From: Candidatus Woesearchaeota archaeon | GTDB taxonomy: Archaea > Nanobdellota > Nanobdellia > Woesearchaeales > WJKL01 | Length of the DNA stretch: 64,000 bases | NCBI GenBank assembly: GCA_019322435.1 | Contig: JAHWIR010000005.1 | Span: 67,443 to 131,442 of the forward strand | Direction: 5' to 3' | Shown: piece after piece, positions 1-64,000 of the stretch | How the letters are laid out: the number at the start of each line of letters is the position of its first letter | Numbering within the stretch: the stretch's first letter is position 1 | The notes under the pieces: model-generated | What the model saw: the letters and a program-made list of their open reading frames with translations, nothing else | Database searches by the model: none | What the model was told of the DNA's origin: nothing | Position numbers and translations under genes: made by a program

Positions 1-3000
1 GATTGGCTTTGAAGGCCCTGCTTTGGACTGGTCATGCCTGCTGTCTGCTCCGTAGCAGTCGCATTTTTCAATAGGCATGTCATTTCCTTGTGGTTCAATC
101 TCGCATCTTGCTCCTGGGAAAGACAAATCGTAATTTGTTGCGCAGACAAGCTCTACAGAATAGCTATCTATCTCGCATCCTGGAGCAAGCATCCATGCAA
201 CATCATACTGGTATGTTGCTATCTCTGTATCAGGGTTCCATGTTATATATCTTCTGCTGGCTGGATATGCTCTTGCTGAGGTCTTGTAAGGAACTGAATA
301 AGCTGTATCCAGGAATGCATCAAAGTCCCAGCCCCAGTCTCCTGTAAGCGCTCCTAGGCAGATCTTTTTTGCAATTGCTCCCTGGCCAACTCCGATAAAG
401 TCTTCTAATGCAGAGCTTGGATACTGGTCAAGCAAGTCAGATGTTGTTCCTGCAACTGCGTCTCTGATTGTTGCTGCTCCTGCTCTTATTCTGTCAGTTG
501 TAACATTGCTTATCTTTGCTCCTGTCCATGGGGTACAGCCTTTTATTAGGCTTGTCAATATTTCAGCAATCCATTCGCAAAGGTATTGAGTAAAGAATTC
601 CTTGCACACTCCTGCATCTGCTTCTCCTGTTGCTTTTATCTGCTCAAGGCAGTTGTAAAGCCCCTGCAGTATGTTTCTTAATAATAATATCCTGTTTCTT
701 ATCTGTGTTGTGCAAAGGCACTGGAATGCAGGCACTGTATTGGATGGATCTAGATAAGCCTCTCCTGGAGAGATAAAGCTGTTTGCTCCAAAGCAGGCAG
801 ACTGGTCTCTTCCTTCGTAATAGACATATTTATTATAAGAATAACCTAGCTTATCATAACGATAATCCCAGAAGTCTTTTAAGTCTCCAGCACTGACTGT
901 CTTTTCTACTAGATCTAATGTATCTTGCGGCGGGTTAGCAAGGGTATTTTCTGGATCCTTTTTTGTGCAAAGGCATATTTCATCTCTATCTAAACACTCT
1001 TTTGCTGTTGTTATTACCCTGCTGAATGGCTGTTTTACTAATCCAGTTACAGGGTCTTTTTCTCCTGCGATGATTTTTGATGCTGTTGTAGAATCTTTGC
1101 ATCCGCTCTCTTTTTCTTCATAGCCTTCTCCTTTACATAATTTCTTGCATGTTACTGTTTCTTCTTTGGATAACTGCACTGTTCTTCCTTTTCCTACAAC
1201 CTCTATTTCTTTTTTAGATACAGGAGATATATCATCATCTATTTTTAAAATTACATTTTCTCCTTTTGCATCTGCTTTGTAAGTATAATAATCTCCTTTA
1301 TAGATCCAGCAAAGTGGTTTTTTTGAGGCTGTTTTTTCCTTGCATTCTTCTGCAGAAGGCCTCATCAGAATTAGTCCTTCTGTTCCTTCTGTTTTTGAGC
1401 ACAGTATGCTTCGTTCTATCCTGACTGCTACCTCTTCTGGTGATTTTCCAGATGTCCATGCTGCTGGAGCTGAGCTGCACAAGAACCTGTCGCAAGACCA
1501 TCTGAAGAATTTGTAAGCAGATGCTTCATAATTCCAGCCTTTGAATGCTGATTTACATCTCTCCTCCAGCTCTGTGTTGGTGAGATCATCCTGGGTCATG
1601 CCTTTTGTCAATTTGCCGTCAGGAGTAAGCTTGTGCTTTGGATTTGCTTTTCCAGATCCTGGTGGAGGGCATTTTGTTCCGTCATCATCCTTCATCACTT
1701 TATCTAATCTGTAATCTGCCCAGGATTTCCATGTTCTTATTCCTCTTGCTATTATTCTTACTGCAAAGCCTGCAAAGCAGGCGATTGCGCTGATTCGTAC
1801 AGCCTGGTTGATCTTATCGAGGTTTTCGTTTATCCTGTTTATTGTCTTGTTGAGGATTTCTGGGCCTTCTTCTATCAGCCAGTCAACAAGAGGAACATCT
1901 CTTGGGTCAATCCTGCTTGTGTCAATTGCAAAAGCCAATGTTCTGCAGGTTGTCTGGCCTTCTGTTATCTGCTCATCGTCTATCTTGTGGGAATAGGTAA
2001 TCTTTATTTTAAATGGGAAAAGGATTTCATCTTCAATATCTCCTGGCTTTATAGGCCATTCAAGGAACTCCTCCTCATAGTCTGATAATGCATTAAGGTT
2101 GTATACAAGATACCACATGTTTTTCCTATCATTTGAGATTCTTACATTTGGAGGATCTTGAAGTATTCTGCAGCTTATTTCATATTTTCCTTTTTTCATC
2201 ATATCTGCTTCACAGGCTTTTACAAACTCAACATCTATTATGCTTGCATTTGAGCCAAAGCCTTGGTAAGAGAGATTGAATACTGCTGAGATTATTCCAG
2301 TGCCTTGCTTTAGTGATGCTGGATTAAGCATGGATGGAGATTGGTGTTCGATTAAATTTGCTATATCCCAGTTTGCTCCTCCTGCATAGCATGTTCCTAT
2401 TGTATAGCTTATTTCTTCCTGAGCAGTGTGGCCTGCCTGGTCTGTTACAACAAAAGTAACTTTAATTGTTCTTGCTTCCTGCTCTTCCAGGATCTCAACT
2501 TCTTCTTCAAGTTCTTCTGGGGAAACGGGAATGTATTCTCCATTTAATTCTCCTTTTATAGTTATAGGTCCAAAAGAGATTCCTTCTAAATCAACATAAT
2601 CAAATTCAAAACGTCCTGTTGAGCTTGCCTGGCCTTTTAGATGAGGATTGCCGTCTGGAGCTTTGTTTATATATACTTCAACTTTTGCGAATGGCTCTGT
2701 ATTTCCGCTTATATCCACTTGTGTTGCTCCTTCATAGAAGAAGGTTGTGTCTGCTGGCTTTAGGTTTTTCAGTTCTGGAGCAGTTGTGTCAAGTGTTATT
2801 GAAGCTGATTCTTCATCAACATTGCCTGCCTGGTCAATTGCCTTTAATCTTATTGTATTTTCTCCTTCCACCAGATTTATGGTTATTTCAAAATCTTTTA
2901 TTCTTCCTCCTGAAACCAGCTCCTCATTCCTGTAGATTTCCAAGAAAGATGTTTCTGAGATTGTTCCTGAAACCACTATAGATGGGTCTGTTGTCATAGA

Positions 3001-3654
3001 AGGCAATGCGTCAAGTGTTATTTCAGGGATAGTCAAGTCAACTGTTGTTGTGAATGTTTTTTCAGTTGTAAGGCCTGCTGAGTCTGTTGCTGCCAATCTT
3101 ATCTCATTTGGCTGGAATGCTGTTAATTCAACATTAAGGAAATTAAATTCTCTTCTTTCTTTTGGGTTGAATGTCCTTCTTAGTATGCCGTTGATATAAA
3201 GCTCTAGTCTTGTAAGAGGTTCTGTTGTTCCTACAATATCTATTCTTGGGCTGTTTATGTATTGCGGAATGTCAACATCAATATGAGGGGGGGTTGTGTC
3301 TCTCTGAGGTGTTTGGAAAGCGTACATTCCTCCATTGTTGTCATCTTCTTCTGTGTCTGTGCTTGACACTGATTTTACTTTGTAATAATAAGTAGTAGAT
3401 GGAGCAAGATTGCCTATGAAGATTGAATGATTAAATATCCTCTCAATATTTGTTTCTACATCAGAAGGGGCTGCTCTGTCTGTGCCGTAGAAGACTCTTG
3501 AGTCAGCAGGCTCGTCTGTCTGCCATGTGATGACTGCAAAGCTGTCTGTTATGTCTTCTGCTTTGATGCCTGATATTTGCAGAGCAGAGACTAGCGGCAT
3601 TGTTATCATTAGCTGAATCATCACTAATGCTATGATTGCTGTTATTTTTCTCAT
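1..3654 (-). CDS. Large secreted fibronectin type III (FN3)-domain surface protein with a Cys-rich C-terminal region. The C-terminus is cut by the window edge (>=1218 aa in window).
   Basis: Open frame on the minus strand from ATG at 3654 to position 1 with no stop; it is absent from the ORF track because it has no in-window stop. The N-terminus MRKITAIIALVMIQLMITMPLVSA is a Sec signal peptide. It is followed by an FN3-like segment (ITWQTDEPADSRVFYG...YYYKVKSVS), and the region toward position 1 is rich in Cys. The ATG overlaps the stop of the upstream gene (ATGA). Confidence 0.6.
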   Translation of the reverse strand, partial: MRKITAIIALVMIQLMITMPLVSALQISGIKAEDITDSFAVITWQTDEPADSRVFYGTDRAAPSDVETNIERIFNHSIFIGNLAPSTTYYYKVKSVSSTDTEEDDNNGGMYAFQTPQRDTTPPHIDVDIPQYINSPRIDIVGTTEPLTRLELYINGILRRTFNPKERREFNFLNVELTAFQPNEIRLAATDSAGLTTEKTFTTTVDLTIPEITLDALPSMTTDPSIVVSGTISETSFLEIYRNEELVSGGRIKDFEITINLVEGENTIRLKAIDQAGNVDEESASITLDTTAPELKNLKPADTTFFYEGATQVDISGNTEPFAKVEVYINKAPDGNPHLKGQASSTGRFEFDYVDLEGISFGPITIKGELNGEYIPVSPEELEEEVEILEEQEARTIKVTFVVTDQAGHTAQEEISYTIGTCYAGGANWDIANLIEHQSPSMLNPASLKQGTGIISAVFNLSYQGFGSNASIIDVEFVKACEADMMKKGKYEISCRILQDPPNVRISNDRKNMWYLVYNLNALSDYEEEFLEWPIKPGDIEDEILFPFKIKITYSHKIDDEQITEGQTTCRTLAFAIDTSRIDPRDVPLVDWLIEEGPEILNKTINRINENLDKINQAVRISAIACFAGFAVRIIARGIRTWKSWADYRLDKVMKDDDGTKCPPPGSGKANPKHKLTPDGKLTKGMTQDDLTNTELEERCKSAFKGWNYEASAYKFFRWSCDRFLCSSAPAAWTSGKSPEEVAVRIERSILCSKTEGTEGLILMRPSAEECKEKTASKKPLCWIYKGDYYTYKADAKGENVILKIDDDISPVSKKEIEVVGKGRTVQLSKEETVTCKKLCKGEGYEEKESGCKDSTTASKIIAGEKDPVTGLVKQPFSRVITTAKECLDRDEICLCTKKDPENTLANPPQDTLDLVEKTVSAGDLKDFWDYRYDKLGYSYNKYVYYEGRDQSACFGANSFISPGEAYLDPSNTVPAFQCLCTTQIRNRILLLRNILQGLYNCLEQIKATGEADAGVCKEFFTQYLCEWIAEILTSLIKGCTPWTGAKISNVTTDRIRAGAATIRDAVAGTTSDLLDQYPSSALEDFIGVGQGAIAKKICLGALTGDWGWDFDAFLDTAYSVPYKTSARAYPASRRYITWNPDTEIATYQYDVAWMLAPGCEIDSYSVELVCATNYDLSFPGARCEIEPQGNDMPIEKCDCYGADSRHDQSKAGPSKPI

Positions 3655-5552
3655 CTTATCAGTTCTGGAGTAGGCACTAATTTTGATTTTTTCTCAATAT
3701 TAGTTAGATATTGAAGCTGTTTTTCCTCATCTCTTGAGAATGGGAATTCAACAACATGGAATTTTATTTGTTTTGCTCTTCTTAAATCATTCCAGGCAGG
3801 TGTCCATTTTCCCATATATCCTCCGTATATTCCCCTGTCATCTGCCAAGTAAGCCTCAATCTCATATTCATAATCCCATTTTGCATGGAATTTTAGCTGG
3901 GATAGGATTTCTTCTTCTGAAGGATAGATTGCTGAGCTTTGCAGGCCTTTTCTTTTGATTGTTATTATGACTGACTGGTCATCATCCAGTGACTCTTCCT
4001 GCCTGACCAAATCTGAGTCAAGGAAGGCTTTGTGCTTTACAAAAGTGATATCTTTGAGTATTGTTGGAGTTAAGTAAATATCAACTGTCTTTTCTTTATC
4101 AGTTGTTGCAAAGACAAAGTTTTCTTCATAGCCTTGTTTTGTTCCTCTTACAACTCCGTTTACGCAGACTGGGAACAGCTCCTGGATAAATGCATCTTCA
4201 ATGCCGTGGAATTTTCTTTCAGTTACACCCATTGGGCAGTTGAATCTGATGCATGTAAAGGAGATATTAACACCTGGAAGCTCTTCATAGAAGTTAATGT
4301 CTGGTGTTGAAACGTTTTCCCATGACCTTACTTTTATAAGGGTTGTTGCTTCTTCTGCGCAGAACTCTTCTGAGGATGCTCTTTGCTGGAAGTCAAACTC
4401 TGTTATGCCAAAGCTTGTCTTATCCGGCTCATTGTGGTTGATGCTGACTTCGAATGCAAAGTTGAAGGTGTATTGGTTGTGGTTTCTGGCTGCATCGTCT
4501 GTTATTGTTACCATAACTGGATATTTTACATCATAGGTAAAGTGCCACATGTGTATGCAAAGGAAAGACATGAGGTCAGCGCTTCTTTGTGCATTTGATT
4601 TTAGGAATGTTCCTTGATTTGGCCTTATCTGCAGCTCAATAGGCCATGTTGGATCATAGTTGAGGTTGACATGCGTGTTTCTGTAGTTCAGGTCTGTTAC
4701 TGTCCAGATATAGTGGTTCTGGACATAAGGCCTTGTATCTGGAATATCTAAGTAATCTGTTTTTTCAATCCTTATTGAAGGAAGATTATAATGGAGCAGG
4801 TCTTTTATCCTTGCTTCTACATCATCAACATACCATATCTTTGGAGAGCAGGTGAATTCCATGTCTGTGTAAGGGACTCTTGGGTCTAAAGCAATAAGGT
4901 CTATTGTCCTTTCTTCCAAGAATTTATCATCTAGCTCCTGGAGCACTATCTCTTTTGCAAGCTCATATACTGTCTTTAATCTGACTGGAACATCTCCTAC
5001 AAACTGGTTTATCCTTGTTACCTTTTGTTCGGCTTTTGAAGTGAATTCCAATGGGTAATCAAGAGTGACTTTGACTGATTCGTCTGTCAGGTCAACGGTG
5101 ATAGCTCTTGGAGCCAGTTCCTGGATAGTGAACTGGTTTTGGAATGGTTCTAGGTTGCTGAGGCATTCATCAAGGTTTTGATCAATGTAATGGGCAAGGT
5201 CTTCCTTCATATAATCCTCAGAAGGATATCTTGTCTGGCCTCTGAAATGCCAGAGAGGGACCTTTATTGAAGGGAACAAGGGACTTCCTCCAAGATATGA
5301 CCTTTGGTCAGAACTTATTTCATCAGGGAACCTGATGAAGCCTCCATTAGCACCTAGAATATTAACTCCGTCTGTTGCTATATTATTAATGCAATCACTA
5401 ACAAAAGTATCAATTGGTTTCAGCTCGGGCGGGACAACGCGCTCTGGTGTAAATACTGTTGTTGCTTGTCTTAAATAAAGGAATAAACCTATTCCAAGAA
5501 GCAGAACTATACCTAAGATGATGAAAAGTGTTATCTGTCCTTTCTTTCTCAT
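3651..5552 (-). CDS. Surface protein with a prepilin-like (class III) signal-peptide N-terminus. Paralogue of 11511-13610.
   Basis: 633-aa ORF whose ATG (5552) overlaps the upstream stop in an ATGA. The N-terminus MRKKGQITLFIILGIVLLLGIGLFLYL has a [KR]G-Q cleavage-like motif followed by a hydrophobic helix. It shares the VxDCI....G..LG..GG[FY]I block with the 11511-13610 protein. Confidence 0.6.
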   Translation of the reverse strand: MRKKGQITLFIILGIVLLLGIGLFLYLRQATTVFTPERVVPPELKPIDTFVSDCINNIATDGVNILGANGGFIRFPDEISSDQRSYLGGSPLFPSIKVPLWHFRGQTRYPSEDYMKEDLAHYIDQNLDECLSNLEPFQNQFTIQELAPRAITVDLTDESVKVTLDYPLEFTSKAEQKVTRINQFVGDVPVRLKTVYELAKEIVLQELDDKFLEERTIDLIALDPRVPYTDMEFTCSPKIWYVDDVEARIKDLLHYNLPSIRIEKTDYLDIPDTRPYVQNHYIWTVTDLNYRNTHVNLNYDPTWPIELQIRPNQGTFLKSNAQRSADLMSFLCIHMWHFTYDVKYPVMVTITDDAARNHNQYTFNFAFEVSINHNEPDKTSFGITEFDFQQRASSEEFCAEEATTLIKVRSWENVSTPDINFYEELPGVNISFTCIRFNCPMGVTERKFHGIEDAFIQELFPVCVNGVVRGTKQGYEENFVFATTDKEKTVDIYLTPTILKDITFVKHKAFLDSDLVRQEESLDDDQSVIITIKRKGLQSSAIYPSEEEILSQLKFHAKWDYEYEIEAYLADDRGIYGGYMGKWTPAWNDLRRAKQIKFHVVEFPFSRDEEKQLQYLTNIEKKSKLVPTPELIR

Positions 5553-6295
5553 TTTATTTTTTCAACTTCTGATACAAAATATATCCTTGCCCATGCCATG
5601 TAAGCTGCATAGAGCAGGACAGAGATTATCAGTATCTGCGGTGCTAATGTGCTTAATAGTCTTATTATGTAGCCTGCTGCTAGTATCAGGATTCCTGGTA
5701 TTAACAGTTTTGGGATGTTTTTTGCTCCGAATTCCAAGGCATTTCCAATTGACTCAAAAACCTTGTTTGTTTTTGTTAGTTTTATGAAGATCAATGCTAT
5801 GAAATATATCAGTGCAGTTAATAATATTGTAGATGCGTACATCAATGCAATTATCTTTGTTTTTAATAATCCTGAGATGAAAAGCAAGATTGGGATTAAG
5901 ATGACTGCAAGAAACAGATTTAATCCAATAAGTTTTTTGAAGTATTTTTTTGTGAATTTCTTTTTCAGCAAAGTTGAATATATCATCCCTCTTGTGAAAG
6001 ACCAGGATAATAATAAGATTACTGCTAAAAGTATTCCAACTATTATTGTTGTGAACATTAATGTGTTTACATCTGCCATTAAGAGCTTTAGCTGGTCTGG
6101 TGTTATCTGAGCCATTGCTTCTTGGGTTAAGGACTCTGGACTGATCTTTGAGCCTTGTTTTGTGATTATTTTTCCTGCAAGATAGGTTGAAGGATAGACT
6201 ATTGCATAGAATAATAGGTCATAGAAGATTATCTGTATGAAATTGAACTTTAGCTTGAATGATTCTATAAATTGCTTTAGCTGTTTTTTAATCAT
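5549..6295 (-). CDS. Polytopic integral membrane protein, hypothetical.
   Basis: 248-aa ORF with 6-7 hydrophobic helices. It overlaps both neighbours by 4-8 bp and sits inside the surface-protein operon. Confidence 0.5.
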   Translation of the reverse strand: MIKKQLKQFIESFKLKFNFIQIIFYDLLFYAIVYPSTYLAGKIITKQGSKISPESLTQEAMAQITPDQLKLLMADVNTLMFTTIIVGILLAVILLLSWSFTRGMIYSTLLKKKFTKKYFKKLIGLNLFLAVILIPILLFISGLLKTKIIALMYASTILLTALIYFIALIFIKLTKTNKVFESIGNALEFGAKNIPKLLIPGILILAAGYIIRLLSTLAPQILIISVLLYAAYMAWARIYFVSEVEKIK

Positions 6296-8477
6296 ATTTT
6301 GGTATTGAAGTGCAAAAATATCTTTTGTTCTCTAATTCATTTTCAAACTCACTGAATGTTCCTCTTTGTATGAGATGTATGCATGCTTTGCTGAATTTTG
6401 TTTCATTGTAGATAAAGAGCATGCCAGGGCCTGCTGCTGACCATGATCCTCCTGGTTTTCTTGTTACATCCTCTTCTAGCAATTCAAGATAGGTTATTCC
6501 TTTTCTCAGCTCTATATTGAATACTGTGTCTTCTGCGCCTTCTTTGAAAGCAGGAGCTACATAAGCAGATACTTTATAGATATATTGTGTTGTGCCATCA
6601 GGCAGGATTACTTTTGAGCTTACTTTTGCCTCGATATGGGCTGCTGCTTTTTTCAATCCACCTGGTGTGTCTACAAACACTGTTCCTTTTGCATCTGGGT
6701 CCATGTCAAACCATCTTCCGCAGATCTCTGATTTCCAGTATTCTATATCCAGGCCAAGCTTTGCAAAGAACTTGTCCATATCTTCTCTCCATTTTGCCCA
6801 GTTCTCTGCTTTTGGCAGCAGGTTTGAGAAAGATCCTAGGTCGTATCTTCCTAATTGTGCCAGCTTTTGTCCTTCTGCTGACAGATAATTGATAATATCA
6901 AAGGTTAAACTTACTGTATATGCTGCATGATTCCTGTGTTGGCCTTGGTCTTTTAGTTTCTGTATAAGATCAGGATCTCCTCTAAACATAGGAGGATCTA
7001 ATGTTTTTCCGTTCTCATCTACAAAGACTACAGATGCTGACTTGTCTTTTTCTTTGATTACATACTCCCATGGTTCTCCTGAGTTCCGGTTTTTTAAATC
7101 TATATCATATGTATCAGGTTTTTGTTTTCCTGTTTCTTTGTCCACTTTATAGATTCTTTCAGCACTTATCGGTGTACCATCACTATCAAAGTTCATGATA
7201 TGATTAACTATTTGTCTTTCTAGTTTTGGATTTCCTTCTTTATCTTTTTCCTTTGTCTTTATATCCTGATATTCGATTGTTGTTGTGAACCAGTCTCCTT
7301 TGATAACTTCTTTATATGGTTCTCCTTTTTTGAAATCAGATTGTGTTATTCTTGCTTCTTCTTCTGCAACAATATCTTCAACAGTATCTTTGTATTGTTT
7401 TGCAATAACCATTCCATCTTTATCTTGAACTTCTAAAACACCTTCTTTTATGACTGGGTTTTTTACACCATCAATATTCTTTAGAGCATCTACTAAATCT
7501 TGATATCCTGCACGGGTTGTTGTATATTCCTTACGATCTGTATCTCTAATTAATACATTGTCTAATTTTTCTTTAGTAATTGGGTCAACTTGTATGAATA
7601 TGTCTGCATTTTTGTCAAATATTGCATCCCTTTTTGTCTGCTTTATATAAAGTTCAGGCGGATTCTTAACTAGTGCATTATTTTTGTAATAATAATAATC
7701 TCCTCCTCTCTCATAGACTGGCTTGCCAGTCCCGTCAACAAAGCTGGTAGGTTTATAGTTGGTTCCTGCAAGCCTTTTTGCATCGCTTACTTCAAGTTTA
7801 AAAATCTTTTTTCTTCCATCTAACACAGCATTTTCTCCAACAAGGGTTTCAACCCGTTTTCCATTTATTAACAGCCAGTATGCTTGACCTCCTGCCATTG
7901 GCCTTAATTCATATTTTTTAGGAGAGATTACTGCTACTTCTTTTGTTACTTCTTTAACAGAAACTAATTTGTAATCGGTTCCTTCTGCATCCTTTTTTAA
8001 TTGGGCTTCAAATTCTTCTTTTGAATCTTTAATGTTAGAATAAGTATCAGTAAATTTATCTTTTTCGTCTTTAACATTTTGATAAACTGCTTCGAATACA
8101 GTTGTTTTTTCTCTAGGCAGCTGTTTGGTTTCAATTCCAGTGTCAGTTACTAAAGTGTATTCCCCTTCTTTAGTTAGGATTCCTGCTGCTGTTTCTATTG
8201 AAGAATATTCTGTAATACCCCATGCAAGTGAATTTCTATTCCAAAAATATACCCTTTCTTTTTCTTTTTTAACATGGACAAGGCTTTCGTATTTATCATC
8301 AAGAGTAGGATCTTCTTTCTTGGTTGTGATAATATAACCTGTTGAACCTTCTGGTTTAACTTTTCCCTCAAGAACCAATTGTCTGAAAGCTGGATCTTTT
8401 TCGATTTGAGATAATATAGGAGGAATTACAACTAACAAAAACATCAACATTATTCCAATCAATATTTTCTTATTCAT
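6288..8477 (-). CDS. Large secreted protein, hypothetical.
   Basis: 729-aa ORF with N-terminal signal peptide MNKKILIGIMLMFLLVVIPPILSQ. It is K/E/T-rich and overlaps the downstream gene start by 8 bp. Confidence 0.55.
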   Translation of the reverse strand: MNKKILIGIMLMFLLVVIPPILSQIEKDPAFRQLVLEGKVKPEGSTGYIITTKKEDPTLDDKYESLVHVKKEKERVYFWNRNSLAWGITEYSSIETAAGILTKEGEYTLVTDTGIETKQLPREKTTVFEAVYQNVKDEKDKFTDTYSNIKDSKEEFEAQLKKDAEGTDYKLVSVKEVTKEVAVISPKKYELRPMAGGQAYWLLINGKRVETLVGENAVLDGRKKIFKLEVSDAKRLAGTNYKPTSFVDGTGKPVYERGGDYYYYKNNALVKNPPELYIKQTKRDAIFDKNADIFIQVDPITKEKLDNVLIRDTDRKEYTTTRAGYQDLVDALKNIDGVKNPVIKEGVLEVQDKDGMVIAKQYKDTVEDIVAEEEARITQSDFKKGEPYKEVIKGDWFTTTIEYQDIKTKEKDKEGNPKLERQIVNHIMNFDSDGTPISAERIYKVDKETGKQKPDTYDIDLKNRNSGEPWEYVIKEKDKSASVVFVDENGKTLDPPMFRGDPDLIQKLKDQGQHRNHAAYTVSLTFDIINYLSAEGQKLAQLGRYDLGSFSNLLPKAENWAKWREDMDKFFAKLGLDIEYWKSEICGRWFDMDPDAKGTVFVDTPGGLKKAAAHIEAKVSSKVILPDGTTQYIYKVSAYVAPAFKEGAEDTVFNIELRKGITYLELLEEDVTRKPGGSWSAAGPGMLFIYNETKFSKACIHLIQRGTFSEFENELENKRYFCTSIPKYD

Positions 8478-11400
8478 TTTAATAGCTTTTCTGCTGTTTT
8501 GCAGTAATCTTCTCCTGCTGTGTAGATATAGTTATCTGGCTCAAGGATTCCTACTACATCTTCGTATAGCTCAATTCCCATTATGAGTAACTCATATATT
8601 CTACATGCTGCGTTTCTTTTACGATTGGTTGCACAAAGATATAAACAAACAGCCTCTATACTGACTCCTATGACTGTCAATGGCTCTGATAGTGCTTGTT
8701 TTACTGAATTGATAATATTAGAGAATACGGCTGTTATTGGGCATGCATTAAACAATTCTCCTACAAGATATTTGCATATTTCATAGTGTTTTAATTCATC
8801 GCAGGCATGGGTTGAGACTCCTGTGTTGGCAGATCCTTTTAAGCAGATTATGTGCCTGCATCCTATCTGCCTGTATCTCTCAGCTGCAGCTAAGATTCCA
8901 GGGATGCAGAGTGTTGCAACAGCAACAAAAAGATTGTCTTTTGCATTCAGGTATTCATTTGGGTCTTTTGCTTTGTCTTTTGCTCCTCCAAACCATCTGT
9001 TTGCAATATCTCCACCGCATAAATTTAATATCCAATTTCCCGTTTCTTGCCATCCTCCAACAACACCCCAGGCTCCTTTTTCTTTTTCTGGGTCAGGGGA
9101 TAACCTGCAGTTCCAGAATTTGCAGAATTTTGTTACTTCTCCATACATGCCTTCCTTCGTTTCACCAACAAACTCCTCTGTCATGCATGCTGCTATAGAT
9201 ACTGCTTTTCCTGGTGCTCCTATGTCATCAACAGCTAATTTAACTGTACCTATTATTACTTCTAGATCCTGGAGAGCAAGTATCGCATCGCATATCTGCT
9301 CTGCCAAGCCCATATAATTTCTCCATTTGTCAATGTCTGCCCACCAAGAATCAATAAACTCATCTTTTGATTTTTTTATCTTCTCCTTGATTTCTGAACT
9401 TGCTTCTCCAAGGCGGTTTGAGTAGAGCGGGACAGCTATCTCTATAATTTCCTCTTCTATATAGGATAATTGGTTATTGTAAAGGGAAACAAGCTCGATT
9501 GTGCAGTTGAATTTCAATGGAGAATCTTTGATTGGATAGTCAGCATCGTCAAACTGGAATACAAGATAAGGATTGGTTGTTCCTCTTCCATTGTTGAATA
9601 TTCCTTCTCCCTCTACAAAAGTTTCGTAGTCGTCTCCTGTGCATTCCCTGATGCTGATGTCAACTATCTCTGCTTCTGAGTCAGTGCTTAAATCAACAAC
9701 TGCATAGACTCTTGGCTCAACTATCATAGCCAGCTGCGTGTCAATGCCTTTTGACGGCTGGATATTAACAGAATCAACTGTCCAGTAATCTGGATATTCA
9801 TCGTCTTCTAATGCAAATATTTCAATGGATTTATCTGCAGTGTCAAAGTTTCCAGCTGAATCAAGAATCTTGATATCCATTGTTGTGTTTACATAGCCTG
9901 ATTTAATAGAAGGGATATTCCAGTAGCATTGGAATTCATTTCCTGTTTTAGTGCACTCTGTTGCTGGAAGCTCATCTGCATCAATATGGTCATAGACTCC
10001 TGAGAAATTTCCTATAGCTCTTATTCCTGCTTCATCTGTTCCCTGTACAACAACAGCTAATGAATCATGGGAAACTGCAACGCCTTCTGGTCTTTGTGTT
10101 TCTTCAAATGCAACCCATTCAACAGAATCTATGATAGGATCTTGGGTGTCAACAATAATGTTTGCAGAGGTTGTTCCTGTTGCTATGTTTCCTGCATTAT
10201 CCCTGGCTGTTACAATAAATACACTAAGAGAGCTTCCATGGGATTTTGTGGTTGTTAGGTTATGCCATCTGCATGTCCATGTGCTTCCAGCCTGGTCGCA
10301 TCTGTCTGCTTTTACATCGTTTCCATAATCTGGATTTATCAAAGACAGGTAAAGGGATATCTGGCTGCTTGAGATTCCAGAGCCTGTTTCAGTAAGCTTA
10401 ACAATTATGTCAACTGGCTTGTCTCCGATATAGCTTTTGCCTTCAAAAGCATAATCTGTTCCAATAAAGGTTATCTCAGGAGCATCTGTATCAATGTTGA
10501 AGTCTCTTGTTACAAGTGCTGGAGCTGCTTGATTGCCGTATGCATCTGTTGCATGGAAGAAAAGATGAGCTGTTTTTCCAGCAGATATGTCAACATTTAC
10601 ATCGCTCCATGTGCAGGTTATATAGAATCCATCTTCAATGCAGTCAGTGGTTGTTATATCTGAGCCTGCTCCTATATCTGACAGATCAGCTCTTGCTTCA
10701 AGATTCTGAACAGTATCGTCTTCTATCTTTATCTTGATGACTGCCTTAAAAGGCTCGCCTGGAGCTGAGTTTCCAATAGGGATTCCATCTTTAAGAAGCT
10801 CAAAGGAATTTGGAAGTATTATTGGAGGATTGTTGTCATGGATAAAGCCTGTTATTGTCTCTGATGCAACAAAACCCATCCTGTCATATGCTTTTATCAG
10901 TATTGTATCTGAGTAAGAAAGTGAGACAATTGTTGTATTGGAAAAAATGCATTGTTCTGGAGAGTCAATAATTATTTCATGCAGTAATCTAGAGCCGTCC
11001 AGGAATTCTATTCTTGATATTCCAGAGCATCTTGTAAATTCATTTTCATTTGCCCTGTCTGTTACTTTAAGAGGGATTATAACTTCCTGCAGGTCCTGGA
11101 CAACATCTCCTGTCAGTGTTATTTCAGGAGCAAGGTTGTCAATTGTCATGTCTTTTTCAACTGTCTTTAACACAACTCCTGTATCTGAATGAAGTGTGAA
11201 TGTTGCTGGATATGTGCTAATAGGCAGTGTATAATATTCTCCTGTATAAGTGCATGTGAAGAGATTGCCTGCTGTTCTTGTGCATTCCTGGAATGGAAAT
11301 TCTTTATTTATCTTTACTTGGTTAGGTGTTATTTCAGAATCACCATCAACTTCTGCATTTGCTACAAGAAACCATCTGTCATATTCTTCAAAATAGCCGT

Positions 11401-11518
11401 TCACATCCTTGTCTCCGCTGTATTTGGTCATCTCAAAGGTTGTTGCTGCATAAGCTATAGGGAGAGATAGGATTAGCAAAATCATTACAATGGCTTGTGT
11501 TATTATTGTCTTATTCAT
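8474..11518 (-). CDS. Large secreted protein with a Cys-rich C-terminal domain, hypothetical.
   Basis: The ORF track starts at a TTG (11530). An in-frame ATG at 11518 (MNKTIITQAIVMILLILSLPIAYA, a signal peptide) is the more likely start and overlaps the upstream stop. The C-terminal ~300 aa carry >20 Cys. Confidence 0.55.
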   Translation of the reverse strand: MNKTIITQAIVMILLILSLPIAYAATTFEMTKYSGDKDVNGYFEEYDRWFLVANAEVDGDSEITPNQVKINKEFPFQECTRTAGNLFTCTYTGEYYTLPISTYPATFTLHSDTGVVLKTVEKDMTIDNLAPEITLTGDVVQDLQEVIIPLKVTDRANENEFTRCSGISRIEFLDGSRLLHEIIIDSPEQCIFSNTTIVSLSYSDTILIKAYDRMGFVASETITGFIHDNNPPIILPNSFELLKDGIPIGNSAPGEPFKAVIKIKIEDDTVQNLEARADLSDIGAGSDITTTDCIEDGFYITCTWSDVNVDISAGKTAHLFFHATDAYGNQAAPALVTRDFNIDTDAPEITFIGTDYAFEGKSYIGDKPVDIIVKLTETGSGISSSQISLYLSLINPDYGNDVKADRCDQAGSTWTCRWHNLTTTKSHGSSLSVFIVTARDNAGNIATGTTSANIIVDTQDPIIDSVEWVAFEETQRPEGVAVSHDSLAVVVQGTDEAGIRAIGNFSGVYDHIDADELPATECTKTGNEFQCYWNIPSIKSGYVNTTMDIKILDSAGNFDTADKSIEIFALEDDEYPDYWTVDSVNIQPSKGIDTQLAMIVEPRVYAVVDLSTDSEAEIVDISIRECTGDDYETFVEGEGIFNNGRGTTNPYLVFQFDDADYPIKDSPLKFNCTIELVSLYNNQLSYIEEEIIEIAVPLYSNRLGEASSEIKEKIKKSKDEFIDSWWADIDKWRNYMGLAEQICDAILALQDLEVIIGTVKLAVDDIGAPGKAVSIAACMTEEFVGETKEGMYGEVTKFCKFWNCRLSPDPEKEKGAWGVVGGWQETGNWILNLCGGDIANRWFGGAKDKAKDPNEYLNAKDNLFVAVATLCIPGILAAAERYRQIGCRHIICLKGSANTGVSTHACDELKHYEICKYLVGELFNACPITAVFSNIINSVKQALSEPLTVIGVSIEAVCLYLCATNRKRNAACRIYELLIMGIELYEDVVGILEPDNYIYTAGEDYCKTAEKLLK

Positions 11519-13610
11519 ATTCTGGCTCAATATGTTTTCTGAATTTTGCTGAAAGTTTTTCTATGTTAGGCACAGCTTCTTCTACTTTTCTTGGAAGGTT
11601 AGGGCTTATCACATAGAATATGATTTCCTTGCTTTCATAGAGGTCTTTAGGAGTTACTTCAAGAGGTCCTGTCTTTTCATTTAAGATTGCTCCTCCTGAA
11701 GGATATTCATCGAATACAACTTTTGGAATAGTGTACTCTTTCTTTGCGCCTAATTGCCGTGAAATCCAATCTGCTCCTGTGCTTCTTTTGTCTTTAGGAA
11801 TCACAACTTTTTGCTTGAGTATTACATTGCCAGTTAGTTCATAGGTTCCTGGAACTATTCTTTGCAGTACAGAAGGCTCTGTTTGGTTTCCCTTGAACTG
11901 CACTGCTGAGACTAACTCTGGATCTCCTGGTGTGCTTGGGATTCTTTCAAAGCCCAAGATGGCTATTTCTTTCTCTCTAAGAGGTATTGGCTGATCACTT
12001 AGTTTATTGCTCCTGATTGTGTATGGAAGGCTTTTTACTGTTATGTTTATATTAGCATAAGGATATGCTTGTGTTACAACAAATTCATTTCTGCCTATTC
12101 TTGTTGTTAGTGGTTTTGCAGGGATAAAATAATCATTATGTATAAAGGAAACAACACCCCCTAAACAGCCAGGAAGTTTTGTGGTTAATTCTCCGTTTTC
12201 ATCTGTCATTCCTGTGAAACAGCTCTCTTCTCCGCAAGTATATGTAACCTGGACTTTTGATATTCCTTTTGCAGGATCTAATGCATCTTCTATTTTGATG
12301 CTTATATCTCCGCTGTTTCTCAAGTCAAAATCACAGAACTGTGTTCCTGTAGGAACAAAGGATGTTTCATAGCCAGGGAAGTCTGCCACAATAGGCTGGT
12401 TGTTTCTTACATTGCCTTCCAATGCAAACTTAAAAGAATAGCCTCTTCTGTCAAATGCATAGGGGTCTGATATGTCAACAACAGTAGGGAAGGATATATC
12501 ATAGCTAAAGGAATACCTCTGGACCCCCACTAATGTAAGCAAGGGGTTGTTCATCTTTTCTGGCTCGCATATGTCGCCTTTGCAGTCAAGGTCAAAGTAG
12601 ATTGGCCACCATCCAAGATAGTCAAAGGTTGTTCCGAAATCATTGTATTTTTTATCATAGTTTAGAGGGACGTCCATTGCATAGAAAGCTGTTTTTACAT
12701 CATCTCCTGCAATGATTCTTGGGTCATGGTTTAGTGTGAAGGGGATTTGCAAGGCTCCTGTATAAGTCATCAAAAGGGACTGCACATCTTGTTTTACTAT
12801 TGTCTTTGACCAGATTGTGCCTCCTGCAAAATTAAATTCCATATCTGTCTTTGGAGGCAGAGCATCTGAGTCAGTAGAGGCAAATGCTGAGATAACATTT
12901 AGGATCTGGTTCTCAAGGAAATTGTATTCTACTTGTGTGTTTGTTATTTCTGTGGCAAAGTTGTAGATTCTTTTGAATTCAACTGGAAGGGATACATAGA
13001 AATCCTCAATCCTGTGGGAAATGTCTCCTCTTTTTATTTCAACAGGATAATTGACAAAGATGCTGATATCAAAATCTTCGATTCTGACTGTAGCTGATGC
13101 AGGGCTTTCTTGTATTTCAAAGCCCTGCTCTATAAATGATTCATAGTTCAAGCAGGAGATTAGTTTTTTATTGATATAATCCTTTGCCTGGGATTCAATC
13201 ATGGTTAAAGAAGGTCTCATGGAGCTGAAAGAGCAGTCTCCTGTGCATTTGTTTGGAGACTTAAGAAAATGCCAGTAAGGGATTGCCATATCTGAGCCTA
13301 GAGAGAATTTAAGGCCTTCTGCTTCTGTTGGATTGATAGAGCTTGTTACAATGCCGTAATCAGATGGGTTTATGTATCCGCCGCGGTCACCTATCTTTCT
13401 GAAGGCATCTTCTGATATTGCATAGATGCAGTCTTCAATAAAAAGCCTTACAGGCCTTACTTCAGAAGGTATCTCTGTTATTGCTGGAATTGCTTCTGGC
13501 TCTAGCTCTTTTTCAACTACAATTGAACGGATGTATAAGAAAGATGCGAATAACAACAGAATTACTATCCCTAGTATTATATATAGAGTTATCTGCCCTC
13601 TTTTTTCCAC
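11511..13610 (-). CDS. Surface protein with a prepilin-like (class III) N-terminus. Paralogue of 3651-5552, first gene of the operon.
   Basis: The ORF-track start (13625) is a TTG. A GTG at 13610, preceded by GAGGGGA 6-7 nt upstream, gives the N-terminus M-EKRGQITLYIILGIVILLL, which parallels MRKKGQITLFIILGIV of the paralogue. A TATA box (TTTATAAAGGG on the minus strand) lies about 40 bp upstream. Confidence 0.55.
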   Translation of the reverse strand: MEKRGQITLYIILGIVILLLFASFLYIRSIVVEKELEPEAIPAITEIPSEVRPVRLFIEDCIYAISEDAFRKIGDRGGYINPSDYGIVTSSINPTEAEGLKFSLGSDMAIPYWHFLKSPNKCTGDCSFSSMRPSLTMIESQAKDYINKKLISCLNYESFIEQGFEIQESPASATVRIEDFDISIFVNYPVEIKRGDISHRIEDFYVSLPVEFKRIYNFATEITNTQVEYNFLENQILNVISAFASTDSDALPPKTDMEFNFAGGTIWSKTIVKQDVQSLLMTYTGALQIPFTLNHDPRIIAGDDVKTAFYAMDVPLNYDKKYNDFGTTFDYLGWWPIYFDLDCKGDICEPEKMNNPLLTLVGVQRYSFSYDISFPTVVDISDPYAFDRRGYSFKFALEGNVRNNQPIVADFPGYETSFVPTGTQFCDFDLRNSGDISIKIEDALDPAKGISKVQVTYTCGEESCFTGMTDENGELTTKLPGCLGGVVSFIHNDYFIPAKPLTTRIGRNEFVVTQAYPYANINITVKSLPYTIRSNKLSDQPIPLREKEIAILGFERIPSTPGDPELVSAVQFKGNQTEPSVLQRIVPGTYELTGNVILKQKVVIPKDKRSTGADWISRQLGAKKEYTIPKVVFDEYPSGGAILNEKTGPLEVTPKDLYESKEIIFYVISPNLPRKVEEAVPNIEKLSAKFRKHIEPEYE

Positions 13611-13706
13611 TATTGTTCCCCTCAAGGTAAAAATATCTATTTACCCTTTATAAACTTTGCGATAAATTGAGATGGAAATTATGATACTCATATCATTTTG
13701 GGTAAA

Positions 13707-13741
13707 TTTTTTCTCCCCTTAACTTTCGTGGGGAGAAAAAA
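13707..13741. promoter_or_regulatory. Perfect 12-bp-stem hairpin (TTTTTTCTCCCC-N11-GGGGAGAAAAAA) in the divergent promoter region between the surface-protein operon and 13824.
   Basis: Read directly from the sequence. Flanked by TATA boxes facing both directions. Confidence 0.5.
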
Positions 13742-13823
13742 TTTAGTTTCCTTTGTAAATCGCGCATTTTTTAATCTAAATAGGTAGAAACTTTTATATA
13801 CAAATGAGTTTATCATTACTTAA

Positions 13824-14657
13824 ATGGCATTAAGATTAGAACCTTATGTTAGAAAGCAGTTGGCTGCTGGTTATGATATTAAGACAATTAGGGATTTTCT
13901 TATAAGAAGCGGTTATGATGTAAGGGATATTAATAAAGCGATTGATGCTGTTTATAAGAAAAAGCCTAGAAAACCAATTCCATTAAAAGGTGTTCTTGTT
14001 GCTGTGCTGATTATTGTTGTCTTGATTGCAGGGATATTGTTCATCTTCAACATAATGGGGGAGGAAGAGGTTGTTGAGACAGTCACTTTTGCCTATGAAA
14101 GAGAAGTAGAGGAAGTAAAGCCTTTGGTTAAAGAAGAGATTCCAGGAGGGGCTGTTGTTGTTGTGGAAGAGATAACATGCCCTGACAGCTGCGATGACAA
14201 GGATGCATGCACTATAGATTACTGCGGAAAGGAAACAAGCTATGTATGTGTTAATCAAAGAGTAAGGCCTTGCTGCGGAAATGATATCTGCGAAGGCGGA
14301 GAAACAAGTGATAATTGCAGGGCTGACTGCAAAGAAGTTGAAGTGTATATTGCTCCTGCTGCTGCAGAATCACTGACTGATGTTGTGCTGGAAGCAAAGG
14401 AACTGGCAAAGGCAAGTCCAGGCAGTGCTGCCAGCTACTGTTCAAGGCAGACAAAGCAGAATGTAAAAGACAGCTGCTATAAAGCTGTTGCTGAGAGTGC
14501 AAAGCAAAGCGTGTATTGCGATGAGATTGTATCTGAGCTAAAAGCTGACAGCTGCTATGTGACTGCTGCAACAGAATGGAATGATTTTAGTGTTTGCGCA
14601 AAAATAAATGACAAATATCTGCAATTAGCCTGCAATAATTTGGCTGAAGCTAGTTAA
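13824..14657 (+). CDS. Membrane-anchored protein with an extracellular paired-Cys repeat domain, hypothetical.
   Basis: 277-aa ORF with one TM helix (VLVAVLIIVVLIAGILFIF). The C-terminal repeats follow the pattern S.C..I......SCY...A and end in ACNNLAEAS. A TATA box (TTTTATATA, 13793-13801) about 25 bp upstream suggests a leaderless transcript. Confidence 0.5.
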   Translation: MALRLEPYVRKQLAAGYDIKTIRDFLIRSGYDVRDINKAIDAVYKKKPRKPIPLKGVLVAVLIIVVLIAGILFIFNIMGEEEVVETVTFAYEREVEEVKPLVKEEIPGGAVVVVEEITCPDSCDDKDACTIDYCGKETSYVCVNQRVRPCCGNDICEGGETSDNCRADCKEVEVYIAPAAAESLTDVVLEAKELAKASPGSAASYCSRQTKQNVKDSCYKAVAESAKQSVYCDEIVSELKADSCYVTAATEWNDFSVCAKINDKYLQLACNNLAEAS

Positions 14658-14895
14658 TTAATTCAAGTTCTTTTGCTCTTTTTTTTGAAACTTCTTCTAG
14701 AGGTTCTATTCCCCTCTCTTCAAGAATTGTTTCTTGTTCTGGTGTGAGATCTTTTTCTATATTATATCTCCAACGATAATCTCCAAGAGCTACTTTATAT
14801 TTTCCTGGCTCTTCAGTTATAGAACAGCCTAATAAATCAGAAATCTCTTCTATTCTATCTTCTGGTAAATGAAGTTTTGATAGATATTCCATCAT
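14650..14895 (-). CDS. Small acidic hypothetical protein.
   Basis: 81-aa ORF, last of four tightly packed minus-strand genes downstream of metG. Confidence 0.35.
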   Translation of the reverse strand: MMEYLSKLHLPEDRIEEISDLLGCSITEEPGKYKVALGDYRWRYNIEKDLTPEQETILEERGIEPLEEVSKKRAKELELIN

Positions 14896-14902
14896 TTATC
14901 AC

Positions 14903-15088
14903 CTATTGACATTTTATTTTATAATTTTTAAAATATTGATAAGATTCTTCGAGTATGTCTTCATATGTTGGAGCAATAAGTTTGGGTAAATCTGGCTTTT
15001 GATATCTGCATCGGGTTGCTCCTGATACTTTTGCAAGCCTGACATTTATTTTAGGTTTAGAGTCTTTACAGACAGTATCTATTGACAT
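14903..15088 (-). CDS. Small hypothetical protein with an NVRLAKV N-terminal motif.
   Basis: 61-aa ORF. Its N-terminal codons are duplicated, at nucleotide and protein level, in the adjacent 15090-15323 gene. Confidence 0.35.
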   Translation of the reverse strand: MSIDTVCKDSKPKINVRLAKVSGATRCRYQKPDLPKLIAPTYEDILEESYQYFKNYKIKCQ

Positions 15089-15089
15089 T

Positions 15090-15323
15090 TTATTTAATAT
15101 ATTTCAAATCTTGATTTCTATATGCTTCTGGAATTTCTTTGCCTGCTGCTTCCATTTCAGCTATTTTTCTTTGTTCAAACTTTATAGCATTTTCATTTAC
15201 TTGCTGCAATACTTCATCATCTGTTGGAGTGAATAAAAATTCTCTTGCTAAGCCTAATCTTTCTTCTAATTCTCTTCTTTCTCTTGATCCTTGTACTTTT
15301 GCAAGTCTAACATTTAGCGCCAT
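15090..15323 (-). CDS. Small hypothetical protein with an NVRLAKV N-terminal motif.
   Basis: 77-aa ORF beginning MALNVRLAKVQGS. There is a 1-bp gap to the next gene. Confidence 0.4.
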   Translation of the reverse strand: MALNVRLAKVQGSRERRELEERLGLAREFLFTPTDDEVLQQVNENAIKFEQRKIAEMEAAGKEIPEAYRNQDLKYIK

Positions 15324-15355
15324 AAAAGAAAGATAGAAGTTAGTTTATAAAAAGT

Positions 15356-16843
15356 TTATTTAATTCTCTGAAACAAAATCTCTGGCTTGCCAATCTTATG
15401 GTTTTTCAAATCAAAATTCAAATCTTTCCAAGTCAGTTTCTTAAGTTTTAATTGTTTCTGCAGTTTTTCAGCTGCTTCTGGTATGATTGGCTGCAGTAAT
15501 ATAGATAGGTTTTTTACAATATTAACACAGGTTCCTAGAACTTCATGAGAGGTTTCCAGGTTTTTCCATGGCTCTTTTTGCTGGAAGTATTGGTTGCCTA
15601 GAGCTGAGACTGCCAGGATGCCTTCAATTACTTTTTTGAAGTCGTATTCTTCATAGGATTTTTTTATATCATCGAATTTTGCAGTGATCTCAGTCACCAT
15701 TGGAGTTGGATCAGAATCTTTTATCTCAGATTTGTAGTTTTTCTCTGTGAAAGACAGAACTCTGTAGCAGAAGTTTGAGAAGTTTCCAACCAGTTCTGTG
15801 TTTATTCTTTCTCTTACCAAATCTTCTGAATATTCTCCGTCTCCGTCAATTGGCATTGAGTTCAGGATGTAGAACCTGTAAGGGTCAACTCCGAAGATCT
15901 TGATCTGATCAAAAGGTTCAATTACATTTCCTGTTGATTTGCTCATCTTGGCTCCGCCTTTTGCCAATACCCAGCCGTGTACAAACAGCTCTTTTGGCAG
16001 AGGAACTTTTCCTGATATCAGCATTGCAGGCCAGAAAGCTGCATGGAATCTTAGGATATCTTTTCCAATGACATGGATGTCTGCTGGCCAGTGTTTTTTG
16101 AATTCATCTTCTTCACGTCCATAGCCAACTCCTGTTATATAATTAGACAGAGCATCGCACCAGACATACATTATTTGTGATGGATCTCCTGGAACAGGAA
16201 TTCCCCAAGGCAGTGATGTTTTTGGTCTTGAGAATGAAATGTCTTTTGCTTGTTTTAACCAGGATAGAATTTCATTTTTTCTGATTTCAGGAACAACTTT
16301 GTATTTGTTCCTTTTGATGATATCTATGACTTGGTCTTTGTATTTTGAAAGTTTAAAAAAGTAATTTTCTTCTTCTATTGCTTCTATCTCTCTTGTTGGG
16401 TGTTCAGGGCATTTTTTATCAACCAGTTCTTTCTCTGTCTTGAATGCTTCGCAGCCAGTGCAGTACATTCCTTTGTATTTTTTCTTGTAGATGTCTCCTG
16501 CTTTAACTAAAGCTTCCCCTAGTTTTATTGCTCCTGGATAATGTGTTTTTTCATCTGTTGTTCGGATAAAATTATCATAATTTACATTAAGTAATTTGTA
16601 TAAATCCTTGAATACTTTTACATTTGCATCCAGGAAATCAATTACATCTTTTCCCTGCTTTTTAGCTGTCTGCCAGTTTTTAGTTCCATGCTCATCTGTT
16701 CCTGTCTGAAACCAAACATCTTTTCCTAGAAGCTTGTAGAATCTAGCTAAAGCATCTGCCTGGATTATCTCTAATGCATGGCCCTGATGCGGAGGCCCGT
16801 TTGGATATGCAATAGCTGTTGTAATGTAAAATTTTTTTGGCAT
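15356..16843 (-). CDS. metG: Methionyl-tRNA synthetase.
   Basis: HIGH-type motif (PHQGHA) near the N-terminus, a KMSKS motif (GAKMSKSTGNV), and Zn-knuckle cysteines (CTGCEAF...CPEH). 495 aa. Confidence 0.9.
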   Translation of the reverse strand: MPKKFYITTAIAYPNGPPHQGHALEIIQADALARFYKLLGKDVWFQTGTDEHGTKNWQTAKKQGKDVIDFLDANVKVFKDLYKLLNVNYDNFIRTTDEKTHYPGAIKLGEALVKAGDIYKKKYKGMYCTGCEAFKTEKELVDKKCPEHPTREIEAIEEENYFFKLSKYKDQVIDIIKRNKYKVVPEIRKNEILSWLKQAKDISFSRPKTSLPWGIPVPGDPSQIMYVWCDALSNYITGVGYGREEDEFKKHWPADIHVIGKDILRFHAAFWPAMLISGKVPLPKELFVHGWVLAKGGAKMSKSTGNVIEPFDQIKIFGVDPYRFYILNSMPIDGDGEYSEDLVRERINTELVGNFSNFCYRVLSFTEKNYKSEIKDSDPTPMVTEITAKFDDIKKSYEEYDFKKVIEGILAVSALGNQYFQQKEPWKNLETSHEVLGTCVNIVKNLSILLQPIIPEAAEKLQKQLKLKKLTWKDLNFDLKNHKIGKPEILFQRIK

Positions 16844-16866
16844 AACGGATTGAGTTAATTTTAAAT

Positions 16867-17235
16867 TTATAAACCTTTGTTTTTTCTTTCTTTTAGAATT
16901 GTCTCAAGTAATGAAATCTTTTTTTCTATTACTTGTTTCATAGATCTTCCTTGCTTGTCTTTGGTACTATAAGTTAGATAGAATCCATTTTTCCAATTGA
17001 GATGTTCAATATATTTTTGGATTGTATTTGAAGGTGTGTCTTCCAATATTTCTCTTGGATTATCACTATCTTCAATTGTAAATAAATAGAATAAGCATTC
17101 GCCTTCCTCTTCGCAGATATTACAAGGCAAATCATATTCCTCAAAACCTCTTTTCTCAGATTCTTCACTACAAGATTTAACATCTCCTGTCATGATCTTA
17201 TTATAATTATCTTCTGCAGAATCTTCTAAAGACAT
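16867..17235 (-). CDS. Hypothetical acidic protein.
   Basis: 122-aa ORF upstream of metG on the same strand. Confidence 0.4.
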   Translation of the reverse strand: MSLEDSAEDNYNKIMTGDVKSCSEESEKRGFEEYDLPCNICEEEGECLFYLFTIEDSDNPREILEDTPSNTIQKYIEHLNWKNGFYLTYSTKDKQGRSMKQVIEKKISLLETILKERKNKGL

Positions 17236-17267
17236 AACAAATATAAAAGAAAGAGCAATTTAAAAAG

Positions 17268-17669
17268 TTATTTCTTTGGCTTCTTCATCTTCTTGGTGAT
17301 GCCAATCTTTTCCCCGCATTTGTTGCAGGTGAAGACATACGCTTTGACTCCTCTCCAAGATTTTAATTTGTACTCAGTAGTTGCTTCTCCTTCATCACCG
17401 CAATGAGGACATTTGTATTCAATCTCTACTTTTAGATTTGGATCCATCTCTGCTTTATCTACTTCATATCCACATTCCTTGCATGTGTAGATTTTTGCTC
17501 TTGATTTTACTTTTCCTGTTTTTGGGTCAACTGGCTTTCCCATTTTTACTTTTTCGCATTTTGGACACATTGGCTTCTTGACCCATGCAATGATAGTCCC
17601 TTTTCCATCATCTATTGTTCTGTTAGTAAAGTAAAAACATTCATCCATTGATTCTGGCATTGTTACCAT
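17268..17669 (-). CDS. Zinc-ribbon protein, hypothetical.
   Basis: 133-aa ORF with four CxxC pairs (CPKC, CKEC, CPHC, CNKC) and a K-rich tail. Confidence 0.5.
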   Translation of the reverse strand: MVTMPESMDECFYFTNRTIDDGKGTIIAWVKKPMCPKCEKVKMGKPVDPKTGKVKSRAKIYTCKECGYEVDKAEMDPNLKVEIEYKCPHCGDEGEATTEYKLKSWRGVKAYVFTCNKCGEKIGITKKMKKPKK

Positions 17670-17670
17670 T

Positions 17671-18222
17671 TTAGTTTACCTCATACATATCTCCATGTCC
17701 TGGAACTATGAAATCTGCTTTTTCTTTAACTATTTTTCTGCTTTGTTCTAGTTTTTTCTTGTTAGATGCATAAGGATCATCTTCTGGTTCGTCTTCTTTC
17801 CAAAAAACATCTCCTGCAACAGCAACAATACCTTTTTCTGTTTTGACTAACAAAGTAATGGCATCATAATTATGTCCTGGTGTTTTTATTATTTCAATAT
17901 CCTCTGAAAATTTAGGATTCCAGTCATCAACTGTATCTTTTTCCCAGATTCCCCAGTAATCCAATGCTTTTGCATTTGGAAACATTCCAATGTTTCTATA
18001 ATGATCCATATGAGAATGGGTTATGCAGACATAGTTTATATCTTCTATTGATAATCCTTCTTTTTTCAATGCATTGATTAGAATTTGCCTGTCTTTTAAT
18101 GTTCCCGGGTCAACAACCATGTTGATATCTTTGTCTTGAATCAAGGTTATTGTGCATTGGGTTTTTTCCTCTCCTGACTCTTCAGATGTATATCCTTGAA
18201 CTAAGATTTTGACTTGTGCCAT
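17671..18222 (-). CDS. MBL-fold metallo-hydrolase.
   Basis: HxHxDH motif (ITHSHMDHY) with downstream His/Asp ligands (PGHNYD, GHGD). 183 aa. Confidence 0.7.
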   Translation of the reverse strand: MAQVKILVQGYTSEESGEEKTQCTITLIQDKDINMVVDPGTLKDRQILINALKKEGLSIEDINYVCITHSHMDHYRNIGMFPNAKALDYWGIWEKDTVDDWNPKFSEDIEIIKTPGHNYDAITLLVKTEKGIVAVAGDVFWKEDEPEDDPYASNKKKLEQSRKIVKEKADFIVPGHGDMYEVN

Positions 18223-18314
18223 AGTTAGAAAAATTAGATTGTTATTTATTAAGGTTACGTTTTTGAAAATTAAAAACGAAGTTAAAAAAGCTTCGCGTTT
18301 TTTAACTTGTGGTT

Positions 18315-19154
18315 TTATCGTACAGGAACTAATTTGTCTGATTTCTTTTTAGGTGATTTAAGCCTATACTGGTCATCTCCAACTTCTTCTAATTGTTGTT
18401 TCATGTTTTTTACAAAAGCATCTCTAGAAGGAAACTTGTTATAAGATAATAATAGCCCGTTATGCTTATAGAAAGTTTTTATTACATCTCCTATTGGAGA
18501 TTCTTCATCTTGAGCTTGTGCTTTTGTGCTATATAGGTCTGCTGATAATATATAGATAAATCCAATTTTCTTGCTATCAAAATAAATACCAAGAGGTTTT
18601 AATCTGCGGAAAAATTTTTGAGGTCTTAAGCGCTGCTTGGTTTTATTACCAACAGATCCTCTCCACGAACCTAATGTAAGTTCAACAAGAGTAAGTAATC
18701 CGCTTGTACCAATATGATCTTCGGGGGAAGTTCCAGTACGAAACACAAAATCATAATCATATACCCAATAATTTTCTGAATCCTTGTTTCCTTTTTCTAC
18801 GACAAGTCTTCCAGCTCCATTATATCCAACACCATCCATACCGCCGCGAGTCATTATAGGAGGTCTCAAATCAATCCTCAATTCTGGATGTTCATTTGCT
18901 ATATCTTCTATATCTAAGGTAACGTCAATTTCAGAAAAATGTTGTGCAAACTTCTCTTCTGTAAGAATGTCTTCTTCCTTGATTACCCCTTTAGATAGAA
19001 GTTCTGTTTTGCGTGTTCCCCAATCATAATCTTCTTGAAGTTTTTCCTCAAGCAACCCATGAAATCTTTTTAATTCAGGTGTGATAACTATATCAATTCT
19101 TTCTGAACGAGGTGCTACAAACCTTTTTCTTGGATTATGAAATCTTCTTACCAT
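18315..19154 (-). CDS. Hypothetical protein.
   Basis: 279-aa ORF with a clean ATG start. It is followed on the minus strand by a hairpin and T-tract in 18223-18314. Confidence 0.45.
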   Translation of the reverse strand: MVRRFHNPRKRFVAPRSERIDIVITPELKRFHGLLEEKLQEDYDWGTRKTELLSKGVIKEEDILTEEKFAQHFSEIDVTLDIEDIANEHPELRIDLRPPIMTRGGMDGVGYNGAGRLVVEKGNKDSENYWVYDYDFVFRTGTSPEDHIGTSGLLTLVELTLGSWRGSVGNKTKQRLRPQKFFRRLKPLGIYFDSKKIGFIYILSADLYSTKAQAQDEESPIGDVIKTFYKHNGLLLSYNKFPSRDAFVKNMKQQLEEVGDDQYRLKSPKKKSDKLVPVR

Positions 19155-19194
19155 TAAAACATATATAGCATATAGATATAAAAAGTTAATGGAA

Positions 19195-19986
19195 TTATAA
19201 TCGTTTTACTTCAACAGAAATAGCTTTCTCATTCACCCTGATATATCTAGGGCATTCTGTATATGCTAGTTTGTTCTCTTTGCAGTAATCGATGATTCTT
19301 TGCTTTACTTCTTCATCATCGAATTTGATGATTACATTGATTCCGTCTTTGTCTTTATGGATTATGCTGAATGACTGCAAGTCATCTAAGATCTGTGCTC
19401 TTGTTTTCTTGAAGTTTTCAAGTCTTGCTGGGAGCTCTTCGAATTTTTTAATTAAATCTTCATACATATGCTCATCAAAATAAGAGGCATCAAAGTTTTC
19501 ATAGAATTCATCTTCATCTGTTGCAATGAATCCGCCGTATTCCAAATTCAATGGCTTCCATTTTCCAAAAGAGCCTATTAATAGGTTGCCTACTTTTGCT
19601 GCATCTGTTCCTATGGAGCCGGAAACATCGTTTACAACCAAGCAGCCTTTTTTAGAGGCAATCTTCATTATCTCATCCATGTTGTCCACTGCAAAATAGC
19701 CCTGCATTGAAGATGTCAATAGGATTGAATCTTTTTTTGCATGCTTTTTTAAGTCCTCTAAATCCAGTAATCCTTGCTTTGTCTTTATTTCTTTTATTTT
19801 TAAATCGAATTTTTTTGGATATTTCTTGTATGTAAGCCAGCCGCCTTGGTCTGGAATCAGAACTGTTGTTTTTTCTAATTGAGAAGCTAGATCCAAAGCT
19901 ATCTGGATTGCTTTGTTTCCTCTTTCTGTCAACTGGATGTGTTTTTTTCCTGTTAACTTTTTTAGGTTCTCGAGTATTTCTTGCAT
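19195..19986 (-). CDS. Short PLP-dependent aminotransferase-like (DegT/class V-like) protein.
   Basis: The segment NDVSGSIG...GNLLIGSFGKWKPLNLEYGGFIATDE resembles the DegT/SepCysS-type PLP-lysine region. At 263 aa it is shorter than canonical fold-type I enzymes. Confidence 0.3.
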   Translation of the reverse strand: MQEILENLKKLTGKKHIQLTERGNKAIQIALDLASQLEKTTVLIPDQGGWLTYKKYPKKFDLKIKEIKTKQGLLDLEDLKKHAKKDSILLTSSMQGYFAVDNMDEIMKIASKKGCLVVNDVSGSIGTDAAKVGNLLIGSFGKWKPLNLEYGGFIATDEDEFYENFDASYFDEHMYEDLIKKFEELPARLENFKKTRAQILDDLQSFSIIHKDKDGINVIIKFDDEEVKQRIIDYCKENKLAYTECPRYIRVNEKAISVEVKRL

Positions 19987-20026
19987 AACCGTAAAGAATA
20001 TTAATGAATATATAAACCTTATCCAT

Positions 20027-20512
20027 ATGACATATTATGACGAGATATCTGAAGGATATGAAGAATTGCATAAAGAAGAGCAGATGAAGAAAGTCAAGTT
20101 AATAGCAGAGCATTTGAAGGTTAAGGCTTCAGATAAATTATTAGATGTTGGCTGCGGAACAGGGTTGACAACTGAAAGCTGGCAGTGCAAAAGATATGGG
20201 ATTGATCCTGCTCCTAAGTTATTGGAAAGGGCAAGAAAGAAAGATGAGATTGAATATAAACTGGCTCCTGCTGAGAAGATTCCTTATTCTGATGATTATT
20301 TTGACATTGTTATTTCAATTACAGCAATACAGAATTTTGAAGATATTGAAAAAGGATTGAAAGAGATAAAAAGAGTTGGAAAAGACAAATTTGTTTTGAG
20401 TTTTTTAAAGAAGAGTCCTAAAAGAGAGCTTATTGAAGATACTATTAATAGATTGTTTAAGGTAAACAAGATAATTGTTGAAGAAAAAGATGAGATTTAT
20501 TTTTGTTCTTAA
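20027..20512 (+). CDS. Class I SAM-dependent methyltransferase.
   Basis: Motif I LDVGCGTG is present. The ORF-track start (19913) is a non-ATG codon; the internal ATG at 20027 (MTYYDE...) lies in a divergent promoter region shared with 19986. Confidence 0.7.
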   Translation: MTYYDEISEGYEELHKEEQMKKVKLIAEHLKVKASDKLLDVGCGTGLTTESWQCKRYGIDPAPKLLERARKKDEIEYKLAPAEKIPYSDDYFDIVISITAIQNFEDIEKGLKEIKRVGKDKFVLSFLKKSPKRELIEDTINRLFKVNKIIVEEKDEIYFCS

Positions 20513-21816
20513 GGTTTTTTTATTAAAAGTTCTCCAAGATATAATCCTGGGTCCCATGCTATCTCAGTTGAAGTATCTAAAAATAAATTTGCAGGACATC
20601 CAGTCATTCCCCAATAATTTGAATCCCATCCATAATTAAGATCATAAGAAGTTAAAACATAACCTCTAGAAGACAAAGCTGATTCTAATTTTTTATTTAT
20701 TTTTGCTTCAATGTTCCTATCAAACTCTCTTCCTCTCAATATAGATATGTTAATTATTGTTTTTGAAGTCAATTTCATTCCTTGATCATCTATAAATTTC
20801 TTATACCACTTAATTGGTTCATGTTGATCTTTTGCTTTTTCTCTTTGTTCTTGTGTCAAACAAGTATCTAATCCTTTTACAATTTGCATATGAATCTCTT
20901 CTAAGTCAGAGGTTTCTTTAATTACATCTTCAAAAGCAGAAGCTAAGATCTTATTTATCTCATTGTAGATGGTCTTTATCTTTCTTCTATCTTCTCCTAT
21001 AAGTACCTGGCCATAAATATCTTTGCTGTCTTTATAACGCATTGCTTTAACAAATTGAGATCCCTTAATCTGCTTTTCCCCATAATAAGGTAGAAGATCT
21101 ATACTGCAAGCATCTTCATAATCTATGTGCTCGACTGCTTTTTCATCTTCACTAAGTTCATGTTTCAAGACATAGTAATCAATATTTGGATATTTGTCAT
21201 AGAGCATCACTCTTTTATCTCCTTTTGGCTTTTTTTCTATCTTATCTAATATATCCCATATTCCCTGTACTTGATCGTGAAAAACTATCTGTGTAAAATG
21301 AGCACTATCCCATTCTTTAAGTTCTTTTTCTGTTAATTTTCTTGCGTTGTTTAAGATAAATCTTTGATGGACTGTTCCATCATGAGAAAATATCTCAGAA
21401 TCTTCCATGTCAGTTATCTGATATGATTCAACTCTTCCAATCCAGCCCTGACATTTTCCTATTTTCTTTTCTGAGTTTAAAGTATCAAGAAAGGGTCTAT
21501 CTGACTGGACTACTGCAACAAGATCATCTGTAAGATCCCTTTTTTCTCTTTTATCTAACATTGGAAATGCTTCCATGAATCCTTGCTGAAAACCTATTGC
21601 TTGAATATATTTTTCCCAGTTAGGTCTTCCTTCACGTTTATGTTCTTCTTTAGAAGGAGAAGAATAAAGAAAATGTTTATATGTCATAAAGTTAGCTTTC
21701 CAGTTCATCAATGAAGCTAACTTATCTGAATACTCTGGAGATGCTAATTCTAATCTGTCTACAAGATTTTCTGGCTCTTCAACTAAATTGCCGTCTTCAT
21801 CTGCATGATATTTCAT
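20509..21816 (-). CDS. Hypothetical protein.
   Basis: 435-aa ORF. A divergent promoter pair lies in 21817-21896 (reverse-orientation and forward TATA boxes). Confidence 0.45.
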   Translation of the reverse strand: MKYHADEDGNLVEEPENLVDRLELASPEYSDKLASLMNWKANFMTYKHFLYSSPSKEEHKREGRPNWEKYIQAIGFQQGFMEAFPMLDKREKRDLTDDLVAVVQSDRPFLDTLNSEKKIGKCQGWIGRVESYQITDMEDSEIFSHDGTVHQRFILNNARKLTEKELKEWDSAHFTQIVFHDQVQGIWDILDKIEKKPKGDKRVMLYDKYPNIDYYVLKHELSEDEKAVEHIDYEDACSIDLLPYYGEKQIKGSQFVKAMRYKDSKDIYGQVLIGEDRRKIKTIYNEINKILASAFEDVIKETSDLEEIHMQIVKGLDTCLTQEQREKAKDQHEPIKWYKKFIDDQGMKLTSKTIINISILRGREFDRNIEAKINKKLESALSSRGYVLTSYDLNYGWDSNYWGMTGCPANLFLDTSTEIAWDPGLYLGELLIKKP

Positions 21817-21860
21817 AGAAAAAGATAATTAACTTTTTTTATAAACCTTCGTGAATTTAG

Positions 21861-21873
21861 GAAAATTTATATA
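21861..21873 (+). promoter_or_regulatory. BRE/TATA promoter for the 21897 gene.
   Basis: GAAAATTTATATA lies 24 bp upstream of the ATG. Confidence 0.4.
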
Positions 21874-21896
21874 ACCTTTTTTGTTCTTTATAATAG

Positions 21897-22400
21897 ATGA
21901 AAGTCAGCGATGTTTCAAAACCAATGCAGGCAATTCTTGTAAGTTCTAGAGCAGAGATCGAGGATAAGTTTTCTCCTGATAAAAAGATTAAGGATAATAT
22001 ATTTACTCTTTGCTGGCACATGCCTGTGAGCATGGACCCTCCGCTGTTTGCAATATCTGCTGGAAAGACAAGGTATAGTTCTAAGATTATCAAGGAAAGC
22101 AAGGTGTTTGTTGTTAATTTTATGGATCTGAAATATGAGAAAGAGGTTGTGTTCTGCGGAACACATAGTGGAGAGGATATGGACAAGTTCAAAGACAGCG
22201 GATTAGGGAAAGAAGAGGCAGATTCAATTGACTGCCCAAGGATAAAGCAGGCAGACGGTTATCTTGAATGCAGGGTTGTGCAGGAGATTGATGCTGGCGA
22301 CCATATCATCTTTGTTGGAGAGGTTTTAAAACAAGAAGTGAAGAAGACAAAGAACAGGATTTTCTCAGGAGCAGAAGGGTTTATAACAACCAAACCATAA
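21897..22400 (+). CDS. Flavin reductase-like (FMN-binding split-barrel) domain protein.
   Basis: Matches the flavin_reduct (NTA_B/DIM6-like) pattern. A TATA box (GAAAATTTATATA, 21861-21873) lies 24 bp upstream, suggesting a leaderless transcript. Confidence 0.65.
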   Translation: MKVSDVSKPMQAILVSSRAEIEDKFSPDKKIKDNIFTLCWHMPVSMDPPLFAISAGKTRYSSKIIKESKVFVVNFMDLKYEKEVVFCGTHSGEDMDKFKDSGLGKEEADSIDCPRIKQADGYLECRVVQEIDAGDHIIFVGEVLKQEVKKTKNRIFSGAEGFITTKP

Positions 22401-22487
22401 AAATCTGAAGGATTTTTAGGGTTCCAAACGGCTTTGCCGGTTAAGAATAAAAAAATATTTAAAAGAAAAGAAAAACTTTAGATTAAA

Positions 22488-23051
22488 ATGAGTATTGAAG
22501 ATATACAAAAAGTAAATAAATTGGCTCAGGAGTTATTAGACCAGGGATTTACTGAGTCAAGAGAAGATGCTGTTAAGAAAGCACAAGAGATGCTGAATAA
22601 GGAGATTACAGGAGCTCATATTGAAGTGAAAGAGACTGATGAGAAACAGAATGTTGCTGCTGTTGCAGATGACCCAGACAAACTAAGAAATATGATTGAT
22701 AGAACAAAGACATATCTTGAAAATCAACTTTCTGGTTATAAGAATGCACTGCTTGCTTTGGAAAAAGAGATCCGTGCTTTGAGGCAAGAGGTTGAAACGC
22801 TTAAAGCAAGAAAAGAGACAAACGCGGGAAAACCTGACCCTGCTGATATACCTCAAAAAGTTGATGATCCTGCTAATGAACCGCAGAAAGTAGAAGATCC
22901 TGCTGAAGAGCCTCAGAAGGTTGATGATCCTGCTAATGAACCGCAGAAAGTTGAGGAGAAGAAAGAATCTCATCCTAAAAGAGGAGAATATAATTCTGAT
23001 GATGTTAGTGTAGAGAAGATGTTTTATTACGGCAATAAAAGACAGGATTAA
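22488..23051 (+). CDS. Coiled-coil protein with DPANEPQKVE decapeptide repeats, hypothetical.
   Basis: 187-aa ORF with four in-frame 30-bp tandem repeats at 22840-22960. Confidence 0.5.
   Translation: MSIEDIQKVNKLAQELLDQGFTESREDAVKKAQEMLNKEITGAHIEVKETDEKQNVAAVADDPDKLRNMIDRTKTYLENQLSGYKNALLALEKEIRALRQEVETLKARKETNAGKPDPADIPQKVDDPANEPQKVEDPAEEPQKVDDPANEPQKVEEKKESHPKRGEYNSDDVSVEKMFYYGNKRQD
22840..22960. repeat. Four in-frame 30-bp tandem repeats encoding DP[AE][NE]EPQKV[DE].
   Basis: Seen directly in the 22488-23051 coding sequence. Confidence 0.6.
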
Positions 23052-23108
23052 ACACCGCAACTATTATATATTACTTCTATCTAAATTATACAAAAAGAGG
23101 TTGATAAT

Positions 23109-24374
23109 TTGCTAGAATATATTAATAGGAAGTATAGGCCAAAACCTAATGATTTGGTTGCAGAGTATAGAGTTGAGCCAAACAAGATTTCTATTGAAAA
23201 GGCTTGCGAGCATATTGCTGGAGAATCATCAATAGGGACGTGGACAACTATTGCAACTATGAATAAGCAGATTGCAACTAAGTTAAAGCCAAATGTTTAT
23301 TCTATCAATAGGCAGACAAAAGAGGTTAAGATTGCTTATCCTGCTCAGCTGTTTGAAGCTGGGAATATGCCTCAGATTTATTCTGCTGTTGCCGGGAATA
23401 TATTTGGGATGAAGGCTGTCAAAGGATTGAGGCTGCAGGATATTTCATTTCCTAAAGTAATCATGGACAAATTCTCAGGGCCTAAGTTTGGGATACAAGG
23501 AGTTAGAAGGGTGTTGAAGGTTCCAAAAAGGCCTTTGGTTGGAACTATTGTAAAGCCTAAAGTCGGGTTGACTCATAAACAGCATGCTAAAGTTGCTTAT
23601 GAATCCTGGTTAGGCGGCCTGGATATTGTGAAAGATGATGAAAATTTAAGTTCAATGAGTTTTAATAATTTTGAGAAGAGAGTAAAAGATACTTTAAAAT
23701 TAAGAGATAAAGCTGAATTAGAGACAGGAGAGATGAAGATGTATATGGCAAATGTCACTGCTGAGACTTCAGAGATGTTAAGACGGGCTAAATTTGTTAA
23801 GGCTAATGGCGGAGAATATGTCATGATTGATATTATTACAGCTGGATGGAGTGCTGTGCAGACTTTAAGAGAGGCAAATTTAGGGTTAGTTATTCATGCG
23901 CACAGAGCAATGCATGGAGCTTTTACTGAGAATCCTAAGCATGGAATCTCTATGCTGACAATTGCAAAGACAGCAAGATTGATTGGAGTTGACCAGATCC
24001 ATGTTGGAGCTATTGTAGGGAAGATGAAAGGCGGGGAAGAAGAAGTTGTTACAATTGGGGAAAATATTGAAGAAAAGATTATCAATCCTGATGCAGAGGA
24101 TCATGTTCTAGCGCAGAAATGGTATAATATCAAGCCGATTTTCGCTGTTTGTTCTGGCGGGCTGGAGCCAAGCAAGATACCAGAATTAATAGATGCAATG
24201 GGAAATGATATAATAATGCAGTTTGGCGGAGGCTGTCATGGACATCCTGATGGAACTTTTGCAGGAGCAAAGGCTATAAGGCAGGCATTGGATGCTGCAA
24301 TGAAGAAAATACCTCTTTCTGATTATGCTGAATATCACAGAGAATTGGCTCGAGCTTTAGAGAAGTGGAAATAA
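23109..24374 (+). CDS. rbcL: Ribulose-1,5-bisphosphate carboxylase/oxygenase large subunit, form III (archaeal type).
   Basis: Nearly collinear with Thermococcus-type RbcL. The carbamylated-Lys motif GGLDIVKDDENLSSMSF, IHAHRAMHGAF and FGGGCHGHPDG are all present. TTG start with AAGAGG 8 nt upstream. Confidence 0.9.
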   Translation: MLEYINRKYRPKPNDLVAEYRVEPNKISIEKACEHIAGESSIGTWTTIATMNKQIATKLKPNVYSINRQTKEVKIAYPAQLFEAGNMPQIYSAVAGNIFGMKAVKGLRLQDISFPKVIMDKFSGPKFGIQGVRRVLKVPKRPLVGTIVKPKVGLTHKQHAKVAYESWLGGLDIVKDDENLSSMSFNNFEKRVKDTLKLRDKAELETGEMKMYMANVTAETSEMLRRAKFVKANGGEYVMIDIITAGWSAVQTLREANLGLVIHAHRAMHGAFTENPKHGISMLTIAKTARLIGVDQIHVGAIVGKMKGGEEEVVTIGENIEEKIINPDAEDHVLAQKWYNIKPIFAVCSGGLEPSKIPELIDAMGNDIIMQFGGGCHGHPDGTFAGAKAIRQALDAAMKKIPLSDYAEYHRELARALEKWK

Positions 24375-24375
24375 A

Positions 24376-24547
24376 GTAAACATCGCAAGCTCGTTTACAG
24401 ACTTCGTAATTTTCGCTATGCTCAAGCTCCGAAGTAACTCTTATTTCTTGCTAAAACACTTAAAAAAACCATAAGTAAAGTCAACATCGTGAACTCGTTG
24501 ACAAACTTATGTTTTTTTCTTGTTAACACTCAAAAAAACCATAAGCT
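24376..24547. repeat. Imperfect tandem direct repeat (about 100 bp plus about 70 bp) between rbcL and the S-layer-like gene.
   Basis: Each unit has a 6-bp-stem palindrome (GTAAAC..GTTTAC in unit 1, GTCAAC..GTTGAC in unit 2, a compensatory change) and ends in CTTG.TAA.ACT.AAAAAAACCATAAG. Confidence 0.6.
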
Positions 24548-24635
24548 TTATAAACCACTGATACTACTCCGTAATAAATACAATAGGGGGATAGGTATTC
24601 AAGCTTGAAAATAAACTCCATGGAGGTATAGTAAA

Positions 24636-26108
24636 ATGAAAAAAGTATTAATAGCTATTTTAATGATTATAGCTTTAGTTCTTTGCGTCTCTAGTGCAAG
24701 TGCTGCTATTAATGCAGATACTCTGACAATAGGAGACAGCAACACAGACGCAGCAAACTCAGAAGGTGATGATGGAGATGGAGTGGATTCACATAAACCC
24801 GCAACATTGACATTGACAAGTTCTGGTGCTGGCGCTATTACAGGCCTGACATGTGTAGTTGAGTCTGTAGAAGACGGTTATAGGAATATCAACTCAGCTG
24901 ATGACAATGACTGGGAAGATGATCTTGACATAACTATCACAGTTCCAACAGACACAATTCCAGACAATGGCTCAGTAGATGTCACTGTTAATGCAAGAAT
25001 AGTCTCAAAACTAGATGCAGTTAACAGTGATGGAGAAGCAGGAGCATTCAAAGTTGCGACAATCAAATGCAGCGGAACAGAAGGCGGAAGCCCTATTGAG
25101 AAGCTGGTTGACGTCAAGATGCAAAGGGAGAATATGCTTACTCTTGAAGATGTAAGGATAACATCAGACGAGCATGATGAAAGCTCTTATGATATGAGTG
25201 ATGATGGAGACACTGTAGATGAAATAAAGCCAGAAGAGACTGTCACAGTCGAGATTGAAGCTGAAAATCAATACAATGATGAAGATGATGTAGAGATAGA
25301 CACAGAAGTTGCAATAGAGATTGATGAAGGAGAGATGGATGTTAGCGAAGATGAGGATATAGGTGATATAGACACTGAGGAATCTGACTCTGCAACACTT
25401 GAATTTGATGTAGAAGATGATGCTTCTGGAGAATACACAGCATACATCACAGTCATAGGAGAAGATGATCACGGAGCTAGACACGGTGAAAGACTTGAAC
25501 TTGAATTTGATGTTGAAAGAAAGAAGTATGAATTTGTGATCAAAGATGCTGATCTTGATTACAGCGAAGTAAGCTGTTCAAGAGGCAACACAATCAAGGT
25601 AAAGATAGCAAGTCTTGGAACTAGAGGAGATGACGAGGTTTTCTTGTACATCGAGAACAGGGCTCTTGGAATTGACTTTGTAAAAGAAGACTTGGAACTA
25701 GACGATTACGATGGAAGCGATGACACATATACAAAAACATTGATGTTCACAGTGCCAAGCAACCTGGCTGCAGGAAGTTATCCAATTTCAGTAAGTCTTT
25801 ACTACAGCGGAGATGAAGATGATGGAGTCCATGCTGATGAGAAAGATGTTGTATTAACTGTAAGGAACTGCGGCGGAACCACAACAACTGATGAGATTGA
25901 CATGCCGGATAATGTAGAGATAACTGACAGCGGACAGATTGAAGTAACTGTTCCTGAGAATGTTCTTCAAGAATTCGGAATAGTCGAGACAGTTGATGAA
26001 GGAGAAAGCTTTACAGACAGCACAGCATTCATCGTGCTATTGGCTATATTGGTTATAGCTGTATTAGGCGGAGAAGTTGCTCTGATTGTATTGCTAGCAA
26101 AGAAATAA
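24636..26108 (+). CDS. Highly acidic secreted surface (S-layer-like) protein with a C-terminal TM anchor.
   Basis: Signal peptide MKKVLIAILMIIALVLCVSSASA. The body is D/E-rich, and the C-terminal helix FIVLLAILVIAVLGGEVALIVLLAKK is followed by KK. GGAGGT ribosome-binding site. Confidence 0.55.
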   Translation: MKKVLIAILMIIALVLCVSSASAAINADTLTIGDSNTDAANSEGDDGDGVDSHKPATLTLTSSGAGAITGLTCVVESVEDGYRNINSADDNDWEDDLDITITVPTDTIPDNGSVDVTVNARIVSKLDAVNSDGEAGAFKVATIKCSGTEGGSPIEKLVDVKMQRENMLTLEDVRITSDEHDESSYDMSDDGDTVDEIKPEETVTVEIEAENQYNDEDDVEIDTEVAIEIDEGEMDVSEDEDIGDIDTEESDSATLEFDVEDDASGEYTAYITVIGEDDHGARHGERLELEFDVERKKYEFVIKDADLDYSEVSCSRGNTIKVKIASLGTRGDDEVFLYIENRALGIDFVKEDLELDDYDGSDDTYTKTLMFTVPSNLAAGSYPISVSLYYSGDEDDGVHADEKDVVLTVRNCGGTTTTDEIDMPDNVEITDSGQIEVTVPENVLQEFGIVETVDEGESFTDSTAFIVLLAILVIAVLGGEVALIVLLAKK

Positions 26109-26180
26109 AATTTTTATTTTCTTTTTCTTTATTGTTTTATATTAGTAAATCTTATATATTATATTTACTCTTAGTCAATT

Positions 26181-26750
26181 ATGGTGTATAAGTTAAATCT
26201 TAAGATAATGATTATTCTGCTTTTTATCATTATTTCTATTAATGGATGTAGGCAAGAAATTTCTCCAGAGCTTAAAGAAGCAATAGAATATTGCAAGGAT
26301 TTTCCTATAACTGGTCATACTAGAACAAAGAATTCCTGTTATGCAAGATTTGCAATTGACAAACTTAATTCGAATGTATGCAGTCTCATTGATGAAGATT
26401 CAGAGGAATTTAGAAATGGGTGTTATCAATTTTTAGCAAATGAATTAAATGATAGTTCTATATGTAATAATATTGAAAATAGCGACTTCGGCAAATTTTC
26501 TTGTATTGCTATTATTGAACAAAATTCGGCTCCTTGCAATAAGATTAAAAATGAGCAGAAAAAAGGGGATTGTCTTTATATCATTGCTAAAAATAATAAA
26601 GATCCCTCTCTATGTAAAGAGATTAAAAATGATGAGTCAAGATATTTTTGTTATCAAATATTGGCCTCTGCAAAAAATGATTCATCATTATGTTACAATA
26701 TAGAGGATGATATTCAAAGGAGTTCTTGCTTAAATAACTTAAAGACTTAA
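26181..26750 (+). CDS. Secreted or lipoprotein-like paired-Cys repeat protein, hypothetical.
   Basis: N-terminus ...IISINGC looks lipobox-like. About 7 repeats of S.C..I......[FS]CY...A end in SCLNNL. Same repeat type as 13824-14657. Confidence 0.5.
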   Translation: MVYKLNLKIMIILLFIIISINGCRQEISPELKEAIEYCKDFPITGHTRTKNSCYARFAIDKLNSNVCSLIDEDSEEFRNGCYQFLANELNDSSICNNIENSDFGKFSCIAIIEQNSAPCNKIKNEQKKGDCLYIIAKNNKDPSLCKEIKNDESRYFCYQILASAKNDSSLCYNIEDDIQRSSCLNNLKT

Positions 26751-26780
26751 TATCTCTAAAAGTTTTTTAATTCTTAATAT

Positions 26781-26850
26781 TCAAAAGGTTTATACAAAGT
26801 GCTTCTTTGTGAACCACAAGCATAAACCTTTTTTCAAAAGGTTTATATAA
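26781..26850 (+). promoter_or_regulatory. About 70-bp palindromic double BRE/TATA module (copy 1) upstream of the giant adhesin gene.
   Basis: TCAAAAGGTTTATACA, about 22 nt containing a small hairpin, then AGCATAAACCTTTTTTCAAAAGGTTTATA. Near-identical module at 49472-49540. Confidence 0.55.
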
Positions 26851-26884
26851 ATCAGACGCCTATATAGACGTAGAAGGGGAGTAT

Positions 26885-29800
26885 ATGGGCAAAAAACTAT
26901 TATTGGCGGTAGTTATAGTTCTCTTGTTTAGTTTTGAAGTTTATGCTTGCAGTGATGATTCTGATTGTGCTGATGACCAGAAATGTTCTTTAGGAAGCTG
27001 TCTGAATATTGAGGATTGTCTGCAAGATGCTGATTGTGAAATGATTGATGGCCATGTTAGGATTGTTGATGTAAGCCCTTCTATTTGTGACGGAGAGTTG
27101 GTTGATATAACTATTGAGGGAATCCTTCCTTTTAAGATGGTGGATTTCTTTGAGATTTTCGGGCATAGTATTGCTTATCCAAATGGCTGGATTCATGACT
27201 GTTTTATGAATTATAATATTGATCTGCAGCCTGGCTGGAGCTGGGATATTATTCATGGCGGAGAGACTGTTGCAATCGGTATAGGAATATATGATGATGA
27301 TGGTGTTGGATATGACGAGATAGACAGCGGATTGATGACTGCAGACACTAAAATCAATATGTATGATGATGTTAATGAAGGAAACTGTATTTCTGTTGCA
27401 TTTAAGCATACTTTCAATAACATAGATCTAAGTTCTTTTGCAGATGGTGTTGATGGAGATGTTGAACTTTATGCAGCTGCTGCTGGAGCAAGCAGTGAGC
27501 AGTTAGATGGAACAGATGATATTGATGAATTTGGAGCTGGATATGATGATGGGTATTATTCACCACAATATAATATAGATATTGATGATGATCCTCCTCC
27601 AACAACTGATCCAGAAGCTGATCCTAATACATGGACAACAGTTACAACACCAAACATATTAGGATATGCTGTTGTTGATTCTGGAAGCGGTGTTGATCAT
27701 TATGAATATCAGATTGACAGCACTGGCGGAAGCTGGACAGGTGTGGGAGAAGAAACTAGTTTTAATACGCCTTCCCAGTCAGACGGAACACATACTGTTT
27801 ATGTCAGGGCTGTGGACAGGTGTAATCCTGGAGATCCTGGTTCTGTAAATGTTTATATTAATTCACAAATGAACTGCGAGTGCGGAGGGGGGGAATGCTG
27901 CAGTGATGGGTGTAATTATGATGCTGCTGGAAGCTGGTGTAATGAGGTTGAGTTAAGCCAATATGATTGCCTGGATGGCCATGGCCTAGGAAGCGATGTT
28001 TATGTTAGGGAAAGGTATCAAAAATGCACTGGAAGCTCTGCTGCTTGCAGCGGGACATCTTATTATGACTGGGGAATAAAGAATGAGTGCGGGCCTGATG
28101 AGTATTGTGCAAGTGATGGAGACAGTTCCTGCACTTCTTGCTCAACAACATGCGACGATTCCTGCCAATCTTTAAAATGTCATGGAATAGACCCCGACTG
28201 CACTTCTGGCGGAGGAAGCAGCCAGTGCTCTGATCAGGGTGGAAGCTGTTCTGGTGGAAATTGTGTTGGTGTAAGCTGTATATATAACCCTGCTGATGCT
28301 TGTGTTGATTCAAGCGGCTGTTTGAGGCCTGGAACCTTTGCATGGTGGATGTGCGACCAAAATATTCAAGTGGAGTATGCATGCAAAGAAGGCAATATGG
28401 CTGGAGATGATGTTTGGGAAAAAGCAAAGAATCGTTTTTGTTCTGGAACAAGTCCTAATTGTGACGGACCTTTAGAATGGAGCTGGTCTCAGATTGAGGA
28501 TTGCGGGGCTAATGAAAGGTGTGCTAATGACGGAGATACTACATGCACACCAACGCCTGCTGAAACATGCAATGGAGCTGATGATGATTATGATGGTGAT
28601 GTTGATGAAGGCTTAAGCGGGAATTTATGTCCATTGCAGGATGGTGTTTGTTCTGGAGCAAGAGAGAAGTGTATTGGAGGAAGCTGGCAGAGCTGTAGTA
28701 GTTCAACATATGGAGGAGATTATCAGGCTGCAGAGACAAGATGTGATGGGCTGGATAATGACTGCGATGGAAGTGTTGATGGAAGCTTGAGCAGAAGCTG
28801 TGGCGTAACCTGGACAGGAGCATGCACAATGGGAACAGAGAGCTGCAGTGGGGGAGCATGGACTGGCTGCACTGCTGTGCTGCCAACAACAGAGGTTTGT
28901 GACGGCAGTGATAGTGACTGCGATGGAATAAAGGACGGCTCAGAAGGATTTGGAACTATGGACTGCTATGATGCTGCAAATTCAAGCTATGCTGGAACTG
29001 GCGTATGTTCTTATGGTTATTATGAATGCACTGATTCAGGATGGGGTTCAGATTGTGTGGGTGATGTTGGACCTGAGCCAGAAAACTGTGTAGATGGGCT
29101 GGATAATGACTGTGATGGATATACTGACGCTGATGATGATGACTGCAGATGTGATTTTGATTCTGACTGCGGAACAGATGGGGATTTTATTGAGAGTTAT
29201 TGCTCAGGAAATGATTTGCTTGATATTTACAGAAATTATAGCTGTATAAACCCTGGAGCAAATAATTCTTGTTGCAATTATACTGATTATGATGTTGTTC
29301 AAGAAACTTGTGGCAATGGCTGTGAGTATGGAAGATGTATTGAAAGCGGATATTTGTGGGTTGCTGATTATCTGAATGATAAGATCCACAAAACATCAAA
29401 GCCAGGAATGATATTGGAATCTATTGATATTTCTGGGGTTTATCTTTACGGGCTTACTTGGGATGGAGAGTATTTTTGGTATTCTGATGATGCAACTAAT
29501 AAAATATATAAATTAAGCAAAAACGGCACTGTAATATTTAGCTTTGCTTCTCCTGGTCCTAAACCAAGCGGGCTTGCTTGGGATGGGGAGTATTTATGGC
29601 ATACTGATTATGGAATGGATAGAGTCTATAAATTGACAGTGGATGGAGAGGTTGTGGATAGTTTTAGTGTGCCTTATGCTTATGCTTATGGTATTGAATG
29701 GGATGGAAATAATTTGTGGATTTCTGATTATGAAGGAAATATCAACAAACTGACTACAAATGGTACTGTTTTGGATAGTATAGGTGTTCCTACAGGAGTA

Positions 29801-32734
29801 TTTGGCGTGGCTTGGGATGGAGAGTATTTATGGTGTACTAGTCCCTCTAGAGGCAAGATGTACAAAGTTTCCACAGGAGGAACTATTTTAGACAGCTACA
29901 ACGATACAGGAGGCAGATTGTTTGACTTGGCTTGGGATGGGAAGTATTTATGGGCTTTAGATTATGATTGGGATGCTATACACAAACTAGAGAAAGACAG
30001 AATTGTGGTTTCTTTTGACAGCCCTGGAGGTAATCCAAGAGGTTTGACTTGGGATGGACAGCATATATGGAATGTAGATTCTAGTAGTGATAGATTATAT
30101 CAAATCACTACTAAAGGAGACGTTATAAGCAATTGCAATATCTTTGGTGGTGAACCTGTTGGATTGACTTGGGATGGAAATAATTTTTGGTATTCTGCTA
30201 CTGATACTGGTGGAATGTACAAGATAGATTCTAGCTGCAATATTCTTAATAGTTTTGGAAATCCTGGAGGACCAGATGCCAGTGGACTTACTTGGGATGG
30301 AAGTTATCTATGGAGTGCTAATAGTGGAAATGATAAAATCTTCAAATCTACTACTGGCGGAAGTGTTGTAGACAGCATTAATAGCCCCAATTCAAGCCCT
30401 GCTGGGCTAACTTTTGATGGTGTTTATTTCTGGAACTCGGATGGAAATGGTCAAATATATAGGCTTTTAACTGACGGGACAGTGCTTGAGAATTTTACAG
30501 GCCCTTCAACATTCATATTTGGCTTGGCTTGGCAGCCTACGGATGAAGTAATTGAATGTTATTCTGAGTCTGAGTGCGGAACAGACGAGTATGTTGGTGA
30601 AAATTACTGCATTGGAAATGATGTTTACAGGGATTATGGAGATTACAGCTGTTCTGATGCTGCAACACATAACTCTTCATGTGATTATACATCTACTCCT
30701 CAATTAAATGAAAGCTGTGGCAGCGGGGAAATTTGTTATAATGGGGGCTGCGTGGCTGTGAATTGCACTTCTGACCTGGAGTGTGGGCAGGATGTTTGGA
30801 TAGGAAATGGCTACTGCAGCAATGGAGATGTTTACCAGGTTCTTGGAAATCATAGCTGCGAAAATGTTGGAACTGTTAATGCAAGCTGCGGTTATAATGA
30901 ATATATTGCAGTAAAACTAGAATGCGGCAGTGGTTGTTCAAATGGAAAATGTGAAGGAGAAGGATATATGTGGCATTCTGATTCTGGTACTGACAAGATT
31001 TACAAGCTTGCAGAGGATTTTACTGTGGTGGAAAGCTTTGGCGCTCCTGGAGGTGCTCCTTATGATCTTACATATGACGGAGAATACCTGTGGCTTATTG
31101 AAAGTGACAGCGACAGGGTGTATAAGATAACAACAGAAGGGATTATAACTGATTATTTTAATTCTCCTGGAATAGCCCCTTTTGGACTGGAGTGGGATGG
31201 AAGCAATCTATGGCTGGCTGAGTCATCAAATGATATGATCTACAAGATGACAACTAACGGCAGTATTGTCTCTAATTTTAGCAGTCCTGGACCTTGGCCA
31301 AAAGGCTTGGCATGGGATGGCAGTTATTTGTGGCATGCTGACAATTATATAAATACTGAGATGATTTACAAGCTGGATACAAGCGGCAATGTTATTGACA
31401 GCTTTAGTTCTCCTAGTGATTCGCCGAGGGGATTGGAATGGGATGGAGAGTATTTGTGGAATGCTGATTCATATAGTGATAAGATATACAAGCTGACAAC
31501 ATCAGGGGCTGTTGTGGACAGTTTTGACAGCATTGGAGCAGTCCCAAATGGCCTTGCATGGAGTGAGGATATTAAGATAGTTTGTGTTGCTGATTCTGAC
31601 TGCGGAACAGACAAGTATATTGGAGACAAGTACTGCAATGGAAATAATGTTGTGCAGCTTTATAGAACTTATGATTGTGTGAATCCTGGAACTGTTAATT
31701 CTTCCTGCAGCCATGGTGATGCTGAAATTATCAGGGATACATGCAGTGGAAGCTGTGTTAGCGGAACATGTGATGATATTGCTTGTTATAGTGATGATGA
31801 CTGCGGAGATGATAGGTATGTTGGAAGCAAATATTGTCAATCAGGAGATGTATGGCAGGATTATAGAGAATATGATTGTGTAAATCCAAAAACTGTTAGT
31901 GCTGCCTGCTCAAGTTCTGATCAAGCTAAAAGAAGGAAAGATTGTGAATTTGGTTGTCAATCTGGTATTTGTTTGGATGAGCCGTCTGGATATGCTTGTT
32001 CAAGCAATGCTGGCTGCGGAACAGATGGTTATGTTGGAAGTCAGTATTGCAATGACGGAAATGAATGGCAGGATTGGAGAACATGGACATGCAATAATGC
32101 TGGAACAATTGATGCTTACTGCAGTTATGATGATAATCCACAGTTTAAGACAGGCTGTGCTGGAGGTTGCTTGGATGGGTGGTGTGTTGGTGCTGTATGC
32201 AATATAAATTCTGACTGCGGAACAGATGAATATATTGGAACTCCTTATTGCGATGGAAATGATGTTTATCAAGTTTATAGAGTGTGGAGTTGTGATGTTC
32301 CTGGAACTGACTCGTGCAGTTATACAGATGGCATTCAATTTAAAGAGGGTTGTGCTATTAACTGTTTGAATGGTGTTTGTGTTGATGATGACGGCAGGGG
32401 CAGCGGAGATGCTGACTTAGAAGTTTCATATTTCTTGCTGCAGTATCCTGATAATCCTGTTGCCGGAGATAGTGTTACTTTGACTTTCCATATACATAAT
32501 GTTGGCAATACTACTGTTGATGAAGCTGAGTGGAGATTAGACAGTGGAGCTGGATATTCTATTGGCGGTGTTGTAAGTGATTTAAAGGAAGGAGAAGGGA
32601 TGGGTGTTGGCAAGAAAATAACTTATTCAAGCGCTGGAACTTATTATGCAAAGGTTAAGGTTGACCCCAATAATAAAATTGAAGAATTTAATGAAGGAAA
32701 TAATGAAAAAGAATTGATTGTGGTGGTTTCATGA
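26885..32734 (+). CDS. Giant secreted adhesin-like protein (1949 aa).
   Basis: Signal peptide, then an N-terminal Cys-rich region. It carries MopE-type CDG-DNDCDG putative metal-binding motifs, ~14 ~42-aa GL.WDG.YLW..D...IYK beta-propeller blades in two blocks, ~9 ~60-aa Cys modules, and a C-terminal CARDB-like domain ending E.NEGNN. Confidence 0.7.
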   Translation: MGKKLLLAVVIVLLFSFEVYACSDDSDCADDQKCSLGSCLNIEDCLQDADCEMIDGHVRIVDVSPSICDGELVDITIEGILPFKMVDFFEIFGHSIAYPNGWIHDCFMNYNIDLQPGWSWDIIHGGETVAIGIGIYDDDGVGYDEIDSGLMTADTKINMYDDVNEGNCISVAFKHTFNNIDLSSFADGVDGDVELYAAAAGASSEQLDGTDDIDEFGAGYDDGYYSPQYNIDIDDDPPPTTDPEADPNTWTTVTTPNILGYAVVDSGSGVDHYEYQIDSTGGSWTGVGEETSFNTPSQSDGTHTVYVRAVDRCNPGDPGSVNVYINSQMNCECGGGECCSDGCNYDAAGSWCNEVELSQYDCLDGHGLGSDVYVRERYQKCTGSSAACSGTSYYDWGIKNECGPDEYCASDGDSSCTSCSTTCDDSCQSLKCHGIDPDCTSGGGSSQCSDQGGSCSGGNCVGVSCIYNPADACVDSSGCLRPGTFAWWMCDQNIQVEYACKEGNMAGDDVWEKAKNRFCSGTSPNCDGPLEWSWSQIEDCGANERCANDGDTTCTPTPAETCNGADDDYDGDVDEGLSGNLCPLQDGVCSGAREKCIGGSWQSCSSSTYGGDYQAAETRCDGLDNDCDGSVDGSLSRSCGVTWTGACTMGTESCSGGAWTGCTAVLPTTEVCDGSDSDCDGIKDGSEGFGTMDCYDAANSSYAGTGVCSYGYYECTDSGWGSDCVGDVGPEPENCVDGLDNDCDGYTDADDDDCRCDFDSDCGTDGDFIESYCSGNDLLDIYRNYSCINPGANNSCCNYTDYDVVQETCGNGCEYGRCIESGYLWVADYLNDKIHKTSKPGMILESIDISGVYLYGLTWDGEYFWYSDDATNKIYKLSKNGTVIFSFASPGPKPSGLAWDGEYLWHTDYGMDRVYKLTVDGEVVDSFSVPYAYAYGIEWDGNNLWISDYEGNINKLTTNGTVLDSIGVPTGVFGVAWDGEYLWCTSPSRGKMYKVSTGGTILDSYNDTGGRLFDLAWDGKYLWALDYDWDAIHKLEKDRIVVSFDSPGGNPRGLTWDGQHIWNVDSSSDRLYQITTKGDVISNCNIFGGEPVGLTWDGNNFWYSATDTGGMYKIDSSCNILNSFGNPGGPDASGLTWDGSYLWSANSGNDKIFKSTTGGSVVDSINSPNSSPAGLTFDGVYFWNSDGNGQIYRLLTDGTVLENFTGPSTFIFGLAWQPTDEVIECYSESECGTDEYVGENYCIGNDVYRDYGDYSCSDAATHNSSCDYTSTPQLNESCGSGEICYNGGCVAVNCTSDLECGQDVWIGNGYCSNGDVYQVLGNHSCENVGTVNASCGYNEYIAVKLECGSGCSNGKCEGEGYMWHSDSGTDKIYKLAEDFTVVESFGAPGGAPYDLTYDGEYLWLIESDSDRVYKITTEGIITDYFNSPGIAPFGLEWDGSNLWLAESSNDMIYKMTTNGSIVSNFSSPGPWPKGLAWDGSYLWHADNYINTEMIYKLDTSGNVIDSFSSPSDSPRGLEWDGEYLWNADSYSDKIYKLTTSGAVVDSFDSIGAVPNGLAWSEDIKIVCVADSDCGTDKYIGDKYCNGNNVVQLYRTYDCVNPGTVNSSCSHGDAEIIRDTCSGSCVSGTCDDIACYSDDDCGDDRYVGSKYCQSGDVWQDYREYDCVNPKTVSAACSSSDQAKRRKDCEFGCQSGICLDEPSGYACSSNAGCGTDGYVGSQYCNDGNEWQDWRTWTCNNAGTIDAYCSYDDNPQFKTGCAGGCLDGWCVGAVCNINSDCGTDEYIGTPYCDGNDVYQVYRVWSCDVPGTDSCSYTDGIQFKEGCAINCLNGVCVDDDGRGSGDADLEVSYFLLQYPDNPVAGDSVTLTFHIHNVGNTTVDEAEWRLDSGAGYSIGGVVSDLKEGEGMGVGKKITYSSAGTYYAKVKVDPNNKIEEFNEGNNEKELIVVVS

Positions 32735-33429
32735 TTAAGATAATAAGAAATGCTATTATTGGATTTTTGATAGCTTATATGTTAGGGGGCTGCGGAGATA
32801 GCGGAAGCAGTAAAAAGAAGAAAAATCCTGCGCCTAGCATAACTTTAGAGAGCATTGTGCAGGATGATTTTGAAAATAGCGGAACAGATATAACTCTTAC
32901 TGTTACTGATAATGGGGGAGTTGATTCTGTTAATGTTATTTATACTTCTATTAGCTATAATGATGTTGTAACTTTAACTGATATTGGAAATGACCAGTAT
33001 CAAACAACTTTGAATCTTGATTCTGAGACTTATAATATTTCAATAGTTGCTTATGATAACAAAGGGAAAGAAAGCACTTTGGATTTAGGGCAGGTTGTGA
33101 GATATGGAAATGAAGTTAATACTGATTCTGCATTAGATAATAAATTAAGTGATAATACTGATGGTGTAGATGTAACTATGCATTTTATGAATGACCAGTT
33201 TGATTTGGATGGTGTTATTATAAAGTATGATGCTGAAGCTGTTGTTAATGGAAAAACATATATTCTATGGGTTCAGGGAGAGAATGATGGAGAGCATTTA
33301 GTTGAGAAAGCAAAACTAGAAGAATATAATATTTATTGGATACAGATTAATCCTTTGCCTTTGCAAGATATTGATGGTGTTATAGATCAAATAGATTTAG
33401 ATGGGTGGATTCCTTATACAACTTATTAA
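32731..33429 (+). CDS. Secreted or lipoprotein-like hypothetical protein.
   Basis: N-terminus ...LGGCGDSGS. ATGA overlap with the giant gene. T/D/N-rich. Confidence 0.45.
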   Translation: MIKIIRNAIIGFLIAYMLGGCGDSGSSKKKKNPAPSITLESIVQDDFENSGTDITLTVTDNGGVDSVNVIYTSISYNDVVTLTDIGNDQYQTTLNLDSETYNISIVAYDNKGKESTLDLGQVVRYGNEVNTDSALDNKLSDNTDGVDVTMHFMNDQFDLDGVIIKYDAEAVVNGKTYILWVQGENDGEHLVEKAKLEEYNIYWIQINPLPLQDIDGVIDQIDLDGWIPYTTY

Positions 33430-34232
33430 ACTTCAATAAACTTCTGCATCCTGTTGACAAATTCTTCTGCTTCTTTGTATAATCTTTCGTATTCAGGGCC
33501 TTTTATTTCTTTTATTTCTCTATGGGTTATGCCTTTCATCAATTTGTAGAATTTGTCCATTGTTTTTGCATATTTTAGCTCCAGCTTGTGTTCTTTTACC
33601 AGCTTTTTTTCTAGTAAATCTCCTGCATGCTGCGGAGAAGGAGGGATTTCACCAATATGCATTAATGCTGCGTGTGTTGCATCGATTACAGCCCAGTAAA
33701 GGTCTAAGGCTGCCTGAAGAATATGCCATTTTGAGTTTAATAATGTTCGTGGGGCACGGCCGAAGTATACCCAGACAGATTCATTAGATGGGCGGATTCT
33801 GCCTTGGATTAGTAATGCCTGCAATGGGTCAAAGAAACCTGTGTCTATAATGGCAATTCCATCTCTTATTATGTTTATTGCAACTGGATCTCCTGCTCTT
33901 ACATATTCCCAGAAAGAGGTTATTGTCATTGAAGTTACATGCAGTCTGGTTGAGACTTTTCCAATTGTTCTTTCTATAATTAATCTATATGCTTCTATGA
34001 CATCTCTTGTCATCCTTATGGACAGGTCATCTACTACGATTAATACATCAACATCTCCTTTTTGGCCAACTGGTGTGCGTTTTCTAGCTGCTGAGCCAAA
34101 CAAGACAACTGCTTTTAAGAAATCTCCAAATTCTGTCTTAATCCTTTTTGCAAAAGACCTAGCTATTGTAAGGTCTTCATTTGGATAGTTTGTAATATTA
34201 GGACGAACTCCTTTTTTAACTTGAAATTTCAA
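33426..34232 (-). CDS. Nucleotidyltransferase-domain protein with a C-terminal helical (HEPN-like) region.
   Basis: The NTase motif GSAARKRTPVGQKGDVDVLIVVDD fits the GS...D.D pattern. The ORF-track TTG start (34295) lies inside a TATA box. A TTG at 34232, preceded by GAGGGGAG, gives the N-terminus MKFQVKKGVRP. Confidence 0.5.
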   Translation of the reverse strand: MKFQVKKGVRPNITNYPNEDLTIARSFAKRIKTEFGDFLKAVVLFGSAARKRTPVGQKGDVDVLIVVDDLSIRMTRDVIEAYRLIIERTIGKVSTRLHVTSMTITSFWEYVRAGDPVAINIIRDGIAIIDTGFFDPLQALLIQGRIRPSNESVWVYFGRAPRTLLNSKWHILQAALDLYWAVIDATHAALMHIGEIPPSPQHAGDLLEKKLVKEHKLELKYAKTMDKFYKLMKGITHREIKEIKGPEYERLYKEAEEFVNRMQKFIEV

Positions 34233-34280
34233 TATGTCTCCCCTCTTTTTAGTTAAAATAGAAAGAAATAGTATATAAAT

Positions 34281-34324
34281 GTTTGGGAATCCCAAACAAC
34301 ACTCAAAGAGCTTTGCTCTTTGAG
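34281..34324 (-). terminator. Two adjacent hairpins between 34339 and the NTase gene.
   Basis: CTCAAAGAG-CTTTG-CTCTTTGAG (9-bp stem) and GTTTGGG-AAT-CCCAAAC (7-bp stem). Confidence 0.35.
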
Positions 34325-34338
34325 CTAAAAGTTGCTAT

Positions 34339-34653
34339 TTAATATGTAACCTTCTGGATAGCTCCATACTTCTCTAATTGTTCTTCCAGCAGATGATAAT
34401 TTTTTTTGCCTACTACTGGTCCTTGAGTTAATTCTAAAGTAATAATGCAAAGACCCTCATCATTTGGCTCTGTAAACTTGGGATCATATTCTTTGTATTT
34501 ATATCCTGGTTTTTTCTCAGCAGTGACTTGGCCAGTGGCGCTAAAACCTAGTGTTATAGATATATCTTTTGGTCTAACACCTTTTTTAAGCTGTATAAAA
34601 TATGATGGGTCTACATCAAATACTGGTTCTATTAATTCCATTTTTTCTGACAT
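34339..34653 (-). CDS. Small hypothetical protein sharing an F-Q-[LV]-KKGVRP motif with the downstream NTase protein.
   Basis: 104-aa ORF immediately upstream, on the minus strand, of the NTase gene. The two are separated by two hairpins in 34281-34324. Confidence 0.4.
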   Translation of the reverse strand: MSEKMELIEPVFDVDPSYFIQLKKGVRPKDISITLGFSATGQVTAEKKPGYKYKEYDPKFTEPNDEGLCIITLELTQGPVVGKKNYHLLEEQLEKYGAIQKVTY

Positions 34654-34764
34654 AATTTATCCCTCTGATATATGAAGTTCTTTTGTTTTTTTTCAAGTTA
34701 TTATTTATATATTTTTTGTTTATTTCCATTAAGTTTATATATAAGTGAGACAAATTTATCATAT

Positions 34765-35412
34765 ATGGCAAAAGAAAGGTTAGAGGAAGTTTTGAAGAAA
34801 AAAGTAGAGCCTTTGCTAGAAGAAAGCATGCATAAGATTTTAGGGGTTACTATTTCTGAGTTTGGCAAAGATATATCTGACAAGATTGAAAGAAATCCAT
34901 TGATTGCATATGATATTGATACTGCTTTGGATTTTAAGGCTGCGAAGAAATTATTTAAGAAGCAGTTTTTGACAAGAATGCTGCAAACGCATTTTGGGAA
35001 TATATCTGCTGTTGCTCATATCACTGGATTAGATAGGAGGAGTGTCCACAGGGCTGTAAAAGAGCTGGGGATTGGCATTAAAGGGATTCGCAGGGATATG
35101 CTGAAAGCTGATTATTATAGAAAAGAAGCTGTTGGAGGCATATTGAAGAATACTCTTGAAAGTTATAAAGCAGTGATTAGGCCTGGGAAGCTGGAAGATA
35201 TGTATAAGAATGTTGATCAGATTAGTTCTGATATTGTGAAAGAACTGCCAACAATAGAGATGAGCTGGGATTCAGCTGAGAGGATGTTTGAAAAGCAGTA
35301 TTTTGAAAAGGCTTTGAAAGAGAATAAAGGCAATGTTTCTAAGACTGCAAGGAAGATTGGGTTAAGGTATGAGACATTGCATAGAAAGTTGAAGAAATTG
35401 GGGCTTAAATAG
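34765..35412 (+). CDS. DNA-binding protein with two Fis-type (HTH_8-like) helix-turn-helix motifs.
   Basis: GNISAVAHITGLDRRSVHRAVKELG and GNVSKTARKIGLRYETLHRKLKKLG both resemble Fis/NtrC C-terminal HTH. Start moved to the internal ATG at 34765 (MAKERLEEV). Confidence 0.45.
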   Translation: MAKERLEEVLKKKVEPLLEESMHKILGVTISEFGKDISDKIERNPLIAYDIDTALDFKAAKKLFKKQFLTRMLQTHFGNISAVAHITGLDRRSVHRAVKELGIGIKGIRRDMLKADYYRKEAVGGILKNTLESYKAVIRPGKLEDMYKNVDQISSDIVKELPTIEMSWDSAERMFEKQYFEKALKENKGNVSKTARKIGLRYETLHRKLKKLGLK

Positions 35413-35679
35413 TATGACTTTTTTGTCTCACTTTTAGCTATTTCTATACACGAATGTTTATAAGTCTAGAATGCTTATATATTATAGTGTGACCTATTTG
35501 TCATGCTGTAGAAATGTGATTAATATGGTATGGTTTGATTCAAGTTTAAGGTTTCAGCTGTGTGAAGCTGGAATCAGCGGTAATGTGGAACCAATAAAGC
35601 CTTGCAGTGGAAAATGCGGGCAATTAGAGATTCCATCTAGTTCTAGCTCTATTAGCGGGTTTACAGCAGGTGGGCAATA

Positions 35680-36462
35680 ATGGGATATTCAAGCGGATGC
35701 GGATATAGCTGCGGAAGTTCTGGCGCTTATTCTAGCTTAGAAAATATTGTTGGAAATTATAATGGTGGTTCTGGCGGAAGAGGCATTGATTATATGATTG
35801 CAGCAGAACCTGTTAAACAGTTTGAGCCAAGAGCAGATTATTTTGATGATGTTAAAAAAGAGGTTTATTCTGATAATTACAAAAGTGTAAAAAGAGTTTC
35901 TGAAACTTATAGTCACAGCATTTCTCATTTCCTTAATCCAGTAAGGCCTTTGAGTGTTTTTGTCGGAGAAGCTAAGGAGATAAAAGGCTTTGTAGAAGAG
36001 GCTTTTAAGGCCTTAACTGGACAGGAATTTCCAGATGATATAATTGTGAGGGTTGTTGAGGAAGAAGAGATGAAGAAGATGCATCCTGCAAATGTTTTGG
36101 GATTTGCAATAAACAGAAAACATCTTGGACTGCCTTCTGAGATTTTTGTTAAAAAGGATTTATTAGACAGATTGATGCTGACAATAGGGCATGAATTAGG
36201 GCATGTTTTGACAAGAAGATTAGCTGATAATAAAGATGAAGAAGCAAAAGCTTTTGCTTTTAGTCTGGCTTGGATGAAGAAGATCAAAGAAGAGAATATT
36301 GCTAATCTGTCCACTGTAATACAATTGGATAAGCCTGCTGAGAATGGTGTGCATAATGTTGCATTGGATTTTATTTTGAATTTAGTCAATAAAGGAAGGG
36401 AAGCAATAAAGGTTTGGATGGGGCTGGTTAAAGGTGAATTAAATGTATGTGAGTGGAGCTGA
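35680..36462 (+). CDS. ImmA/IrrE-family (M78-like) zinc metallopeptidase-like protein with a Gly/Ser/Cys-rich N-terminus.
   Basis: HELGH is followed 13 aa later by EEAKAFAFSLA, matching the HExxH...E-A-x-FA signature of ImmA/IrrE peptidases. Ribosome-binding site GGTGGG. Confidence 0.5.
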   Translation: MGYSSGCGYSCGSSGAYSSLENIVGNYNGGSGGRGIDYMIAAEPVKQFEPRADYFDDVKKEVYSDNYKSVKRVSETYSHSISHFLNPVRPLSVFVGEAKEIKGFVEEAFKALTGQEFPDDIIVRVVEEEEMKKMHPANVLGFAINRKHLGLPSEIFVKKDLLDRLMLTIGHELGHVLTRRLADNKDEEAKAFAFSLAWMKKIKEENIANLSTVIQLDKPAENGVHNVALDFILNLVNKGREAIKVWMGLVKGELNVCEWS

Positions 36463-36931
36463 AAAGGAATTAGAAGAATTGTTAAGGATGATGAGGATGT
36501 ATAGAGATTCTACTGTAAGTCCTGGAATCACTAGCAGTTTTCTTTTTGATAATATAAGGTCTTATACAAATGACAGCAAAAGTATCTCTGACAGTGTAAA
36601 AGGATTGTATGGAACAGATGGGGCAAATCATATTGATGGTTATAATTTCAGCAATAAATCTATAATGAATAGTTATGGAAAAGGAGATGTAATGAGTGTT
36701 TATGGAACAGATGGGGCAAATCATATTGATGGTTATATGAATATTAGCAATAAAGCTCTTTTAAAGGGCCTTTATAATGAAACAGGAGCTAATTATAGAA
36801 GCGATAAATCAGGAAAAAGTTCTAGTAGATTAGGTTCTGGTGGAAAGTCTGGTGGTGGAAAAACCTCTTCTAGTGGGAAGGGTTCTTCAAGCAGTTCTAG
36901 TTCTAGTGGTTCTTCTGGCGGCGGGAAATAA
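36443..36931 (+). CDS. Hypothetical protein with a duplicated GTDGANHIDGY motif and a Gly/Ser-rich tail.
   Basis: 162-aa ORF overlapping the previous gene by 20 bp. The C-terminus is GSGGKSGGGKTSSSGKGSSSSSSSSGSSGGGK. Confidence 0.35.
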   Translation: MYVSGAEKELEELLRMMRMYRDSTVSPGITSSFLFDNIRSYTNDSKSISDSVKGLYGTDGANHIDGYNFSNKSIMNSYGKGDVMSVYGTDGANHIDGYMNISNKALLKGLYNETGANYRSDKSGKSSSRLGSGGKSGGGKTSSSGKGSSSSSSSSGSSGGGK

Positions 36932-36967
36932 TTAAGTTTATTAACTATTTCTTTAATTTAATATAAA

Positions 36968-38143
36968 ATGGCTAAAAAAGATTTTGAAAGAAATATTTGG
37001 AAGTATTATATTTTTGTTTTTTTGAAGAATATGAATTTAATTGTGCCTATCTTTATGTTGTTTTTTCTAGAAAATGGATTAAGTTTAACTCAAGCAATGT
37101 TTCTGATTACAATAGCTTGTGTTATGGGGTTGGTATTAGAGATTCCTAGCGGAGTATTTGCAGATTTATGGGGCAGGAAAGGTTCAATGATATTAGGAGC
37201 ATTATGTTTAATAGGAGGGTATTTCATTAGAGCAGCCAGTACTAGTTTTATAGAATTTGCAGGATCTATGGTTATTTTGGCTACTGGCGCGGCATTTATT
37301 TCTGGAGCAGATAAAGCAATGATATACGATAGTCTAAAAGAGATTAAGAAAGAGCACTTATACAAGAAAATAGCTGGAACTGAGAATTTTTTTGCTTCTG
37401 GAGGAATGGCGATAGGCTCATTAATAGGAGGATCAATAGCAATATTTGGTTTAAGAAAAGCTCATTATGCTATGCTTATTCCAATGGGTTTGTTGCTGCT
37501 AATTTCTTTCACATTTAAGGAGCCTGAGATGTATAAAAAAGTAATTAAGAGAAATTATTTAGGACATTTAAAAGAAGGTGTTATATTTTCTTTTACTCAT
37601 AAGCGAGTAAGGAATTTGATTTTATTTTCAGGCCTTATGATTGGATTAATGATGACAAGCCATATGTTTTACCAGCCCTATATGAAACAGATTGGGGTTC
37701 CTTTGGAAGCATTCGGTGTACTGTATCTGTTATTTTTAGGAGTTGCTGCAGTTTCTGCAAAAGGAGCTTATAAAATAGAAAAAAAGTTAGGAGAGAAGAA
37801 ATCAATAATCATGATTCCATTATTATTAGCATTGCAATTATTTTTAATAGGAAAATTTTCATTTTATAATGCTTTCTTGTTCCTCTTTATAGGAGAATTT
37901 ATTTGGGGTTTTAACAGGCCTATACTTGCAAATTATATTAATGAACATGTTGAATCATATCATAGAGCAACAGTATTATCAGTAAATGCCATGGGTCATA
38001 AGATAGTTTGGGCTATTGCAGCTCCATTAATAGGCTTGTTTGCAGATCTTTGGAGTGTGCAAACTGCATTTTTAATTATGGCTGTAATTGTTGCTGTTAT
38101 TTCTATAGTGATATTAAGCGGATGGAAGCTTAGGAAAAGATGA
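36968..38143 (+). CDS. MFS transporter.
   Basis: 391-aa ORF with about 12 predicted TM helices. The loop 2-3 motif is MFS-like (ADLWGRKG). Confidence 0.7.
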   Translation: MAKKDFERNIWKYYIFVFLKNMNLIVPIFMLFFLENGLSLTQAMFLITIACVMGLVLEIPSGVFADLWGRKGSMILGALCLIGGYFIRAASTSFIEFAGSMVILATGAAFISGADKAMIYDSLKEIKKEHLYKKIAGTENFFASGGMAIGSLIGGSIAIFGLRKAHYAMLIPMGLLLLISFTFKEPEMYKKVIKRNYLGHLKEGVIFSFTHKRVRNLILFSGLMIGLMMTSHMFYQPYMKQIGVPLEAFGVLYLLFLGVAAVSAKGAYKIEKKLGEKKSIIMIPLLLALQLFLIGKFSFYNAFLFLFIGEFIWGFNRPILANYINEHVESYHRATVLSVNAMGHKIVWAIAAPLIGLFADLWSVQTAFLIMAVIVAVISIVILSGWKLRKR

Positions 38144-38161
38144 GATTCTGGCGGGAAATAG

Positions 38162-39136
38162 TTATTCTTTCTTTATACCAGGAAGCCATTTCTCTTTTGT
38201 TATGATTACGTTTTCATGATTCCTGATTATCTCGTGGAATTCTCTTCTTAAATCATCAATAATTTTATTCAGCTCTTGGTAATTATTTACAACTAATTCT
38301 AATTCAGCATCCCATGGTGCAATCATCTTTACATAATAAGTAGTTTGAGGAAGATTTTTTATATATTCTAATAATCTTTTTTCTTCTTCTGGGCTTATAG
38401 ATCTGTAATAAAGAATTATTTTAAAATATTCTAATCCAAGCTTGTTGTGGTCAATACTGGTTCTATAACCTATGATTATTCCTTTGTCTTCTAGATTCTT
38501 TATTTTGTTCCTCACAATCTTAACTGTAGATCCTGCTTCTTTTGCAAGCAGAGTGATTGGGATTCTTGCATTGTTTGCCAGAATATCCAGTATTTTTTGA
38601 TCGGTTTCATCTATTATATTCTTTACAATCTCTCCTGCAAAAGATTTAACTTCATAAATCTCTCCTGTCAGATATTTTTTAACATATTGCTTTGTTTCAA
38701 TCATAACACCAATTTCTTTTCTTATTATTAAGTGCTTGAATCTTGAAAAAATATCATTTTTAATCTTGTCAAACTCTATTGATGATTCTGCACTTACTCC
38801 TATTATATAATCCCATACTCCGCTGCAGATACCATGCCATGGAATTTTTTTATGGCTTCCAATATATGCAAATAGTTTGTCTTTTTCTTCAGGGATGTTT
38901 TCTAACTGCAGAAATATCTTGTAATATGTTATGCCTAGTTTTGCATGGTTGATAGATGTTATGAATTTCTCTAAAACACCCTTTTCCATTAACTGCTTTA
39001 TCCTGTATTTTGTTGCTTCTCTTGAACGTCCTATGCGTTTTGCTAATTGTGTGTTAGATATTCTTGCGTTTTTATCTAGCTCAAAAAGCAATTTTCGGTC
39101 AATTTTATCTAGTTTTACTATGTTATTATTGCCCAT
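38162..39136 (-). CDS. Lrp/AsnC-family transcriptional regulator with two tandem HTH-RAM modules.
   Basis: Two AsnC-type HTH segments (ISNTQLAKRIGRSREATKYRIKQLMEKGVL and IPITLLAKEAGSTVKIVRNKIKNLEDKGII), each followed by a RAM-like domain. The ORF-track start is a TTG; an ATG at 39136 is used here. Confidence 0.65.
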   Translation of the reverse strand: MGNNNIVKLDKIDRKLLFELDKNARISNTQLAKRIGRSREATKYRIKQLMEKGVLEKFITSINHAKLGITYYKIFLQLENIPEEKDKLFAYIGSHKKIPWHGICSGVWDYIIGVSAESSIEFDKIKNDIFSRFKHLIIRKEIGVMIETKQYVKKYLTGEIYEVKSFAGEIVKNIIDETDQKILDILANNARIPITLLAKEAGSTVKIVRNKIKNLEDKGIIIGYRTSIDHNKLGLEYFKIILYYRSISPEEEKRLLEYIKNLPQTTYYVKMIAPWDAELELVVNNYQELNKIIDDLRREFHEIIRNHENVIITKEKWLPGIKKE

Positions 39137-39305
39137 ATTAACCAATAATATCTTTTTCTTTATAAATATTGCTATTTTCGGTCAAAATATGATAGGAAGT
39201 TTGTTATATAGGTAATAACTACTAAATAGTAATAAATGAGGTGATACAAATGTTCAATCTTGCTGAATTCATAAGACAATGCGAAGTAAAATCTGTGGTG
39301 AGAAA

Positions 39306-40814
39306 ATGACAAAGAAGATTATGTTATTAAAACCGCCAATGTATACAGATGCTGTATTTGATCCAATCAGAACAACACAGCCGATTGGATTATGGTATAT
39401 TGGAAGCTATCTAAAAGAAAAAGGATACGATGTCAATATACTAGATACAGTTATGGAGGGCTTTGATAACAAAGTAATGCTAGACTCAGATGTTTGTTTT
39501 GAAGAGTTTGAAAAACAAAAATCAAAAGACTTGGAAGAACTTACTGCAGAAGAATTTGTAGACAAATATTCTCCATATGATTCAAAAGACAATATTAACA
39601 GATTTATTGTCAGGACTGGATTGTCTGATGAGGAAATCTTAGAAAGGATTAGAGAAGAGAAGCCAGACTATATTGGAATGTCTGTTTTTGCATCTTGCAA
39701 TCATGATCCTGCTGTAGATATAGCTAAGATCATTAAAAAGGAATTTCCAGATGTAAAGATAATTGCTGGAGGAGCTCATGCTACTGATATGGCTGAAACT
39801 CTGCTAAGAGATTCTGAAGGAGCAATTGATTTCTGCGGATTAGGAGATGGCCAGTATGTTTTAGAAGATATTCTTGAAGGAAGAATGCCAGAAATAGGAA
39901 TTGCTTATTTAGAGAACAATGAATTAATCTATAAAGGAGAATTCAGAAGGATGAAGATGGACGAGTTCTCATTGCTTGATCCAGATTTAGTCAAAGATAT
40001 AGAGTTACCTATGCCTGCTTCGCACACTCAAGATACTGAAGGAAGAAAATATGTTGATGTCATGTTTTCAAGAGGATGCAGAAAAAAATGTGAGTATTGC
40101 GTAGCTGGAAGCAAAGATTATGGCTATGACAAATTAAATCTGGAAACAATTGATGAGCAGCTTAAGAAACTGAAAAAAGCTGGTTATGAAGAGCTTGTTT
40201 TGCAGGATGATGATTTGCTTAGAGATAAAAATCATTTTTTCAGTGTGCTGGAATTGATGAAAAAATATGATTTCAAATGGCAGGATAATGGAGGAATAGC
40301 TATTGAAGACCTTGATACAGAAGTAGTTGACAAGATCATTGAAAATGGAAACTGCAATTCATTGTATATTCCTTTTAATCCAAGACATTTTAGAGTGAAG
40401 AGAGCTGCAAATACTGCTACTGAAAAATATTCAGGAAATGTTGAGCAGTTGAAGAGACTTAGAGATGCAGAAATCTATGTTTTTACTAGTGGCATCTATG
40501 GAACAGATGTGCAGACTAAAGAAGATATTGATGCTGAGATTGATATGTACAAACATTTGATAACAGAAGGTTATGTAGACCAAGCACTAGTGTTTGCAGT
40601 AGCCCACTTGCCTGCAACCAAGAACTATGAATTGTTTAGTGATGACATTATAAAGAAAGATGACTGGATAGGCTATTCTATATTTGTGCCTCAAGCGAAA
40701 ACAGAGACAATGAGTATAGAAGAAGTTGAAGTAGCTGTTGTAAAAGCTAATAAAGAATTCAACAAACTTCAGAAACAAGCAGGAGTATGGGGTTCAGCTT
40801 TCCCTAAAAAATAA
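39306..40814 (+). CDS. B12-binding-domain radical SAM protein.
   Basis: N-terminal cobalamin-binding-like region, then a CRKKCEYC (Cx3Cx2C) radical SAM cluster motif. An alternative upstream ATG exists at 39279; 39306 is preceded by GGTGAG. Confidence 0.7.
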   Translation: MTKKIMLLKPPMYTDAVFDPIRTTQPIGLWYIGSYLKEKGYDVNILDTVMEGFDNKVMLDSDVCFEEFEKQKSKDLEELTAEEFVDKYSPYDSKDNINRFIVRTGLSDEEILERIREEKPDYIGMSVFASCNHDPAVDIAKIIKKEFPDVKIIAGGAHATDMAETLLRDSEGAIDFCGLGDGQYVLEDILEGRMPEIGIAYLENNELIYKGEFRRMKMDEFSLLDPDLVKDIELPMPASHTQDTEGRKYVDVMFSRGCRKKCEYCVAGSKDYGYDKLNLETIDEQLKKLKKAGYEELVLQDDDLLRDKNHFFSVLELMKKYDFKWQDNGGIAIEDLDTEVVDKIIENGNCNSLYIPFNPRHFRVKRAANTATEKYSGNVEQLKRLRDAEIYVFTSGIYGTDVQTKEDIDAEIDMYKHLITEGYVDQALVFAVAHLPATKNYELFSDDIIKKDDWIGYSIFVPQAKTETMSIEEVEVAVVKANKEFNKLQKQAGVWGSAFPKK

Positions 40815-40831
40815 TTTTTTTCTTTTTTTTT
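40815..40831 (+). terminator. Oligo-T tract terminator after the radical SAM gene.
   Basis: T7-C-T9 follows the stop codon directly. A near-identical AAAAAATAATTTTTTTCTTTTTTTTAAATTC string recurs at 42310-42338. Confidence 0.4.
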
Positions 40832-41540
40832 AAATTCTTTCCCACAATGCATTAAAGAAATCTCTTTGTTTTTCTACAATGTGTTTTGAGTAGATTAAGA
40901 CGCCTCTTGGAGAATCTCCCCAAGAAATTATTGCCATCTTGCTGTTGCAGATGCCTGTATTTGCTGGAACAGGCATGTCTGTGTATTTCATCCTTAGATA
41001 TTTTCTTTTCTTGAACAAAGGTTTTAATGAGATTGGAGCAATTCCTTTTGTGATTAATCCTTTGTCTTTTCTCTTTGCATCGTATCTTTTGTAGAATTTC
41101 TGTATCTCCTTGCTTTTTTCCAGTTCAGGAGCAAAGAACAGGAACTGATCTGCTTTTTTAGCGTCTTCTATCAATGTGTTTAACAATGTCATAACTCCTT
41201 TTAATCCCTGGAACAGCTCAACTTCCTGCTTTTCTTTTGCCAGTTTCTGCTTTTCTTTTAGTTTTGGAAGCAGTTTTGCAACCTGTTTTTCCTTGTCCTT
41301 AAGATAAACCATGAAGTTGTTTGGATCTGCTGCCTGATATATCTTGAATTTGCCTTTTTTTGTGTATGAAACAAGGCCTTTTTCTATCAATCTGTTGATA
41401 TTAAAGTGAAAAACAGAGTTTTGGATGTCTGCTTTGTCTATTATGTTGCCTGCAGTGGATGGACCTAATTCTAGTAAAGCTAAATACACTTTAATTTCTC
41501 CTTGTGTCAGGCCAATATCCTCTAATATCTTTGTATCCAT
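40830..41540 (-). CDS. TrmB-family transcriptional regulator.
   Basis: N-terminal TrmB wHTH (LGLTQGEIKVYLALLELGPSTAGNI). ATG at 41540 is preferred over the ORF-track TTG because a BRE/TATA box (AAAGGTTTATAAACA on the minus strand, 41563-41578) lies about 25 bp upstream. Confidence 0.65.
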   Translation of the reverse strand: MDTKILEDIGLTQGEIKVYLALLELGPSTAGNIIDKADIQNSVFHFNINRLIEKGLVSYTKKGKFKIYQAADPNNFMVYLKDKEKQVAKLLPKLKEKQKLAKEKQEVELFQGLKGVMTLLNTLIEDAKKADQFLFFAPELEKSKEIQKFYKRYDAKRKDKGLITKGIAPISLKPLFKKRKYLRMKYTDMPVPANTGICNSKMAIISWGDSPRGVLIYSKHIVEKQRDFFNALWERI

Positions 41541-41657
41541 GGATATACTATACTTAAATTGTTTATAAACCTTTCTATTATCCTCCAATATTGTAGGATA
41601 AATATTGATATATGCCAAGTGTGATTACTATATTATAACAAAATGGAGGAAAATAAA

Positions 41658-42317
41658 ATGAAAAAACTCGAAATATTAATTGTGGAAGACAATCCAAAAC
41701 ATTTGGAAGATGTAAAGACATACATCAATGAAAAGTTAGAAGCTGGAGCTGAAATTAAAGTTGATTATGCAAGCAACTTAAAGGAAGCTGAAGATTGCAC
41801 TGCAGAGAAGAAGTATGATGGAATAATCTGTGATATATTCTTTCCAGCAGGAAATGAGAATGAAAAAGAAGTAAAGGATGATGCTTATGAGGTTCTAAAA
41901 GCAATGTATCCAGATTCTATAGGGAAAAAAAGATATCTTGGAGATCTTGCAACAGATGATGATTTTGGGCCTTTAGGAGTAATTATGGCAGAAAAAGTAA
42001 AGGATGATGTTCCTTTTGTATTCTGTACAAGTACCTATCATCATGGAGATAAAACCCACTTCGTAGTAGACTATGCTGAAAAACAAAAGATACCCTTAAT
42101 AGAAATATCGCAGAAAGTCATTAGACTTATTTCAAGTGGTGACCTTGATAAAAACGTAGAACATACAGAAAAACAATGGGACGAGGCTTATTATGAATTG
42201 ATAAAGAAAGTTGTTTGTGATAAGTTTGGAGTAAAAGATAGATATGACCTTAATGAAGAACAAGAAGCTGAATTCAAACAGTTAAGGGAAAAGTATTATC
42301 CTCCAAAGAAAAAATAA
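41658..42317 (+). CDS. Orphan CheY-like receiver-domain protein, divergent.
   Basis: ILIVEDN acidic pocket, the phospho-acceptor-like D in DGIICDIFFP, and the T/S position in FVFCTST. GGAGGA lies 7 nt upstream of the ATG at 41658. No kinase in the window. Confidence 0.45.
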   Translation: MKKLEILIVEDNPKHLEDVKTYINEKLEAGAEIKVDYASNLKEAEDCTAEKKYDGIICDIFFPAGNENEKEVKDDAYEVLKAMYPDSIGKKRYLGDLATDDDFGPLGVIMAEKVKDDVPFVFCTSTYHHGDKTHFVVDYAEKQKIPLIEISQKVIRLISSGDLDKNVEHTEKQWDEAYYELIKKVVCDKFGVKDRYDLNEEQEAEFKQLREKYYPPKKK

Positions 42318-42334
42318 TTTTTTTCTTTTTTTTA
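42318..42334 (+). terminator. Oligo-T tract terminator after the receiver-domain gene.
   Basis: T7-C-T8 follows the stop codon directly. Confidence 0.4.
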
Positions 42335-42358
42335 AATTCAAAACAAAGGTGATGAAAA

Positions 42359-42853
42359 ATGAAAGAACAATCAAAAATTATCTTAACAAAAGATTTTAAA
42401 GGTTATATGGATACGATAGAAGCGCTTAAAGTAGGTATTCCTATAGTGATTTGGGCAAAAGAGGATCCTTGTGAGCCTAATGATGTATACTTAAATGATG
42501 AAAGTTTTAGAGAAATCATAAAGAAGAGTGACAGCCAAGTATTATGGATAAATGCTTGTGATAAATGTATGGGAGATATGGATGGAAGGTGGAGAGAATT
42601 TGCTGAATACAATGGAATCTATGTACCTAATTTTAAATTTCCAAATAGTGGTTCAGCTGGAAAATTATCCTTATATGATAATTTGGGTGTGAGAAGAGAT
42701 ACTACAATAGCTTCATTAGACCTATTTGAAAAGATAAAAAAGATATCTTGTTTTAGGGATATAACAGATATCTTAGATAAGCAGAACAAGATAGAAGCAA
42801 TGGTTGAAAATTACAATGAAGCAAAAGATCTGTTCAACATAGTAAATAAATAA
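42359..42853 (+). CDS. Hypothetical protein.
   Basis: 164-aa ORF with ribosome-binding site AAGGTGA. Confidence 0.4.
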   Translation: MKEQSKIILTKDFKGYMDTIEALKVGIPIVIWAKEDPCEPNDVYLNDESFREIIKKSDSQVLWINACDKCMGDMDGRWREFAEYNGIYVPNFKFPNSGSAGKLSLYDNLGVRRDTTIASLDLFEKIKKISCFRDITDILDKQNKIEAMVENYNEAKDLFNIVNK

Positions 42854-42915
42854 TTTTTTCTCTTTTTCTTTCTAAACAATAAAACATTTAAAATCCATTT
42901 TCTTTGTCCTTGTAT

Positions 42916-43581
42916 ATGAACATCGATGCTTTGAAAGGGGTATTTGGCTCAACTACAAAGGCTTGCGAGATAATGTATCTGATGTATGGGAAGAAGCCTG
43001 TTGTTAGGCAGGGATTTTATGATAATGAGGTAGGCAGGGTAAAAGAGTTCTGCAGAAGGCATAATCTTGCTTATGAGACTGCTCCGTATAAAGTTATCTT
43101 GGCTGATACTCACAAGAGATATTCTAATAAAGGGCTGAAAGCAAGGATTGATGATCCTAGGAGAGGGATGTTTTTTATCTATATGTCAAAAGATGAGACA
43201 AAGGCAGCTGAGGCAAGGATTCATGAGATGAAGGATAATCATAGAGAGCTTGGATTTGACTTGGGATATCCTGAATGCTGTGTTGAATTCTTTGCTGAGA
43301 AGTGGGAAGAAAGAAGCAGGCTGGATAATGATTATATATTCCCTGCATTGCATAATTCAGATGGATTTAGGTTTTCATTTCATACAAATATTTTAAAAAG
43401 AAGCAAGGATGTTACTTTATTGAATCATTTTCCTCATTCTTTTCAGTGCGAAGAATCAATTGAGCTAGCTAAAAGACATCTGAAGATGCTGATGGAGTTA
43501 GAGCCTGGCCTGGCAATGAGGATTGTAAGGGAATTGAAGTGCAAGGTAAGGGTTGGAAGCAAGATTGTTGAGTTTTCTTAA
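42916..43581 (+). CDS. Hypothetical protein with a GYPECC motif.
   Basis: The ORF-track start is a TTG; an ATG at 42916 is preceded by a TATA-like box about 25 bp upstream. Confidence 0.4.
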   Translation: MNIDALKGVFGSTTKACEIMYLMYGKKPVVRQGFYDNEVGRVKEFCRRHNLAYETAPYKVILADTHKRYSNKGLKARIDDPRRGMFFIYMSKDETKAAEARIHEMKDNHRELGFDLGYPECCVEFFAEKWEERSRLDNDYIFPALHNSDGFRFSFHTNILKRSKDVTLLNHFPHSFQCEESIELAKRHLKMLMELEPGLAMRIVRELKCKVRVGSKIVEFS

Positions 43582-43653
43582 AAAAGCATCAGGTTTATAA
43601 AGTACTTTTCCTATAAATATTATAGTTGAGGGGGTTCTATATAAGTGGTAAAT

Positions 43654-44037
43654 ATGATTATGAAGAAAAATTTTCAAGATGCTGGAGGAATTAGTGATTT
43701 AGATCTTCAACATAAAACAAGGGAATTATATACTCTTCGGCATAGAATTATAAGATATAAAAGAAGATTATTAAAAGAGGGTTTTAGACAAGCAAGAGAA
43801 AAAGATGTATCTTTTGTTTTGCCAGAATATGCCTGGCCTCCTCTTGAGCAAGATCCTTCTAAAAGATATTTACATAAAGACCTTGAAGATGATGTTGATA
43901 TTACACCCATCCTAAATTTAGCAAAAGAAATCCTTCCTTCATTGTATAACAGATATAATTCTTTAATGGAAAAATATGAAATAGGATGTGATAATTTAGA
44001 AAGTATGTTAAACACATTAAGAAATCATTCTTCCTAA
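43654..44037 (+). CDS. Hypothetical protein.
   Basis: The ORF-track start is a GTG at 43645; the first ATG is at 43654. Confidence 0.35.
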   Translation: MIMKKNFQDAGGISDLDLQHKTRELYTLRHRIIRYKRRLLKEGFRQAREKDVSFVLPEYAWPPLEQDPSKRYLHKDLEDDVDITPILNLAKEILPSLYNRYNSLMEKYEIGCDNLESMLNTLRNHSS

Positions 44038-44703
44038 TGCCATTGACTTTATTATATTTCTTGCGGTTTCACGCTCGATTTGTGGATGTTCTGGTATTTC
44101 TGTTATTTTTCTTCCAGAAGCAGCTCTCACAATTGTATGATCGTTTTTTTCTAGTATATACCCGCATGCTCTTGCTAATGCTTTTAATTCTGTAGGTCTT
44201 GTTACAATTTTTCTTTGATTTAAGAATTTTTGAGCTTCATTTATTGTGGCTACAGTTGGCTCTTCTCCTTTTTCTACAGGCTCTTTCAAAGAAGACAAAG
44301 CTGTTTCAATTAAGTCTATATTAGTTAAAAGATTAGAATAATCTTCTGTAAAAGTGTCAACCCATGATTTTATAAATTTAGGGTCTTCCTTGCTAAGAGT
44401 CTTTAACTCAGCTTCGCTTTCAACTATTTCTTTTTTTATTCTTTCAAGGCCTTCCTCAATAGCTTCGACATTTGCTGTAATTTGTGGAAGTATACTTTTA
44501 TTGGCTGGTTCTTGTTCATAATGATGGATTTTTGTATAAAATATGTTTTTGAATCTGCCTAGCTTTCTTTCAACTGCTCTATTATATTTTTTAACTGATT
44601 CTACACTTCCTTGTTTTAATTTAACTTCTATATACCTTACAAGTTTGTCTGCTTTTTTTAGAATTCTTTTAAGCCTATGCAATGGGCTGAATAGTTCTAT
44701 CAT
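44017..44703 (-). CDS. Hypothetical protein.
   Basis: 228-aa ORF, convergent with and overlapping the previous gene by 21 bp. Confidence 0.4.
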   Translation of the reverse strand: MIELFSPLHRLKRILKKADKLVRYIEVKLKQGSVESVKKYNRAVERKLGRFKNIFYTKIHHYEQEPANKSILPQITANVEAIEEGLERIKKEIVESEAELKTLSKEDPKFIKSWVDTFTEDYSNLLTNIDLIETALSSLKEPVEKGEEPTVATINEAQKFLNQRKIVTRPTELKALARACGYILEKNDHTIVRAASGRKITEIPEHPQIERETARNIIKSMALGRMIS

Positions 44704-44727
44704 TTTAGTATATAATAATGTCTGATT

Positions 44728-45297
44728 TTATATATTTTTCCTATAACTTATAATAGGAATTCCTTCAAACCTATATGTCTTTCCTTTTTTCAAAAATCTT
44801 GGGAGAAAGATATTGTTATAGACAAATAAAACTGTTTCTGGTTGCATTTCTTTCAGTAATTTATCTTCTAATCCATATTCAAAGCCTTTGTCTGGGTTGA
44901 TGAAGATTGCATTGTATTTGGATATATCCTGTTTCAGAAAATCTCCTTTGATGAATTTTGCTTTTAAGCCAAGTGCATCTCTTATTCTTTCTCCTATTTT
45001 GATTAGTTTTTCATCAAATTCAATTCCTGCTGCTTTTGTGAACAAAGAAGCGATCAAGACAACTTTTCCATCTCCTGAGCCTAAGTCAATGAAGTTTTTA
45101 AAATTCTGTAATTTAATTTTCACAAAGAATTCATAGACATCTTGTGTTCCAGCTGGTCCCCAGATTCCTTTTTGAGTGTCTTGGATAGTAGGGGATCCTT
45201 TTGCATAAAAAGAAACATAGAATGCATCATATTTTTGTTTTATTTGGTGGAATGTGTCTAATCTGATTTTAATCATTCCATAGGAACCTGGCTCCAT
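44728..45297 (-). CDS. Small class I SAM-dependent methyltransferase.
   Basis: Motif I DLGSGDG followed by acidic loop-type motifs. 189 aa. Confidence 0.55.
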   Translation of the reverse strand: MEPGSYGMIKIRLDTFHQIKQKYDAFYVSFYAKGSPTIQDTQKGIWGPAGTQDVYEFFVKIKLQNFKNFIDLGSGDGKVVLIASLFTKAAGIEFDEKLIKIGERIRDALGLKAKFIKGDFLKQDISKYNAIFINPDKGFEYGLEDKLLKEMQPETVLFVYNNIFLPRFLKKGKTYRFEGIPIISYRKNI

Positions 45298-47291
45298 AGG
45301 CTCCAGTCTTGTGAAGGCGAGTACGGGCCAAAGATAAAGTAAGGCGGTGTTGTCTGGCCAAAATAAGAATATTGGATGCTGCCCCAGTTCTCCTTAGGTT
45401 TGTCTGTTCTTCCGACAGCACCATGTGCTCCATACACTGGAGAGCCGAATAACTTCCATGTTTTCATCAAGCCGTGGAAGTCAGAGACATCTGTTGTTGC
45501 TGCTGCTCCTGGTTCTACTGTCAGGGCCCCTTCATAACCGTGTTTTTTGAGTATTGCGACCATCTCTTTTATTGGAGTTGTGCCGTCTCCAGGAGTCAGA
45601 TGCTCGTCCTGATAGCCGTAATTGTCTGCCAAGTGGACATTGCCAACCATCCCTTTTTTTGCCATTGTCTCTACTTCATTTAACATCCATTTTTTGAAAG
45701 CAGCGTCATTATCTTGCGTTGTCTTGTTTGGGTCGTTCTGCCAGTATTTTCTCCAGGTATTCAGGTGGCCTGTGTCTAATGTTGCTTTTATATGTGTTTC
45801 TGCTAGTTTTTTTGCCTGGCTTGGGTCTATTTTTCTATCATGCACCAGTTTTTCAGCCATTTTTTTCCTGCTGTTCTCAATAAGGTTCATCAATTCTCTT
45901 GGATGGCCTCCATAGCTTTCTGGATAGATATTTTCCATTGTGACGAAGACTGGTTTTTCTAATTTTTTTGCTCTTGTCTGGTCATATGCATAGATTCCTG
46001 CTTGCGCATAAGAATCAAATGATTCAGTTAAAGCGTATTTTTTTACAGAAGCTACATTTTCCCTTGATTCTCTTGATTCTGCTGCCAGCTGTTCCTGGGA
46101 AACAGAAGCTTCGTGCTCATATTCCATTGATTTTTTTGTATCATTTATTGCCTTGTTTATTATTTCTGTTGGAGTCTTATATTCTGAAGGAGTTAGTCCT
46201 GCTTCTGACAAAGGACCAGGGACTTTCATTGAAAGTTTCCATCTTTCTGATTCTGGTGTTGCTGTTTCAAGTTTTTCATAGAATATCAATGCTTTTTTCA
46301 TTTTTTCAAGATTCTTTTTTTGCTGTTCAAAGCCTTGTGCATACTGCAAAGCCCAACCTCTTGCATGGCCCTCATTTGCTTCCAAGGTTGCCTGCAGGAA
46401 AGCTTCTTCTGGTTCAACATATTCACTAGGATGCTGTATTTGCAATTGTGTAACAGATAGTCCTTTTTGTCTTGCCAAGTCTTCATTTCTTTCTCTTGCT
46501 TCTGCTTCAAAGTCCTGCCATCCTTTTAATTCAACTTTAAATCTTCCTGTAGAAGGATCATATTCAGGGACTCTATTTTCAATGCCAACTACCTTATCTT
46601 CATAATTGATATATTCATTTCCTGGGTGTTTTGGTTTTTCGTCAGTTGTACGCCATATAGGCCTAGGAACTTTTTGGTTTTTTCTTACCTGGGTCATTAC
46701 CTGCCCTGTTCTTCTATCTACAACTCTTACTACTGCTTCTTCTGGCTCTTCTTCATAAGCTGCAAATTGCTGTTTTCCTGCTGGATCTCTTGCCCATTCC
46801 TCTTCTGAGATTGGTCTTTGGAATTCTCCTGTGTGGACAACAACAGAGCCTCCTTTTGCTGTGTCTGCTGCAAATTCTATTGCTCTTTTTATTTCATCTA
46901 CAGATGTTTTCTTTTGTTCTTTTGAGAAGTTTCCAGATCTTTGGTCCATTCCAGCCAATCCCATAACACCAAATCCTGCATGGGTTGTAAGATTTATTTC
47001 ATTGATTTCAGCAATCTCCCTTAGTGCCTGCCTTTGCTCTTCTCCATACATTCCTGGTGTTTGAGCTTGTCTTTGTCCTGTTCCTGCTCCTGGAAACTGG
47101 ATTTCAAGGCTTCCTGCTCCTGTTTTTAGTTTTGCTGCAACCCCTTGTACATTCTGTGCTGCAATTCCCATTGGAACTCCTTGTCCAATATCTTGGATTC
47201 CAATGCCTATGTCATTTGTTGAAGGTTCATCTATTGTAGGCTTTCCATAATCCCTGTCCATTGGTGTTACATAACTTGAAAATTCGACCAT
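45273..47291 (-). CDS. Xylose-isomerase-like TIM-barrel (AP endonuclease 2 / sugar-phosphate isomerase fold) protein with a large internal insertion.
   Basis: C-terminal HLADNYGYQDEHLTPGDGTTPIKEMVAILKKHGYEGALTVE matches the HxxDN...PG.G.ID......GY.G...E signature. N-terminal ...THAGFG...VVVHTGEF strands precede a ~350-aa charged insert. Confidence 0.45.
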   Translation of the reverse strand: MVEFSSYVTPMDRDYGKPTIDEPSTNDIGIGIQDIGQGVPMGIAAQNVQGVAAKLKTGAGSLEIQFPGAGTGQRQAQTPGMYGEEQRQALREIAEINEINLTTHAGFGVMGLAGMDQRSGNFSKEQKKTSVDEIKRAIEFAADTAKGGSVVVHTGEFQRPISEEEWARDPAGKQQFAAYEEEPEEAVVRVVDRRTGQVMTQVRKNQKVPRPIWRTTDEKPKHPGNEYINYEDKVVGIENRVPEYDPSTGRFKVELKGWQDFEAEARERNEDLARQKGLSVTQLQIQHPSEYVEPEEAFLQATLEANEGHARGWALQYAQGFEQQKKNLEKMKKALIFYEKLETATPESERWKLSMKVPGPLSEAGLTPSEYKTPTEIINKAINDTKKSMEYEHEASVSQEQLAAESRESRENVASVKKYALTESFDSYAQAGIYAYDQTRAKKLEKPVFVTMENIYPESYGGHPRELMNLIENSRKKMAEKLVHDRKIDPSQAKKLAETHIKATLDTGHLNTWRKYWQNDPNKTTQDNDAAFKKWMLNEVETMAKKGMVGNVHLADNYGYQDEHLTPGDGTTPIKEMVAILKKHGYEGALTVEPGAAATTDVSDFHGLMKTWKLFGSPVYGAHGAVGRTDKPKENWGSIQYSYFGQTTPPYFIFGPYSPSQDWSLWSQVPME

Positions 47292-47294
47292 ATT

Positions 47295-47909
47295 TTACCT
47301 CTTATACATTCCGTGTTTGAATTTCTCGATTAAAACCATCTCTCTTGCAACTTCTTTTGATAATTGTCCTTCTGGATAGTTTCCTGCTTCTATGTCCTGC
47401 ATCTTTTTTCTGTTTGCGTATTCAATGTTGCCGAATTCTTCCTGCTGCTCTGGAGTGAACTGGTTTCCTTGTTCTTTGAATTGGTTATATAATGTACCTG
47501 CCCTGCTATAGAGCTCTTCTGTTGGTCTTCTGCTAAGCTGATTAAGATATTCAATCTGCTGCTGCTCTTCTGCGGGTGTAAGCTTAGGAGCTGTTTCTGC
47601 AATTGATTCCAGTTCCCCTGGCTTTTCTTTTTTCTCTTCTGCTTCTTTTTTTGGCTTTTCTGTGACAAATCTTTTTGCTTTGAAAAGCTCTTTTTCTGCT
47701 GGTGAAAATAATTCGTCAATGTCTACTGCTTTTAGCTGGGGAATTGGAATGTCTTTTAATTCTTCTTCAATCTCTGCTTCTTCTTCTGCCTGCTTAAGAA
47801 GCTTTTGCGCTTCTTCGATTTCTTCTTTGTCTTTTTCCTGAAGCTCTTTTAGTCTTTTTATTCTTTCTTTTGGTGAAAGCTTCTTTAATTCATCAATATC
47901 TTCTGCCAT
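47295..47909 (-). CDS. Coiled-coil E/K-rich hypothetical protein.
   Basis: 204-aa ORF, 3 bp downstream of the previous gene. Confidence 0.4.
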   Translation of the reverse strand: MAEDIDELKKLSPKERIKRLKELQEKDKEEIEEAQKLLKQAEEEAEIEEELKDIPIPQLKAVDIDELFSPAEKELFKAKRFVTEKPKKEAEEKKEKPGELESIAETAPKLTPAEEQQQIEYLNQLSRRPTEELYSRAGTLYNQFKEQGNQFTPEQQEEFGNIEYANRKKMQDIEAGNYPEGQLSKEVAREMVLIEKFKHGMYKR

Positions 47910-47964
47910 ATTAATGTGTTAATTGAAGTAATATATAAACATGAGGTGAATTTGCGTAGCTTGT

Positions 47965-49416
47965 TTACCACATAATCATTCCATGGTTTTTTTTGAAATT
48001 CTTAAAAGCAACAAACATGTCCTCCTTTGCAATGCCTACTGCTTTGCCCCTATTTGCTTTATCTTTTATAGGGCTTAGTTTTGGTTTTTTTGGCTTTTTA
48101 GGTTTTTTTGGCTTTTTAGGGCCTAAAAATTCTGCTTTTAATCTCTGCACCATACCTGGCGGGCCTTGTTTTTCTTCTTCTTTTTCCTTGCCTTCTGCTT
48201 CTTCAAGATATGATTCTAGGTCTCCTCCCATTGCATCAATTGCTTCTGATAATGTATCTGATATTGATTTTACAAGTTCAAGGTCTTCTTTTTCTCTTAG
48301 TTTTTGGAAATTATCGATTTGATCCTGGGTCCAGACATAAGCTCTCAAATCAAGGTCAAGCTTTCCGACATGGATAGGGCCTCTTTGGTATCCTTCCTGC
48401 TGGAATGACATTGAAGGTCTTGTTCTGAAAAGAAAGCTGGCTAATATGCAGGAATGCCATCTTCCTAATGGTTGTTTTGCTGCTAGGAATTCAACTTCAA
48501 CCATTGAGCCTTCAAAAGCACTTACCATGTCAGGTGTAAGGACCTTTTCTTCATCTAATGTCAGTCTTCTTATATGTTTCAGATAAGGCTTGACCCATGT
48601 CATGTACATCTTTATGATTGTGTAATGCTGCCTCAGGTATTTTAATGTGAAGTTTCTTCTTACCTTAAGCTCTTCAAAGGTCTTTTCTTTCCAGATTATG
48701 AACATCTTTAGTTTTCTTTTAAGGGCATTTTTTACTGCTACGTTGAACTGGCCTCTTTGTGTTTCAACAACATCATCAACTTCTGCTGATGTTTTTGGAT
48801 GTGTTGAAAAGAATAAATCTGGAAGGGATGTAAACTGGACTTCACGGGCCATGCCAAACACAGAAGATGGATTTTTAGCTCCGCCTTCTACCATGTCTAT
48901 CCAGATTCCTTTTAGGGTGATTTCAGCAGACTCTTTTCCAGCAAAGCTGTCTACATAATATTCTTCTCTTTCATCAATGATTCTTAGTTCTCTTACTAAT
49001 TGGAAGATCTCTTTTACCATCTTTCCAACTGTTGCTAAGAACTGGCTTACTTTATCCTGCTGGAGGCCTATTCTTTGCTGCGAGACTCCGAAAAAAGCAG
49101 AGTTTTCAGATGCTGAGAACACATCTATTGTCTTGTAAAGGTGAGGATAGTTTATGTCTTTGTTTATGTAGTTTAATGTCCAGAAATATGCTGATTCCAT
49201 TGACAGGTTAGGAGCTTCCAAGCTGATTCTAAATCTTTTAATTGGCTGAGGGTAACCTGTTTTGAGGTATTGGTCTCTTACTTCTTCCCATTCTTCTTCA
49301 TCAGCATGCTCGGGTTTTGCTGTTTTTTCTATTTCAGCATCAGATTTATCCTTATATAAATCTGCATACTTCTTCTTAATAAAACCCTGCTTAACTAAAA
49401 GAATGCTTTTTGACAT
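47965..49416 (-). CDS. Hypothetical protein with a KPKKPKKPKKPK tail.
   Basis: 483-aa ORF. Confidence 0.45.
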   Translation of the reverse strand: MSKSILLVKQGFIKKKYADLYKDKSDAEIEKTAKPEHADEEEWEEVRDQYLKTGYPQPIKRFRISLEAPNLSMESAYFWTLNYINKDINYPHLYKTIDVFSASENSAFFGVSQQRIGLQQDKVSQFLATVGKMVKEIFQLVRELRIIDEREEYYVDSFAGKESAEITLKGIWIDMVEGGAKNPSSVFGMAREVQFTSLPDLFFSTHPKTSAEVDDVVETQRGQFNVAVKNALKRKLKMFIIWKEKTFEELKVRRNFTLKYLRQHYTIIKMYMTWVKPYLKHIRRLTLDEEKVLTPDMVSAFEGSMVEVEFLAAKQPLGRWHSCILASFLFRTRPSMSFQQEGYQRGPIHVGKLDLDLRAYVWTQDQIDNFQKLREKEDLELVKSISDTLSEAIDAMGGDLESYLEEAEGKEKEEEKQGPPGMVQRLKAEFLGPKKPKKPKKPKKPKLSPIKDKANRGKAVGIAKEDMFVAFKNFKKNHGMIMW

Positions 49417-49471
49417 CTAATTCCCTCTTTTTTAATAAATTGTCTTGCTATATTTAAATATATTTCGTTTA

Positions 49472-49540
49472 TCAAAAGGTTTATACAATAATCGGCAAAG
49501 CCGCTTAAGCATAAACCTTTTTTCAAAAGGTTTATAAATA
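49472..49540 (+). promoter_or_regulatory. About 70-bp palindromic double BRE/TATA module (copy 2) upstream of rps6e.
   Basis: Same outer 16-mer and inner 30-mer as 26781-26850. The central hairpin differs but is still self-complementary (CGGCAAAGCCG). Confidence 0.55.
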
Positions 49541-49615
49541 AAGTTAAGTTTTTGATGTATATTCTTAGCTGAGCCGTAGTTACTGAATACGCGCTCGGAA
49601 TGGAGGACGTTTACA

Positions 49616-50149
49616 ATGGCAGAATTTAAATTGACAATAGCTGACCCTAAAACAGGAAAATGTGTTCAAAAGACTGTTGGAGGAGATGCTGCAAAGGGTT
49701 TTATTGGATTAAAGATAGGTGATACTGTAAAAGGAGAAGTCATGGACCTGACTGGTTATGAGTTTATACTAACTGGTGGAAGTGACTACTGCGGATTTCC
49801 AATGAGAAAAGGGATTTCAGGAGCAAGGAAAAGAGTGCTGGTCTTGAAAGGTGTTGGATTTCGCGGTGGGAAGAAAGGTATCAAGAGAAGGAAGACAGTG
49901 TGTGGAGAAGCAATAAATGAAAATATTGTTCAGATAAATCTTAAGATTGCAAAGAAAGGAAAAGCTGATCTAACTGCTGAAGCTCCTAAAGAGGAGAAGA
50001 AGGAAGAAGCAAAAGAGGCTCCGAAAGAAGAGAAAAAAGAAAAAGCAAAGGCAGAAGAAAAGCCTAAGGAAGAAGCTCCGAAAGAAGCTCCTAAGGAAAA
50101 AGCAAAGGCAGAGGAGAAGCCAAAAGAAGAAGCTAAAAAAGAAGGTTAG
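49616..50149 (+). CDS. rps6e: Ribosomal protein S6e with a K/E/A/P-rich C-terminal extension.
   Basis: N-terminus MAEFKLTIADPKTGKCVQKTV...GGSDYCGFPMRKG is S6e-typical. GGAGGA ribosome-binding site. Confidence 0.85.
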   Translation: MAEFKLTIADPKTGKCVQKTVGGDAAKGFIGLKIGDTVKGEVMDLTGYEFILTGGSDYCGFPMRKGISGARKRVLVLKGVGFRGGKKGIKRRKTVCGEAINENIVQINLKIAKKGKADLTAEAPKEEKKEEAKEAPKEEKKEKAKAEEKPKEEAPKEAPKEKAKAEEKPKEEAKKEG

Positions 50150-50153
50150 ATAA

Positions 50154-50303
50154 ATGGCATTCAAAAATAAACTAAACCAATTAAATGCGAAGATCAATCA
50201 ATTGATTGCGCAGATTAAGGCCTGGCCTCAATACAAGAAGATTGGAGTTGGAATCATAGTGCTTGGCTTTATATTATTGGTAATCGGAATATTGCTGTAT
50301 TAG
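50154..50303 (+). CDS. Small (49 aa) single-pass membrane protein between rps6e and the aIF2-gamma gene.
   Basis: MAFKNKLNQLNAKINQLIAQIKAWPQYKKIGVGIIVLGFILLVIGILLY. Below the ORF-track size cutoff. Packed 4 bp after the rps6e stop and 4 bp before the next gene. Confidence 0.3.
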   Translation: MAFKNKLNQLNAKINQLIAQIKAWPQYKKIGVGIIVLGFILLVIGILLY

Positions 50304-50307
50304 ATAA

Positions 50308-51537
50308 ATGGCAGACAAAGATAAACTACAACCTGAGATAAACATCGGAATGGTTGGTCATGTTGATCATGGCAAGACCACTTTAGTTAAGGCTCTTTCT
50401 GGGATATGGACTGATACGCATTCTGAAGAGATTAAAAGAGGGATTACAATAAGATTAGGGTATGCTGATGCTGTTTTTTACAGATGCGAGAAATGCAAGA
50501 AGTTTGTTGTTTCAAAGAAATGTTCTTGCGGTGGAAAGGCTTCAGTTGTCAGGAAAGTAAGTTTTGTTGATGCTCCTGGACATGAATCGTTGATGGCAAC
50601 AATGCTGTCTGGAGCTACTATAATGGATGGAGCTATATTGCTGATTGCTGCAAATGAAACATGCCCGCAGCCGCAGACAAGAGAGCATCTGATGGCACTG
50701 AAGATAAGCGGGATAAAGAATGTGGTTGTTGTGCAGAACAAGATCGATACTGTGAGCAAGGAAGATGCTGTTAAAAATTATAAAGAGATCAAGGCATTTT
50801 TGAAAGGAACTGATTATGAAAAATCTCATGTCATCCCTGTCTCTGCCCAGCAGAATATCAATGTAGATGTCTTGATTGAAGGTATTGAAAAGACAATTCC
50901 TACTCCTAAAAGAGATCCTAAAGCAAATCCACTTATGTTTGTTGCAAGAAGCTTTGATATCAACAAGCCTGGAGCTGCTCCAGATAGCCTTGTTGGAGGA
51001 GTGTTAGGTGGGGCTCTTAAGCAGGGAGTGCTAAGGGTTGGAGAAGAGATTGAGATAAAGCCTGGATTGGGCATAGAAGATAAAAACCAAAAGAAATGGA
51101 TCCCTATAAAGACTGTGATTGCTGATTTGAAGACAGGCGGGAAAAGCGTGAAAGAAGTTGGTCCTGGCGGAAGCATAGGTGTGATGACAGCACTTGACAA
51201 TACTGTTGTCAAGTCAGACAGCTTGGCTGGCAGTGTTGTTGGCTTGCATGGACAATTGCCTCCTGTATGGAATGATCTTAGCCTGGATGTTCATCTGCTT
51301 GAGAGGGTTGTTGGAGCTGAAGAAGATCTGAAAGTTGAAGCCATCAAAATGAAAGAACCATTAATGCTTAATGTTAACTCAGCTGCAACTGTTGGTGTTG
51401 TTACAGAGCTTGGAAAGGATTCTGTTAAATGTATTTTAAAATTGCCTGTCTGCGCTGATGTCGGAAGCAATGTGACTATTTCTAGAAGGATTGGGACTAG
51501 GTTTAGATTGATTGGTTATGGTGTTATTAAAGAATAA
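50308..51537 (+). CDS. eif2g: Translation initiation factor 2 subunit gamma (aIF2-gamma).
   Basis: G1 motif GHVDHGKTT, zinc ribbon CEKCKKF...CSCGG, and NKID G4 motif. 409 aa. Confidence 0.9.
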   Translation: MADKDKLQPEINIGMVGHVDHGKTTLVKALSGIWTDTHSEEIKRGITIRLGYADAVFYRCEKCKKFVVSKKCSCGGKASVVRKVSFVDAPGHESLMATMLSGATIMDGAILLIAANETCPQPQTREHLMALKISGIKNVVVVQNKIDTVSKEDAVKNYKEIKAFLKGTDYEKSHVIPVSAQQNINVDVLIEGIEKTIPTPKRDPKANPLMFVARSFDINKPGAAPDSLVGGVLGGALKQGVLRVGEEIEIKPGLGIEDKNQKKWIPIKTVIADLKTGGKSVKEVGPGGSIGVMTALDNTVVKSDSLAGSVVGLHGQLPPVWNDLSLDVHLLERVVGAEEDLKVEAIKMKEPLMLNVNSAATVGVVTELGKDSVKCILKLPVCADVGSNVTISRRIGTRFRLIGYGVIKE

Positions 51538-51539
51538 GT

Positions 51540-52040
51540 TTATAGGTTCATCTTGTCTATAGTTACTTTGAACCAATAAGCGTATTTGTCTGGGTTGGAT
51601 TTTATGTCTTGTTTTAGATCTTCTATAGAAATCCATTTGTAATCTTCAACTTCTTCTTTGTTGATAGTCACTTGAGGATTTGCTTTTCCTGTGAAAACAT
51701 AAAGATATTCATTCTCTGTTAGACCATTGTCGAATTCTACTCTGTAGGTAAATTTCATTATCTCTTTTAGTTCAGTGTCAAAGCCCATCTCTTCCTGCAA
51801 TCTTCTGTGTGTTGCTTGATTAATGTCTTCATTAGGTCTTGGATGAGAACAGCAGGTATTTGCCCATAATCCTGGGCAATGATATTTGTGCTTTGCTCTT
51901 TGATGAATTAGTAGTTCACCTTTGTTGTTGAAGATATAGATAGAGAACGCTCTGTGGAGTTTTGCATCAATATGCGCTTTTTGCTTTTCTTCTGTTCCTA
52001 TTTGGTTGTTGTTTTCATCTACTAGAATAACTTGTTCCAT
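51540..52040 (-). CDS. idi: Isopentenyl-diphosphate delta-isomerase, type 1 (Nudix-fold).
   Basis: Collinear with E. coli Idi: VILVDEN..IG, HRAFS, PGLWANTCCSHP, RRLQEEMG, TENEYLYVF. ATG at 52040 is preferred over the ORF-track TTG. Confidence 0.8.
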   Translation of the reverse strand: MEQVILVDENNNQIGTEEKQKAHIDAKLHRAFSIYIFNNKGELLIHQRAKHKYHCPGLWANTCCSHPRPNEDINQATHRRLQEEMGFDTELKEIMKFTYRVEFDNGLTENEYLYVFTGKANPQVTINKEEVEDYKWISIEDLKQDIKSNPDKYAYWFKVTIDKMNL

Positions 52041-52075
52041 ATACAATGGAGTTTAGAACTTCTTTTTAAAGATTA

Positions 52076-52540
52076 TTATTTTTTGAATATATTTTTGATC
52101 CAGTTTACTATTTTTTGGAATATTGTTGGTTGTTTTATCTCAGGAGCAATCTCTTCTGCTGCTTTTTCAATCTCTTCATATTCTTCTTTAGTTGCTTCTT
52201 CCAAAGGAGGTTCTTGTTCTGTTGTTGCTTCACAGACTGAGGGATAGAATCTTATCTCAACTCTGTCTGGACCTTCTTTTGCTTCTTCTTCTAAGATTTC
52301 CCTTACAAATATTGCAGAGCCTTGCTTGAATCTGTAGTAATCATGGTAGCCTAGTATTTTTGAAGTATCATTGTTTAATCTGAATTTTACTTCATTGCCT
52401 GAGATGTAGATTGCTTCTAATTCATAGGTGTTGTTGCAGTAGGATTTAGGGATTGCCTGAGTTAAGGTATCTGTGATTCTGCAGGCAGCTGCTGTGGTTA
52501 TCAAGAGCAGGAATATTAGTAGATAAATTAATTTTTTCAT
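52076..52540 (-). CDS. Secreted hypothetical protein.
   Basis: Signal peptide MKKLIYLLIFLLLITTAAA. ATGA overlap with the upstream PolX gene. Confidence 0.45.
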   Translation of the reverse strand: MKKLIYLLIFLLLITTAAACRITDTLTQAIPKSYCNNTYELEAIYISGNEVKFRLNNDTSKILGYHDYYRFKQGSAIFVREILEEEAKEGPDRVEIRFYPSVCEATTEQEPPLEEATKEEYEEIEKAAEEIAPEIKQPTIFQKIVNWIKNIFKK

Positions 52541-53493
52541 CTTTCTCTCTGCTCTGGTTTTAGATATTTTGTTCCTAATTTTTTACAGATGCTTTGCTCT
52601 GTTCTTCCTGCAATCATTTTGCCTGTTTTCTTATCAAATAATCCGTATTCACTTAGTTTGTAGCCTTTTTTTATGGCTATTTTTCTCATTTCAATATTGT
52701 AGTTTTTGCTTCCTGTCAGATAGAACAAGCCTGCTCCATATGATTTTGGTGGAAGAACTCTCAAATCTGCCTGCACTCCGTTTGTTAATATGATTGTTGC
52801 TTTTGTCGGGCCTTTAGCCAATACCTTTTGGATGTCTCTTATTTTTGTGAAAGCATTGATTACTTTTTCTGGCTGAGTTGAGGAAGCAATTATATCAATA
52901 TCTCTAATTAATGGTTTTCTTCTTCTAAGAGAGCCGGCAATAGAAATCTTGTTAATGAATGGTTTTCCTTCTAATTGCTTGATTATTCTTCTTGCAATTG
53001 TTATTGCCTGTTTGTAAGGAATCCTTCCTTTTGATTTTCTCAGCAATGCAATGCCTTCCAGGATGTCCTGCTCTGATTTCTCTCCAAATCCAGGAAGCTT
53101 TGATATCTTTTTCTGGAGTGCTGCTTTTTCCAGCTGCTTTATTGTCCTTATGTTCAGTTCTTTGTTCAGCTTTTTTACTTTTTTTATGCCCATGCCGGGG
53201 ATTTTTGTAAGGACAGATATGTGGAGAGGTATTGATCTCTTTAGTTTTTCATATTCTTTTATCTTTCCTGTCTTGATGTACTCAATAATCTTTTTTCCGA
53301 TTGCATCTCCTACACCAGGAATCTCTTTCAGAAGTTTTAATCCTCCTTTTTTGTAGACTGATCTTAAGTCTTCCGGGGTTGCGTCAATTGCACGAGCTGC
53401 CTGCCTGAAAGCACGAGGCTTCCACTCAACATTTTTCATATCAAGAATATCAGCTATTTCAAAAAAGATTGCAGCAAGCTCTTGGTTGATCAT
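52537..53493 (-). CDS. DNA polymerase family X (Pol beta-like), polymerase core only.
   Basis: HhH motifs (IPGVGDAIGKKI, IPGMGIKKVKKL, LPGFGEKSEQ) and the NTase motif GSLRRRKPLIRDIDII. No PHP domain. ATG at 53493 abuts the GNAT-gene stop; an alternative TTG is at 53520. Confidence 0.8.
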   Translation of the reverse strand: MINQELAAIFFEIADILDMKNVEWKPRAFRQAARAIDATPEDLRSVYKKGGLKLLKEIPGVGDAIGKKIIEYIKTGKIKEYEKLKRSIPLHISVLTKIPGMGIKKVKKLNKELNIRTIKQLEKAALQKKISKLPGFGEKSEQDILEGIALLRKSKGRIPYKQAITIARRIIKQLEGKPFINKISIAGSLRRRKPLIRDIDIIASSTQPEKVINAFTKIRDIQKVLAKGPTKATIILTNGVQADLRVLPPKSYGAGLFYLTGSKNYNIEMRKIAIKKGYKLSEYGLFDKKTGKMIAGRTEQSICKKLGTKYLKPEQRER

Positions 53494-53927
53494 TTTAATT
53501 TTTTCTTCAATATGACCCAATTTGTCTTATTATATCCCTTCTTTTGGTATATTTTATACGCCTTAGACCTCATATCTGATTCTAGTATGATTGTTTTTGC
53601 TTTTTTCTTGTTTAGAAAAGACTCTGCATTTGAAATTAATGCTTTTCCAATGCCTTTGCCTTGATAACTAGAAGTCACAGCTATATCAATGATAAATCCT
53701 CCAGGTGCAAGGTGGTCTGTATAAAGATAAAATGCTATGAATCCTATAATCTTCTTATCCATCTCAGCAACAAGAAGATAGTGGCTATCTCTTTTATAAT
53801 ACTCATTAATTCTTTTGAGAGCTCGTTGATTGCTCCACTTTTCTTTGTAAGGTGGTTTACTAAATTCAACCATAAGAATTTCAGCAATCTTTCCAATATC
53901 TTTTTTAGTAGCTTTCCTTATTCTCAT
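53490..53927 (-). CDS. GNAT-family N-acetyltransferase.
   Basis: Acetyl-CoA-binding motif QGKGIGKALI. 145 aa. Confidence 0.7.
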   Translation of the reverse strand: MRIRKATKKDIGKIAEILMVEFSKPPYKEKWSNQRALKRINEYYKRDSHYLLVAEMDKKIIGFIAFYLYTDHLAPGGFIIDIAVTSSYQGKGIGKALISNAESFLNKKKAKTIILESDMRSKAYKIYQKKGYNKTNWVILKKKLK

Positions 53928-54072
53928 TTATACCTCTTTTTGTTAGAATGTGGTTTGTTAGTATAAAAACTTTTTGCTCGACTTAAAATTTTTGTTTTAG
54001 AAACGTTTAAATAGTTCAAAAATAAGAATTGATTTGCGGATTTTCCGACTAAAAAATAAAGAGGTAGAAAAA

Positions 54073-54261
54073 ATGAAGATGCCAAAATCAGTTAAAGCGT
54101 GCAACAAGGCAATAATGTCTTTGAAGAAGAAGCTAAATATTCTTGAGAAAAGGAAAAAGCTTTTAGCTATGCCAAAAAAGGCTGTTAAGAAAGTTAAGAA
54201 AGCAGCAAAGAGAGTTGCTAAGGTTCCTAAGAAAGCTGTAAGAAGGAAGAAAAAGAAATAA
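54073..54261 (+). CDS. Small very basic Lys-rich protein.
   Basis: MKMPKSVKACNKAIMSLKKKLN...KKAVRRKKKK with AAGAGGTAG ribosome-binding site. The ORF-track start at 54034 is a TTG. Confidence 0.35.
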   Translation: MKMPKSVKACNKAIMSLKKKLNILEKRKKLLAMPKKAVKKVKKAAKRVAKVPKKAVRRKKKK

Positions 54262-54262
54262 A

Positions 54263-54442
54263 TTATTTTTCTTTTAATTCTTGTTTTTTCTTGAGATTAG
54301 GTATTATGTAGTATGCAATTAATGCTATTGCTAAAATTATAATCCAGAAAAGAAATGGTGTTATCAAGCCGAATGAAAATAAAACTAGGTTAGCTATCAC
54401 CACAATCAACAAAATTATTGCAATGGTTTTGAGATAATTCAT
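54263..54442 (-). CDS. Small (59 aa) two-helix membrane protein.
   Basis: MNYLKTIAIILLIVVIANLVLFSFGLITPFLFWIIILAIALIAYYIIPNLKKKQELKEK. Its ATG overlaps the stop of the upstream wHTH gene (ATGA). Not in the ORF track (<60 aa). Confidence 0.35.
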   Translation of the reverse strand: MNYLKTIAIILLIVVIANLVLFSFGLITPFLFWIIILAIALIAYYIIPNLKKKQELKEK

Positions 54443-54633
54443 CTTTTGAATTTGTACTCAAATTGGTTTCTGTGGTCAGAATTTCTAAAGTTTACTGATC
54501 TGCTTAATCTTAGTTTTCTTAAGCAGTTAGTCACAGAACCAATGGAAACAAGAAGTTCTTTACTGATATGTTTGCTTGTAAACCATTTCCTTTTATTATC
54601 CTTCAAAAAATCGTATATATCTTGTTGTCCCAT
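54439..54633 (-). CDS. Small winged-helix DNA-binding protein.
   Basis: 64-aa ORF with an HTH-like segment (ISKELLVSIGSVTNCLRKL). Confidence 0.4.
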   Translation of the reverse strand: MGQQDIYDFLKDNKRKWFTSKHISKELLVSIGSVTNCLRKLRLSRSVNFRNSDHRNQFEYKFKR

Positions 54634-54730
54634 GTTATAATAAGAAATGTGTAGTCATTTATAAACGTTATGGAAAAGTTTTAAATAGTGGGATATTGTA
54701 TATAATAGTTATTATAGGAGGTTTTTAGAC

Positions 54731-54937
54731 ATGAAAGCAAAAAAAGTTAATGTAGGCAAGTGCTTCTATCCAGCAGGGATAGGATTTCCTTTATTGGTTA
54801 TACTGATTGGACTGTATTTTCTGTTGAAAGCAATGGGTTATATCCAAGAAAGCGCTATTTTTTGGCCTGTTGTGATAATCTCAATCGGTGTTTATTGGCT
54901 TGTGCAAAGGATCTATAGAAGTTCATCTATGAAATAG
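54731..54937 (+). CDS. Small membrane protein.
   Basis: 68-aa ORF with two hydrophobic helices. Confidence 0.3.
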   Translation: MKAKKVNVGKCFYPAGIGFPLLVILIGLYFLLKAMGYIQESAIFWPVVIISIGVYWLVQRIYRSSSMK

Positions 54938-54950
54938 ATTTATCATACTC

Positions 54951-55139
54951 ATGGCGGATTGCAATAATAAGATAGAATGTCCATGCACTTATCCTGGCTG
55001 TTCAAGAAAAGGGAAGTGCTGTGAATGTCTTAGATATCATTTGGATAATAATGAGCTTCCAGCATGTTGTTTTCCTGAAGATGTTGAGAAGAATTTTGAT
55101 AGGAGTTTTGAATTATTCTGTCAGATCAATAATAAATGA
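54951..55139 (+). CDS. Small Cys-rich (9 Cys) protein.
   Basis: MADCNNKIECPCTYPGCSRKGKCCECLRYHLDNNELPACCF. 62 aa. Confidence 0.35.
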   Translation: MADCNNKIECPCTYPGCSRKGKCCECLRYHLDNNELPACCFPEDVEKNFDRSFELFCQINNK

Positions 55140-55148
55140 GGTGGAAAT

Positions 55149-55976
55149 ATGAAGAAAATAATCTGTTTGTTGATTGTTCTTAGTTTGATTAATATTGCTT
55201 ATGCACAGGAGGAGCCTCCTAAGTGGCCTGGTGCAGATGAATGGTGGCTTGATCTAGAAAATAAGGAAGAAAGTGTTGATCCTAATGAAGTTCTAGGAGA
55301 TGCTAATATTGGTGTGTCAGGGCTTTACTATTTTTTCAATTTGCCTACTGAAGGTTTTGCAAATCCATATCTTTATGTGAGGATTCGTTTAGAACCAACT
55401 GATGCTCCTGATGAAGAATTAGAACCAATGGGCTGGGCTATAGAGCTAGATGAAGAAGAAGGGGATTATCATTTAGAATTAGAGTCTTTGACAGAAGATG
55501 GAATTAAGCTAAAGGTTAATGATGAAAGCACCAAAGTCATGAAACAAGGAGAATCTGATACTCTTTCTGATGGAACTGTTATTGGTGTTATAGACCTGGA
55601 AATTCCTAAAAAAGTTGATTTTGAATTAGATGAAATTGGAAGCTTGATAAAAGAGAATCTTGATTCAATTGACCTTGGCAAAGCTCCAAAAGCTCTGAAA
55701 TGGGTTCTTGGAAAGCCTAAGATAAATATTGAAGTCAATGGTCATGTTTATGGGTTTAAGATTGCTGGGAATACTATTAAAGAATTTACAGAAGGAGGAT
55801 TAGACAATCCTCATTACAAGATATTCATTGCAGAGAATGTTCTTAGAGATATTTTTGATTCAGAGGATCCTGCTTCTGCTGTTGGAGAGGCTTATAAGAA
55901 CGGAGATATTAAAGTAGAGCCGCAGAGATTAGGAGCTAAGATTAAGTTTTGGGTTGCAAAGAAATTTATGAAATAA
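55149..55976 (+). CDS. Secreted acidic hypothetical protein.
   Basis: Signal peptide MKKIICLLIVLSLINIAYA. GAGGTGGA ribosome-binding site. Confidence 0.45.
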   Translation: MKKIICLLIVLSLINIAYAQEEPPKWPGADEWWLDLENKEESVDPNEVLGDANIGVSGLYYFFNLPTEGFANPYLYVRIRLEPTDAPDEELEPMGWAIELDEEEGDYHLELESLTEDGIKLKVNDESTKVMKQGESDTLSDGTVIGVIDLEIPKKVDFELDEIGSLIKENLDSIDLGKAPKALKWVLGKPKINIEVNGHVYGFKIAGNTIKEFTEGGLDNPHYKIFIAENVLRDIFDSEDPASAVGEAYKNGDIKVEPQRLGAKIKFWVAKKFMK

Positions 55977-56225
55977 TCAATATTTTGTATTTATTTTTAC
56001 TTCTTCTCCCCAGTCTAGAGAATGAGCTTTGAACAGCTGTTTTATGCTTAGATGCTTGCTTATCTTTCTTCTTGCTTCTTTGCCGCAGCCAAGGCAGAGG
56101 TTTATTCTTCTTTCCAGGCCGTCTATAATCCTTATTGTCCACTGCTGTTCAAACTTTGTTCCGCAGTAGATGCAATTCTCTTTTTGGTGCTCTTCTTTTA
56201 TCACTGCTGATGTTGCTGGTCTCAT
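55977..56225 (-). CDS. Zinc-ribbon hypothetical protein.
   Basis: CIYCG...CLGCG. Confidence 0.4.
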   Translation of the reverse strand: MRPATSAVIKEEHQKENCIYCGTKFEQQWTIRIIDGLERRINLCLGCGKEARRKISKHLSIKQLFKAHSLDWGEEVKINTKY

Positions 56226-56279
56226 AGTATTTTTGGGTTAAGAACTAATATATAAGTATTATGTTTGATTAGGAAGTAG

Positions 56280-56708
56280 TTAAGAACTGATTTCTACAAC
56301 CTTAATCTTAAACTTCAGAACTTTTCCAGCTAGTGGATGGTTCAAGTCAATAGTTATTTCCTTATCAGTCACTTCTGCAATCTTTGCTGGGAACTGCCTT
56401 CCATCTGGTGTATTTAGCATTAACATCATGCCTGGCTTTGGTTCTTTGTCTGCTGGCAGTTTATCTCTTGGTATTTTTTGAACTCTTTTAGGATCAGGAT
56501 CTCCATAAGCATCTGCTGGCTGCAATGTGATTTCTTTTTCCTCTCCTTTTTCCATTCCAATGACTGCTGCATCAAACCCTTTTATCAGTTTTCCAGCACC
56601 AACTTCAAATTCCAGCGGCTGTTTACTTTCAGAAGTATCAAATACAGTTCCATCTTCTAGTGTTCCTGTATAATCAACTTTTACTTTGTCTCCTTTCTTG
56701 ATTGGCAT
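56280..56708 (-). CDS. FKBP-type peptidyl-prolyl cis-trans isomerase (SlyD-like).
   Basis: GDKVKVDYTGTLEDGTVFDTS...LEFEVGAGKLIKGFDAAVIGM. The ORF track extends to 56777, but the ATG at 56708 (MPIKKGDKV) is preceded by GAGGAG and a TATA box. Confidence 0.8.
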   Translation of the reverse strand: MPIKKGDKVKVDYTGTLEDGTVFDTSESKQPLEFEVGAGKLIKGFDAAVIGMEKGEEKEITLQPADAYGDPDPKRVQKIPRDKLPADKEPKPGMMLMLNTPDGRQFPAKIAEVTDKEITIDLNHPLAGKVLKFKIKVVEISS

Positions 56709-56811
56709 TAGTATCAACTCCTCGTTGTTTATAGAATAAGGGTTATATAATCTTTTATAAGTGTTAGGGTTTTTCACGAAACTTTTTAAATAAACTTAGA
56801 TTCACAGACTT

Positions 56812-57450
56812 ATGCAAACAGCAGAAGAAGTTAGAAGAGATGTAATGGAAGAACAGTTTGGATTAAATGAAAAGAATCTCAACAGAGAATGGTATTTAAT
56901 GCATTCATACTTAACTAAAGGAAATCTTGAAGATCTGAAAGAACAGTCAGTTGAAGCAACTCCTATATCTTATTATCCTGATTTTTCTAGGCCTGAAGCA
57001 GTAAGTGTTGAGCAATTAATAAGTAATGATGAAAGGCTTAAAATCAAACTGATCGAGAGAGTGAGAAATGAGATAAAGATGCTTAGAGATGAACAGCATT
57101 CACTCCGAAGATTAAGATATACAGGACCGCTTAGAAGCATAACCAATATAATCAATTATTCAAATATTCCTAAGTCAAAGGGATTTAAAATTTTTCAGAA
57201 AGCTTATGATGGATTTTATGAAAAATTTATTAAACCAAATTACAAGAATAGAAATTGGCTTATAAAAGGGATCAAACGAATTGGTAAAGAGATGCATTTA
57301 TTGTCTAATTTTCTTGAAGCAGAAGAACAGTTAAAGATGAAAATCCGTGATGAAGCTGACACAACTGCAGGCATAGAATATAAGATATCTATGAAGATGA
57401 TCCGTATATATGCTGAGGCTGTTCCAGCTGTTCTGACATCTGGATTGTAA
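56812..57450 (+). CDS. Hypothetical protein.
   Basis: 212-aa ORF. Confidence 0.4.
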   Translation: MQTAEEVRRDVMEEQFGLNEKNLNREWYLMHSYLTKGNLEDLKEQSVEATPISYYPDFSRPEAVSVEQLISNDERLKIKLIERVRNEIKMLRDEQHSLRRLRYTGPLRSITNIINYSNIPKSKGFKIFQKAYDGFYEKFIKPNYKNRNWLIKGIKRIGKEMHLLSNFLEAEEQLKMKIRDEADTTAGIEYKISMKMIRIYAEAVPAVLTSGL

Positions 57451-57497
57451 ATATTTTATTAGAAACTTATTTATACTATTTCTTCTGAATAAGTTGT

Positions 57498-57998
57498 ATG
57501 GCAAAAAAGAAGAGCGTGTTTAACAGCAAGGCAAAGACAAAGGGATTTAGCTTTGGACTGACTTCTGGGATTATCACTACATTGGGAATGATTGTTGGAT
57601 TAGAGTCTGCTGTCCAGGATAGTTTTGTGATTATTGCAGGAATATTGTCCATTGCAATTGCAGATGCTTTTTCAGATGCTTTAGGAATACATATTTCTGA
57701 AGAAGCTGAGGCAGAGCATACCAAAAGGAGCATATGGACTGCAACAAGGTATACATTCTTATCTAAATTTGCTTTTGCACTGGTGTTTATTATTCCTTTT
57801 TTGATGCTTGATATTGCTAATGCGATGATTATCAGTGTTGCTTTTGGATTGGTTGCTATTTCAGTCTACAGTTATATCATTGCAAAGAAGCAGAATAAGA
57901 AACCTTTCAAGGTCATTGGAGAGCATCTACTGATTTCTGTTATTGTGATAATTGCAACGCATTATGTTGGAGATATAATTAGGATTGTGATTGGTTAG
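57498..57998 (+). CDS. VIT1/CCC1-family-like membrane protein.
   Basis: GLTSGIITTLGMIVGL...IAGILSIAIADAFSDALGIHISEE resembles VIT-family helix pairs. 166 aa with 4-5 TM helices. Confidence 0.45.
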   Translation: MAKKKSVFNSKAKTKGFSFGLTSGIITTLGMIVGLESAVQDSFVIIAGILSIAIADAFSDALGIHISEEAEAEHTKRSIWTATRYTFLSKFAFALVFIIPFLMLDIANAMIISVAFGLVAISVYSYIIAKKQNKKPFKVIGEHLLISVIVIIATHYVGDIIRIVIG

Positions 57999-58773
57999 AA
58001 TTATAATAGATAGCTGGTTTCAAAACCTCAAGCCTGTTCCTGCCTTGTTTTTTTGCTTTAAGCAATGCTTCATCTGCTTTTTCAAACATATCAAACATAC
58101 CAAAAGAATCTTCATTATAGTGGCACAAGCCCATGCTCAGTGTGATTCTATGGTTATTCTTTATCTTTTTATCTCGAATCCATATTTCTATGTCCCTATT
58201 GAAATCTGATCTTACGCGTTCTCCTACAACAACTCCTTCTTTGGGTGTTGTATTGGGTACTGCTGAGATAAATTCATCACCACCCCATCTGCCTAAGAAT
58301 AATCGGTCATAGGGCCTTAATGTTCTTTGAATTGTTTCAGCTGATTTTATAAGCAATTCATTTCCCCTAAAATGCCCGTAATTATCATTTATGAGTTTAA
58401 GGCCGTCTATGTCTATAAAAAGACAGGCAACACCTTTTGGTTCTTCCTTTCTTAATTGCAGTTTATATGATCTATATTGTTTTTCATATTCTTTAATTAA
58501 CTCTTGCGTGTTTTCTTCGAATCCTGTTTTATTCAGAAGTCCTGTCAGGGAGTCTATGATTATTTTTTCTTTTAGATCCTTATTCTGTTCTTCTAATTCT
58601 TTTTTCTGTTCTTCTAATTCTTTTTTCTGTTCTTCTAATTCTTTTTTCTGTTCTTCTAATTTTTTAAGGTACGCATTCTCCTCTTCTAATTGTTCAACAT
58701 ACTTAGAAAGAAAACTTCTTTCTTCGTTATTAGCAATGTATCCAATGAGTTTTTCTATTGTCGCTGGCGCCAT
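57979..58773 (-). CDS. GGDEF-domain diguanylate cyclase with an N-terminal coiled-coil.
   Basis: LTGLLNKTGF...FIDIDGLKLINDNYGH..GNELL...RLFLGRWGGDEFISAV...SMGL...ADEALLKAKKQGRN matches a complete GGDEF domain with the GG[DE]EF signature intact. The N-terminus has KKELEEQ heptad repeats. Confidence 0.85.
   Translation of the reverse strand: MAPATIEKLIGYIANNEERSFLSKYVEQLEEENAYLKKLEEQKKELEEQKKELEEQKKELEEQNKDLKEKIIIDSLTGLLNKTGFEENTQELIKEYEKQYRSYKLQLRKEEPKGVACLFIDIDGLKLINDNYGHFRGNELLIKSAETIQRTLRPYDRLFLGRWGGDEFISAVPNTTPKEGVVVGERVRSDFNRDIEIWIRDKKIKNNHRITLSMGLCHYNEDSFGMFDMFEKADEALLKAKKQGRNRLEVLKPAIYYNSNQSQS
58580..58665. repeat. Four in-frame 21-bp tandem repeats inside the GGDEF gene, encoding (KKELEEQ)n.
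   Basis: TTCTGTTCTTCTAATTCTTTT repeated four times on the plus strand. Confidence 0.6.
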
Positions 58774-58813
58774 ATAGCAAGGAGAAAGGAGTAATAATAT
58801 TTAAATGTTTTTT

Positions 58814-59251
58814 TTAAGATGAGATTTTATATTCGTGTTTTGCTATATCTTTTACTAATGTAACTTCGTGTAATTGTTCACTTAATTTCATAACCTTATT
58901 AAATATTTTTAATGCATCATCCAGCTGTTTGTCAGTATGGATGTTCTTTCCTGTTTGTTTGTGATAGGCCATTTCCAAGCTGCCTCCTCCGATAAATACT
59001 TCTTTTACAACTTTGTTTTCAATAATTACCTGGACAGAAACAATATGCGAAGGTTTTACTTTAGCTAAATCTTTTTCTTTTATGCCGAGATATTTAAGAG
59101 CTTCCTGTATATGGTGTTTTTTTGAAAGAACATGATGGACTTCTTTCTTTTTTATATCAATCAATAATTTAAGCTTGTTTTTATTCAGCATATCCCTTAA
59201 TTCAATTTCATCAAAATGCTTTACTTCTCTTAATTCAACTTTTCCAAGCAT
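58814..59251 (-). CDS. Hypothetical protein.
   Basis: 145-aa ORF. Confidence 0.4.
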   Translation of the reverse strand: MLGKVELREVKHFDEIELRDMLNKNKLKLLIDIKKKEVHHVLSKKHHIQEALKYLGIKEKDLAKVKPSHIVSVQVIIENKVVKEVFIGGGSLEMAYHKQTGKNIHTDKQLDDALKIFNKVMKLSEQLHEVTLVKDIAKHEYKISS

Positions 59252-59283
59252 AGAATATAGTTTATGCTAATGGTATAAATAAT

Positions 59284-59550
59284 TTATTCTAATTCAACAA
59301 CATTTGTTGTCTTTAACTTAATCCCGTATTTTCTTAGGTCAACAATTGATTCAATGTGTTTTCTTTCCAAGGCCATGTAATCTTCATAGCTGGCTGGCTT
59401 TAGTTTTTTGATTATCTTCTTGAATGCTTCTGTGTTTGTCCTGAAGACTAGGCCTAAAATCTTGTGCTTTTGGATGCATCTATGGCAGTAGAAATTTGCT
59501 CCAATCATTTCAAGCCATGTTTGCTCTTTGTTGCAGTTGTCGCATTTCAT
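59284..59550 (-). CDS. Zinc-finger hypothetical protein.
   Basis: CDNC...CHRC. Confidence 0.4.
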   Translation of the reverse strand: MKCDNCNKEQTWLEMIGANFYCHRCIQKHKILGLVFRTNTEAFKKIIKKLKPASYEDYMALERKHIESIVDLRKYGIKLKTTNVVELE

Positions 59551-59660
59551 GTTTTTGGAAGGAAATTATATGGGTTTTTAAGGGTTTTGGTTAATTATAT
59601 AGTGATTTAGCAAAAAAATTATAAATAGGACTATAATCTTGGTTTTGGGGGGTAATTGAT

Positions 59661-59843
59661 ATGGCTGGAAAACATAAGGGATTCCATTTATTTACTGAAT
59701 TTTTAGGGGTGTTGTTGGGGACATACTTGTTTGTTTTAGGGTTGTTTTTAGAGGTGCATTACATGATAAAATTGTCCTTGATACTAACTGGCATAGGCGG
59801 AATGCTGATAGATTCTTATTGTATAACAACCTGGCTGAAATAG
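59661..59843 (+). CDS. Small membrane protein.
   Basis: 60-aa ORF with two hydrophobic helices. Confidence 0.25.
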   Translation: MAGKHKGFHLFTEFLGVLLGTYLFVLGLFLEVHYMIKLSLILTGIGGMLIDSYCITTWLK

Positions 59844-59854
59844 AGTTTTGACAA

Positions 59855-59869
59855 AGGTTTATAAACTTC
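59855..59869 (+). promoter_or_regulatory. BRE/TATA promoter for the 59888 gene.
   Basis: AAAGGTTTATAAACT lies about 25 bp upstream of the ATG. Confidence 0.4.
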
Positions 59870-59887
59870 TTTAGTTTTATATATAGT

Positions 59888-60319
59888 ATGAAGAAAATAT
59901 ATCTAATCTTAATATTATTGATATTGATAACTGGATGCAAATCTTCTTCGGTTGTAACGTCTGTTAAAGTAGTTGAAGAATCCAAGCCAATCATTATTGG
60001 GATTGATATCATAGAGAAATCTGTCCATAATTACATTGTCGGAGCTGAAGCAGAAGGAAAGTATCTTGCATTCAATGTGGAGGTTGCAAATGCCGGAGCA
60101 GGGGCATTTGATATAACAAAAGGGGATATTGAATTAAAAGACAAAGAAGGGAACAGGTATTTTATAGATGAGACTGTCTCTTATTACAGAGAAGACAGGT
60201 TTTCTGAAGTTACGATTCAGCCAAATGGAGATGTCAGTCTGAGGCTGGTCTTTGATGTGCCTGACCCTAACAAGGATTTCACTTTAATTATAAAGGGGAA
60301 ATCTGTTAAAGTAGAATAA
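59888..60319 (+). CDS. Lipoprotein-like secreted protein.
   Basis: ...LILITGCKSSS looks lipobox-like. A BRE/TATA box (AAAGGTTTATAAAC) about 25 bp upstream suggests a leaderless transcript. Confidence 0.45.
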   Translation: MKKIYLILILLILITGCKSSSVVTSVKVVEESKPIIIGIDIIEKSVHNYIVGAEAEGKYLAFNVEVANAGAGAFDITKGDIELKDKEGNRYFIDETVSYYREDRFSEVTIQPNGDVSLRLVFDVPDPNKDFTLIIKGKSVKVE

Positions 60320-60350
60320 GATTTAAATATAACAAATTCTTGCTAATCCT

Positions 60351-60653
60351 ATGAGTGTTTTAGAAGTTACTGCAGAAGAAGAAAAAGGATTAAGTGCTTT
60401 TTATCAGGATGAAAGATATAGGGAAACTGGAAGATGCACTAAGAAAGGTATTCTAATTTTTTTTAAACCTGTGGATAGGGAACCAAGTTTTGGTGGATTG
60501 AATGAAATAATTCTTATGGCTTTTGATGGTTTTTATAAGGCAATAGGAGTTTCTGAGTATGTCAATGGAAAATTTAAATTTGTTGATGGTGTTTTAGCTG
60601 CAGATGTTTATGTTGAGCCTTTGGCTGACGTGGTTATAAGAAGTTTTGGATGA
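60351..60653 (+). CDS. Hypothetical protein.
   Basis: 100-aa ORF. Confidence 0.3.
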   Translation: MSVLEVTAEEEKGLSAFYQDERYRETGRCTKKGILIFFKPVDREPSFGGLNEIILMAFDGFYKAIGVSEYVNGKFKFVDGVLAADVYVEPLADVVIRSFG

Positions 60654-61004
60654 TTATCTGGATTCTCTTTTTTTCTTCATGAATACCAGCAATAACCAGG
60701 CCAGAACAAATGCAGGAATAGGAGCAATGATCAAGAATATAGGGATGTGCCAGAAAACTTTTTCTGTTCTTATGAAATTAAAGTCTATAGCAAACCATAT
60801 CATCACTATTATGCCGATTGTAAAAGCAAATATTGCTGCTTGTTTTTCATACTTGTAAGCAAGATAAGGCCATACCAGGATTGGAATCAATATGATAAAT
60901 GCAATTATCTTGTTTTGGCTTTCAACTAAAACGAGAATTAGGTATAATAGGATAATTGCTGTTCCTATGTTTAGGATAATTCTTTTTAATGTCTCTGGCT
61001 TCAT
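60654..61004 (-). CDS. Small membrane protein.
   Basis: 116-aa ORF with 3-4 TM helices. Confidence 0.4.
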   Translation of the reverse strand: MKPETLKRIILNIGTAIILLYLILVLVESQNKIIAFIILIPILVWPYLAYKYEKQAAIFAFTIGIIVMIWFAIDFNFIRTEKVFWHIPIFLIIAPIPAFVLAWLLLVFMKKKRESR

Positions 61005-61056
61005 ATTACTGAGAAATGAGAAAACTACTATTTAAAAGTTTGTATAGAACAAACAG

Positions 61057-61081
61057 ACTTAGAAAATTTTTAATTTTCTAA
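61057..61081 (-). terminator. Perfect 10-bp-stem hairpin overlapping the stop of the nuclease gene.
   Basis: CTTAGAAAAT-TTTTA-ATTTTCTAAG. Confidence 0.35.
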
Positions 61082-62457
61082 GTATTCTTTTCGATAAAAT
61101 TTTTGACAACAACTTCTGCTTTACAGTCTTCTTTGTTGTATCTTAGGATTTCTTTCAGATAAGATTTTTTTCCTGTCTCAAGCCATCTGTCATACCATAT
61201 CATTGACTGGCCTCCAGAGGCTTTTTCAGAAGTCCATTTAAATCCTAGGAAAGAGGCAATGTCTTTTATTCCATAAGAATAGACAGGGAATATTGTTGTT
61301 TTCCTTACAACTGACAATAAATCAATCATGTTATTGATGATCTTATTGTATGTCTCTTTGTCTCCTTTGTGTTTTTCATAGAGTTTTTTCAGCATTGATT
61401 TCTCATGCCCTGAATAGACGTACAGCTTGAAGTTGTCTTTGTCTTTGAAGAAAGAGAGGAAGGATTTCCATGCCTGTTTTTCTTTAGAAGGCTTGTCTGC
61501 AAGGAAATATTTGTATTTTCCATTGATGACTATGCCAAACAAGTAGACAACCTTATCCTTGTTGACCTGCGTGTCTTCAACATCAAAATATATGTCTTCT
61601 GCTTCTGGAAAGCTGTAATCAGATATCTTTATGGGTTTCTTGGTTATTAATGCTTGGGCTTGTAATTTCCATCTTTCTAAAGAAGCTCTTCCAAAGCCTT
61701 TTACTTTTGACAATTCTTCGATATCCATTTTAGAAGCATCAATAAGATTTTTTATTCCCAGTCTTTTCAGCTTATCTGCATTGTCTCTTGATATATTGAA
61801 GACCAAGCTGAGGTCATTTGCTTTTTCTGCAATTGAAAAGCAGAAGTTTTTCCACTGGCATTCTTTGCATTCTCCGCAAATGTGGATATTCTCTTCTTTG
61901 CCTTTTGCAATGTCTTTAATCTTTACGAACATGTCTGAGAATCTGTTGAAGTAATCCTGTGTTTCTAGTTCTTTTATTGTTCCGTCTCCAAGCCACAGCT
62001 TGAATTTTAAAGGGCAGAATCCCTGTATTTTTTCTAATAGATAGCAATAGAAGCAGACCTGCATTGTGTATGTGTCTTTTGCTGACAATCCTGATTTGAT
62101 GTCCATTGGCTGATAATAATAATTGCCTAATTTGCTTTTTCCTTTCTTTTTTTCCAGGAAGTCTGGGATTCCAATCAGGTTCTTGTCTATTAAAACAGCC
62201 TGATAGATGAGTTTTTCTCCTTTTTTCATGAAGTCTAATGTTTGCTTGGCTGCTTGTTCATAAGAAATATCTTCTTCTGGCTTGGCAAATGTGAATTTTT
62301 TGATGACTTCTGCTTCATATTCCCTGCCTTCTTTCATCTTTTCCCTCATGAATTCAGAAAAAGGGATCCTCTTGGAAGGGTCTCCAAAGAAATGCAGATA
62401 GACTTTTCTAGGGCATTTTACAAATTCATAGAAGTTTGTTGCTCTGATTGGTTTCAT
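61078..62457 (-). CDS. RecB/Cas4-like PD-(D/E)xK nuclease domain with a 4-Cys cluster, fused to a C-terminal RNase H-like domain (TM0106-family-like).
   Basis: N-terminal ATNFYEFVKCPRKVYLHF and a mid-protein CGECKECQWKNFC cysteine cluster, typical of Fe-S Cas4/RecB-type nucleases. Family assignment is by pattern only. Confidence 0.45.
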   Translation of the reverse strand: MKPIRATNFYEFVKCPRKVYLHFFGDPSKRIPFSEFMREKMKEGREYEAEVIKKFTFAKPEEDISYEQAAKQTLDFMKKGEKLIYQAVLIDKNLIGIPDFLEKKKGKSKLGNYYYQPMDIKSGLSAKDTYTMQVCFYCYLLEKIQGFCPLKFKLWLGDGTIKELETQDYFNRFSDMFVKIKDIAKGKEENIHICGECKECQWKNFCFSIAEKANDLSLVFNISRDNADKLKRLGIKNLIDASKMDIEELSKVKGFGRASLERWKLQAQALITKKPIKISDYSFPEAEDIYFDVEDTQVNKDKVVYLFGIVINGKYKYFLADKPSKEKQAWKSFLSFFKDKDNFKLYVYSGHEKSMLKKLYEKHKGDKETYNKIINNMIDLLSVVRKTTIFPVYSYGIKDIASFLGFKWTSEKASGGQSMIWYDRWLETGKKSYLKEILRYNKEDCKAEVVVKNFIEKNT

Positions 62458-62789
62458 TTTCCATTATAAATAACAGAACTTTTTTCTGTTTCCCATAATC
62501 TCAATAGATGCAGGTTTAAGGGTTTTAGTTTATTCCAGATGTATTTTACAATGTTTTCAGCTGTTGGATTTTTTATAGTGTCATTAAGATAAGAGTGGTC
62601 TAGGATAGAAATAACTTTTTCTTTAACAATTGAATCTAGTTCACGAAAATCAATAACCATTCCGTTTTTAACTTTTCCTTTGACAGCAACTTCTAATTTA
62701 TAAGAATGACCATGCAGTTTGCTGCAGTTTCCGTTGTAATTTGGCAGTTTGTGCGCTGCTTCAAATCTAAATTCTCTTATTACAATCAT
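62454..62789 (-). CDS. queD: 6-carboxy-5,6,7,8-tetrahydropterin synthase (QueD/PTPS family).
   Basis: REFRFEAAHKLP...CSKLHGHSY (CxxxHGH) then DHSYLND. ATG at 62789 is preferred over the ORF-track TTG at 62807. Confidence 0.75.
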   Translation of the reverse strand: MIVIREFRFEAAHKLPNYNGNCSKLHGHSYKLEVAVKGKVKNGMVIDFRELDSIVKEKVISILDHSYLNDTIKNPTAENIVKYIWNKLKPLNLHLLRLWETEKSSVIYNGK

Positions 62790-62852
62790 ATGAAGAGAAA
62801 CATCCAAGAGCTATAAAAAGGTTTTTATACATTGAGGTAAATTGCTGTTATA

Positions 62853-63950
62853 ATGAAGAAATCGATAAAGCTTTTCAAGTTATTGGGAATTGATGTTGAG
62901 CTGCATTACAGCTGGTTTTTGGTGTTTTTGCTATTGGCGTGGGGACTGTCAGCAGACTTTTTTCCTTATTATTTTCCTGACCTGACAGCAGCAGAGTATT
63001 GGGGAATGGGTATTGCGAGTTCTGTCTTGCTGTTTGCATCTGTATTGGCTCACGAGTATTCACATTCATTGGTTGCAAGAAGGAATAATATCATGGTTAA
63101 CAAGATAACCCTGTTCTTCTTTGGAGGGATAGCTCATCTTGCTGGAGAAGAAAGACTGACAGCAAAAAAAGAGTTCAAGATGGCTATTGCAGGGCCTTTG
63201 CTAAGCTTGGCATTGGCTGGACTGTTTTTTGCAGTATACAAATTAAATGGTTTTCTTTATCTCAATGCAGTCAGTTATTACCTGTACAGGCTGAATTTTA
63301 TACTTGCCATATTCAACATGGCTCCTGGTTTTCCATTGGATGGAGGAAGAGTGCTGAGAGCAATTGCATGGGGAATTACAAAGGATCTGAAAAAAGCAAC
63401 AAAGATTGCCTCTACAGGAGGAAAGATAGTTGCTGGATTCCTGATAGGAATTGGATTTTTAGGGATGATGTTTGGATTAGGAACAGTGTGGTTTGTGGTG
63501 CTGGGATTTTTCCTTTATTTTATTGCAGGAGCAAGTTATGAACAATTGATCCTAAAGGATGCTTTGGCAAAAGTGAAAGTAAAGAATGTTATGGTCAAAG
63601 ATGTCAAGGCAGTAAGCCCTGATATCACTCTAGCTAATTTGTTTCAGAACTATTTCTTGAGGTATGGAGCAGAGGGTGTTTTAGTGGCTAAGGACAAGAC
63701 ATTTTTAGGAGTTGCAACTGTTGCTTCGTTAAAAGGGATTCCTAAGCAAGAATGGCCTAAGAAGAAAGTAAAGGATATATTGATTCCTGCCAAGAACATA
63801 CAAACTGCAAAAGAAACAGATGATGCTTTTCATGTTCTGGAAAGAATGGGCAGAGCTAAGGTGAATGTGATGCCTGTCATAAAGAACAAGAAAATGATTG
63901 GTGTTGTCAGTGTCAGGAGCCTGCTAAGATATGCCAAGCTAAGCAGTTAA
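62853..63950 (+). CDS. Site-2 protease (M50 family) with tandem C-terminal CBS domains.
   Basis: Intramembrane HExxH (AHEYSHS), the LDGG motif (FPLDGGRVL), and a CBS pair at the C-terminus. Confidence 0.8.
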   Translation: MKKSIKLFKLLGIDVELHYSWFLVFLLLAWGLSADFFPYYFPDLTAAEYWGMGIASSVLLFASVLAHEYSHSLVARRNNIMVNKITLFFFGGIAHLAGEERLTAKKEFKMAIAGPLLSLALAGLFFAVYKLNGFLYLNAVSYYLYRLNFILAIFNMAPGFPLDGGRVLRAIAWGITKDLKKATKIASTGGKIVAGFLIGIGFLGMMFGLGTVWFVVLGFFLYFIAGASYEQLILKDALAKVKVKNVMVKDVKAVSPDITLANLFQNYFLRYGAEGVLVAKDKTFLGVATVASLKGIPKQEWPKKKVKDILIPAKNIQTAKETDDAFHVLERMGRAKVNVMPVIKNKKMIGVVSVRSLLRYAKLSS

Positions 63951-64000
63951 TTTAAACTTGTCAAAACACATGTCTCTTATTGATTCTACCTTGATATAAT

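What the first reader, a model, noticed from the sequence alone, without database searches (positions are those of the whole stretch)
1..13625. Six-gene overlapped operon of giant surface proteins: candidate novel surface-appendage or adhesion system
About 21% of the window is one minus-strand transcription unit: 13610 -> 11518 -> 8477 -> 6295 -> 5552 -> 3654 -> off the window edge. The stop/start overlaps are 8, 4, 8, 4 and 4 bp, which implies translational coupling. Its products are a prepilin-like protein (704 aa), a 1014-aa secreted protein with a Cys-rich C-terminus, a 729-aa secreted protein, a 248-aa polytopic membrane protein, a second prepilin-like paralogue (633 aa), and a >=1218-aa FN3-domain protein with a Cys-rich C-terminus. 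The order looks like a duplicated two-gene module, [class-III-N-terminus protein + giant Cys-C-terminus protein] x 2, around a membrane protein. No secretion ATPase or known pilus-assembly gene is present. None of the six genes carries a recognisable catalytic motif. For a reduced DPANN-type archaeon this fits a host-attachment or cell-cell contact apparatus not matched by any named system I know.
Basis: partly seen in the sequence, partly recalled or inferred. Interest (0 to 1): 0.78.

Follow-up and report, generated by a model that had tools for sequence, protein, structure and literature searches.

The report
Woesearchaeal seven-gene cell-surface contact operon
The six overlapping genes are real and belong to a larger seven-gene surface-protein operon kept in gene order across hundreds of uncultured Woesearchaeota/Nanoarchaeota; its core parts match no known family, and in relatives two of its giant proteins carry bacterial cell-wall-cutting domains, so it is a strong candidate for how these tiny archaea grip, and sometimes breach, bacterial partners.

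Summary
Six minus-strand genes (13612→1) overlap by 8/4/8/4/4 bp, and the window comes from a Candidatus Woesearchaeota MAG. G1 and G5 are clear paralogues (BLASTP E=1e-42). G2 and G6 are distant paralogues by profile-profile comparison.

In relatives G6 is 1368-2699 aa and is followed by a second G4-like membrane protein. The real architecture is therefore [anchor + giant + (G3) + membrane protein] followed by [anchor + giant + membrane protein].

The gene order is conserved in many of 166 fetched loci: G1→G2 in 55/60 and G5→G6 in 52/53. Two gene fusions (G2+G3, G5+G6) support physical association.

No Pfam, NCBIfam or PDB relative exists for the G1 head domain, the disulfide-rich helical bundle of G2, the G3 C-terminal domain or G4.

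The only enzyme domains found in G3 and G6 orthologues all target peptidoglycan: SLT, M23, PG_binding_1, VanY and Amidase_2. This window's own copies lack them.

Best reading: a lineage-specific surface apparatus for contact with murein-walled bacteria. An S-layer role and display by a type IV filament machinery remain open. Function is inferred, not shown.

The parts
13647..13654 (-). TATA-like box TTTATAAA upstream of G1; a GAGGGG Shine-Dalgarno-like element lies 9 nt before the GTG start
   Evidence: Read directly from the sequence. No archaeal promoter tool was available, so this is inference.
11511..13612 (-). G1: 699-aa anchor protein (704 aa from the TTG at 13625). It has an N-terminal class-III-like motif and hydrophobic helix, an unmatched alpha/beta head, and a C-terminal tandem beta-sandwich stalk.
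   Evidence: 62 homologues, all hypothetical, Woesearchaeota/Nanoarchaeota; AF2 pLDDT 87.7.
13569..13601 (-). G1 class-III-signal-like motif RGQITLYIILG
   Evidence: in 143 of 192 family members the motif is [KR][GA]Q, with Q(+1) in 100% and F(+5) in 94%. Q11 is invariant.
12366..13457 (-). G1 head domain (residues 57-420, alpha/beta) with no structural relative found in the PDB
11526..12308 (-). G1 C-terminal tandem transthyretin-like/CnaB-like beta-sandwich stalk (residues 440-700)
8474..11520 (-). G2: 1014-aa secreted giant with a signal peptide, Ig-like repeats each carrying a conserved Cys pair, and a C-terminal helical bundle
   Evidence: the Ig part is related to Big_3_3/Big_13 bacterial Ig domains.
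8477..9451 (-). G2 C-terminal disulfide-rich all-alpha domain (residues 690-1014; 10 invariant Cys and 2 more in over 90% of members)
8764..8961 (-). G2 core motif (residues 854-919, CIPGI..RQI.C..CL..G..C..C) shared with G6
   Evidence: hhalign probability 89.7%, E=1.9e-6; hmmsearch cross-hit.
6288..8477 (-). G3: 729-aa secreted protein in its short form, with a variable N-terminal part and no detectable peptidoglycan hydrolase domain in this copy
6291..6860 (-). G3 conserved C-terminal domain (residues ~540-729), the family-defining part and a likely docking module
   Evidence: only this part is conserved across 66 homologues; it is fused to G2 in L073.
5549..6295 (-). G4: 248-aa polytopic membrane protein (4-5 TM) with no Pfam match. 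A paralogue (G4') follows G6 in relatives.
3651..5552 (-). G5: 633-aa paralogue of G1
   Evidence: BLASTP E=1e-42, 27% identity over ~500 aa; family profile E=5e-158.
5511..5543 (-). G5 class-III-signal-like motif KGQITLFIILG
1..3654 (-). G6: the first 1218 aa of a giant protein (1790 aa in the closest relative). It has a signal peptide, an FN3/Ig region and a large conserved Cys-rich region. The C-terminal ~570 aa lie outside the window.
544..780 (-). G6 segment (residues 959-1037) homologous to the G2 core motif

Best explanation
The six genes are the window's share of a seven-gene, lineage-specific cell-surface operon of Woesearchaeales/Nanoarchaeia.

Proposed organisation:
- G1 and G5 are held in the membrane by a conserved class-III-like N-terminal helix. 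They expose an unmatched head domain and a CnaB/transthyretin-like stalk.
- Each is made together with a Sec-exported giant (G2 or G6). The giant has no membrane span of its own. It projects Ig/FN3 repeats and a disulfide-locked helical domain.
- A small polytopic membrane protein (G4, and G4' beyond the window edge) serves each module.
- G3 docks through its conserved C-terminal domain and carries a variable N-terminal cargo.

Proposed function: the assembly mediates contact with murein-walled bacterial cells. In lineages where G3 or G6 carries SLT, M23, VanY, amidase or PG-binding domains, it also cuts or grips their peptidoglycan locally.

Shown: gene structure, paralogy, synteny, fusions, domain content, lack of known relatives.

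Inferred: the complex, its topology, and the contact and cell-wall function. In this particular genome no hydrolase domain is detectable in the parts seen.
For: Operon and coupling:
- Overlaps of 8/4/8/4/4 bp.
- The median G1-G2 and G5-G6 gap is -4 bp across about 80-90 gene pairs.

Synteny:
- G1→G2 in 55/60 loci; G5→G6 in 52/53.
- G2-G3-G4-G5 in order downstream of G1 in 18/29.
- A G4-like gene follows G6 in 22-25 of 28.

Module duplication:
- G1~G5, E=1e-42.
- G2~G6 by hhalign, 98% and 89.7% probability.
- G4~G4' by profile.
- Extra three-gene modules occur in L047 and L082.

Physical association:
- Single-ORF fusions G2+G3 (L073) and G5+G6 minus its signal peptide (L043).

Topology:
- One strong N-terminal hydrophobic helix in G1 and G5.
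- G2 helices are not TM-like.

Target:
- The only enzyme or binding domains in 48 G3 and about 35 G6 orthologues are SLT (L099, L047, L040; also the G3-position ORF in L034, E=8e-19), Peptidase_M23 (L024, 4e-17), PG_binding_1 (L103), VanY (2/25, 3e-31) and Amidase_2 (L165, 2e-21).

Literature:
- Large SLT proteins specific to Woese/Pacearchaeota have been proposed to bind bacterial walls (PMC8204110).
- Peptidoglycan hydrolases are prominent in Nanoarchaeota (PMC12352652).
- A predatory reading has been proposed for Woesearchaeota (PMC9723730).
Against: - No experiment, transcript or proteome was examined.
- Only about 10% of orthologues carry a recognisable murein-directed domain. This window's G3 and the visible two thirds of G6, and the closest relative's G6, carry none.
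- The core function may therefore be unrelated to bacteria, with hydrolases as occasional passengers.
- The operon sits in a conserved housekeeping neighbourhood next to MetRS and is near-universal in the lineage. That fits a constitutive envelope component as well as a contact apparatus.
- Complex formation was not modelled.
- The role of G4 is unknown.
Confidence: 0.5

Rival explanations
1. The operon encodes the constitutive cell envelope (S-layer and its anchors). G2 and G6 would be canopy proteins built of Ig-like domains, and G1 and G5 the membrane-anchored stalks, analogous to SlaA/SlaB. Peptidoglycan hydrolase domains would be occasional add-ons.
For: - Near-universal, vertically inherited, and set in a housekeeping context next to MetRS.
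- The architecture is rich in beta-sandwich domains.
- The anchor + giant gene pairing resembles slaAB (my knowledge).
- S-layer genes are among the most highly expressed Woesearchaeota genes (PMC11606122).
Against: - Seven coupled genes with a duplicated module, a polytopic membrane protein per module, and a cargo-carrying G3 are not typical of S-layer loci.
- There are no hits to any S-layer Pfam or NCBIfam model.
- The SlaB similarity is limited to a generic beta-sandwich.
- The five different murein-directed domain families argue for an outward-acting function.
Confidence: 0.2
2. G1 and G5 are true class III (prepilin-type) substrates. A prepilin peptidase would cleave them before Gln+1, and a type IV filament machinery encoded elsewhere would insert them at the tip or base of a filament. 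They would act as large minor-pilin adhesins or bindosome-like display proteins carrying G2 and G6.
For: - The conserved [KR][GA]Q + hydrophobic helix motif fits the FlaFind-type rule, with Q(+1) in 100% of the 143 matching members.
- That degree of sequence conservation is unusual for a mere membrane anchor.
- Lack of Glu+5 is a feature of tip-located minor pseudopilins such as GspK (my knowledge).
- Class-III-bearing non-pilin proteins encoded away from their machinery are known, as in the bindosome (preprint 10.64898/2026.04.22.720090).
Against: - There is no ATPase, platform protein, peptidase or small pilin in the operon, in the 64-kb window or in the flanks of the loci examined.
- PF04021 and PF07790 do not hit; only a Tad match at E=0.11 appears.
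- The AF2 model shows helix 6-41 followed by a disordered linker rather than an alpha-1 helix packed on a pilin beta-sheet.
Confidence: 0.2
3. The operon is an antibacterial weapon (a contact-dependent or secreted lytic system) used for predation or competition rather than for stable host attachment.
For: - The same peptidoglycan hydrolase evidence applies.
- Archaeal peptidoglycan hydrolases kill bacteria (PMC12352652).
- A 'vampiristic' lifestyle has been proposed for Woesearchaeota with murein transglycosylases (PMC9723730).
Against: - Most orthologues, including this one, lack any lytic domain.
- No immunity-like or toxin-like polymorphic C-termini were recognised, apart from length variation in G6.
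- The core of the system is conserved, not polymorphic.
Confidence: 0.1

Closest known systems
Large murein-like lytic-transglycosylase proteins of Woesearchaeota/Pacearchaeota (fam00969, Module 98; Castelle et al. 2021, PMC8204110; also Vigneron et al. 2022, PMC9723730)
   Same: - Same lineage, and extracellular giants of up to ~3000 aa carrying an SLT domain.
- Here SLT-bearing proteins are found as long forms of the G3 family (L099, L047, L040) and at the G3 position in L034.
   Different: - Those papers describe a protein family, not an operon.
- The window's G3 is a short form without SLT.
- Identity of fam00969 with G3 was not checked against their tables.
Sulfolobales S-layer pair SlaA/SlaB
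   Same: - Adjacent genes for a membrane-anchored beta-sandwich stalk and a very large Ig-rich outer protein.
- SlaB appears among the structural hits of the G1 stalk.
   Different: - SlaB is anchored by a C-terminal TM segment with a coiled coil (my knowledge), whereas G1 has an N-terminal helix.
- There is no sequence homology.
- Here the module is duplicated, with membrane proteins and G3.
- Lattice formation is untested.
Bindosome-type class III signal peptide proteins of archaea (sugar-binding proteins displayed by BasEF; preprint 10.64898/2026.04.22.720090)
   Same: Large non-pilin surface proteins with a pilin-type N-terminus, encoded away from any filament machinery.
   Different: - No substrate-binding-protein domain and no ABC transporter neighbour.
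- A different N-terminal consensus (QITxFIIxG, no Glu+5).
- Each is partnered with a giant protein.
Gram-positive sortase pilins and MSCRAMM adhesins (SpaA, BcpA, SdrD, TIE)
   Different: - No LPXTG or sortase, and no isopeptide motifs were examined.
- The organism is archaeal, and anchoring is by an N-terminal helix.
- The similarity is fold-level only.
Predicted archaeal secretion/membrane-remodelling system around arCOG01314 (Makarova et al. 2015, PMC5898192)
   Same: A conserved archaeal cluster of Ig-domain surface proteins plus small polytopic membrane proteins of unknown function.
   Different: That system is defined by DUF4350, a MoxR ATPase, a vWA protein and DUF1616-type proteins. 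None of these is detected here.
SPEARE giant surface proteins of Nanohaloarchaeota
   Same: Giant DPANN surface proteins proposed to mediate host contact and to carry degradative domains.
   Different: - Single multi-domain proteins of another DPANN lineage with archaeal hosts.
- No homology was tested or seen.

Membership tests
Type IV filament (class III signal peptide) pilin-like proteins | N-terminal [KRDE][GA]-cleavage motif followed by a ~20-residue hydrophobic helix | tested here: met
   143/192 G1/G5 family members match, and all matching members have [KR][GA]Q. Q11 is invariant.
Type IV filament (class III signal peptide) pilin-like proteins | Recognition by curated pilin N-terminal models (PF04021 Class_IIIsignal, PF07790 Pilin_N) | tested here: not met
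   hmmscan of the N-terminal 53-55 aa at E<=10 gave neither model; only Tad at E=0.11 appeared.
Type IV filament (class III signal peptide) pilin-like proteins | Genomic association with a TFF ATPase, platform protein and/or class III peptidase | tested here: not met
   None in the operon, among ~45 window ORFs scanned, or in the called genes of relatives' flanks. The rest of the genome was not available.
Type IV filament (class III signal peptide) pilin-like proteins | A continuous alpha-1 helix whose C-terminal half packs on the globular beta-sheet | tested here: not met
   The AF2 model has helix 6-41, a low-confidence linker at 40-56, and then a separate alpha/beta domain.
Type IV filament (class III signal peptide) pilin-like proteins | Cleavage by a prepilin peptidase and incorporation into a filament | not testable with these tools
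   Needs N-terminal proteomics or biochemistry.
Archaeal S-layer proteins | Match to known S-layer domain families | tested here: not met
   No S-layer Pfam or NCBIfam hit for any of the six proteins.
Archaeal S-layer proteins | Formation of a 2-D lattice and very high abundance | not testable with these tools
   No expression or imaging data were examined.
Woese/Pacearchaeota large SLT proteins (fam00969) | Presence of a lytic transglycosylase (SLT, PF01464) domain in a giant secreted protein | tested here: not met
   The window's G3 and G6 (1-1218) have no SLT at E<=0.1, and the aligned region lacks the ES...GLFQ motif. It is met in the orthologues L099, L047, L040 and L034.
arCOG01314-associated predicted secretion system | DUF4350 protein, MoxR-type AAA+ ATPase, vWA protein, DUF1616/COG4743 membrane proteins | tested here: not met
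   None of these Pfam families hits the operon proteins or the neighbours scanned.
Prepilin peptidase (Peptidase_A24), considered as a candidate identity of G4 | Polytopic membrane protein with two conserved Asp, one of them in a GxGD motif | tested here: not met
   No Pfam hit at E<=10. The family alignment shows one conserved Asp and no GxGD.

The most novel reading that the evidence does not exclude
The operon encodes a previously undescribed, lineage-defining archaeal cell-cell contact machine. It would consist of two paralogous anchor-giant-membrane-protein modules plus a cargo-docking subunit, built largely from folds with no known relatives. Woesearchaeales would use it to attach to bacterial hosts or prey and penetrate their murein wall. 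This would be the first molecular handle on how, and on whom, this uncultured group lives.
Probability: 0.35. Interest if true: 0.9.

Novelty: categorically new. Interest (0 to 1): 0.74.

Why it matters
Woesearchaeota and Nanoarchaeia are among the most abundant uncultured archaea, and neither their hosts nor their attachment mechanism is known.

A conserved, translationally coupled surface operon that repeatedly recruits five different peptidoglycan-directed domains gives:
- concrete genomic evidence that many members interact with bacteria rather than archaea;
- a defined set of proteins to localise, model and express;
- several confidently predicted domains with no structural relatives (the G1 head and the G2 helical bundle);
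- an operon context for the 'large SLT proteins' previously reported only as an isolated family.

Tried and rejected
- The word-index homologue search for G2, both alone and as a 60-sequence profile, returned only three true relatives plus bacterial Ig-repeat proteins. The exhaustive HMMER search was needed.
- A metagenome scan with G6 alone found nothing, and a G6 alignment was too divergent to seed a scan. A G5 alignment worked.
- Looking up the window's own 139,878-bp NCBI contig to read past the edge failed. Only a Logan contig adding 65 aa of G6 was found.
- The afdb50 fold library was unavailable.
- The ~700-750-aa ORFs upstream of G1 in relatives were suspected to be pilus ATPases. They are MetRS.
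- G4 as a prepilin peptidase was rejected, as there is no GxGD motif and no Pfam hit.
- The arCOG01314 predicted secretion system was rejected, because its defining domains are absent.
- Attempts to find SLT in the window's G3 by alignment, regex and phmmer were negative.
- BLASTP of G2 against G6, and of G3 against G2 and G6, gave nothing significant.


Full report

Yes. The ORF list and translations show six consecutive minus-strand genes:

| Gene | Coordinates | Length |
|---|---|---|
| G1 | 13612/13625..11511 | 699/704 aa |
| G2 | 11520..8474 | 1014 aa |
| G3 | 8477..6288 | 729 aa |
| G4 | 6295..5549 | 248 aa |
| G5 | 5552..3651 | 633 aa |
| G6 | 3654..<1 | >=1218 aa, truncated by the window |

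With those starts the junction overlaps are 8, 4, 8, 4 and 4 bp.

P0063 is annotated 'hypothetical protein KY332_01580 [Candidatus Woesearchaeota archaeon]', on a 139,878-bp contig. The DPANN assignment is therefore right. The window context agrees: form III RuBisCO, archaeal S6e, eIF2-gamma and MetRS.

A TATA-like TTTATAAA (13654-13647) and a GAGGGG element precede the G1 start (read by eye). No tRNA or Rfam element lies in the window.

**2. Anatomy of the proteins**

*G1 and G5.* These are clear paralogues (BLASTP E=1e-42, 27% identity over ~500 aa).
- Their N-termini carry [KR][GA]Q[IV][TS]xFIIxG followed by a strongly hydrophobic helix.
- Among 192 full-length family members, 143 match a FlaFind-type rule. 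In all of those the +1 residue is Gln, and +5 is Phe in 94%.
- Pfam's archaeal pilin N-terminal models do not hit.
- The AlphaFold model of G1 (pLDDT 87.7) shows helix 6-41, a disordered linker, a ~360-residue alpha/beta head and C-terminal beta-sandwiches.
- The head has no recognisable relative.

*G2.* It has a signal-peptide-like N-terminus, then Ig-like repeats related to the bacterial Big_3_3/Big_13 domains. Each repeat carries a conserved Cys pair. A 325-residue C-terminal domain has 10 invariant and 2 nearly invariant Cys.
- An exhaustive HMMER search with this C-terminal domain finds 881 cluster representatives at E<=1e-3. Almost all are ~1000-1100 aa with the domain at the C-terminus.
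- Its model (pLDDT 84, pTM 0.78) is an all-alpha bundle of 14 helices.
- Family-averaged hydropathy shows no membrane span.

*G3.* It is conserved only in its last ~190 residues. The rest varies from ~300 to ~1850 residues among homologues.

*G4.* It is a 4-5-TM protein with a few conserved motifs and no Pfam match.

*G6.* It starts with FN3/Ig-like domains, followed by a large Cys-rich region conserved to about residue 1320 of 1790 in the closest relative, and then a variable tail.

**3. Conservation and true extent**

- The G1 family is confined to Woesearchaeota/Nanoarchaeota records, plus a few evidently mis-binned MAG contigs.
- A scan of species-representative genomes gave at least 446 relatives. 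A metagenome scan seeded on G5 gave at least 450.
- I classified ORFs in the 166 fetched loci with iterated family profiles:

| Relationship | Count |
|---|---|
| G2 follows G1 | 55 of 60 informative loci |
| G6 follows G5 | 52 of 53 |
| G2-G3-G4-G5 in order downstream of G1 | 18 of 29 loci with 10 kb downstream |
| Median G1-G2 and G5-G6 gap | -4 bp |

- The loci anchored on G5 reveal what the window cannot. G6 is 1368-2699 aa, and in 22-25 of 28 loci it is followed by a second G4-like membrane protein.
- The G4' profile also recovers 46 upstream G4 copies, so the two are paralogous families.
- Profile-profile comparison links G2 and G6. The N-terminal signal + Ig part scores 98.3% probability (E=2e-14). 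A 65-column core of the Cys-rich domain, CIPGI..RQI..CL..G..C..C, scores 89.7% (E=1.9e-6).
- Extra copies of the three-gene module occur upstream in some genomes, such as L047 and L082.
- Two single-ORF fusions act as Rosetta stones. L073 joins G2, including its helical bundle, to the G3 C-terminal domain. L043 joins G5 to G6 lacking its signal peptide.

**4. Functional clue**

None of the six window proteins has an enzymatic Pfam or NCBIfam hit. I scanned 48 G3-family members and about 35 G6-family members. The only non-Ig/FN3 domains found are all directed at bacterial peptidoglycan:

| Domain | Where found | Support |
|---|---|---|
| SLT | G3 of L099, L047, L040 | above Pfam's gathering score; L047 and L040 show a classical VESS...GLFQV motif |
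| SLT | the 1906-aa ORF at the G3 position of L034 | E=8e-19 |
| Peptidase_M23 | G3 of L024 | E=4e-17 |
| PG_binding_1 | G3 of L103 | E=1e-5 |
| VanY | 2 of 25 G6 | E=3e-31 |
| Amidase_2 | G6 of L165 | E=2e-21 |

Five independent acquisitions of murein-directed modules, and of nothing else, is a strong signal about the target.

The signal agrees with the literature:
- Castelle et al. 2021 (PMC8204110) reported a Woese/Pacearchaeota-specific family of proteins of up to 3000 aa with an SLT domain, and proposed attachment to bacterial walls.
- Vigneron et al. 2022 (PMC9723730) proposed a 'vampiristic' lifestyle.
- A 2025 survey found peptidoglycan hydrolases especially prominent in Nanoarchaeota (PMC12352652).

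None of the papers I could search describes the operon. The window's own G3 is a short form without SLT. The closest relative's G6 has no hydrolase domain.

**5. Most likely mechanism (inference)**

- G1 and G5 are tethered by their N-terminal helix.
- G2, G3 and G6 are Sec-exported and lack anchors, so they must be retained by partners.
- Tight coupling, strict adjacency and the fusions suggest G1:G2(:G3) and G5:G6 complexes, each with a G4-type membrane protein.
- The Ig/FN3 arrays and the CnaB-like stalk would project the assembly from the cell.
- The disulfide-locked helical domains and the G1/G5 heads are candidate interaction modules.
- G3, and the G6 tail, carry lineage-variable cargo that, where present, binds or cuts murein.

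I put this contact-apparatus reading at about 0.5.

**6. Rivals**

- *Constitutive S-layer-like envelope (about 0.2).* It is favoured by the core-genome location beside MetRS, which is conserved across distant loci, by near-universality, and by the SlaA/SlaB-like logic. It is disfavoured by the complexity of the operon and by the hydrolase cargo.
- *True class III substrates displayed by a type IV filament machinery encoded elsewhere (about 0.2, and not exclusive of the main reading).* It is favoured by the invariant Gln+1 motif. It is disfavoured by the failed pilin-model, neighbourhood and structural tests.
- *A purely antagonistic lytic weapon (about 0.1).*

**7. Comparison with known systems and novelty**

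Membership in pilin/TFF, S-layer, bindosome and arCOG01314 systems, and in the SLT family for this copy, each fails at least one tested defining feature (see the membership table).

Fold-level resemblance is limited to generic Ig/FN3 and CnaB-like domains. The G1 head, the G2/G6 helical core, the G3 docking domain and G4 have no detectable relatives outside the lineage.

Part of the system, the SLT-bearing long G3 forms, was already noticed as an isolated family. The operon, its duplicated modular logic, the fusions and the breadth of murein-directed cargo appear undescribed. I rate it categorically new as a system, with function unproven.

**8. Limits**

- There were no expression, proteomic or imaging data, and no multimer modelling.
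- ORF starts in the loci were called mechanically, so gap statistics are approximate.
- The identity of fam00969 with G3 is inferred from the description only.
- Some loci come from mislabelled MAG bins.

Noticed in passing
window 57979-58773 (-): A 264-aa protein with a GGDEF diguanylate-cyclase domain (Pfam E=9e-31) in a Woesearchaeota genome. c-di-GMP enzymes are rare in archaea, so this may be a bacterial acquisition.
   Followed up: no
window 26885-32734 (+): A second, unrelated 1949-aa secreted giant. It has Cys-rich repeats, Vgb_lyase/NHL-like propeller repeats (E=9e-31), a MopE-type metal-binding motif and a C-terminal CARDB domain.
   Followed up: partly
window 15356-16843 (-); L014, L021, L022, L057, L060, L072, L078: Methionyl-tRNA synthetase lies just upstream of G1 on the same strand, both in the window and in many distantly related loci. 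In the loci the ~700-750-aa upstream ORFs proved to be MetRS. This is a conserved core-genome neighbourhood.
   Followed up: partly
L073 5845-9990; L043 9810-13163: These are single-ORF fusions. One joins G2, including its helical bundle, to the G3 C-terminal domain. The other joins G5 to G6 lacking its signal peptide. Assembly or frameshift artefacts were not excluded.
   Followed up: partly
window 11449-11520 (G2 N-terminus) and 3583-3654 (G6 N-terminus): The signal-peptide-like N-termini of the G2 and G6 families are unusually conserved (A.FMI.LI..LP.Y.A, with an invariant Pro). They may be a dedicated sorting or retention signal rather than an ordinary Sec signal.
   Followed up: no
window 13824-14657 (+): A divergently transcribed 277-aa single-TM, Cys-rich protein (Dicty_CTDC repeat hit, E=8e-7) lies next to G1. 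A similar gene sits next to G1 in the closest relative, L001.
   Followed up: no
L087 17359-19691: In the closest relative, two NAD-binding ORFs that look saccharopine-dehydrogenase-like by eye (not tested) are inserted between G6 and the second G4-like gene. The same may hold just beyond this window's edge.
   Followed up: no
window 34672-35412 (+), 41643-42317 (+): Bacterial-type regulators occur in this archaeal window: a Fis-family HTH_8 protein (E=1e-15) and a weak response-regulator receiver domain.
   Followed up: no
window 61078-62457 (-): A 459-aa protein combines RNase_H_2 (E=2e-30), DUF2779 and weak Cas4/PD-(D/E)XK signatures.
   Followed up: no

What the first reader, a model, noticed from the sequence alone, without database searches (positions are those of the whole stretch)
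3651..5552. Two large paralogues begin with archaeal class III (type IV prepilin-like) signal peptides
MRKKGQ|ITLFIILGIVLLLGIGLFLYL (5552) and, after start reassignment to GTG 13610, MEKRGQ|ITLYIILGIVILLLFASFLY (13610). Both have a basic stretch, then G-Q, then about 20 hydrophobic residues. That is the architecture cleaved by the prepilin peptidases PibD/FlaK/EppA in archaeal pilins and archaellins. They sit on 600-700-aa proteins rather than ~150-aa pilins. Both proteins also share the downstream block V.DCI......G...LG..GG[FY]I. Pilin-like N-termini on very large proteins would suggest minor-pilin or tip-adhesin roles, or a Sec-independent membrane insertion route.
Basis: partly seen in the sequence, partly recalled or inferred. 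Interest (0 to 1): 0.6.

Follow-up and report, generated by a model that had tools for sequence, protein, structure and literature searches.

The report
Pilin-type signal peptides on large surface proteins
Two large paralogous surface proteins of a tiny symbiotic-type archaeon (Woesearchaeota) start with a strictly conserved pilin-type signal, and each is encoded just upstream of a giant secreted protein in a gene cluster found across the whole lineage, which suggests an undescribed cell-surface apparatus rather than an ordinary pilus.

Summary
ORF 3651-5552(-) starts MRKKG|QITLFIILG. ORF 11511-13610(-) starts MEKRG|QITLYIILG. The two are true paralogues (28% identity, E=5e-36).

The N-terminus is not a chance hydrophobic stretch. 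Essentially every full-length homologue has [KR]-[G/A/S]-Q, an invariant Phe at +5, and about 22 uncharged residues, after a leader of 3-39 residues. This covers 109 database proteins and about 100 genes from GTDB genomes. The segment is the second most conserved 11-residue stretch of the protein. The site is identical to experimentally defined EppA-type pilin cleavage sites (KGQI, KGQV), except that +5 is Phe rather than Glu.

Cleavage, and a prepilin peptidase in this genome, could not be tested. One paper reports flaK, flaI and flaJ in most of its Woesearchaeota MAGs.

Neither protein lies in a pilus locus. They belong to a translationally coupled operon conserved across Woesearchaeales. 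Each paralogue is followed, usually with a 4-nt overlap, by a giant Sec-secreted, anchorless, Cys-rich Ig-domain protein.

Best reading: these are prepilin-type, N-terminally anchored partners that tether the giants. The "Sec-independent" idea is unsupported. Large class III proteins are already known (the bindosome).

I rate it a new variant of a known kind, of moderate interest.

The parts
3651..5552 (-). 633-aa paralogue (NCBI KY332_01565). Layout: class III-like N-terminus, orphan alpha/beta ectodomain (residues ~42-395), then C-terminal beta-sandwich domains (~400-633).
   Evidence: ORF. 100% match to P0001. AF2 model has pLDDT 92.6. No Pfam or NCBIfam family.
5535..5552 (-). Leader and predicted prepilin-peptidase site, MRKKG|Q (residues 1-6).
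   Evidence: Sequence. Family logo. EppA-type sites.
5472..5537 (-). Hydrophobic H-domain / mature N-terminal helix, QITLFIILGIVLLLGIGLFLYL (residues 6-27).
   Evidence: No charged residue in 22 positions. AF2 helix spans residues 4-32. Residues 4-14 carry 3.19 bits against a protein mean of 2.0.
11511..13610 (-). 699-aa paralogue from GTG 13610 (NCBI KY332_01585 is annotated from TTG 13625, 704 aa).
13593..13610 (-). Leader and predicted cleavage site, MEKRG|Q.
13530..13595 (-). Hydrophobic H-domain, QITLYIILGIVILLLFASFLYI (residues 6-27).
   Evidence: Its 699-type orthologues all carry [GAS]Q followed by at least 18 uncharged residues (19 of 19).
13618..13623 (-). Shine-Dalgarno-like GAGGGG, 7 nt upstream of GTG 13610.
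   Evidence: Read directly.
13649..13656 (-). TATA-like box TTTATAAA, the likely operon promoter.
   Evidence: Read directly. Its role as promoter is inferred.
8474..11518 (-). About 1014-aa giant partner of the 699-aa paralogue. It has a Sec-type signal (..PIAYA|A), Ig-like domains and a Cys-rich C-terminal part (27 Cys), with no C-terminal membrane anchor. The probable start is ATG 11518, which overlaps the upstream stop by 8 nt.
   Evidence: A 699-type gene is followed by a 1018-type gene in 27 of 31 loci, median gap -4 nt.
6288..8477 (-). 729-aa secreted protein, a conserved cluster member.
   Evidence: None of 33 orthologues has a C-terminal membrane-spanning segment.
5549..6295 (-). 248-aa polytopic membrane protein, a conserved cluster member. 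A second paralogue usually follows the large giant.
   Evidence: It has no Pfam match and no invariant Asp, so it is not an A24-type peptidase.
1..3654 (-). Giant partner of the 633-aa paralogue (more than 1218 aa in the window; orthologues are 1600-2300 aa). It has a Sec-type signal, fn3/Big_13/Glucodextran_B-like domains and a Cys-rich region. Its ATG overlaps the 633-aa stop (ATGA).
   Evidence: A 633-type gene is followed by this giant in 77 of 82 loci, median gap -4 nt. Only 1 of 54 orthologues has a C-terminal membrane-spanning segment.
13824..14657 (+). Divergently transcribed 277-aa Cys-rich single-pass membrane protein. It recurs next to the cluster in 5 other loci.

Best explanation
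The two paralogues are cell-surface proteins with a prepilin-type (class III) signal peptide.

Proposed mechanism:
1. The basic leader and hydrophobic stretch direct SRP/Sec insertion, with the N-terminus inside and the C-terminus outside (established for prepilins; inferred here).
2. An A24-family prepilin peptidase of the FlaK/PibD/EppA type cuts between Gly5 and Gln6, at KG|Q and RG|Q (inferred from the motif; not shown).
3. The roughly 22-residue hydrophobic helix stays at the mature N-terminus. It holds the 600-700-aa ectodomain in the membrane, or in a short pilin-like bundle (inferred).
4. Each paralogue is made in fixed ratio with the giant, anchorless, Sec-secreted Ig-domain/Cys-rich protein encoded immediately downstream. 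It acts as that giant's membrane tether (inferred from operon structure). Together with a 729-aa secreted protein and two polytopic membrane proteins, these form a lineage-wide Woesearchaeal envelope or adhesion complex.

Shown here: the motif, its conservation, paralogy, synteny, gene overlaps, and the lack of anchors on the giants.
For: Motif:
- Both N-termini match the FlaFind rule and are identical to EppA-type sites.
- Of 109 homologues, 98 match [KR][GAS]Q plus a hydrophobic stretch. Seven of the remaining eleven are gene calls truncated at the N-terminus, and only one full-length protein lacks Gln at +1.
- In an independent GTDB set, 19 of 19 699-type genes and 77 of 82 633-type genes carry [GAS]Q followed by at least 18 uncharged residues. 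Phe at +5 is present in all 64 that could be assessed.
- Leader length varies from 3 to 39 residues while the site stays fixed to the start of the hydrophobic domain.
- Residues 4-14 form the second most conserved 11-residue stretch (3.19 bits against a mean of 2.0).
- The mature N-terminal 11 residues are 64% identical between paralogues of the same genome, whereas the window's two paralogues are 28% identical overall.
- G, A and S all occur at -1, and G and A both occur within single genomes. This is consistent with my recollection that prepilin peptidases tolerate small residues at -1; FlaFind itself allows only G or A.

Context:
- The cluster order is conserved across 85 loci: 699-type, 1018-type, 729-type, membrane protein, 633-type, giant, membrane protein.
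- A 633-type gene is followed by its giant in 77 of 82 loci, and a 699-type gene by its giant in 27 of 31. The median gap is -4 nt in both cases.
- The giants have N-terminal signals but almost never a C-terminal membrane anchor: 1 of 54, 0 of 32 and 0 of 33 for the three secreted families.
- The two giant families share a homologous N-terminal region (hhalign probability 97.7%). This is consistent with a duplicated anchor-plus-giant module.

Lineage:
- flaB, flaH, flaI, flaJ and flaK were detected in most Woesearchaeota MAGs of one study (PMC11606122).
- An Epd-like type IV filament system is reported in some DPANN archaea.

Structure:
- The AF2 model shows helix 4-32, a linker, then a confident ectodomain.
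- The whole-protein model has Foldseek matches to tandem beta-sandwich surface proteins (a TIE adhesin, E=1e-8; the S-layer anchor SlaB, E=3e-6). The separate model of residues 36-400 has no match, so these matches are inferred to come from the C-terminal half.
Against: - No cleavage data exist.
- No A24 peptidase, pilus ATPase or platform gene lies in the 64-kb window or within about 10 kb of the family in 85 loci.
- I could not examine the rest of this genome.
- One paper states that type IV pilus components are missing in DPANN genomes.
- Profile libraries do not recognise the N-termini. Pfam Class_IIIsignal scores E=3.4, Tad E=0.097, and TIGR04205 E=0.017, all below threshold.
- EppA substrates have Glu at +5, whereas this family has invariant Phe. 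M. maripaludis FlaK does not cut substrates with Gln at +1.
- In the AF2 model the N-terminal helix is separated from the globular part by a Pro-rich linker. It is not continuous with it, as I recall it is in classical pilins.
- The tethering of the giants rests only on gene order and the absence of anchors.
Confidence: 0.55

Rival explanations
1. The N-terminus is an uncleaved type II signal anchor. In this reading the conserved [KR][GAS]Q..F motif and helix sequence are kept for packing inside the membrane, for example against the two conserved polytopic membrane proteins of the cluster, and not for a peptidase.
For: - No peptidase or pilus genes lie nearby.
- Two paralogous roughly 250-280-aa polytopic membrane proteins always accompany the two anchored paralogues.
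- Profile models of class III signals do not score the N-termini significantly.
- Phe at +5 differs from the Glu of EppA substrates.
- One paper reports type IV pilus components missing in DPANN genomes.
Against: - In my experience signal anchors conserve hydrophobicity rather than sequence. Here a small residue followed by an invariant Gln sits exactly at the cytoplasmic edge of the helix and is always preceded by K or R, whatever the leader length.
- The four-residue site equals experimentally confirmed cleavage sites.
- FlaK is reported in most Woesearchaeota MAGs of one study.
Confidence: 0.25
2. The proteins are genuine filament subunits. They would be cleaved and then polymerised by a type IV filament machine encoded elsewhere (for example FlaI/FlaJ or an Epd-like system), acting as minor pilins or tip adaptors that carry the giants as tip adhesins. 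This would resemble bacterial minor pilins with PilY1, or a bindosome-like structure.
For: - The signal evidence is the same as for the best explanation.
- Large non-pilin adhesins encoded next to pilins are described for archaeal Epd-like loci (PMC4858521).
- Bindosome subunits use a type IV filament base encoded elsewhere.
- flaI and flaJ are reported in most Woesearchaeota MAGs of one study.
Against: - No ATPase, platform or small major pilin was seen in any of the 85 neighbourhoods.
- The ectodomain is more than 600 aa, and a Pro-rich linker separates the helix from the globular part.
- The cluster is single-copy and syntenic like a housekeeping envelope module.
Confidence: 0.15
3. The N-terminus is an ordinary Sec signal peptide removed by signal peptidase I after the hydrophobic region, which would release soluble proteins.
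For: The N-terminus has a basic region followed by a hydrophobic stretch.
Against: - The hydrophobic stretch is about 22 residues, which I judge too long for a typical Sec signal peptide.
- No conserved small-x-small site follows it. Positions +19 to +25 are mostly Y/F and then Q/R/K.
- The giants in the same operon do have typical AYA|A and VSA|L sites.
Confidence: 0.03

Closest known systems
EppA-processed Epd pilins of Methanococcus maripaludis (class III signal peptides with Gln at +1)
   Same: The processing site is identical in form: K/R at -2, G/A at -1, Gln at +1, I/V at +2 (EpdA-E: RAQI, KGQV, KGQV, KGQL, KGQI). Both have a short basic leader and a hydrophobic domain of about 20 residues.
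   Different: - Position +5 is invariant Phe here, not Glu.
- The proteins are 630-700 aa, much larger than typical pilins.
- There is no significant match to Pfam Class_IIIsignal (PF04021).
- They do not lie in an Epd/type IV filament locus.
Sulfolobus bindosome substrate-binding proteins (GlcS, AraS and others) and the wider set of class III binding proteins
   Same: Both are large non-pilin ectodomains (at least four times pilin size) behind a typical class III site. Both are encoded away from the filament machinery, next to their functional partners.
   Different: - The ectodomain here is not a substrate-binding fold. It has no Pfam match, and its N-terminal part has no PDB match by Foldseek.
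- The neighbours are giant surface proteins, not ABC transporters.
Two-component archaeal S-layer SlaA/SlaB (Sulfolobales)
   Same: A smaller membrane-anchored subunit is encoded next to a giant anchorless subunit. The whole-protein model also has a Foldseek match to SlaB (8qox_B, E=3e-6).
   Different: - The anchor is N-terminal and pilin-like here. As I recall, SlaB is anchored by a C-terminal membrane helix.
- TM-scores are low (0.14-0.19), as for generic beta-sandwich similarity.
- There is no evidence of a lattice.
Bacterial type IV pilus minor pilins with the PilY1 tip adhesin; PilY-like large proteins in archaeal Epd-like loci
   Same: A pilin-type protein is encoded next to a large Sec-secreted non-pilin surface protein.
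   Different: No DUF2341/PilY domain was detected. There is no pilus assembly locus nearby.

Membership tests
Archaeal class III (prepilin-type) signal peptide proteins (FlaFind definition) | [KRDE][GA][ALIFQMVED][ILMVTAS]x3 motif close to the N-terminus | tested here: met
   K-G-Q-I-T-L and R-G-Q-I-T-L. 84 of 109 homologues match the strict pattern, and 98 of 109 match when Ser is allowed at -1.
Archaeal class III (prepilin-type) signal peptide proteins (FlaFind definition) | Hydrophobic H-domain of about 20 residues directly after the site | tested here: met
   22 uncharged residues in both proteins. AF2 helix spans residues 4-32. 96 of 101 GTDB orthologues have at least 18 uncharged residues after [GAS]Q.
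Archaeal class III (prepilin-type) signal peptide proteins (FlaFind definition) | Leader removed by an A24 prepilin peptidase (PibD/FlaK/EppA) | not testable with these tools
   This needs N-terminal proteomics or a cleavage assay.
Archaeal class III (prepilin-type) signal peptide proteins (FlaFind definition) | A24-family peptidase encoded in the same genome | tested here: inconclusive
   - None in the 64-kb window or the 85 related loci.
- The FlaK-seeded search returned only Methanococcales-type relatives.
- The literature disagrees: flaK in most Woesearchaeota MAGs of one study, against type IV pilus components missing in DPANN.
Archaeal class III (prepilin-type) signal peptide proteins (FlaFind definition) | Recognised by curated N-terminal models (Pfam PF04021 Class_IIIsignal, PF07790; NCBIfam class III models) | tested here: not met
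   The best scores are below threshold: PF04021 E=3.4, PF13400 Tad E=0.097, TIGR04205 E=0.017.
EppA-type substrates | Gln at +1 | tested here: met
   Gln follows the small residue in all but one full-length homologue (P0095, KGI). The requirement is described in PMC4371748.
EppA-type substrates | Glu at +5 | tested here: not met
   Phe at +5 in 97 of 98 homologues and in 64 of 64 GTDB orthologues that could be assessed.
Type IV pilins / type IV filament subunits | Encoded with, or dependent on, a PilB/FlaI-type ATPase and a PilC/FlaJ/TadC platform | tested here: not met
   Co-location is not met: no such genes lie within about 10 kb in 85 loci. Dependence on machinery encoded elsewhere cannot be tested here.
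Type IV pilins / type IV filament subunits | Long N-terminal helix whose C-terminal half packs onto the globular beta-sheet domain | tested here: inconclusive
   The AF2 model shows helix 4-32, a Pro-rich break at 33-41, then helix 42-68 inside the ectodomain. Foldseek finds no type IV pilin match.
Bindosome-type substrate-binding proteins | Substrate-binding protein fold and adjacent ABC transporter genes | tested here: not met
   No substrate-binding Pfam family. The neighbours are giants and membrane proteins.
Internal thioester (TIE) adhesins | Conserved Cys-Gln pair forming a thioester within a thioester domain | tested here: not met
   The invariant residues include Cys but no ectodomain Gln. 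The model of residues 36-400 does not match 6fwv. The 6fwv match of the full model is attributed to the beta-sandwich part.
SlaB-like S-layer anchor | Beta-sandwich stalk plus membrane anchor, paired with a giant lattice subunit | tested here: inconclusive
   Foldseek match to 8qox_B at E=3e-6 but TM-score only 0.14-0.19. The operon pairing with an anchorless giant is present. The anchor is at the opposite end of the protein, and lattice formation is unknown.

The most novel reading that the evidence does not exclude
The operon encodes a previously undescribed, lineage-wide envelope or host-attachment apparatus of Woesearchaeales. Two duplicated modules each pair a prepilin-processed, pilin-helix-anchored protein that has an orphan-fold ectodomain with a 1000-2300-aa anchorless Cys-rich giant. 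The apparatus could be the Woesearchaeal S-layer or a contact organelle. The pilin-type helices would bundle or be handled by the archaellum-type peptidase and machinery, without a dedicated pilus locus.
Probability: 0.25. Interest if true: 0.75.

Novelty: new variant of a known kind. Interest (0 to 1): 0.5.

Why it matters
No described Woesearchaeal S-layer or attachment structure turned up in the papers I searched, and a 2018 review notes that DPANN S-layers had not been analysed. This finding gives a concrete, conserved set of candidate genes. A scan of one genome per GTDB species found 446 stretches encoding relatives. It also makes a directly testable prediction: cleavage at [GAS]|Q. If the prepilin-type processing is confirmed, it would extend the bindosome principle, in which large non-pilin proteins borrow the pilin signal, to DPANN archaea and to a new ectodomain with no detectable structural relative. 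If it is not confirmed, the family is still an unusually sequence-conserved signal anchor whose partner needs explaining.

Tried and rejected
1. Searching the 5.8-billion-protein database with a profile of the N-terminal 42 residues, to find other families carrying the same signal. Only 4 fragments were returned. The exhaustive HMMER search gave 3146 hits, but the top 150 were family members or their contig-end fragments. The question stays open.
2. Looking for a Woesearchaeal prepilin peptidase with M. maripaludis FlaK as probe (sequence verified against PDB 3S0X). Only Methanococcales-type relatives came back, and nothing in the window or the fetched loci. This does not test for absence.
3. 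Extending beyond the window. Only short Logan contigs were retrievable.
4. The 248-aa membrane protein as a hidden peptidase. Rejected: it has no GxGD motif, no invariant Asp, and no Pfam match.
5. A thioester (TIE) domain, suggested by the top Foldseek hit 6fwv. Rejected: there is no conserved Gln partner, and the N-domain-only model does not match it.
6. Co-variation of the -1 residue between paralogues of one genome. Not significant (9 of 18 the same, permutation p=0.08).
8. Supplementary tables of the two most relevant papers are not held.


Full report
WHAT IS THERE

The window comes from a Candidatus Woesearchaeota (DPANN) genome. The 633-aa protein is identical to NCBI KY332_01565, on a 139,878-bp contig. 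The minus strand from about 13,656 down past position 1 carries one tightly packed operon:
- a 699-aa protein (11511-13610)
- a roughly 1014-aa protein (8474-11518)
- a 729-aa protein (6288-8477)
- a 248-aa polytopic membrane protein (5549-6295)
- a 633-aa protein (3651-5552)
- a giant protein that runs off the window (1-3654, more than 1218 aa)

Successive genes overlap by 4 or 8 nt. The junction between the 248-aa and 633-aa genes, for example, reads ATGA. Upstream of the first gene lie a TTTATAAA box and a GAGGGG motif 7 nt before GTG 13610.

CHECK OF THE OBSERVATION

The two proteins are paralogues, with 28% identity over 516 aa and E=5e-36. The shared block around V.DCI...GG[FY]I is conserved across the family.

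The start-codon question is minor. NCBI uses TTG 13625 (704 aa), and another gene caller uses GTG 13610 (699 aa). With either start the basic leader precedes RG-Q, and family leaders range from 3 to 39 residues.

A six-frame scan of the window with a FlaFind-like rule gives four hits. Only two lie at an ORF N-terminus, and they are these two proteins. The others are an internal membrane-spanning segment of the 277-aa protein and a spurious short frame.

IS IT MORE THAN A HYDROPHOBIC N-TERMINUS?

Yes.
- The 633-aa protein has 109 database homologues, and nearly all that carry a name are labelled Woesearchaeota or Nanoarchaeota. None has a Pfam domain.
- Aligned on the Gln, 98 of 109 match [KR][GAS]Q plus a hydrophobic stretch. 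Seven of the other eleven are gene calls that start inside the helix. Of the rest, one has a long N-terminal extension, two differ only at -2 (EGQ, SGQ), and a single protein has Ile in place of Gln.
- Position +5 is Phe in 97 of 98, +3 is Thr/Ser/Ala, and +9 is Gly/Ala/Ser.
- An independent set came from one genome per GTDB species. It contains 446 stretches encoding relatives, of which the best 80 loci were fetched. In that set, [GAS]Q followed by at least 18 uncharged residues occurs in 19 of 19 complete 699-type genes and in 77 of 82 633-type genes. Phe at +5 occurs in all 64 that could be assessed.
- Residues 4-14 are the second most conserved 11-residue stretch of the protein (3.19 bits against a mean of 2.0).
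- The mature N-terminal 11 residues are 64% identical between paralogues of one genome. The window's two paralogues are 28% identical overall.

A plain signal anchor would be expected to conserve hydrophobicity only. Here a small residue plus an invariant Gln sits at the cytoplasmic edge of the helix and is always preceded by Lys or Arg, whatever the leader length. That is the signature of a processing site.

COMPARISON WITH KNOWN SITES

The M. maripaludis pilins EpdA-E have the sites RAQI, KGQV, KGQV, KGQL and KGQI. Gln at +1 was confirmed by mass spectrometry, and EppA requires it. FlaK of that species does not cut substrates with Gln at +1, and EppA substrates also have Glu at +5 (PMC4371748). 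The window sites KGQI and RGQI are therefore EppA-like at -2 to +2, but they differ at +5 (Phe).

Curated profile models do not recognise the N-termini. Pfam Class_IIIsignal scores E=3.4, Tad E=0.097, and TIGR04205 E=0.017.

THE PEPTIDASE QUESTION

I could not settle this.
- Neither the window nor about 1.3 Mb of related loci holds an A24 peptidase, a T2SSE-type ATPase or a platform protein.
- A FlaK-seeded search of the large database returned only Methanococcales-type relatives, because of how that tool collects candidates.
- The rest of the MAG was not retrievable.
- The literature disagrees. A 2024 study found flaB, flaH, flaI, flaJ and flaK in most of its Woesearchaeota MAGs, with archaellin among the most expressed genes (PMC11606122). 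A 2026 preprint places Epd-like "System 1" in some DPANN. A 2020 preprint states that type IV pilus components are missing in DPANN genomes.

I take this as lineage-level support for a class III peptidase. It is not proof for this genome.

WHAT THE PROTEINS ARE

AlphaFold2 with an 82-sequence alignment gives a confident model (pLDDT 92.6). It shows helix 4-32, a Pro-rich linker, an alpha/beta region from about residue 42 to 395, then beta-sandwich domains to the C-terminus.

Foldseek against the PDB matches the whole model only weakly. The hits are tandem beta-sandwich surface proteins: a B. anthracis TIE adhesin (E=1e-8), the S-layer anchor SlaB (E=3e-6), and a carboxypeptidase regulatory-like domain.

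A separate model of residues 36-400 (pLDDT 93, pTM 0.88) has no significant match in the PDB (best E=0.019) or among viral models. The membrane-proximal domain therefore has no detectable structural relative by Foldseek. More sensitive libraries were unavailable.

Eight to ten Cys per paralogue, several of them invariant, fit an extracellular location.

THE CONTEXT IS THE MAIN NEW RESULT

Across 85 loci the gene order recurs: 699-type, 1018-type, 729-type, a roughly 250-aa membrane protein, 633-type, a giant of 1600-2300 aa, and a roughly 275-aa membrane protein.
- A 633-type gene is followed by the giant in 77 of 82 cases, and a 699-type gene by the 1018-type protein in 27 of 31. The median gap is -4 nt in both.
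- The two giant families share a homologous N-terminal signal-plus-Ig region (hhalign probability 97.7%). The operon therefore looks like a duplicated anchor-plus-giant module.
- Some genomes have a third, shorter paralogue with the same N-terminus.
- The giants and the 729-type proteins have Sec-type signals but essentially never a C-terminal membrane anchor (1 of 54, 0 of 32, 0 of 33).
- The membrane proteins form one family with two copies per cluster. They have no Pfam match and no conserved Asp, so they are not the missing peptidase.

MECHANISM

I commit to the following.
1. The paralogues are SRP/Sec-inserted.
2. They are trimmed at [GAS]|Q by an A24 peptidase encoded elsewhere.
3. They are then retained by their N-terminal hydrophobic helix.
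4. Each serves as the membrane tether for the anchorless giant that is co-translated with it.

Whether the helices stay as single membrane anchors or bundle into a short pilin-like stalk, as in the Sulfolobus bindosome, cannot be told from sequence.

Shown here: the motif, its conservation, paralogy, synteny, gene overlaps, the lack of anchors on the giants, and the fold predictions. Inferred: cleavage, tethering and function.

The main rival is an uncleaved signal anchor whose sequence is conserved for packing against the cluster's polytopic membrane proteins (about 0.25). A true minor-pilin or tip-adhesin role in a filament built by machinery encoded elsewhere is possible (about 0.15).

NOVELTY

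Class III signals on proteins several times pilin size are established. Examples are the bindosome subunits, the 4364 predicted class III binding proteins, and the large FlaFind-positive proteins in Haloferax. That part of the finding is not new in kind.

What is new:
- an unannotated, lineage-wide family with its own variant of the site (Gln +1, Phe +5)
- an ectodomain without detectable structural relatives
- a fixed partnership with giant secreted proteins in a conserved Woesearchaeal operon

My literature searches found no description of this cluster. A 2018 review notes that S-layers of DPANN had not been analysed.

Noticed in passing
window 57979..58773 (-): A 264-aa protein with a full GGDEF diguanylate cyclase domain (Pfam E=9e-31) behind a coiled-coil repeat. 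As I recall, c-di-GMP signalling is unusual in archaea, particularly in a DPANN genome.
   Followed up: no
window 26885..32734 (+): A 1949-aa secreted protein with repeated Cys-rich modules, beta-propeller repeats matching the Vgb_lyase family (E=9e-31), a MopE-like metal-binding motif and a C-terminal CARDB domain. This is a second giant surface protein, unrelated to the operon studied.
   Followed up: partly
window 13710..13735 (intergenic, between the operon and the divergent 277-aa gene): A perfect G+C-rich inverted repeat, TCTCCCC-N12-GGGGAGA, sits in a divergent promoter region where no terminator is expected. It could be an operator or a structured RNA.
   Followed up: no
loci L020, L022, L023, L025, L029, L035, L037 (729-type orthologues): In one clade the 729-type protein starts with a long basic leader followed by KG|[LI][VA]S[LF].. 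and a hydrophobic stretch. This resembles a PibD-type class III site without Gln. The window's 729-aa protein lacks it.
   Followed up: no
window 13824..14657 (+) and loci L006, L017, L027, L052, L069: A Cys-rich single-pass membrane protein (16 Cys, with a Dicty_CTDC-like repeat) is transcribed divergently from the operon. It recurs at the same position in five other genomes, so it may belong to the system.
   Followed up: partly
window 15356..16843 (-) and locus L002 3515..5806: Methionyl-tRNA synthetase lies next to the cluster both in the window (identified by eye from its sequence) and in a distant relative (identified by tRNA-synthetase Pfam families). This hints at old synteny.
   Followed up: no
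protein P0239 (88 aa): A short protein carries the same N-terminus (MKKRGQVTIFIIIG...) fused to the C-terminal box of a type I signal peptidase (VLGDNRNNSSDSR). It may be a chimeric gene call, or a hint that the signal occurs on other families.
   Followed up: no
window 44728..49416 (-): Four consecutive minus-strand genes. One is a 672-aa protein with a split xylose-isomerase-like TIM barrel (E=6e-18). It is flanked by a 204-aa and a 483-aa protein with no significant Pfam match, and by a 189-aa protein that was not searched.
   Followed up: no

What the first reader, a model, noticed from the sequence alone, without database searches (positions are those of the whole stretch)
26781..26850. 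About 70-bp palindromic double-promoter module duplicated at two distant loci
The module reads TCAAAAGGTTTATACA - N22 - AGCATAAACCTTTTTTCAAAAGGTTTATA. It contains two forward BRE/TATA boxes 51-53 bp apart. Between them is the exact inverse of the box (ATAAACCTTT), so AAAGGTTTAT...ATAAACCTTT forms a 10-bp outer stem followed by a T6 tract. The module occurs upstream of the giant adhesin gene and again, with only the central about 22 nt changed, upstream of rps6e at 49472-49540. The changed central part is itself self-complementary in both copies: ACAAAG-N5-CTTTGT in copy 1 and CGGC-AAA-GCCG in copy 2. That means structure has been conserved while sequence has diverged. The module could be a bidirectional promoter, a terminator-plus-promoter insulator, or an operator for a dimeric regulator. 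The window encodes several candidates: TrmB, double Lrp and wHTH.
Basis: seen in the sequence. Interest (0 to 1): 0.6.

Follow-up and report, generated by a model that had tools for sequence, protein, structure and literature searches.

The report
Duplicated palindromic triple-promoter-box cassette
Two unrelated genes of an uncultured DPANN archaeon (Woesearchaeota) carry the same ~67-bp upstream cassette, built from three copies of the genome's ordinary promoter box (forward, inverted, forward); it is real and was added recently in this lineage, but it looks like a copied promoter-derived repeat rather than a special regulatory switch.

Summary
Copy 1 (26781-26847) and copy 2 (49472-49536) share an identical left block of 17 nt and an identical right block of 30 nt. 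These flank an unrelated centre of 20 or 18 nt. The repeated 11-mer AAAGGTTTATA is this genome's generic BRE/TATA box: it is enriched 5-fold, and in about 10 genes it sits exactly 23-25 nt before a leaderless start codon. The flanks around the boxes are also identical, which the consensus cannot explain.

Three related Woesearchaeota lineages keep the same gene order at rps6e but have only one box. The downstream box (F2) is its positional ortholog. So about 51 bp (F1 + centre + inverted box R + T6) is a lineage-specific addition.

The self-complementarity of the centre is real but only weakly significant (p about 0.03-0.1). No evidence links the module to TrmB, Lrp or wHTH proteins.

Best reading (confidence 0.42): a promoter-derived palindromic repeat was copied between promoters. 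F2 is the working promoter, and the hairpin plus T6 acts as an upstream stop or insulator. In other DPANN genomes the same inverted-box/box palindrome abuts tRNA 3' ends.

Copy number in the rest of the genome could not be tested. Interest is modest.

The parts
26781..26847 (+). Module copy 1 (67 bp), upstream of the 1949-aa surface-protein gene (ATG at 26885).
   Evidence: reproduced in Logan contig L135
26784..26794 (+). F1a: forward BRE/TATA box AAAGGTTTATA. The predicted start site is 26818-26820, which is the first bases of the conserved right block.
   Evidence: spacing rule: box end + 24-26
26798..26817 (.). Variable centre of copy 1 (AGTGCTTCTTTGTGAACCAC, 45% GC). It can form two alternative small hairpins: ACAAAG/CTTTGT or TTGTG/CACAA.
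26821..26831 (-). Ra: inverted box (AAAGGTTTATG on the minus strand). It pairs with F1a (outer stem) or with F2a (11-bp stem, loop TTC).
26829..26834 (+). T6 tract, an oligo-T termination signal on the + strand directly after the F1:R hairpin.
   Evidence: oligo-T is enriched after stop codons (23/59 genes vs 18% background)
26837..26847 (+). F2a: forward box and likely working promoter of the surface-protein gene. It lies 37 nt before the ATG; predicted start site 26871-26873; SD GAAGGGGAG.
49472..49536 (+). Module copy 2 (65 bp), in the divergent spacer between the 483-aa gene (minus strand) and rps6e (ATG at 49616).
49475..49485 (+). F1b: forward box. Its upstream flank (TATTTAAATATATTTCGYTTA) is orthologous to that of relatives.
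49489..49506 (.). Variable centre of copy 2 (TAATCGGCAAAGCCGCTT, 50% GC) with hairpin CGGC-AAA-GCCG. A 16/18 inverted match lies at 22426-22443.
49510..49520 (-). Rb: inverted box.
49518..49523 (+). T6 tract of copy 2.
49526..49536 (+). F2b: forward box and positional ortholog of the single rps6e promoter box of relatives. It lies 22 nt from the conserved leader, against 21 nt in relatives.
49441..49466 (-). Own promoter of the divergent 483-aa gene (symmetric TATA, TATTTAAATA). It is conserved in relatives and lies outside the module.
22426..22443 (-). Intergenic hairpin TAACCGGCAAAGCCGTTT, resembling the centre of copy 2. It is not flanked by boxes.

Best explanation
The cassette is three copies of this Woesearchaeota genome's own core-promoter box (BRE+TATA, AAAGGTTTATA), arranged forward (F1), inverted (R), forward (F2).

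Shown:
- F2 is the resident promoter of the downstream gene.
- The ~51-53 bp to its left (F1, a GC-richer centre, R and a T6 run) is a lineage-specific addition.
- That addition has the same non-box flanks at two unrelated genes. It was therefore copied from one promoter to the other, or from a third copy, and did not arise twice.

Inferred, spread: copying was homology-guided repair or recombination that used the promoter box itself as the short homology. This gives box-insert-box, and the 14-nt TCAAAAGGTTTATA does bound a 39/37-nt insert. The hairpin tip was later remodelled, which explains identical arms with different centres.

Inferred, effect: the F1:R hairpin followed by T6 is a stop or insulator placed immediately upstream of F2. 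The complement of the box supplies the oligo-T, as in other DPANN genomes.

Inferred, F1 and R: they can probably bind TBP/TFB but are poor or abortive promoters. They face each other across a shared, unusually GC-rich and structured spacer. A transcript from F1 would also meet T6 only 11-17 nt after its predicted start.

Overall, this is a promoter-derived palindromic intergenic repeat with at most a modest insulating role. It is not a dedicated operator or switch.
For: - Box is the generic promoter. There are 17 matches with <=1 mismatch, against 3.1 expected. In about 10 genes the start codon lies exactly 23-25 nt after the box, i.e. leaderless.
- Common origin of the two copies. The 17 + 30 flanking nt are identical, including about 14 positions outside the boxes. 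Ordinary promoters share only 9.4 of 30 nt.
- Lineage-specific. Relatives with eIF2-gamma 87%, 82% and 78% identical keep the 483-aa(-)/rps6e(+) synteny but have one box. F2b matches that box in spacing to the conserved leader and in downstream sequence.
- A syntenic RuBisCO-X-surface-protein locus in another relative (L133) also has a single promoter.
- No forward-inverted-forward triple was found in about 90 kb of relatives.
- Hairpin. F1:R folds at -13.7 and -15.2 kcal/mol, z = -3.3 and -5.7. R:F2 folds at -8.9 kcal/mol, z = -5.6.
- Oligo-T is the local terminator signal.
- The R-F palindrome abuts tRNA 3' ends in four other DPANN loci.
- The centre is 45-50% GC, against a mean of 25% in ordinary TATA-to-start spacers. 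Most ordinary spacers fold at 0.0 kcal/mol.
- No transposase, integrase or Cas1 was found among the 49 window proteins scanned.
Against: - Only 64 kb of this genome could be read, so copy number is unknown.
- Simple copying predicts identical centres, but the centres are unrelated. The 'loop remodelling' step is an assumption.
- At copy 1 the upstream gene already has its own T6, 12 nt after its stop. At copy 2 there is no upstream + strand gene. The need for an insulator is therefore not obvious.
- The stem is AT-rich, and the terminator scan did not call it.
- No transcript data exist.
- Perfect conservation of 47 nt could reflect selection rather than youth.
Confidence: 0.42

Rival explanations
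1. It is a genuine miniature mobile element. One form is a hairpin element whose terminal inverted repeats mimic the promoter box (REP- or MITE-like). The other is a 37-39-bp insert that targets the promoter box and duplicates 14 bp of it (TCAAAAGGTTTATA). In either form it would belong to a family whose members share ends but differ in the centre.
For: - Identity boundaries are sharp at both ends, and there is no similarity outside them.
- Box-insert-box looks like a target-site duplication. At rps6e the outer flank of each box is orthologous to the relatives' single-box locus.
- Arms are 12/13 complementary.
- Identical ends with different centres are easier to explain with several family members.
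- A centre-like hairpin recurs at 22426-22443.
- A different DPANN-like metagenome contig (L122) has an analogous R-F-hairpin-R-F array upstream of aIF5A.
Against: - Only two copies are seen.
- The element is far smaller than known MITEs, and there is no duplication outside it.
- No transposase, RAYT or integrase was found among the 49 window proteins scanned.
- There were no relevant hits in the viral collection: two scans found nothing and the third found one unrelated hairpin.
- The insert has no terminal inverted repeats of its own.
- The relatives' sampled loci have none.
Confidence: 0.2
2. It is a working multi-promoter device. In one version, F1 and F2 are tandem promoters that raise expression of two highly expressed genes. 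The F1 transcript would start at the conserved AAGCAUAAACC... and carry a 5'-terminal hairpin (R:F2, 11 bp) that stabilises or regulates the mRNA. In the other version, R fires divergently (a bidirectional promoter).
For: - All three boxes match the consensus (F1 and F2 exactly, R with one mismatch).
- The predicted F1 start falls within 2 nt of the start of the conserved right block in both copies (spacing rule).
- The variable centre coincides with the normally unconstrained TATA-to-start spacer.
- The R:F2 hairpin folds at -8.9 kcal/mol, z = -5.6.
- Multiple promoters per gene are known in archaea: 131 promoters for 107 genes in M. jannaschii (PMC2699501 abstract, seen).
- Bidirectional archaeal transcription is known (PMC6640164).
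- At copy 2, R points towards the divergent 483-aa gene.
Against: - T6 lies 11-17 nt after the F1 start.
- The spacer is GC-rich and structured, unlike the working promoters of the window.
- F1 and R are convergent and would occlude each other.
- The 483-aa gene has its own conserved promoter, and copy 1 has no divergent gene.
- Relatives express the same genes from one box.
Confidence: 0.15
3. It is an operator. The inverted arms are half-sites for a dimeric regulator encoded nearby (TrmB, double-Lrp or wHTH) that co-regulates the surface protein and rps6e.
For: - The arms are inverted repeats.
- Regulators are encoded in the window.
- Archaeal repressors commonly overlap BRE/TATA (own knowledge).
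Against: - The arms are exactly the generic promoter box used by many unrelated genes, so they carry no regulator-specific information.
- The half-sites are about 37 bp apart centre to centre.
- The TrmB-type motif TATCAC-N5-GTGATA (from memory) is absent on reading the sequence.
- The module is absent in relatives that keep the genes.
- Co-regulating an adhesin with a ribosomal protein has no obvious logic.
Confidence: 0.05
4. It is nothing special: a chance resemblance of two consensus promoters, an assembly artefact, or attL/attR sites of a 22.6-kb integrated element.
For: - The box is generic.
- The two copies are direct repeats 22.7 kb apart.
Against: - The 30-mer has zero expectation, and identity extends outside the boxes.
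- An independent assembly reproduces copy 1.
- The interval between the copies is syntenic with relatives at both ends (L133 for the left part, L128/L129/L131 for the right) and holds no integrase.
Confidence: 0.02

Closest known systems
Putative mobile promoters / promoter reuse in prokaryotes (Matus-Garcia, Nijveen & van Passel 2012; PMC3575422)
   Same: Highly similar non-coding sequence lies upstream of unrelated, non-paralogous genes in one genome. The mechanism of spread is unknown, and it is not associated with a recognisable IS.
   Different: - This module is shorter and only 79% identical overall (55/70). That is just under their criterion of >=80% over >=50 nt.
- It is archaeal, and built from three copies of the core promoter box with an inverted middle copy.
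Promoter-carrying intergenic repeats of halovirus HF2 (class I 58 bp, class II 29 bp; PMC8707807)
   Same: Short repeated intergenic units (29-58 bp) in an archaeal system that contain AT-rich promoter motifs. In HF2 they were shown experimentally to drive transcription.
   Different: - Those repeats are viral, conserved in position across a virus genus, and not described as forward-inverted-forward palindromes.
- Here the repeat is chromosomal and absent from relatives.
Bidirectional archaeal promoters (BRE-TATA-BRE sharing one symmetric TATA box, start sites about 50 bp apart; Pyrococcus furiosus, PMC6640164)
   Same: Symmetry of archaeal promoter elements gives promoter potential on both strands.
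   Different: Here two complete boxes lie back to back (R and F2, with BREs 3 nt apart), and a third box faces R. This is not one shared TATA.
Small palindromic promoter-bearing repeats of bacteria (Correia elements, REP/REPIN, ERIC; cited in PMC3575422)
   Same: Intergenic palindromic repeats with conserved arms that can carry promoter or terminator activity.
   Different: - Those are bacterial, high in copy number, with defined transposase dependence or duplicated targets.
- None of these features could be shown here.
Triplication with an inverted middle copy from two template switches (DUP-TRP/INV-DUP type; own knowledge, not checked in the library)
   Same: A direct-inverted-direct arrangement of one unit.
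   Different: - The scale here is 11-14 bp units.
- The shared non-local flanks (CAA..., ...AAGC) show that at least one locus received the module ready-made.

Membership tests
Archaeal core promoter (BRE + TATA box) | Matches the genome's own over-represented upstream motif. | tested here: met
   F1 and F2 match AAAGGTTTATA exactly; R has 1 mismatch. The motif is enriched 17 vs 3.1.
Archaeal core promoter (BRE + TATA box) | Fixed distance to a transcription start or to a leaderless start codon. | tested here: inconclusive
   Generic boxes lie 23-25 nt before the ATG. F2 lies 37 and 79 nt before the ATG, consistent with a leader carrying an SD, and F2b is the positional ortholog. F1 and R have no gene at a promoter distance.
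Archaeal core promoter (BRE + TATA box) | A mapped transcription start site. | not testable with these tools
   No transcript data are available for this MAG.
Bidirectional promoter with one shared TATA box (P. furiosus type) | A single symmetric TATA flanked by a BRE on each side. | tested here: not met
   R and F2 each have their own TATA, and the BREs are adjacent (definition from PMC6640164).
Intrinsic-terminator-like element | A stem-loop immediately followed by an oligo-T run. | tested here: met
   The F1:R stem (11 bp plus an inner stem) is followed by T6; z = -3.3 and -5.7.
Intrinsic-terminator-like element | A G+C-rich stem. | tested here: not met
   The outer stem is AT-rich, and the scan did not call it at either locus.
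Intrinsic-terminator-like element | Lies downstream of a co-directional gene. | tested here: inconclusive
   True at copy 1 (gene 26181-26750, which already has its own T6). False at copy 2, where the neighbouring gene is divergent.
MITE / IS-derived element | Terminal inverted repeats. | tested here: met
   AAAAGGTTTATAC vs AAAAGGTTTATGC, 12/13.
MITE / IS-derived element | Target-site duplication flanking the element. | tested here: inconclusive
   There is no duplication outside the 67-bp unit. Read instead as box-insert-box, a 14-nt direct repeat bounds a 39/37-nt insert.
MITE / IS-derived element | Many copies and a cognate transposase in the genome. | tested here: inconclusive
   There are 2 copies and no transposase in the 64-kb window. 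The rest of the genome could not be reached.
Putative mobile promoter (Matus-Garcia criteria) | >=80% identity over >=50 nt upstream of non-paralogous genes. | tested here: not met
   55/70 = 79%. The genes are non-paralogous. It misses the numerical cut-off narrowly.
Operator of a TrmB/Lrp-type regulator | A palindrome specific to a regulon and distinct from the basal promoter elements. | tested here: not met
   The arms equal the generic box used by many genes.
Operator of a TrmB/Lrp-type regulator | Binding by the regulator. | not testable with these tools
   This needs EMSA or footprinting.
att sites of an integrated element | Direct repeats that flank a non-syntenic island carrying an integrase. 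| tested here: not met
   The interval is syntenic with relatives and has no integrase.
Known RNA family (Rfam 15) | A covariance-model hit. | tested here: not met
   There were no hits at gathering score in the window. Around both copies only chance-level hits appeared, E 0.36-0.52.

The most novel reading that the evidence does not exclude
The two copies are members of a so-far undescribed family of miniature cassettes in DPANN archaea. These cassettes would home into consensus promoter boxes, duplicating about 14 bp of the box around a 37-39-bp insert. They would have conserved ends and a hypervariable hairpin centre. Each insertion would install a hairpin/oligo-T stop plus an extra promoter box upstream of the resident promoter. 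This would be a selfish or domesticated 'promoter-targeting' element without a nearby transposase.
Probability: 0.12. Interest if true: 0.65.

Novelty: new variant of a known kind. Interest (0 to 1): 0.3.

Why it matters
Almost nothing is known experimentally about promoters, terminators or small repeats in DPANN archaea. This window gives three things.

- A clean, testable promoter grammar: the box AAAGGTTTATA, with starts 24-26 nt after it, and many leaderless genes.
- A dated example of promoter-region remodelling. About 51 bp built from the promoter box itself was added upstream of rps6e after the split from sequenced relatives, and the same unit sits at an unrelated surface-protein gene.
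- A possible general principle. If more copies exist, this would be an archaeal case of promoter-derived DNA spreading between genes. It would also suggest that in these AT-rich, compact genomes the reverse complement of the promoter box doubles as the oligo-T terminator.

If only two copies exist, it is a minor evolutionary curiosity.

Tried and rejected
It still showed the palindrome is common in DPANN MAGs.
2. A metagenome scan for the forward-inverted-forward pattern gave 7 loci. Only L122 is architecturally similar; the others are coding repeats or chance.
3. Three viral-collection scans found nothing relevant. The one hit (L134) is an unrelated hairpin.
4. I could not reach the rest of the genome.
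   - Exact-protein look-ups returned only short Logan contigs of run SRR14699983 or nothing.
   - A DNA-ligase search from a relative did not find this MAG's ligase. The hits belong to other MAGs or samples.
5. Surface-protein homologues (P0122, P0123) gave no orthologous upstream spacer carrying a module. L133 is syntenic and has a single promoter.
6. Rfam gave no family, and there are no tRNAs in the window.
7. The att-site / genomic-island idea is rejected by synteny and by the lack of an integrase.
8. CRISPR-like, integron attC, replication-origin ORB and C/D-box sRNA readings were considered and dropped on reading the sequence. The repeats are too short, the R''/R' consensus is absent, and there are no C/D boxes inside the module. 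These consensus motifs are from memory.
9. I looked for the copy-1 centre elsewhere in the window and found none. The copy-2 centre has one inverted near-match.
10. The sigma-70/terminator scan is not informative for an archaeon, and it did not call the module.

Full report
**Observation**

- Copy 1 spans 26781-26847 and copy 2 spans 49472-49536.
- They share an identical left block (TCAAAAGGTTTATACAA, 17 nt) and an identical right block (AAGCATAAACCTTTTTTCAAAAGGTTTATA, 30 nt).
- The centre is 20 nt in copy 1 and 18 nt in copy 2, with no convincing similarity. Overall identity is 55 of 70 aligned columns.
- The 30-mer has zero expectation in shuffles. It is the only long exact non-coding repeat in the window.
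- A forward-inverted-forward arrangement of any 9-mer occurs only at these two sites in the window. It occurs nowhere in about 90 kb from relatives.
- Copy 1 is reproduced exactly in an independent Logan assembly of run SRR14699983. Both flanks of copy 2 are supported by synteny.

**Organism**

- The window's eIF2-gamma and its 1949-aa protein are identical to NCBI proteins MBW2996011.1 and MBW2995988.1 (locus tag KY332_01675). Both belong to a Candidatus Woesearchaeota MAG and sit on a 139,878-bp contig.
- The window is 36% G+C.
- Many of its proteins have no Pfam family.

**What the box is**

- AAAGGTTTATA occurs 17 times with at most one mismatch, against 3.1 expected.
- In about ten genes a start codon follows the box by exactly 23-25 nt. 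This is the signature of an archaeal BRE/TATA box driving leaderless mRNAs, with the start 24-26 nt after the box.
- A second class has 36-41 nt and a Shine-Dalgarno sequence. The surface-protein gene (37 nt) and the 483-aa gene belong to it.
- The flanks are not generic. Aligned on the box, ordinary promoters share 9.4 +/- 2.8 of the 30 upstream nt. The two F2 boxes share 21, of which 19 are contiguous. About 14 identical positions lie outside the three boxes.

**Age**

- Relatives whose eIF2-gamma is 87% (L128/L129), 82% (L130) and 78% (L131) identical keep the divergent 483-aa(-)/rps6e(+) arrangement. Each has a single box.
- The sequence downstream of the window's F2b aligns with theirs. 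It lies 22 nt from the conserved leader ATTCTTAGCTGAGCCG..., against 21 nt in relatives.
- The sequence upstream of F1b (TATTTAAATATATTTCGYTTA, the promoter of the 483-aa gene) also aligns.
- The window therefore has box-insert-box where relatives have box, a net gain of about 51 bp.
- A relative with the syntenic RuBisCO-X-surface-protein locus (L133) likewise has one promoter.
- The module is a derived feature of this lineage, not a conserved device.

**Structure**

- F1 and R form an 11-bp outer stem extended by a small inner stem: -13.7 and -15.2 kcal/mol, z = -3.3 and -5.7. T6 follows directly.
- R can instead pair with F2: 11 bp, loop TTC, -8.9 kcal/mol, z = -5.6.
- The centre hairpins alone are weak. 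Shuffle p is 0.10-0.12 for copy 1 and 0.03-0.045 for copy 2, combined about 0.03. They also sit at different offsets. 'Compensatory conservation' is therefore not established.
- The centres are nevertheless unlike ordinary TATA-to-start spacers of this genome.
  - They are 45-50% G+C, against a mean of 25%.
  - They fold at -4.3 and -5.0 kcal/mol, where most ordinary spacers fold at 0.0.
- The copy-2 centre has a 16/18 inverted match in another intergenic spacer (22426-22443). The 11-mer CGGCAAAGCCG occurs twice, against 0.08 expected.

**Geometry and function**

- By the spacing rule, F1 would start transcription at 26818-26820 and 49509-49511. That is within 2 nt of the first base of the conserved right block.
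- Such an RNA would meet T6 after 11-17 nt.
- R would start on the other strand at about 26795-26797, next to F1. F1 and R are therefore convergent promoters sharing one spacer and would occlude each other.
- Oligo-T is the likely terminator here: T5+ lies within 60 nt of 23 of 59 stop codons, against 18% background.
- In other DPANN MAGs the palindrome TAAACCTTTT..AAAAGGTTTA is frequent. In four loci it begins 1-2 nt after a tRNA 3' end. This fits a dual use: the complement of the box gives the T-run, and the box gives the next promoter.
- That supports a terminator-plus-promoter reading for R-T6-F2.
- No classical role fits both copies, however.
  - At copy 1 the upstream gene already has its own T6.
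  - At copy 2 there is no upstream + strand gene.
  - Only copy 2 has a divergent gene, and that gene has its own conserved promoter.

**Origin**

- The non-local flanks (CAA after F1, AAGC before R, TTTTTC before F2) are identical at both loci. Independent local template-switch events are therefore excluded, and at least one locus received the unit ready-made.
- No transposase, integrase or Cas1 is present among the 49 window proteins scanned.
- There is no duplication outside the unit.
- There was no relevant viral match.
- I favour homology-guided copying that uses the box as the short homology, followed by remodelling of the hairpin tip. This is inference.
- A real miniature mobile family with variable centres remains possible. 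The analogous R-F-hairpin-R-F array upstream of aIF5A in an unrelated metagenome contig (L122) gives it some support. There the 17-nt inverted unit and the box are each repeated exactly, and the centre hairpin is significant at p = 0.001.

**Comparison with known systems**

The closest concepts are:
- putative mobile promoters / promoter reuse (PMC3575422);
- promoter-carrying intergenic repeats of halovirus HF2 (PMC8707807);
- archaeal bidirectional promoters (PMC6640164);
- bacterial palindromic repeats such as Correia and REPIN elements.

The module fails the strict numerical criterion for mobile promoters (79% vs 80%). It is not the shared-TATA type of bidirectional promoter. It meets only part of the definitions of a terminator or a MITE. 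No Rfam family matches. The att-site idea is rejected by synteny.

**Verdict**

- This is a real, young, promoter-derived palindromic repeat at two promoters of a Woesearchaeota MAG.
- Its likely role is modest: an upstream stop or insulator plus redundant TBP/TFB sites.
- The operator hypothesis is unsupported.
- The key unknown is copy number in the rest of the genome, which these tools could not reach.

Noticed in passing
window 49555-49608: The rps6e 5' leader (TTAGCTGAGCCGTAGTTACTGAATACGCGCTCGGAATGGAGG) is conserved in four Woesearchaeota lineages. It forms a hairpin CUGAGCCGUA/UACG-GCUCGG with one compensatory and two one-sided changes, and it ends at the Shine-Dalgarno sequence. There is no Rfam match. 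It is a candidate ribosomal-protein autoregulatory leader.
   Followed up: partly
window 26856-26871: A 16-bp near-palindrome, ACGCCTATATAGACGT, lies between the surface-protein promoter box F2a and its predicted start site. This is the classical position of an archaeal repressor operator. It occurs only once in the window.
   Followed up: partly
window 22426-22443: An intergenic hairpin (minus strand TAACCGGCAAAGCCGTTT) matches the centre of module copy 2 at 16/18 positions. It lies between a T5 run and the next promoter and is not flanked by boxes.
   Followed up: partly
window-wide, e.g. boxes at 16878(-), 20021(-), 21850(-), 41574(-), 59853(+), 62817(+): About ten genes have their start codon exactly 23-25 nt after the box AAAGGTTTATA, so leaderless mRNAs are common. 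A second class has 36-41 nt plus an SD sequence.
   Followed up: yes
window 1-13625, minus strand: There is a run of very large consecutive orphan genes of 633, 248, 729, 1018 and 704 aa, none with a Pfam family. A further ORF of >1000 aa runs off the left end.
   Followed up: no
window 57979-58773 (-): A 264-aa protein has a clear GGDEF diguanylate-cyclase domain (E = 9e-31). To my knowledge this is unusual for an archaeon.
   Followed up: no
window 23109-24374 (+); L133 314-1594: A RuBisCO large-subunit gene lies two or three genes upstream of the giant surface protein. This order is conserved in a relative.
   Followed up: no
window 49977-50138: rpS6e carries a C-terminal extension of about 50 aa, rich in Lys, Glu, Ala and Pro and built from imperfect tandem repeats. 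The protein is 177 aa, against a 125-position Pfam S6e model.
   Followed up: no
window 34302-34324 and 18279-18308: Two strong intergenic hairpins lie just after stop codons: CTCAAAGAGC-TTT-GCTCTTTGAG and AAGTTAAAAAA-GCTTCGCG-TTTTTTAACTT. The second looks like a bidirectional terminator.
   Followed up: no
L005 275-299, L048 2964-2985, L067 6398-6420, L082 1418-1443: In other DPANN MAGs the palindrome TAAACCTTTT-loop-AAAAGGTTTA starts 1-2 nt after a tRNA 3' end.
   Followed up: partly
L014, L028, L108, L084, L030, L019 (flank of the palindrome): The box is followed 8-10 nt later by a hairpin with a covarying stem and an A-rich loop (e.g. GTACGGC-ATAAA-GCCGTAC, GTGCGAG-ATAAA-CTCGCAC). Across all 241 flanks of the scanned loci, 23 fold with shuffle p<0.01, against about 2.4 expected.
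   Followed up: partly
L076 about 842-890: The palindrome directly follows what looks like the 5' part of a tRNA (GGGCCCGTAACTCAGTCTGG). This may be a split or interrupted tRNA gene in an Aenigmatarchaeota MAG.
   Followed up: no
many Clostridia/Eubacteriales MAG loci, e.g. L016, L021, L036, L047: A recurrent bacterial repeat, TTTTGGATTCTTAAACCTTTTT..AAAAAGGTTTAAGAATCCAAAAA, has an adjacent GC-rich hairpin. It is an unrelated repeat family picked up by the pattern scan.
   Followed up: no
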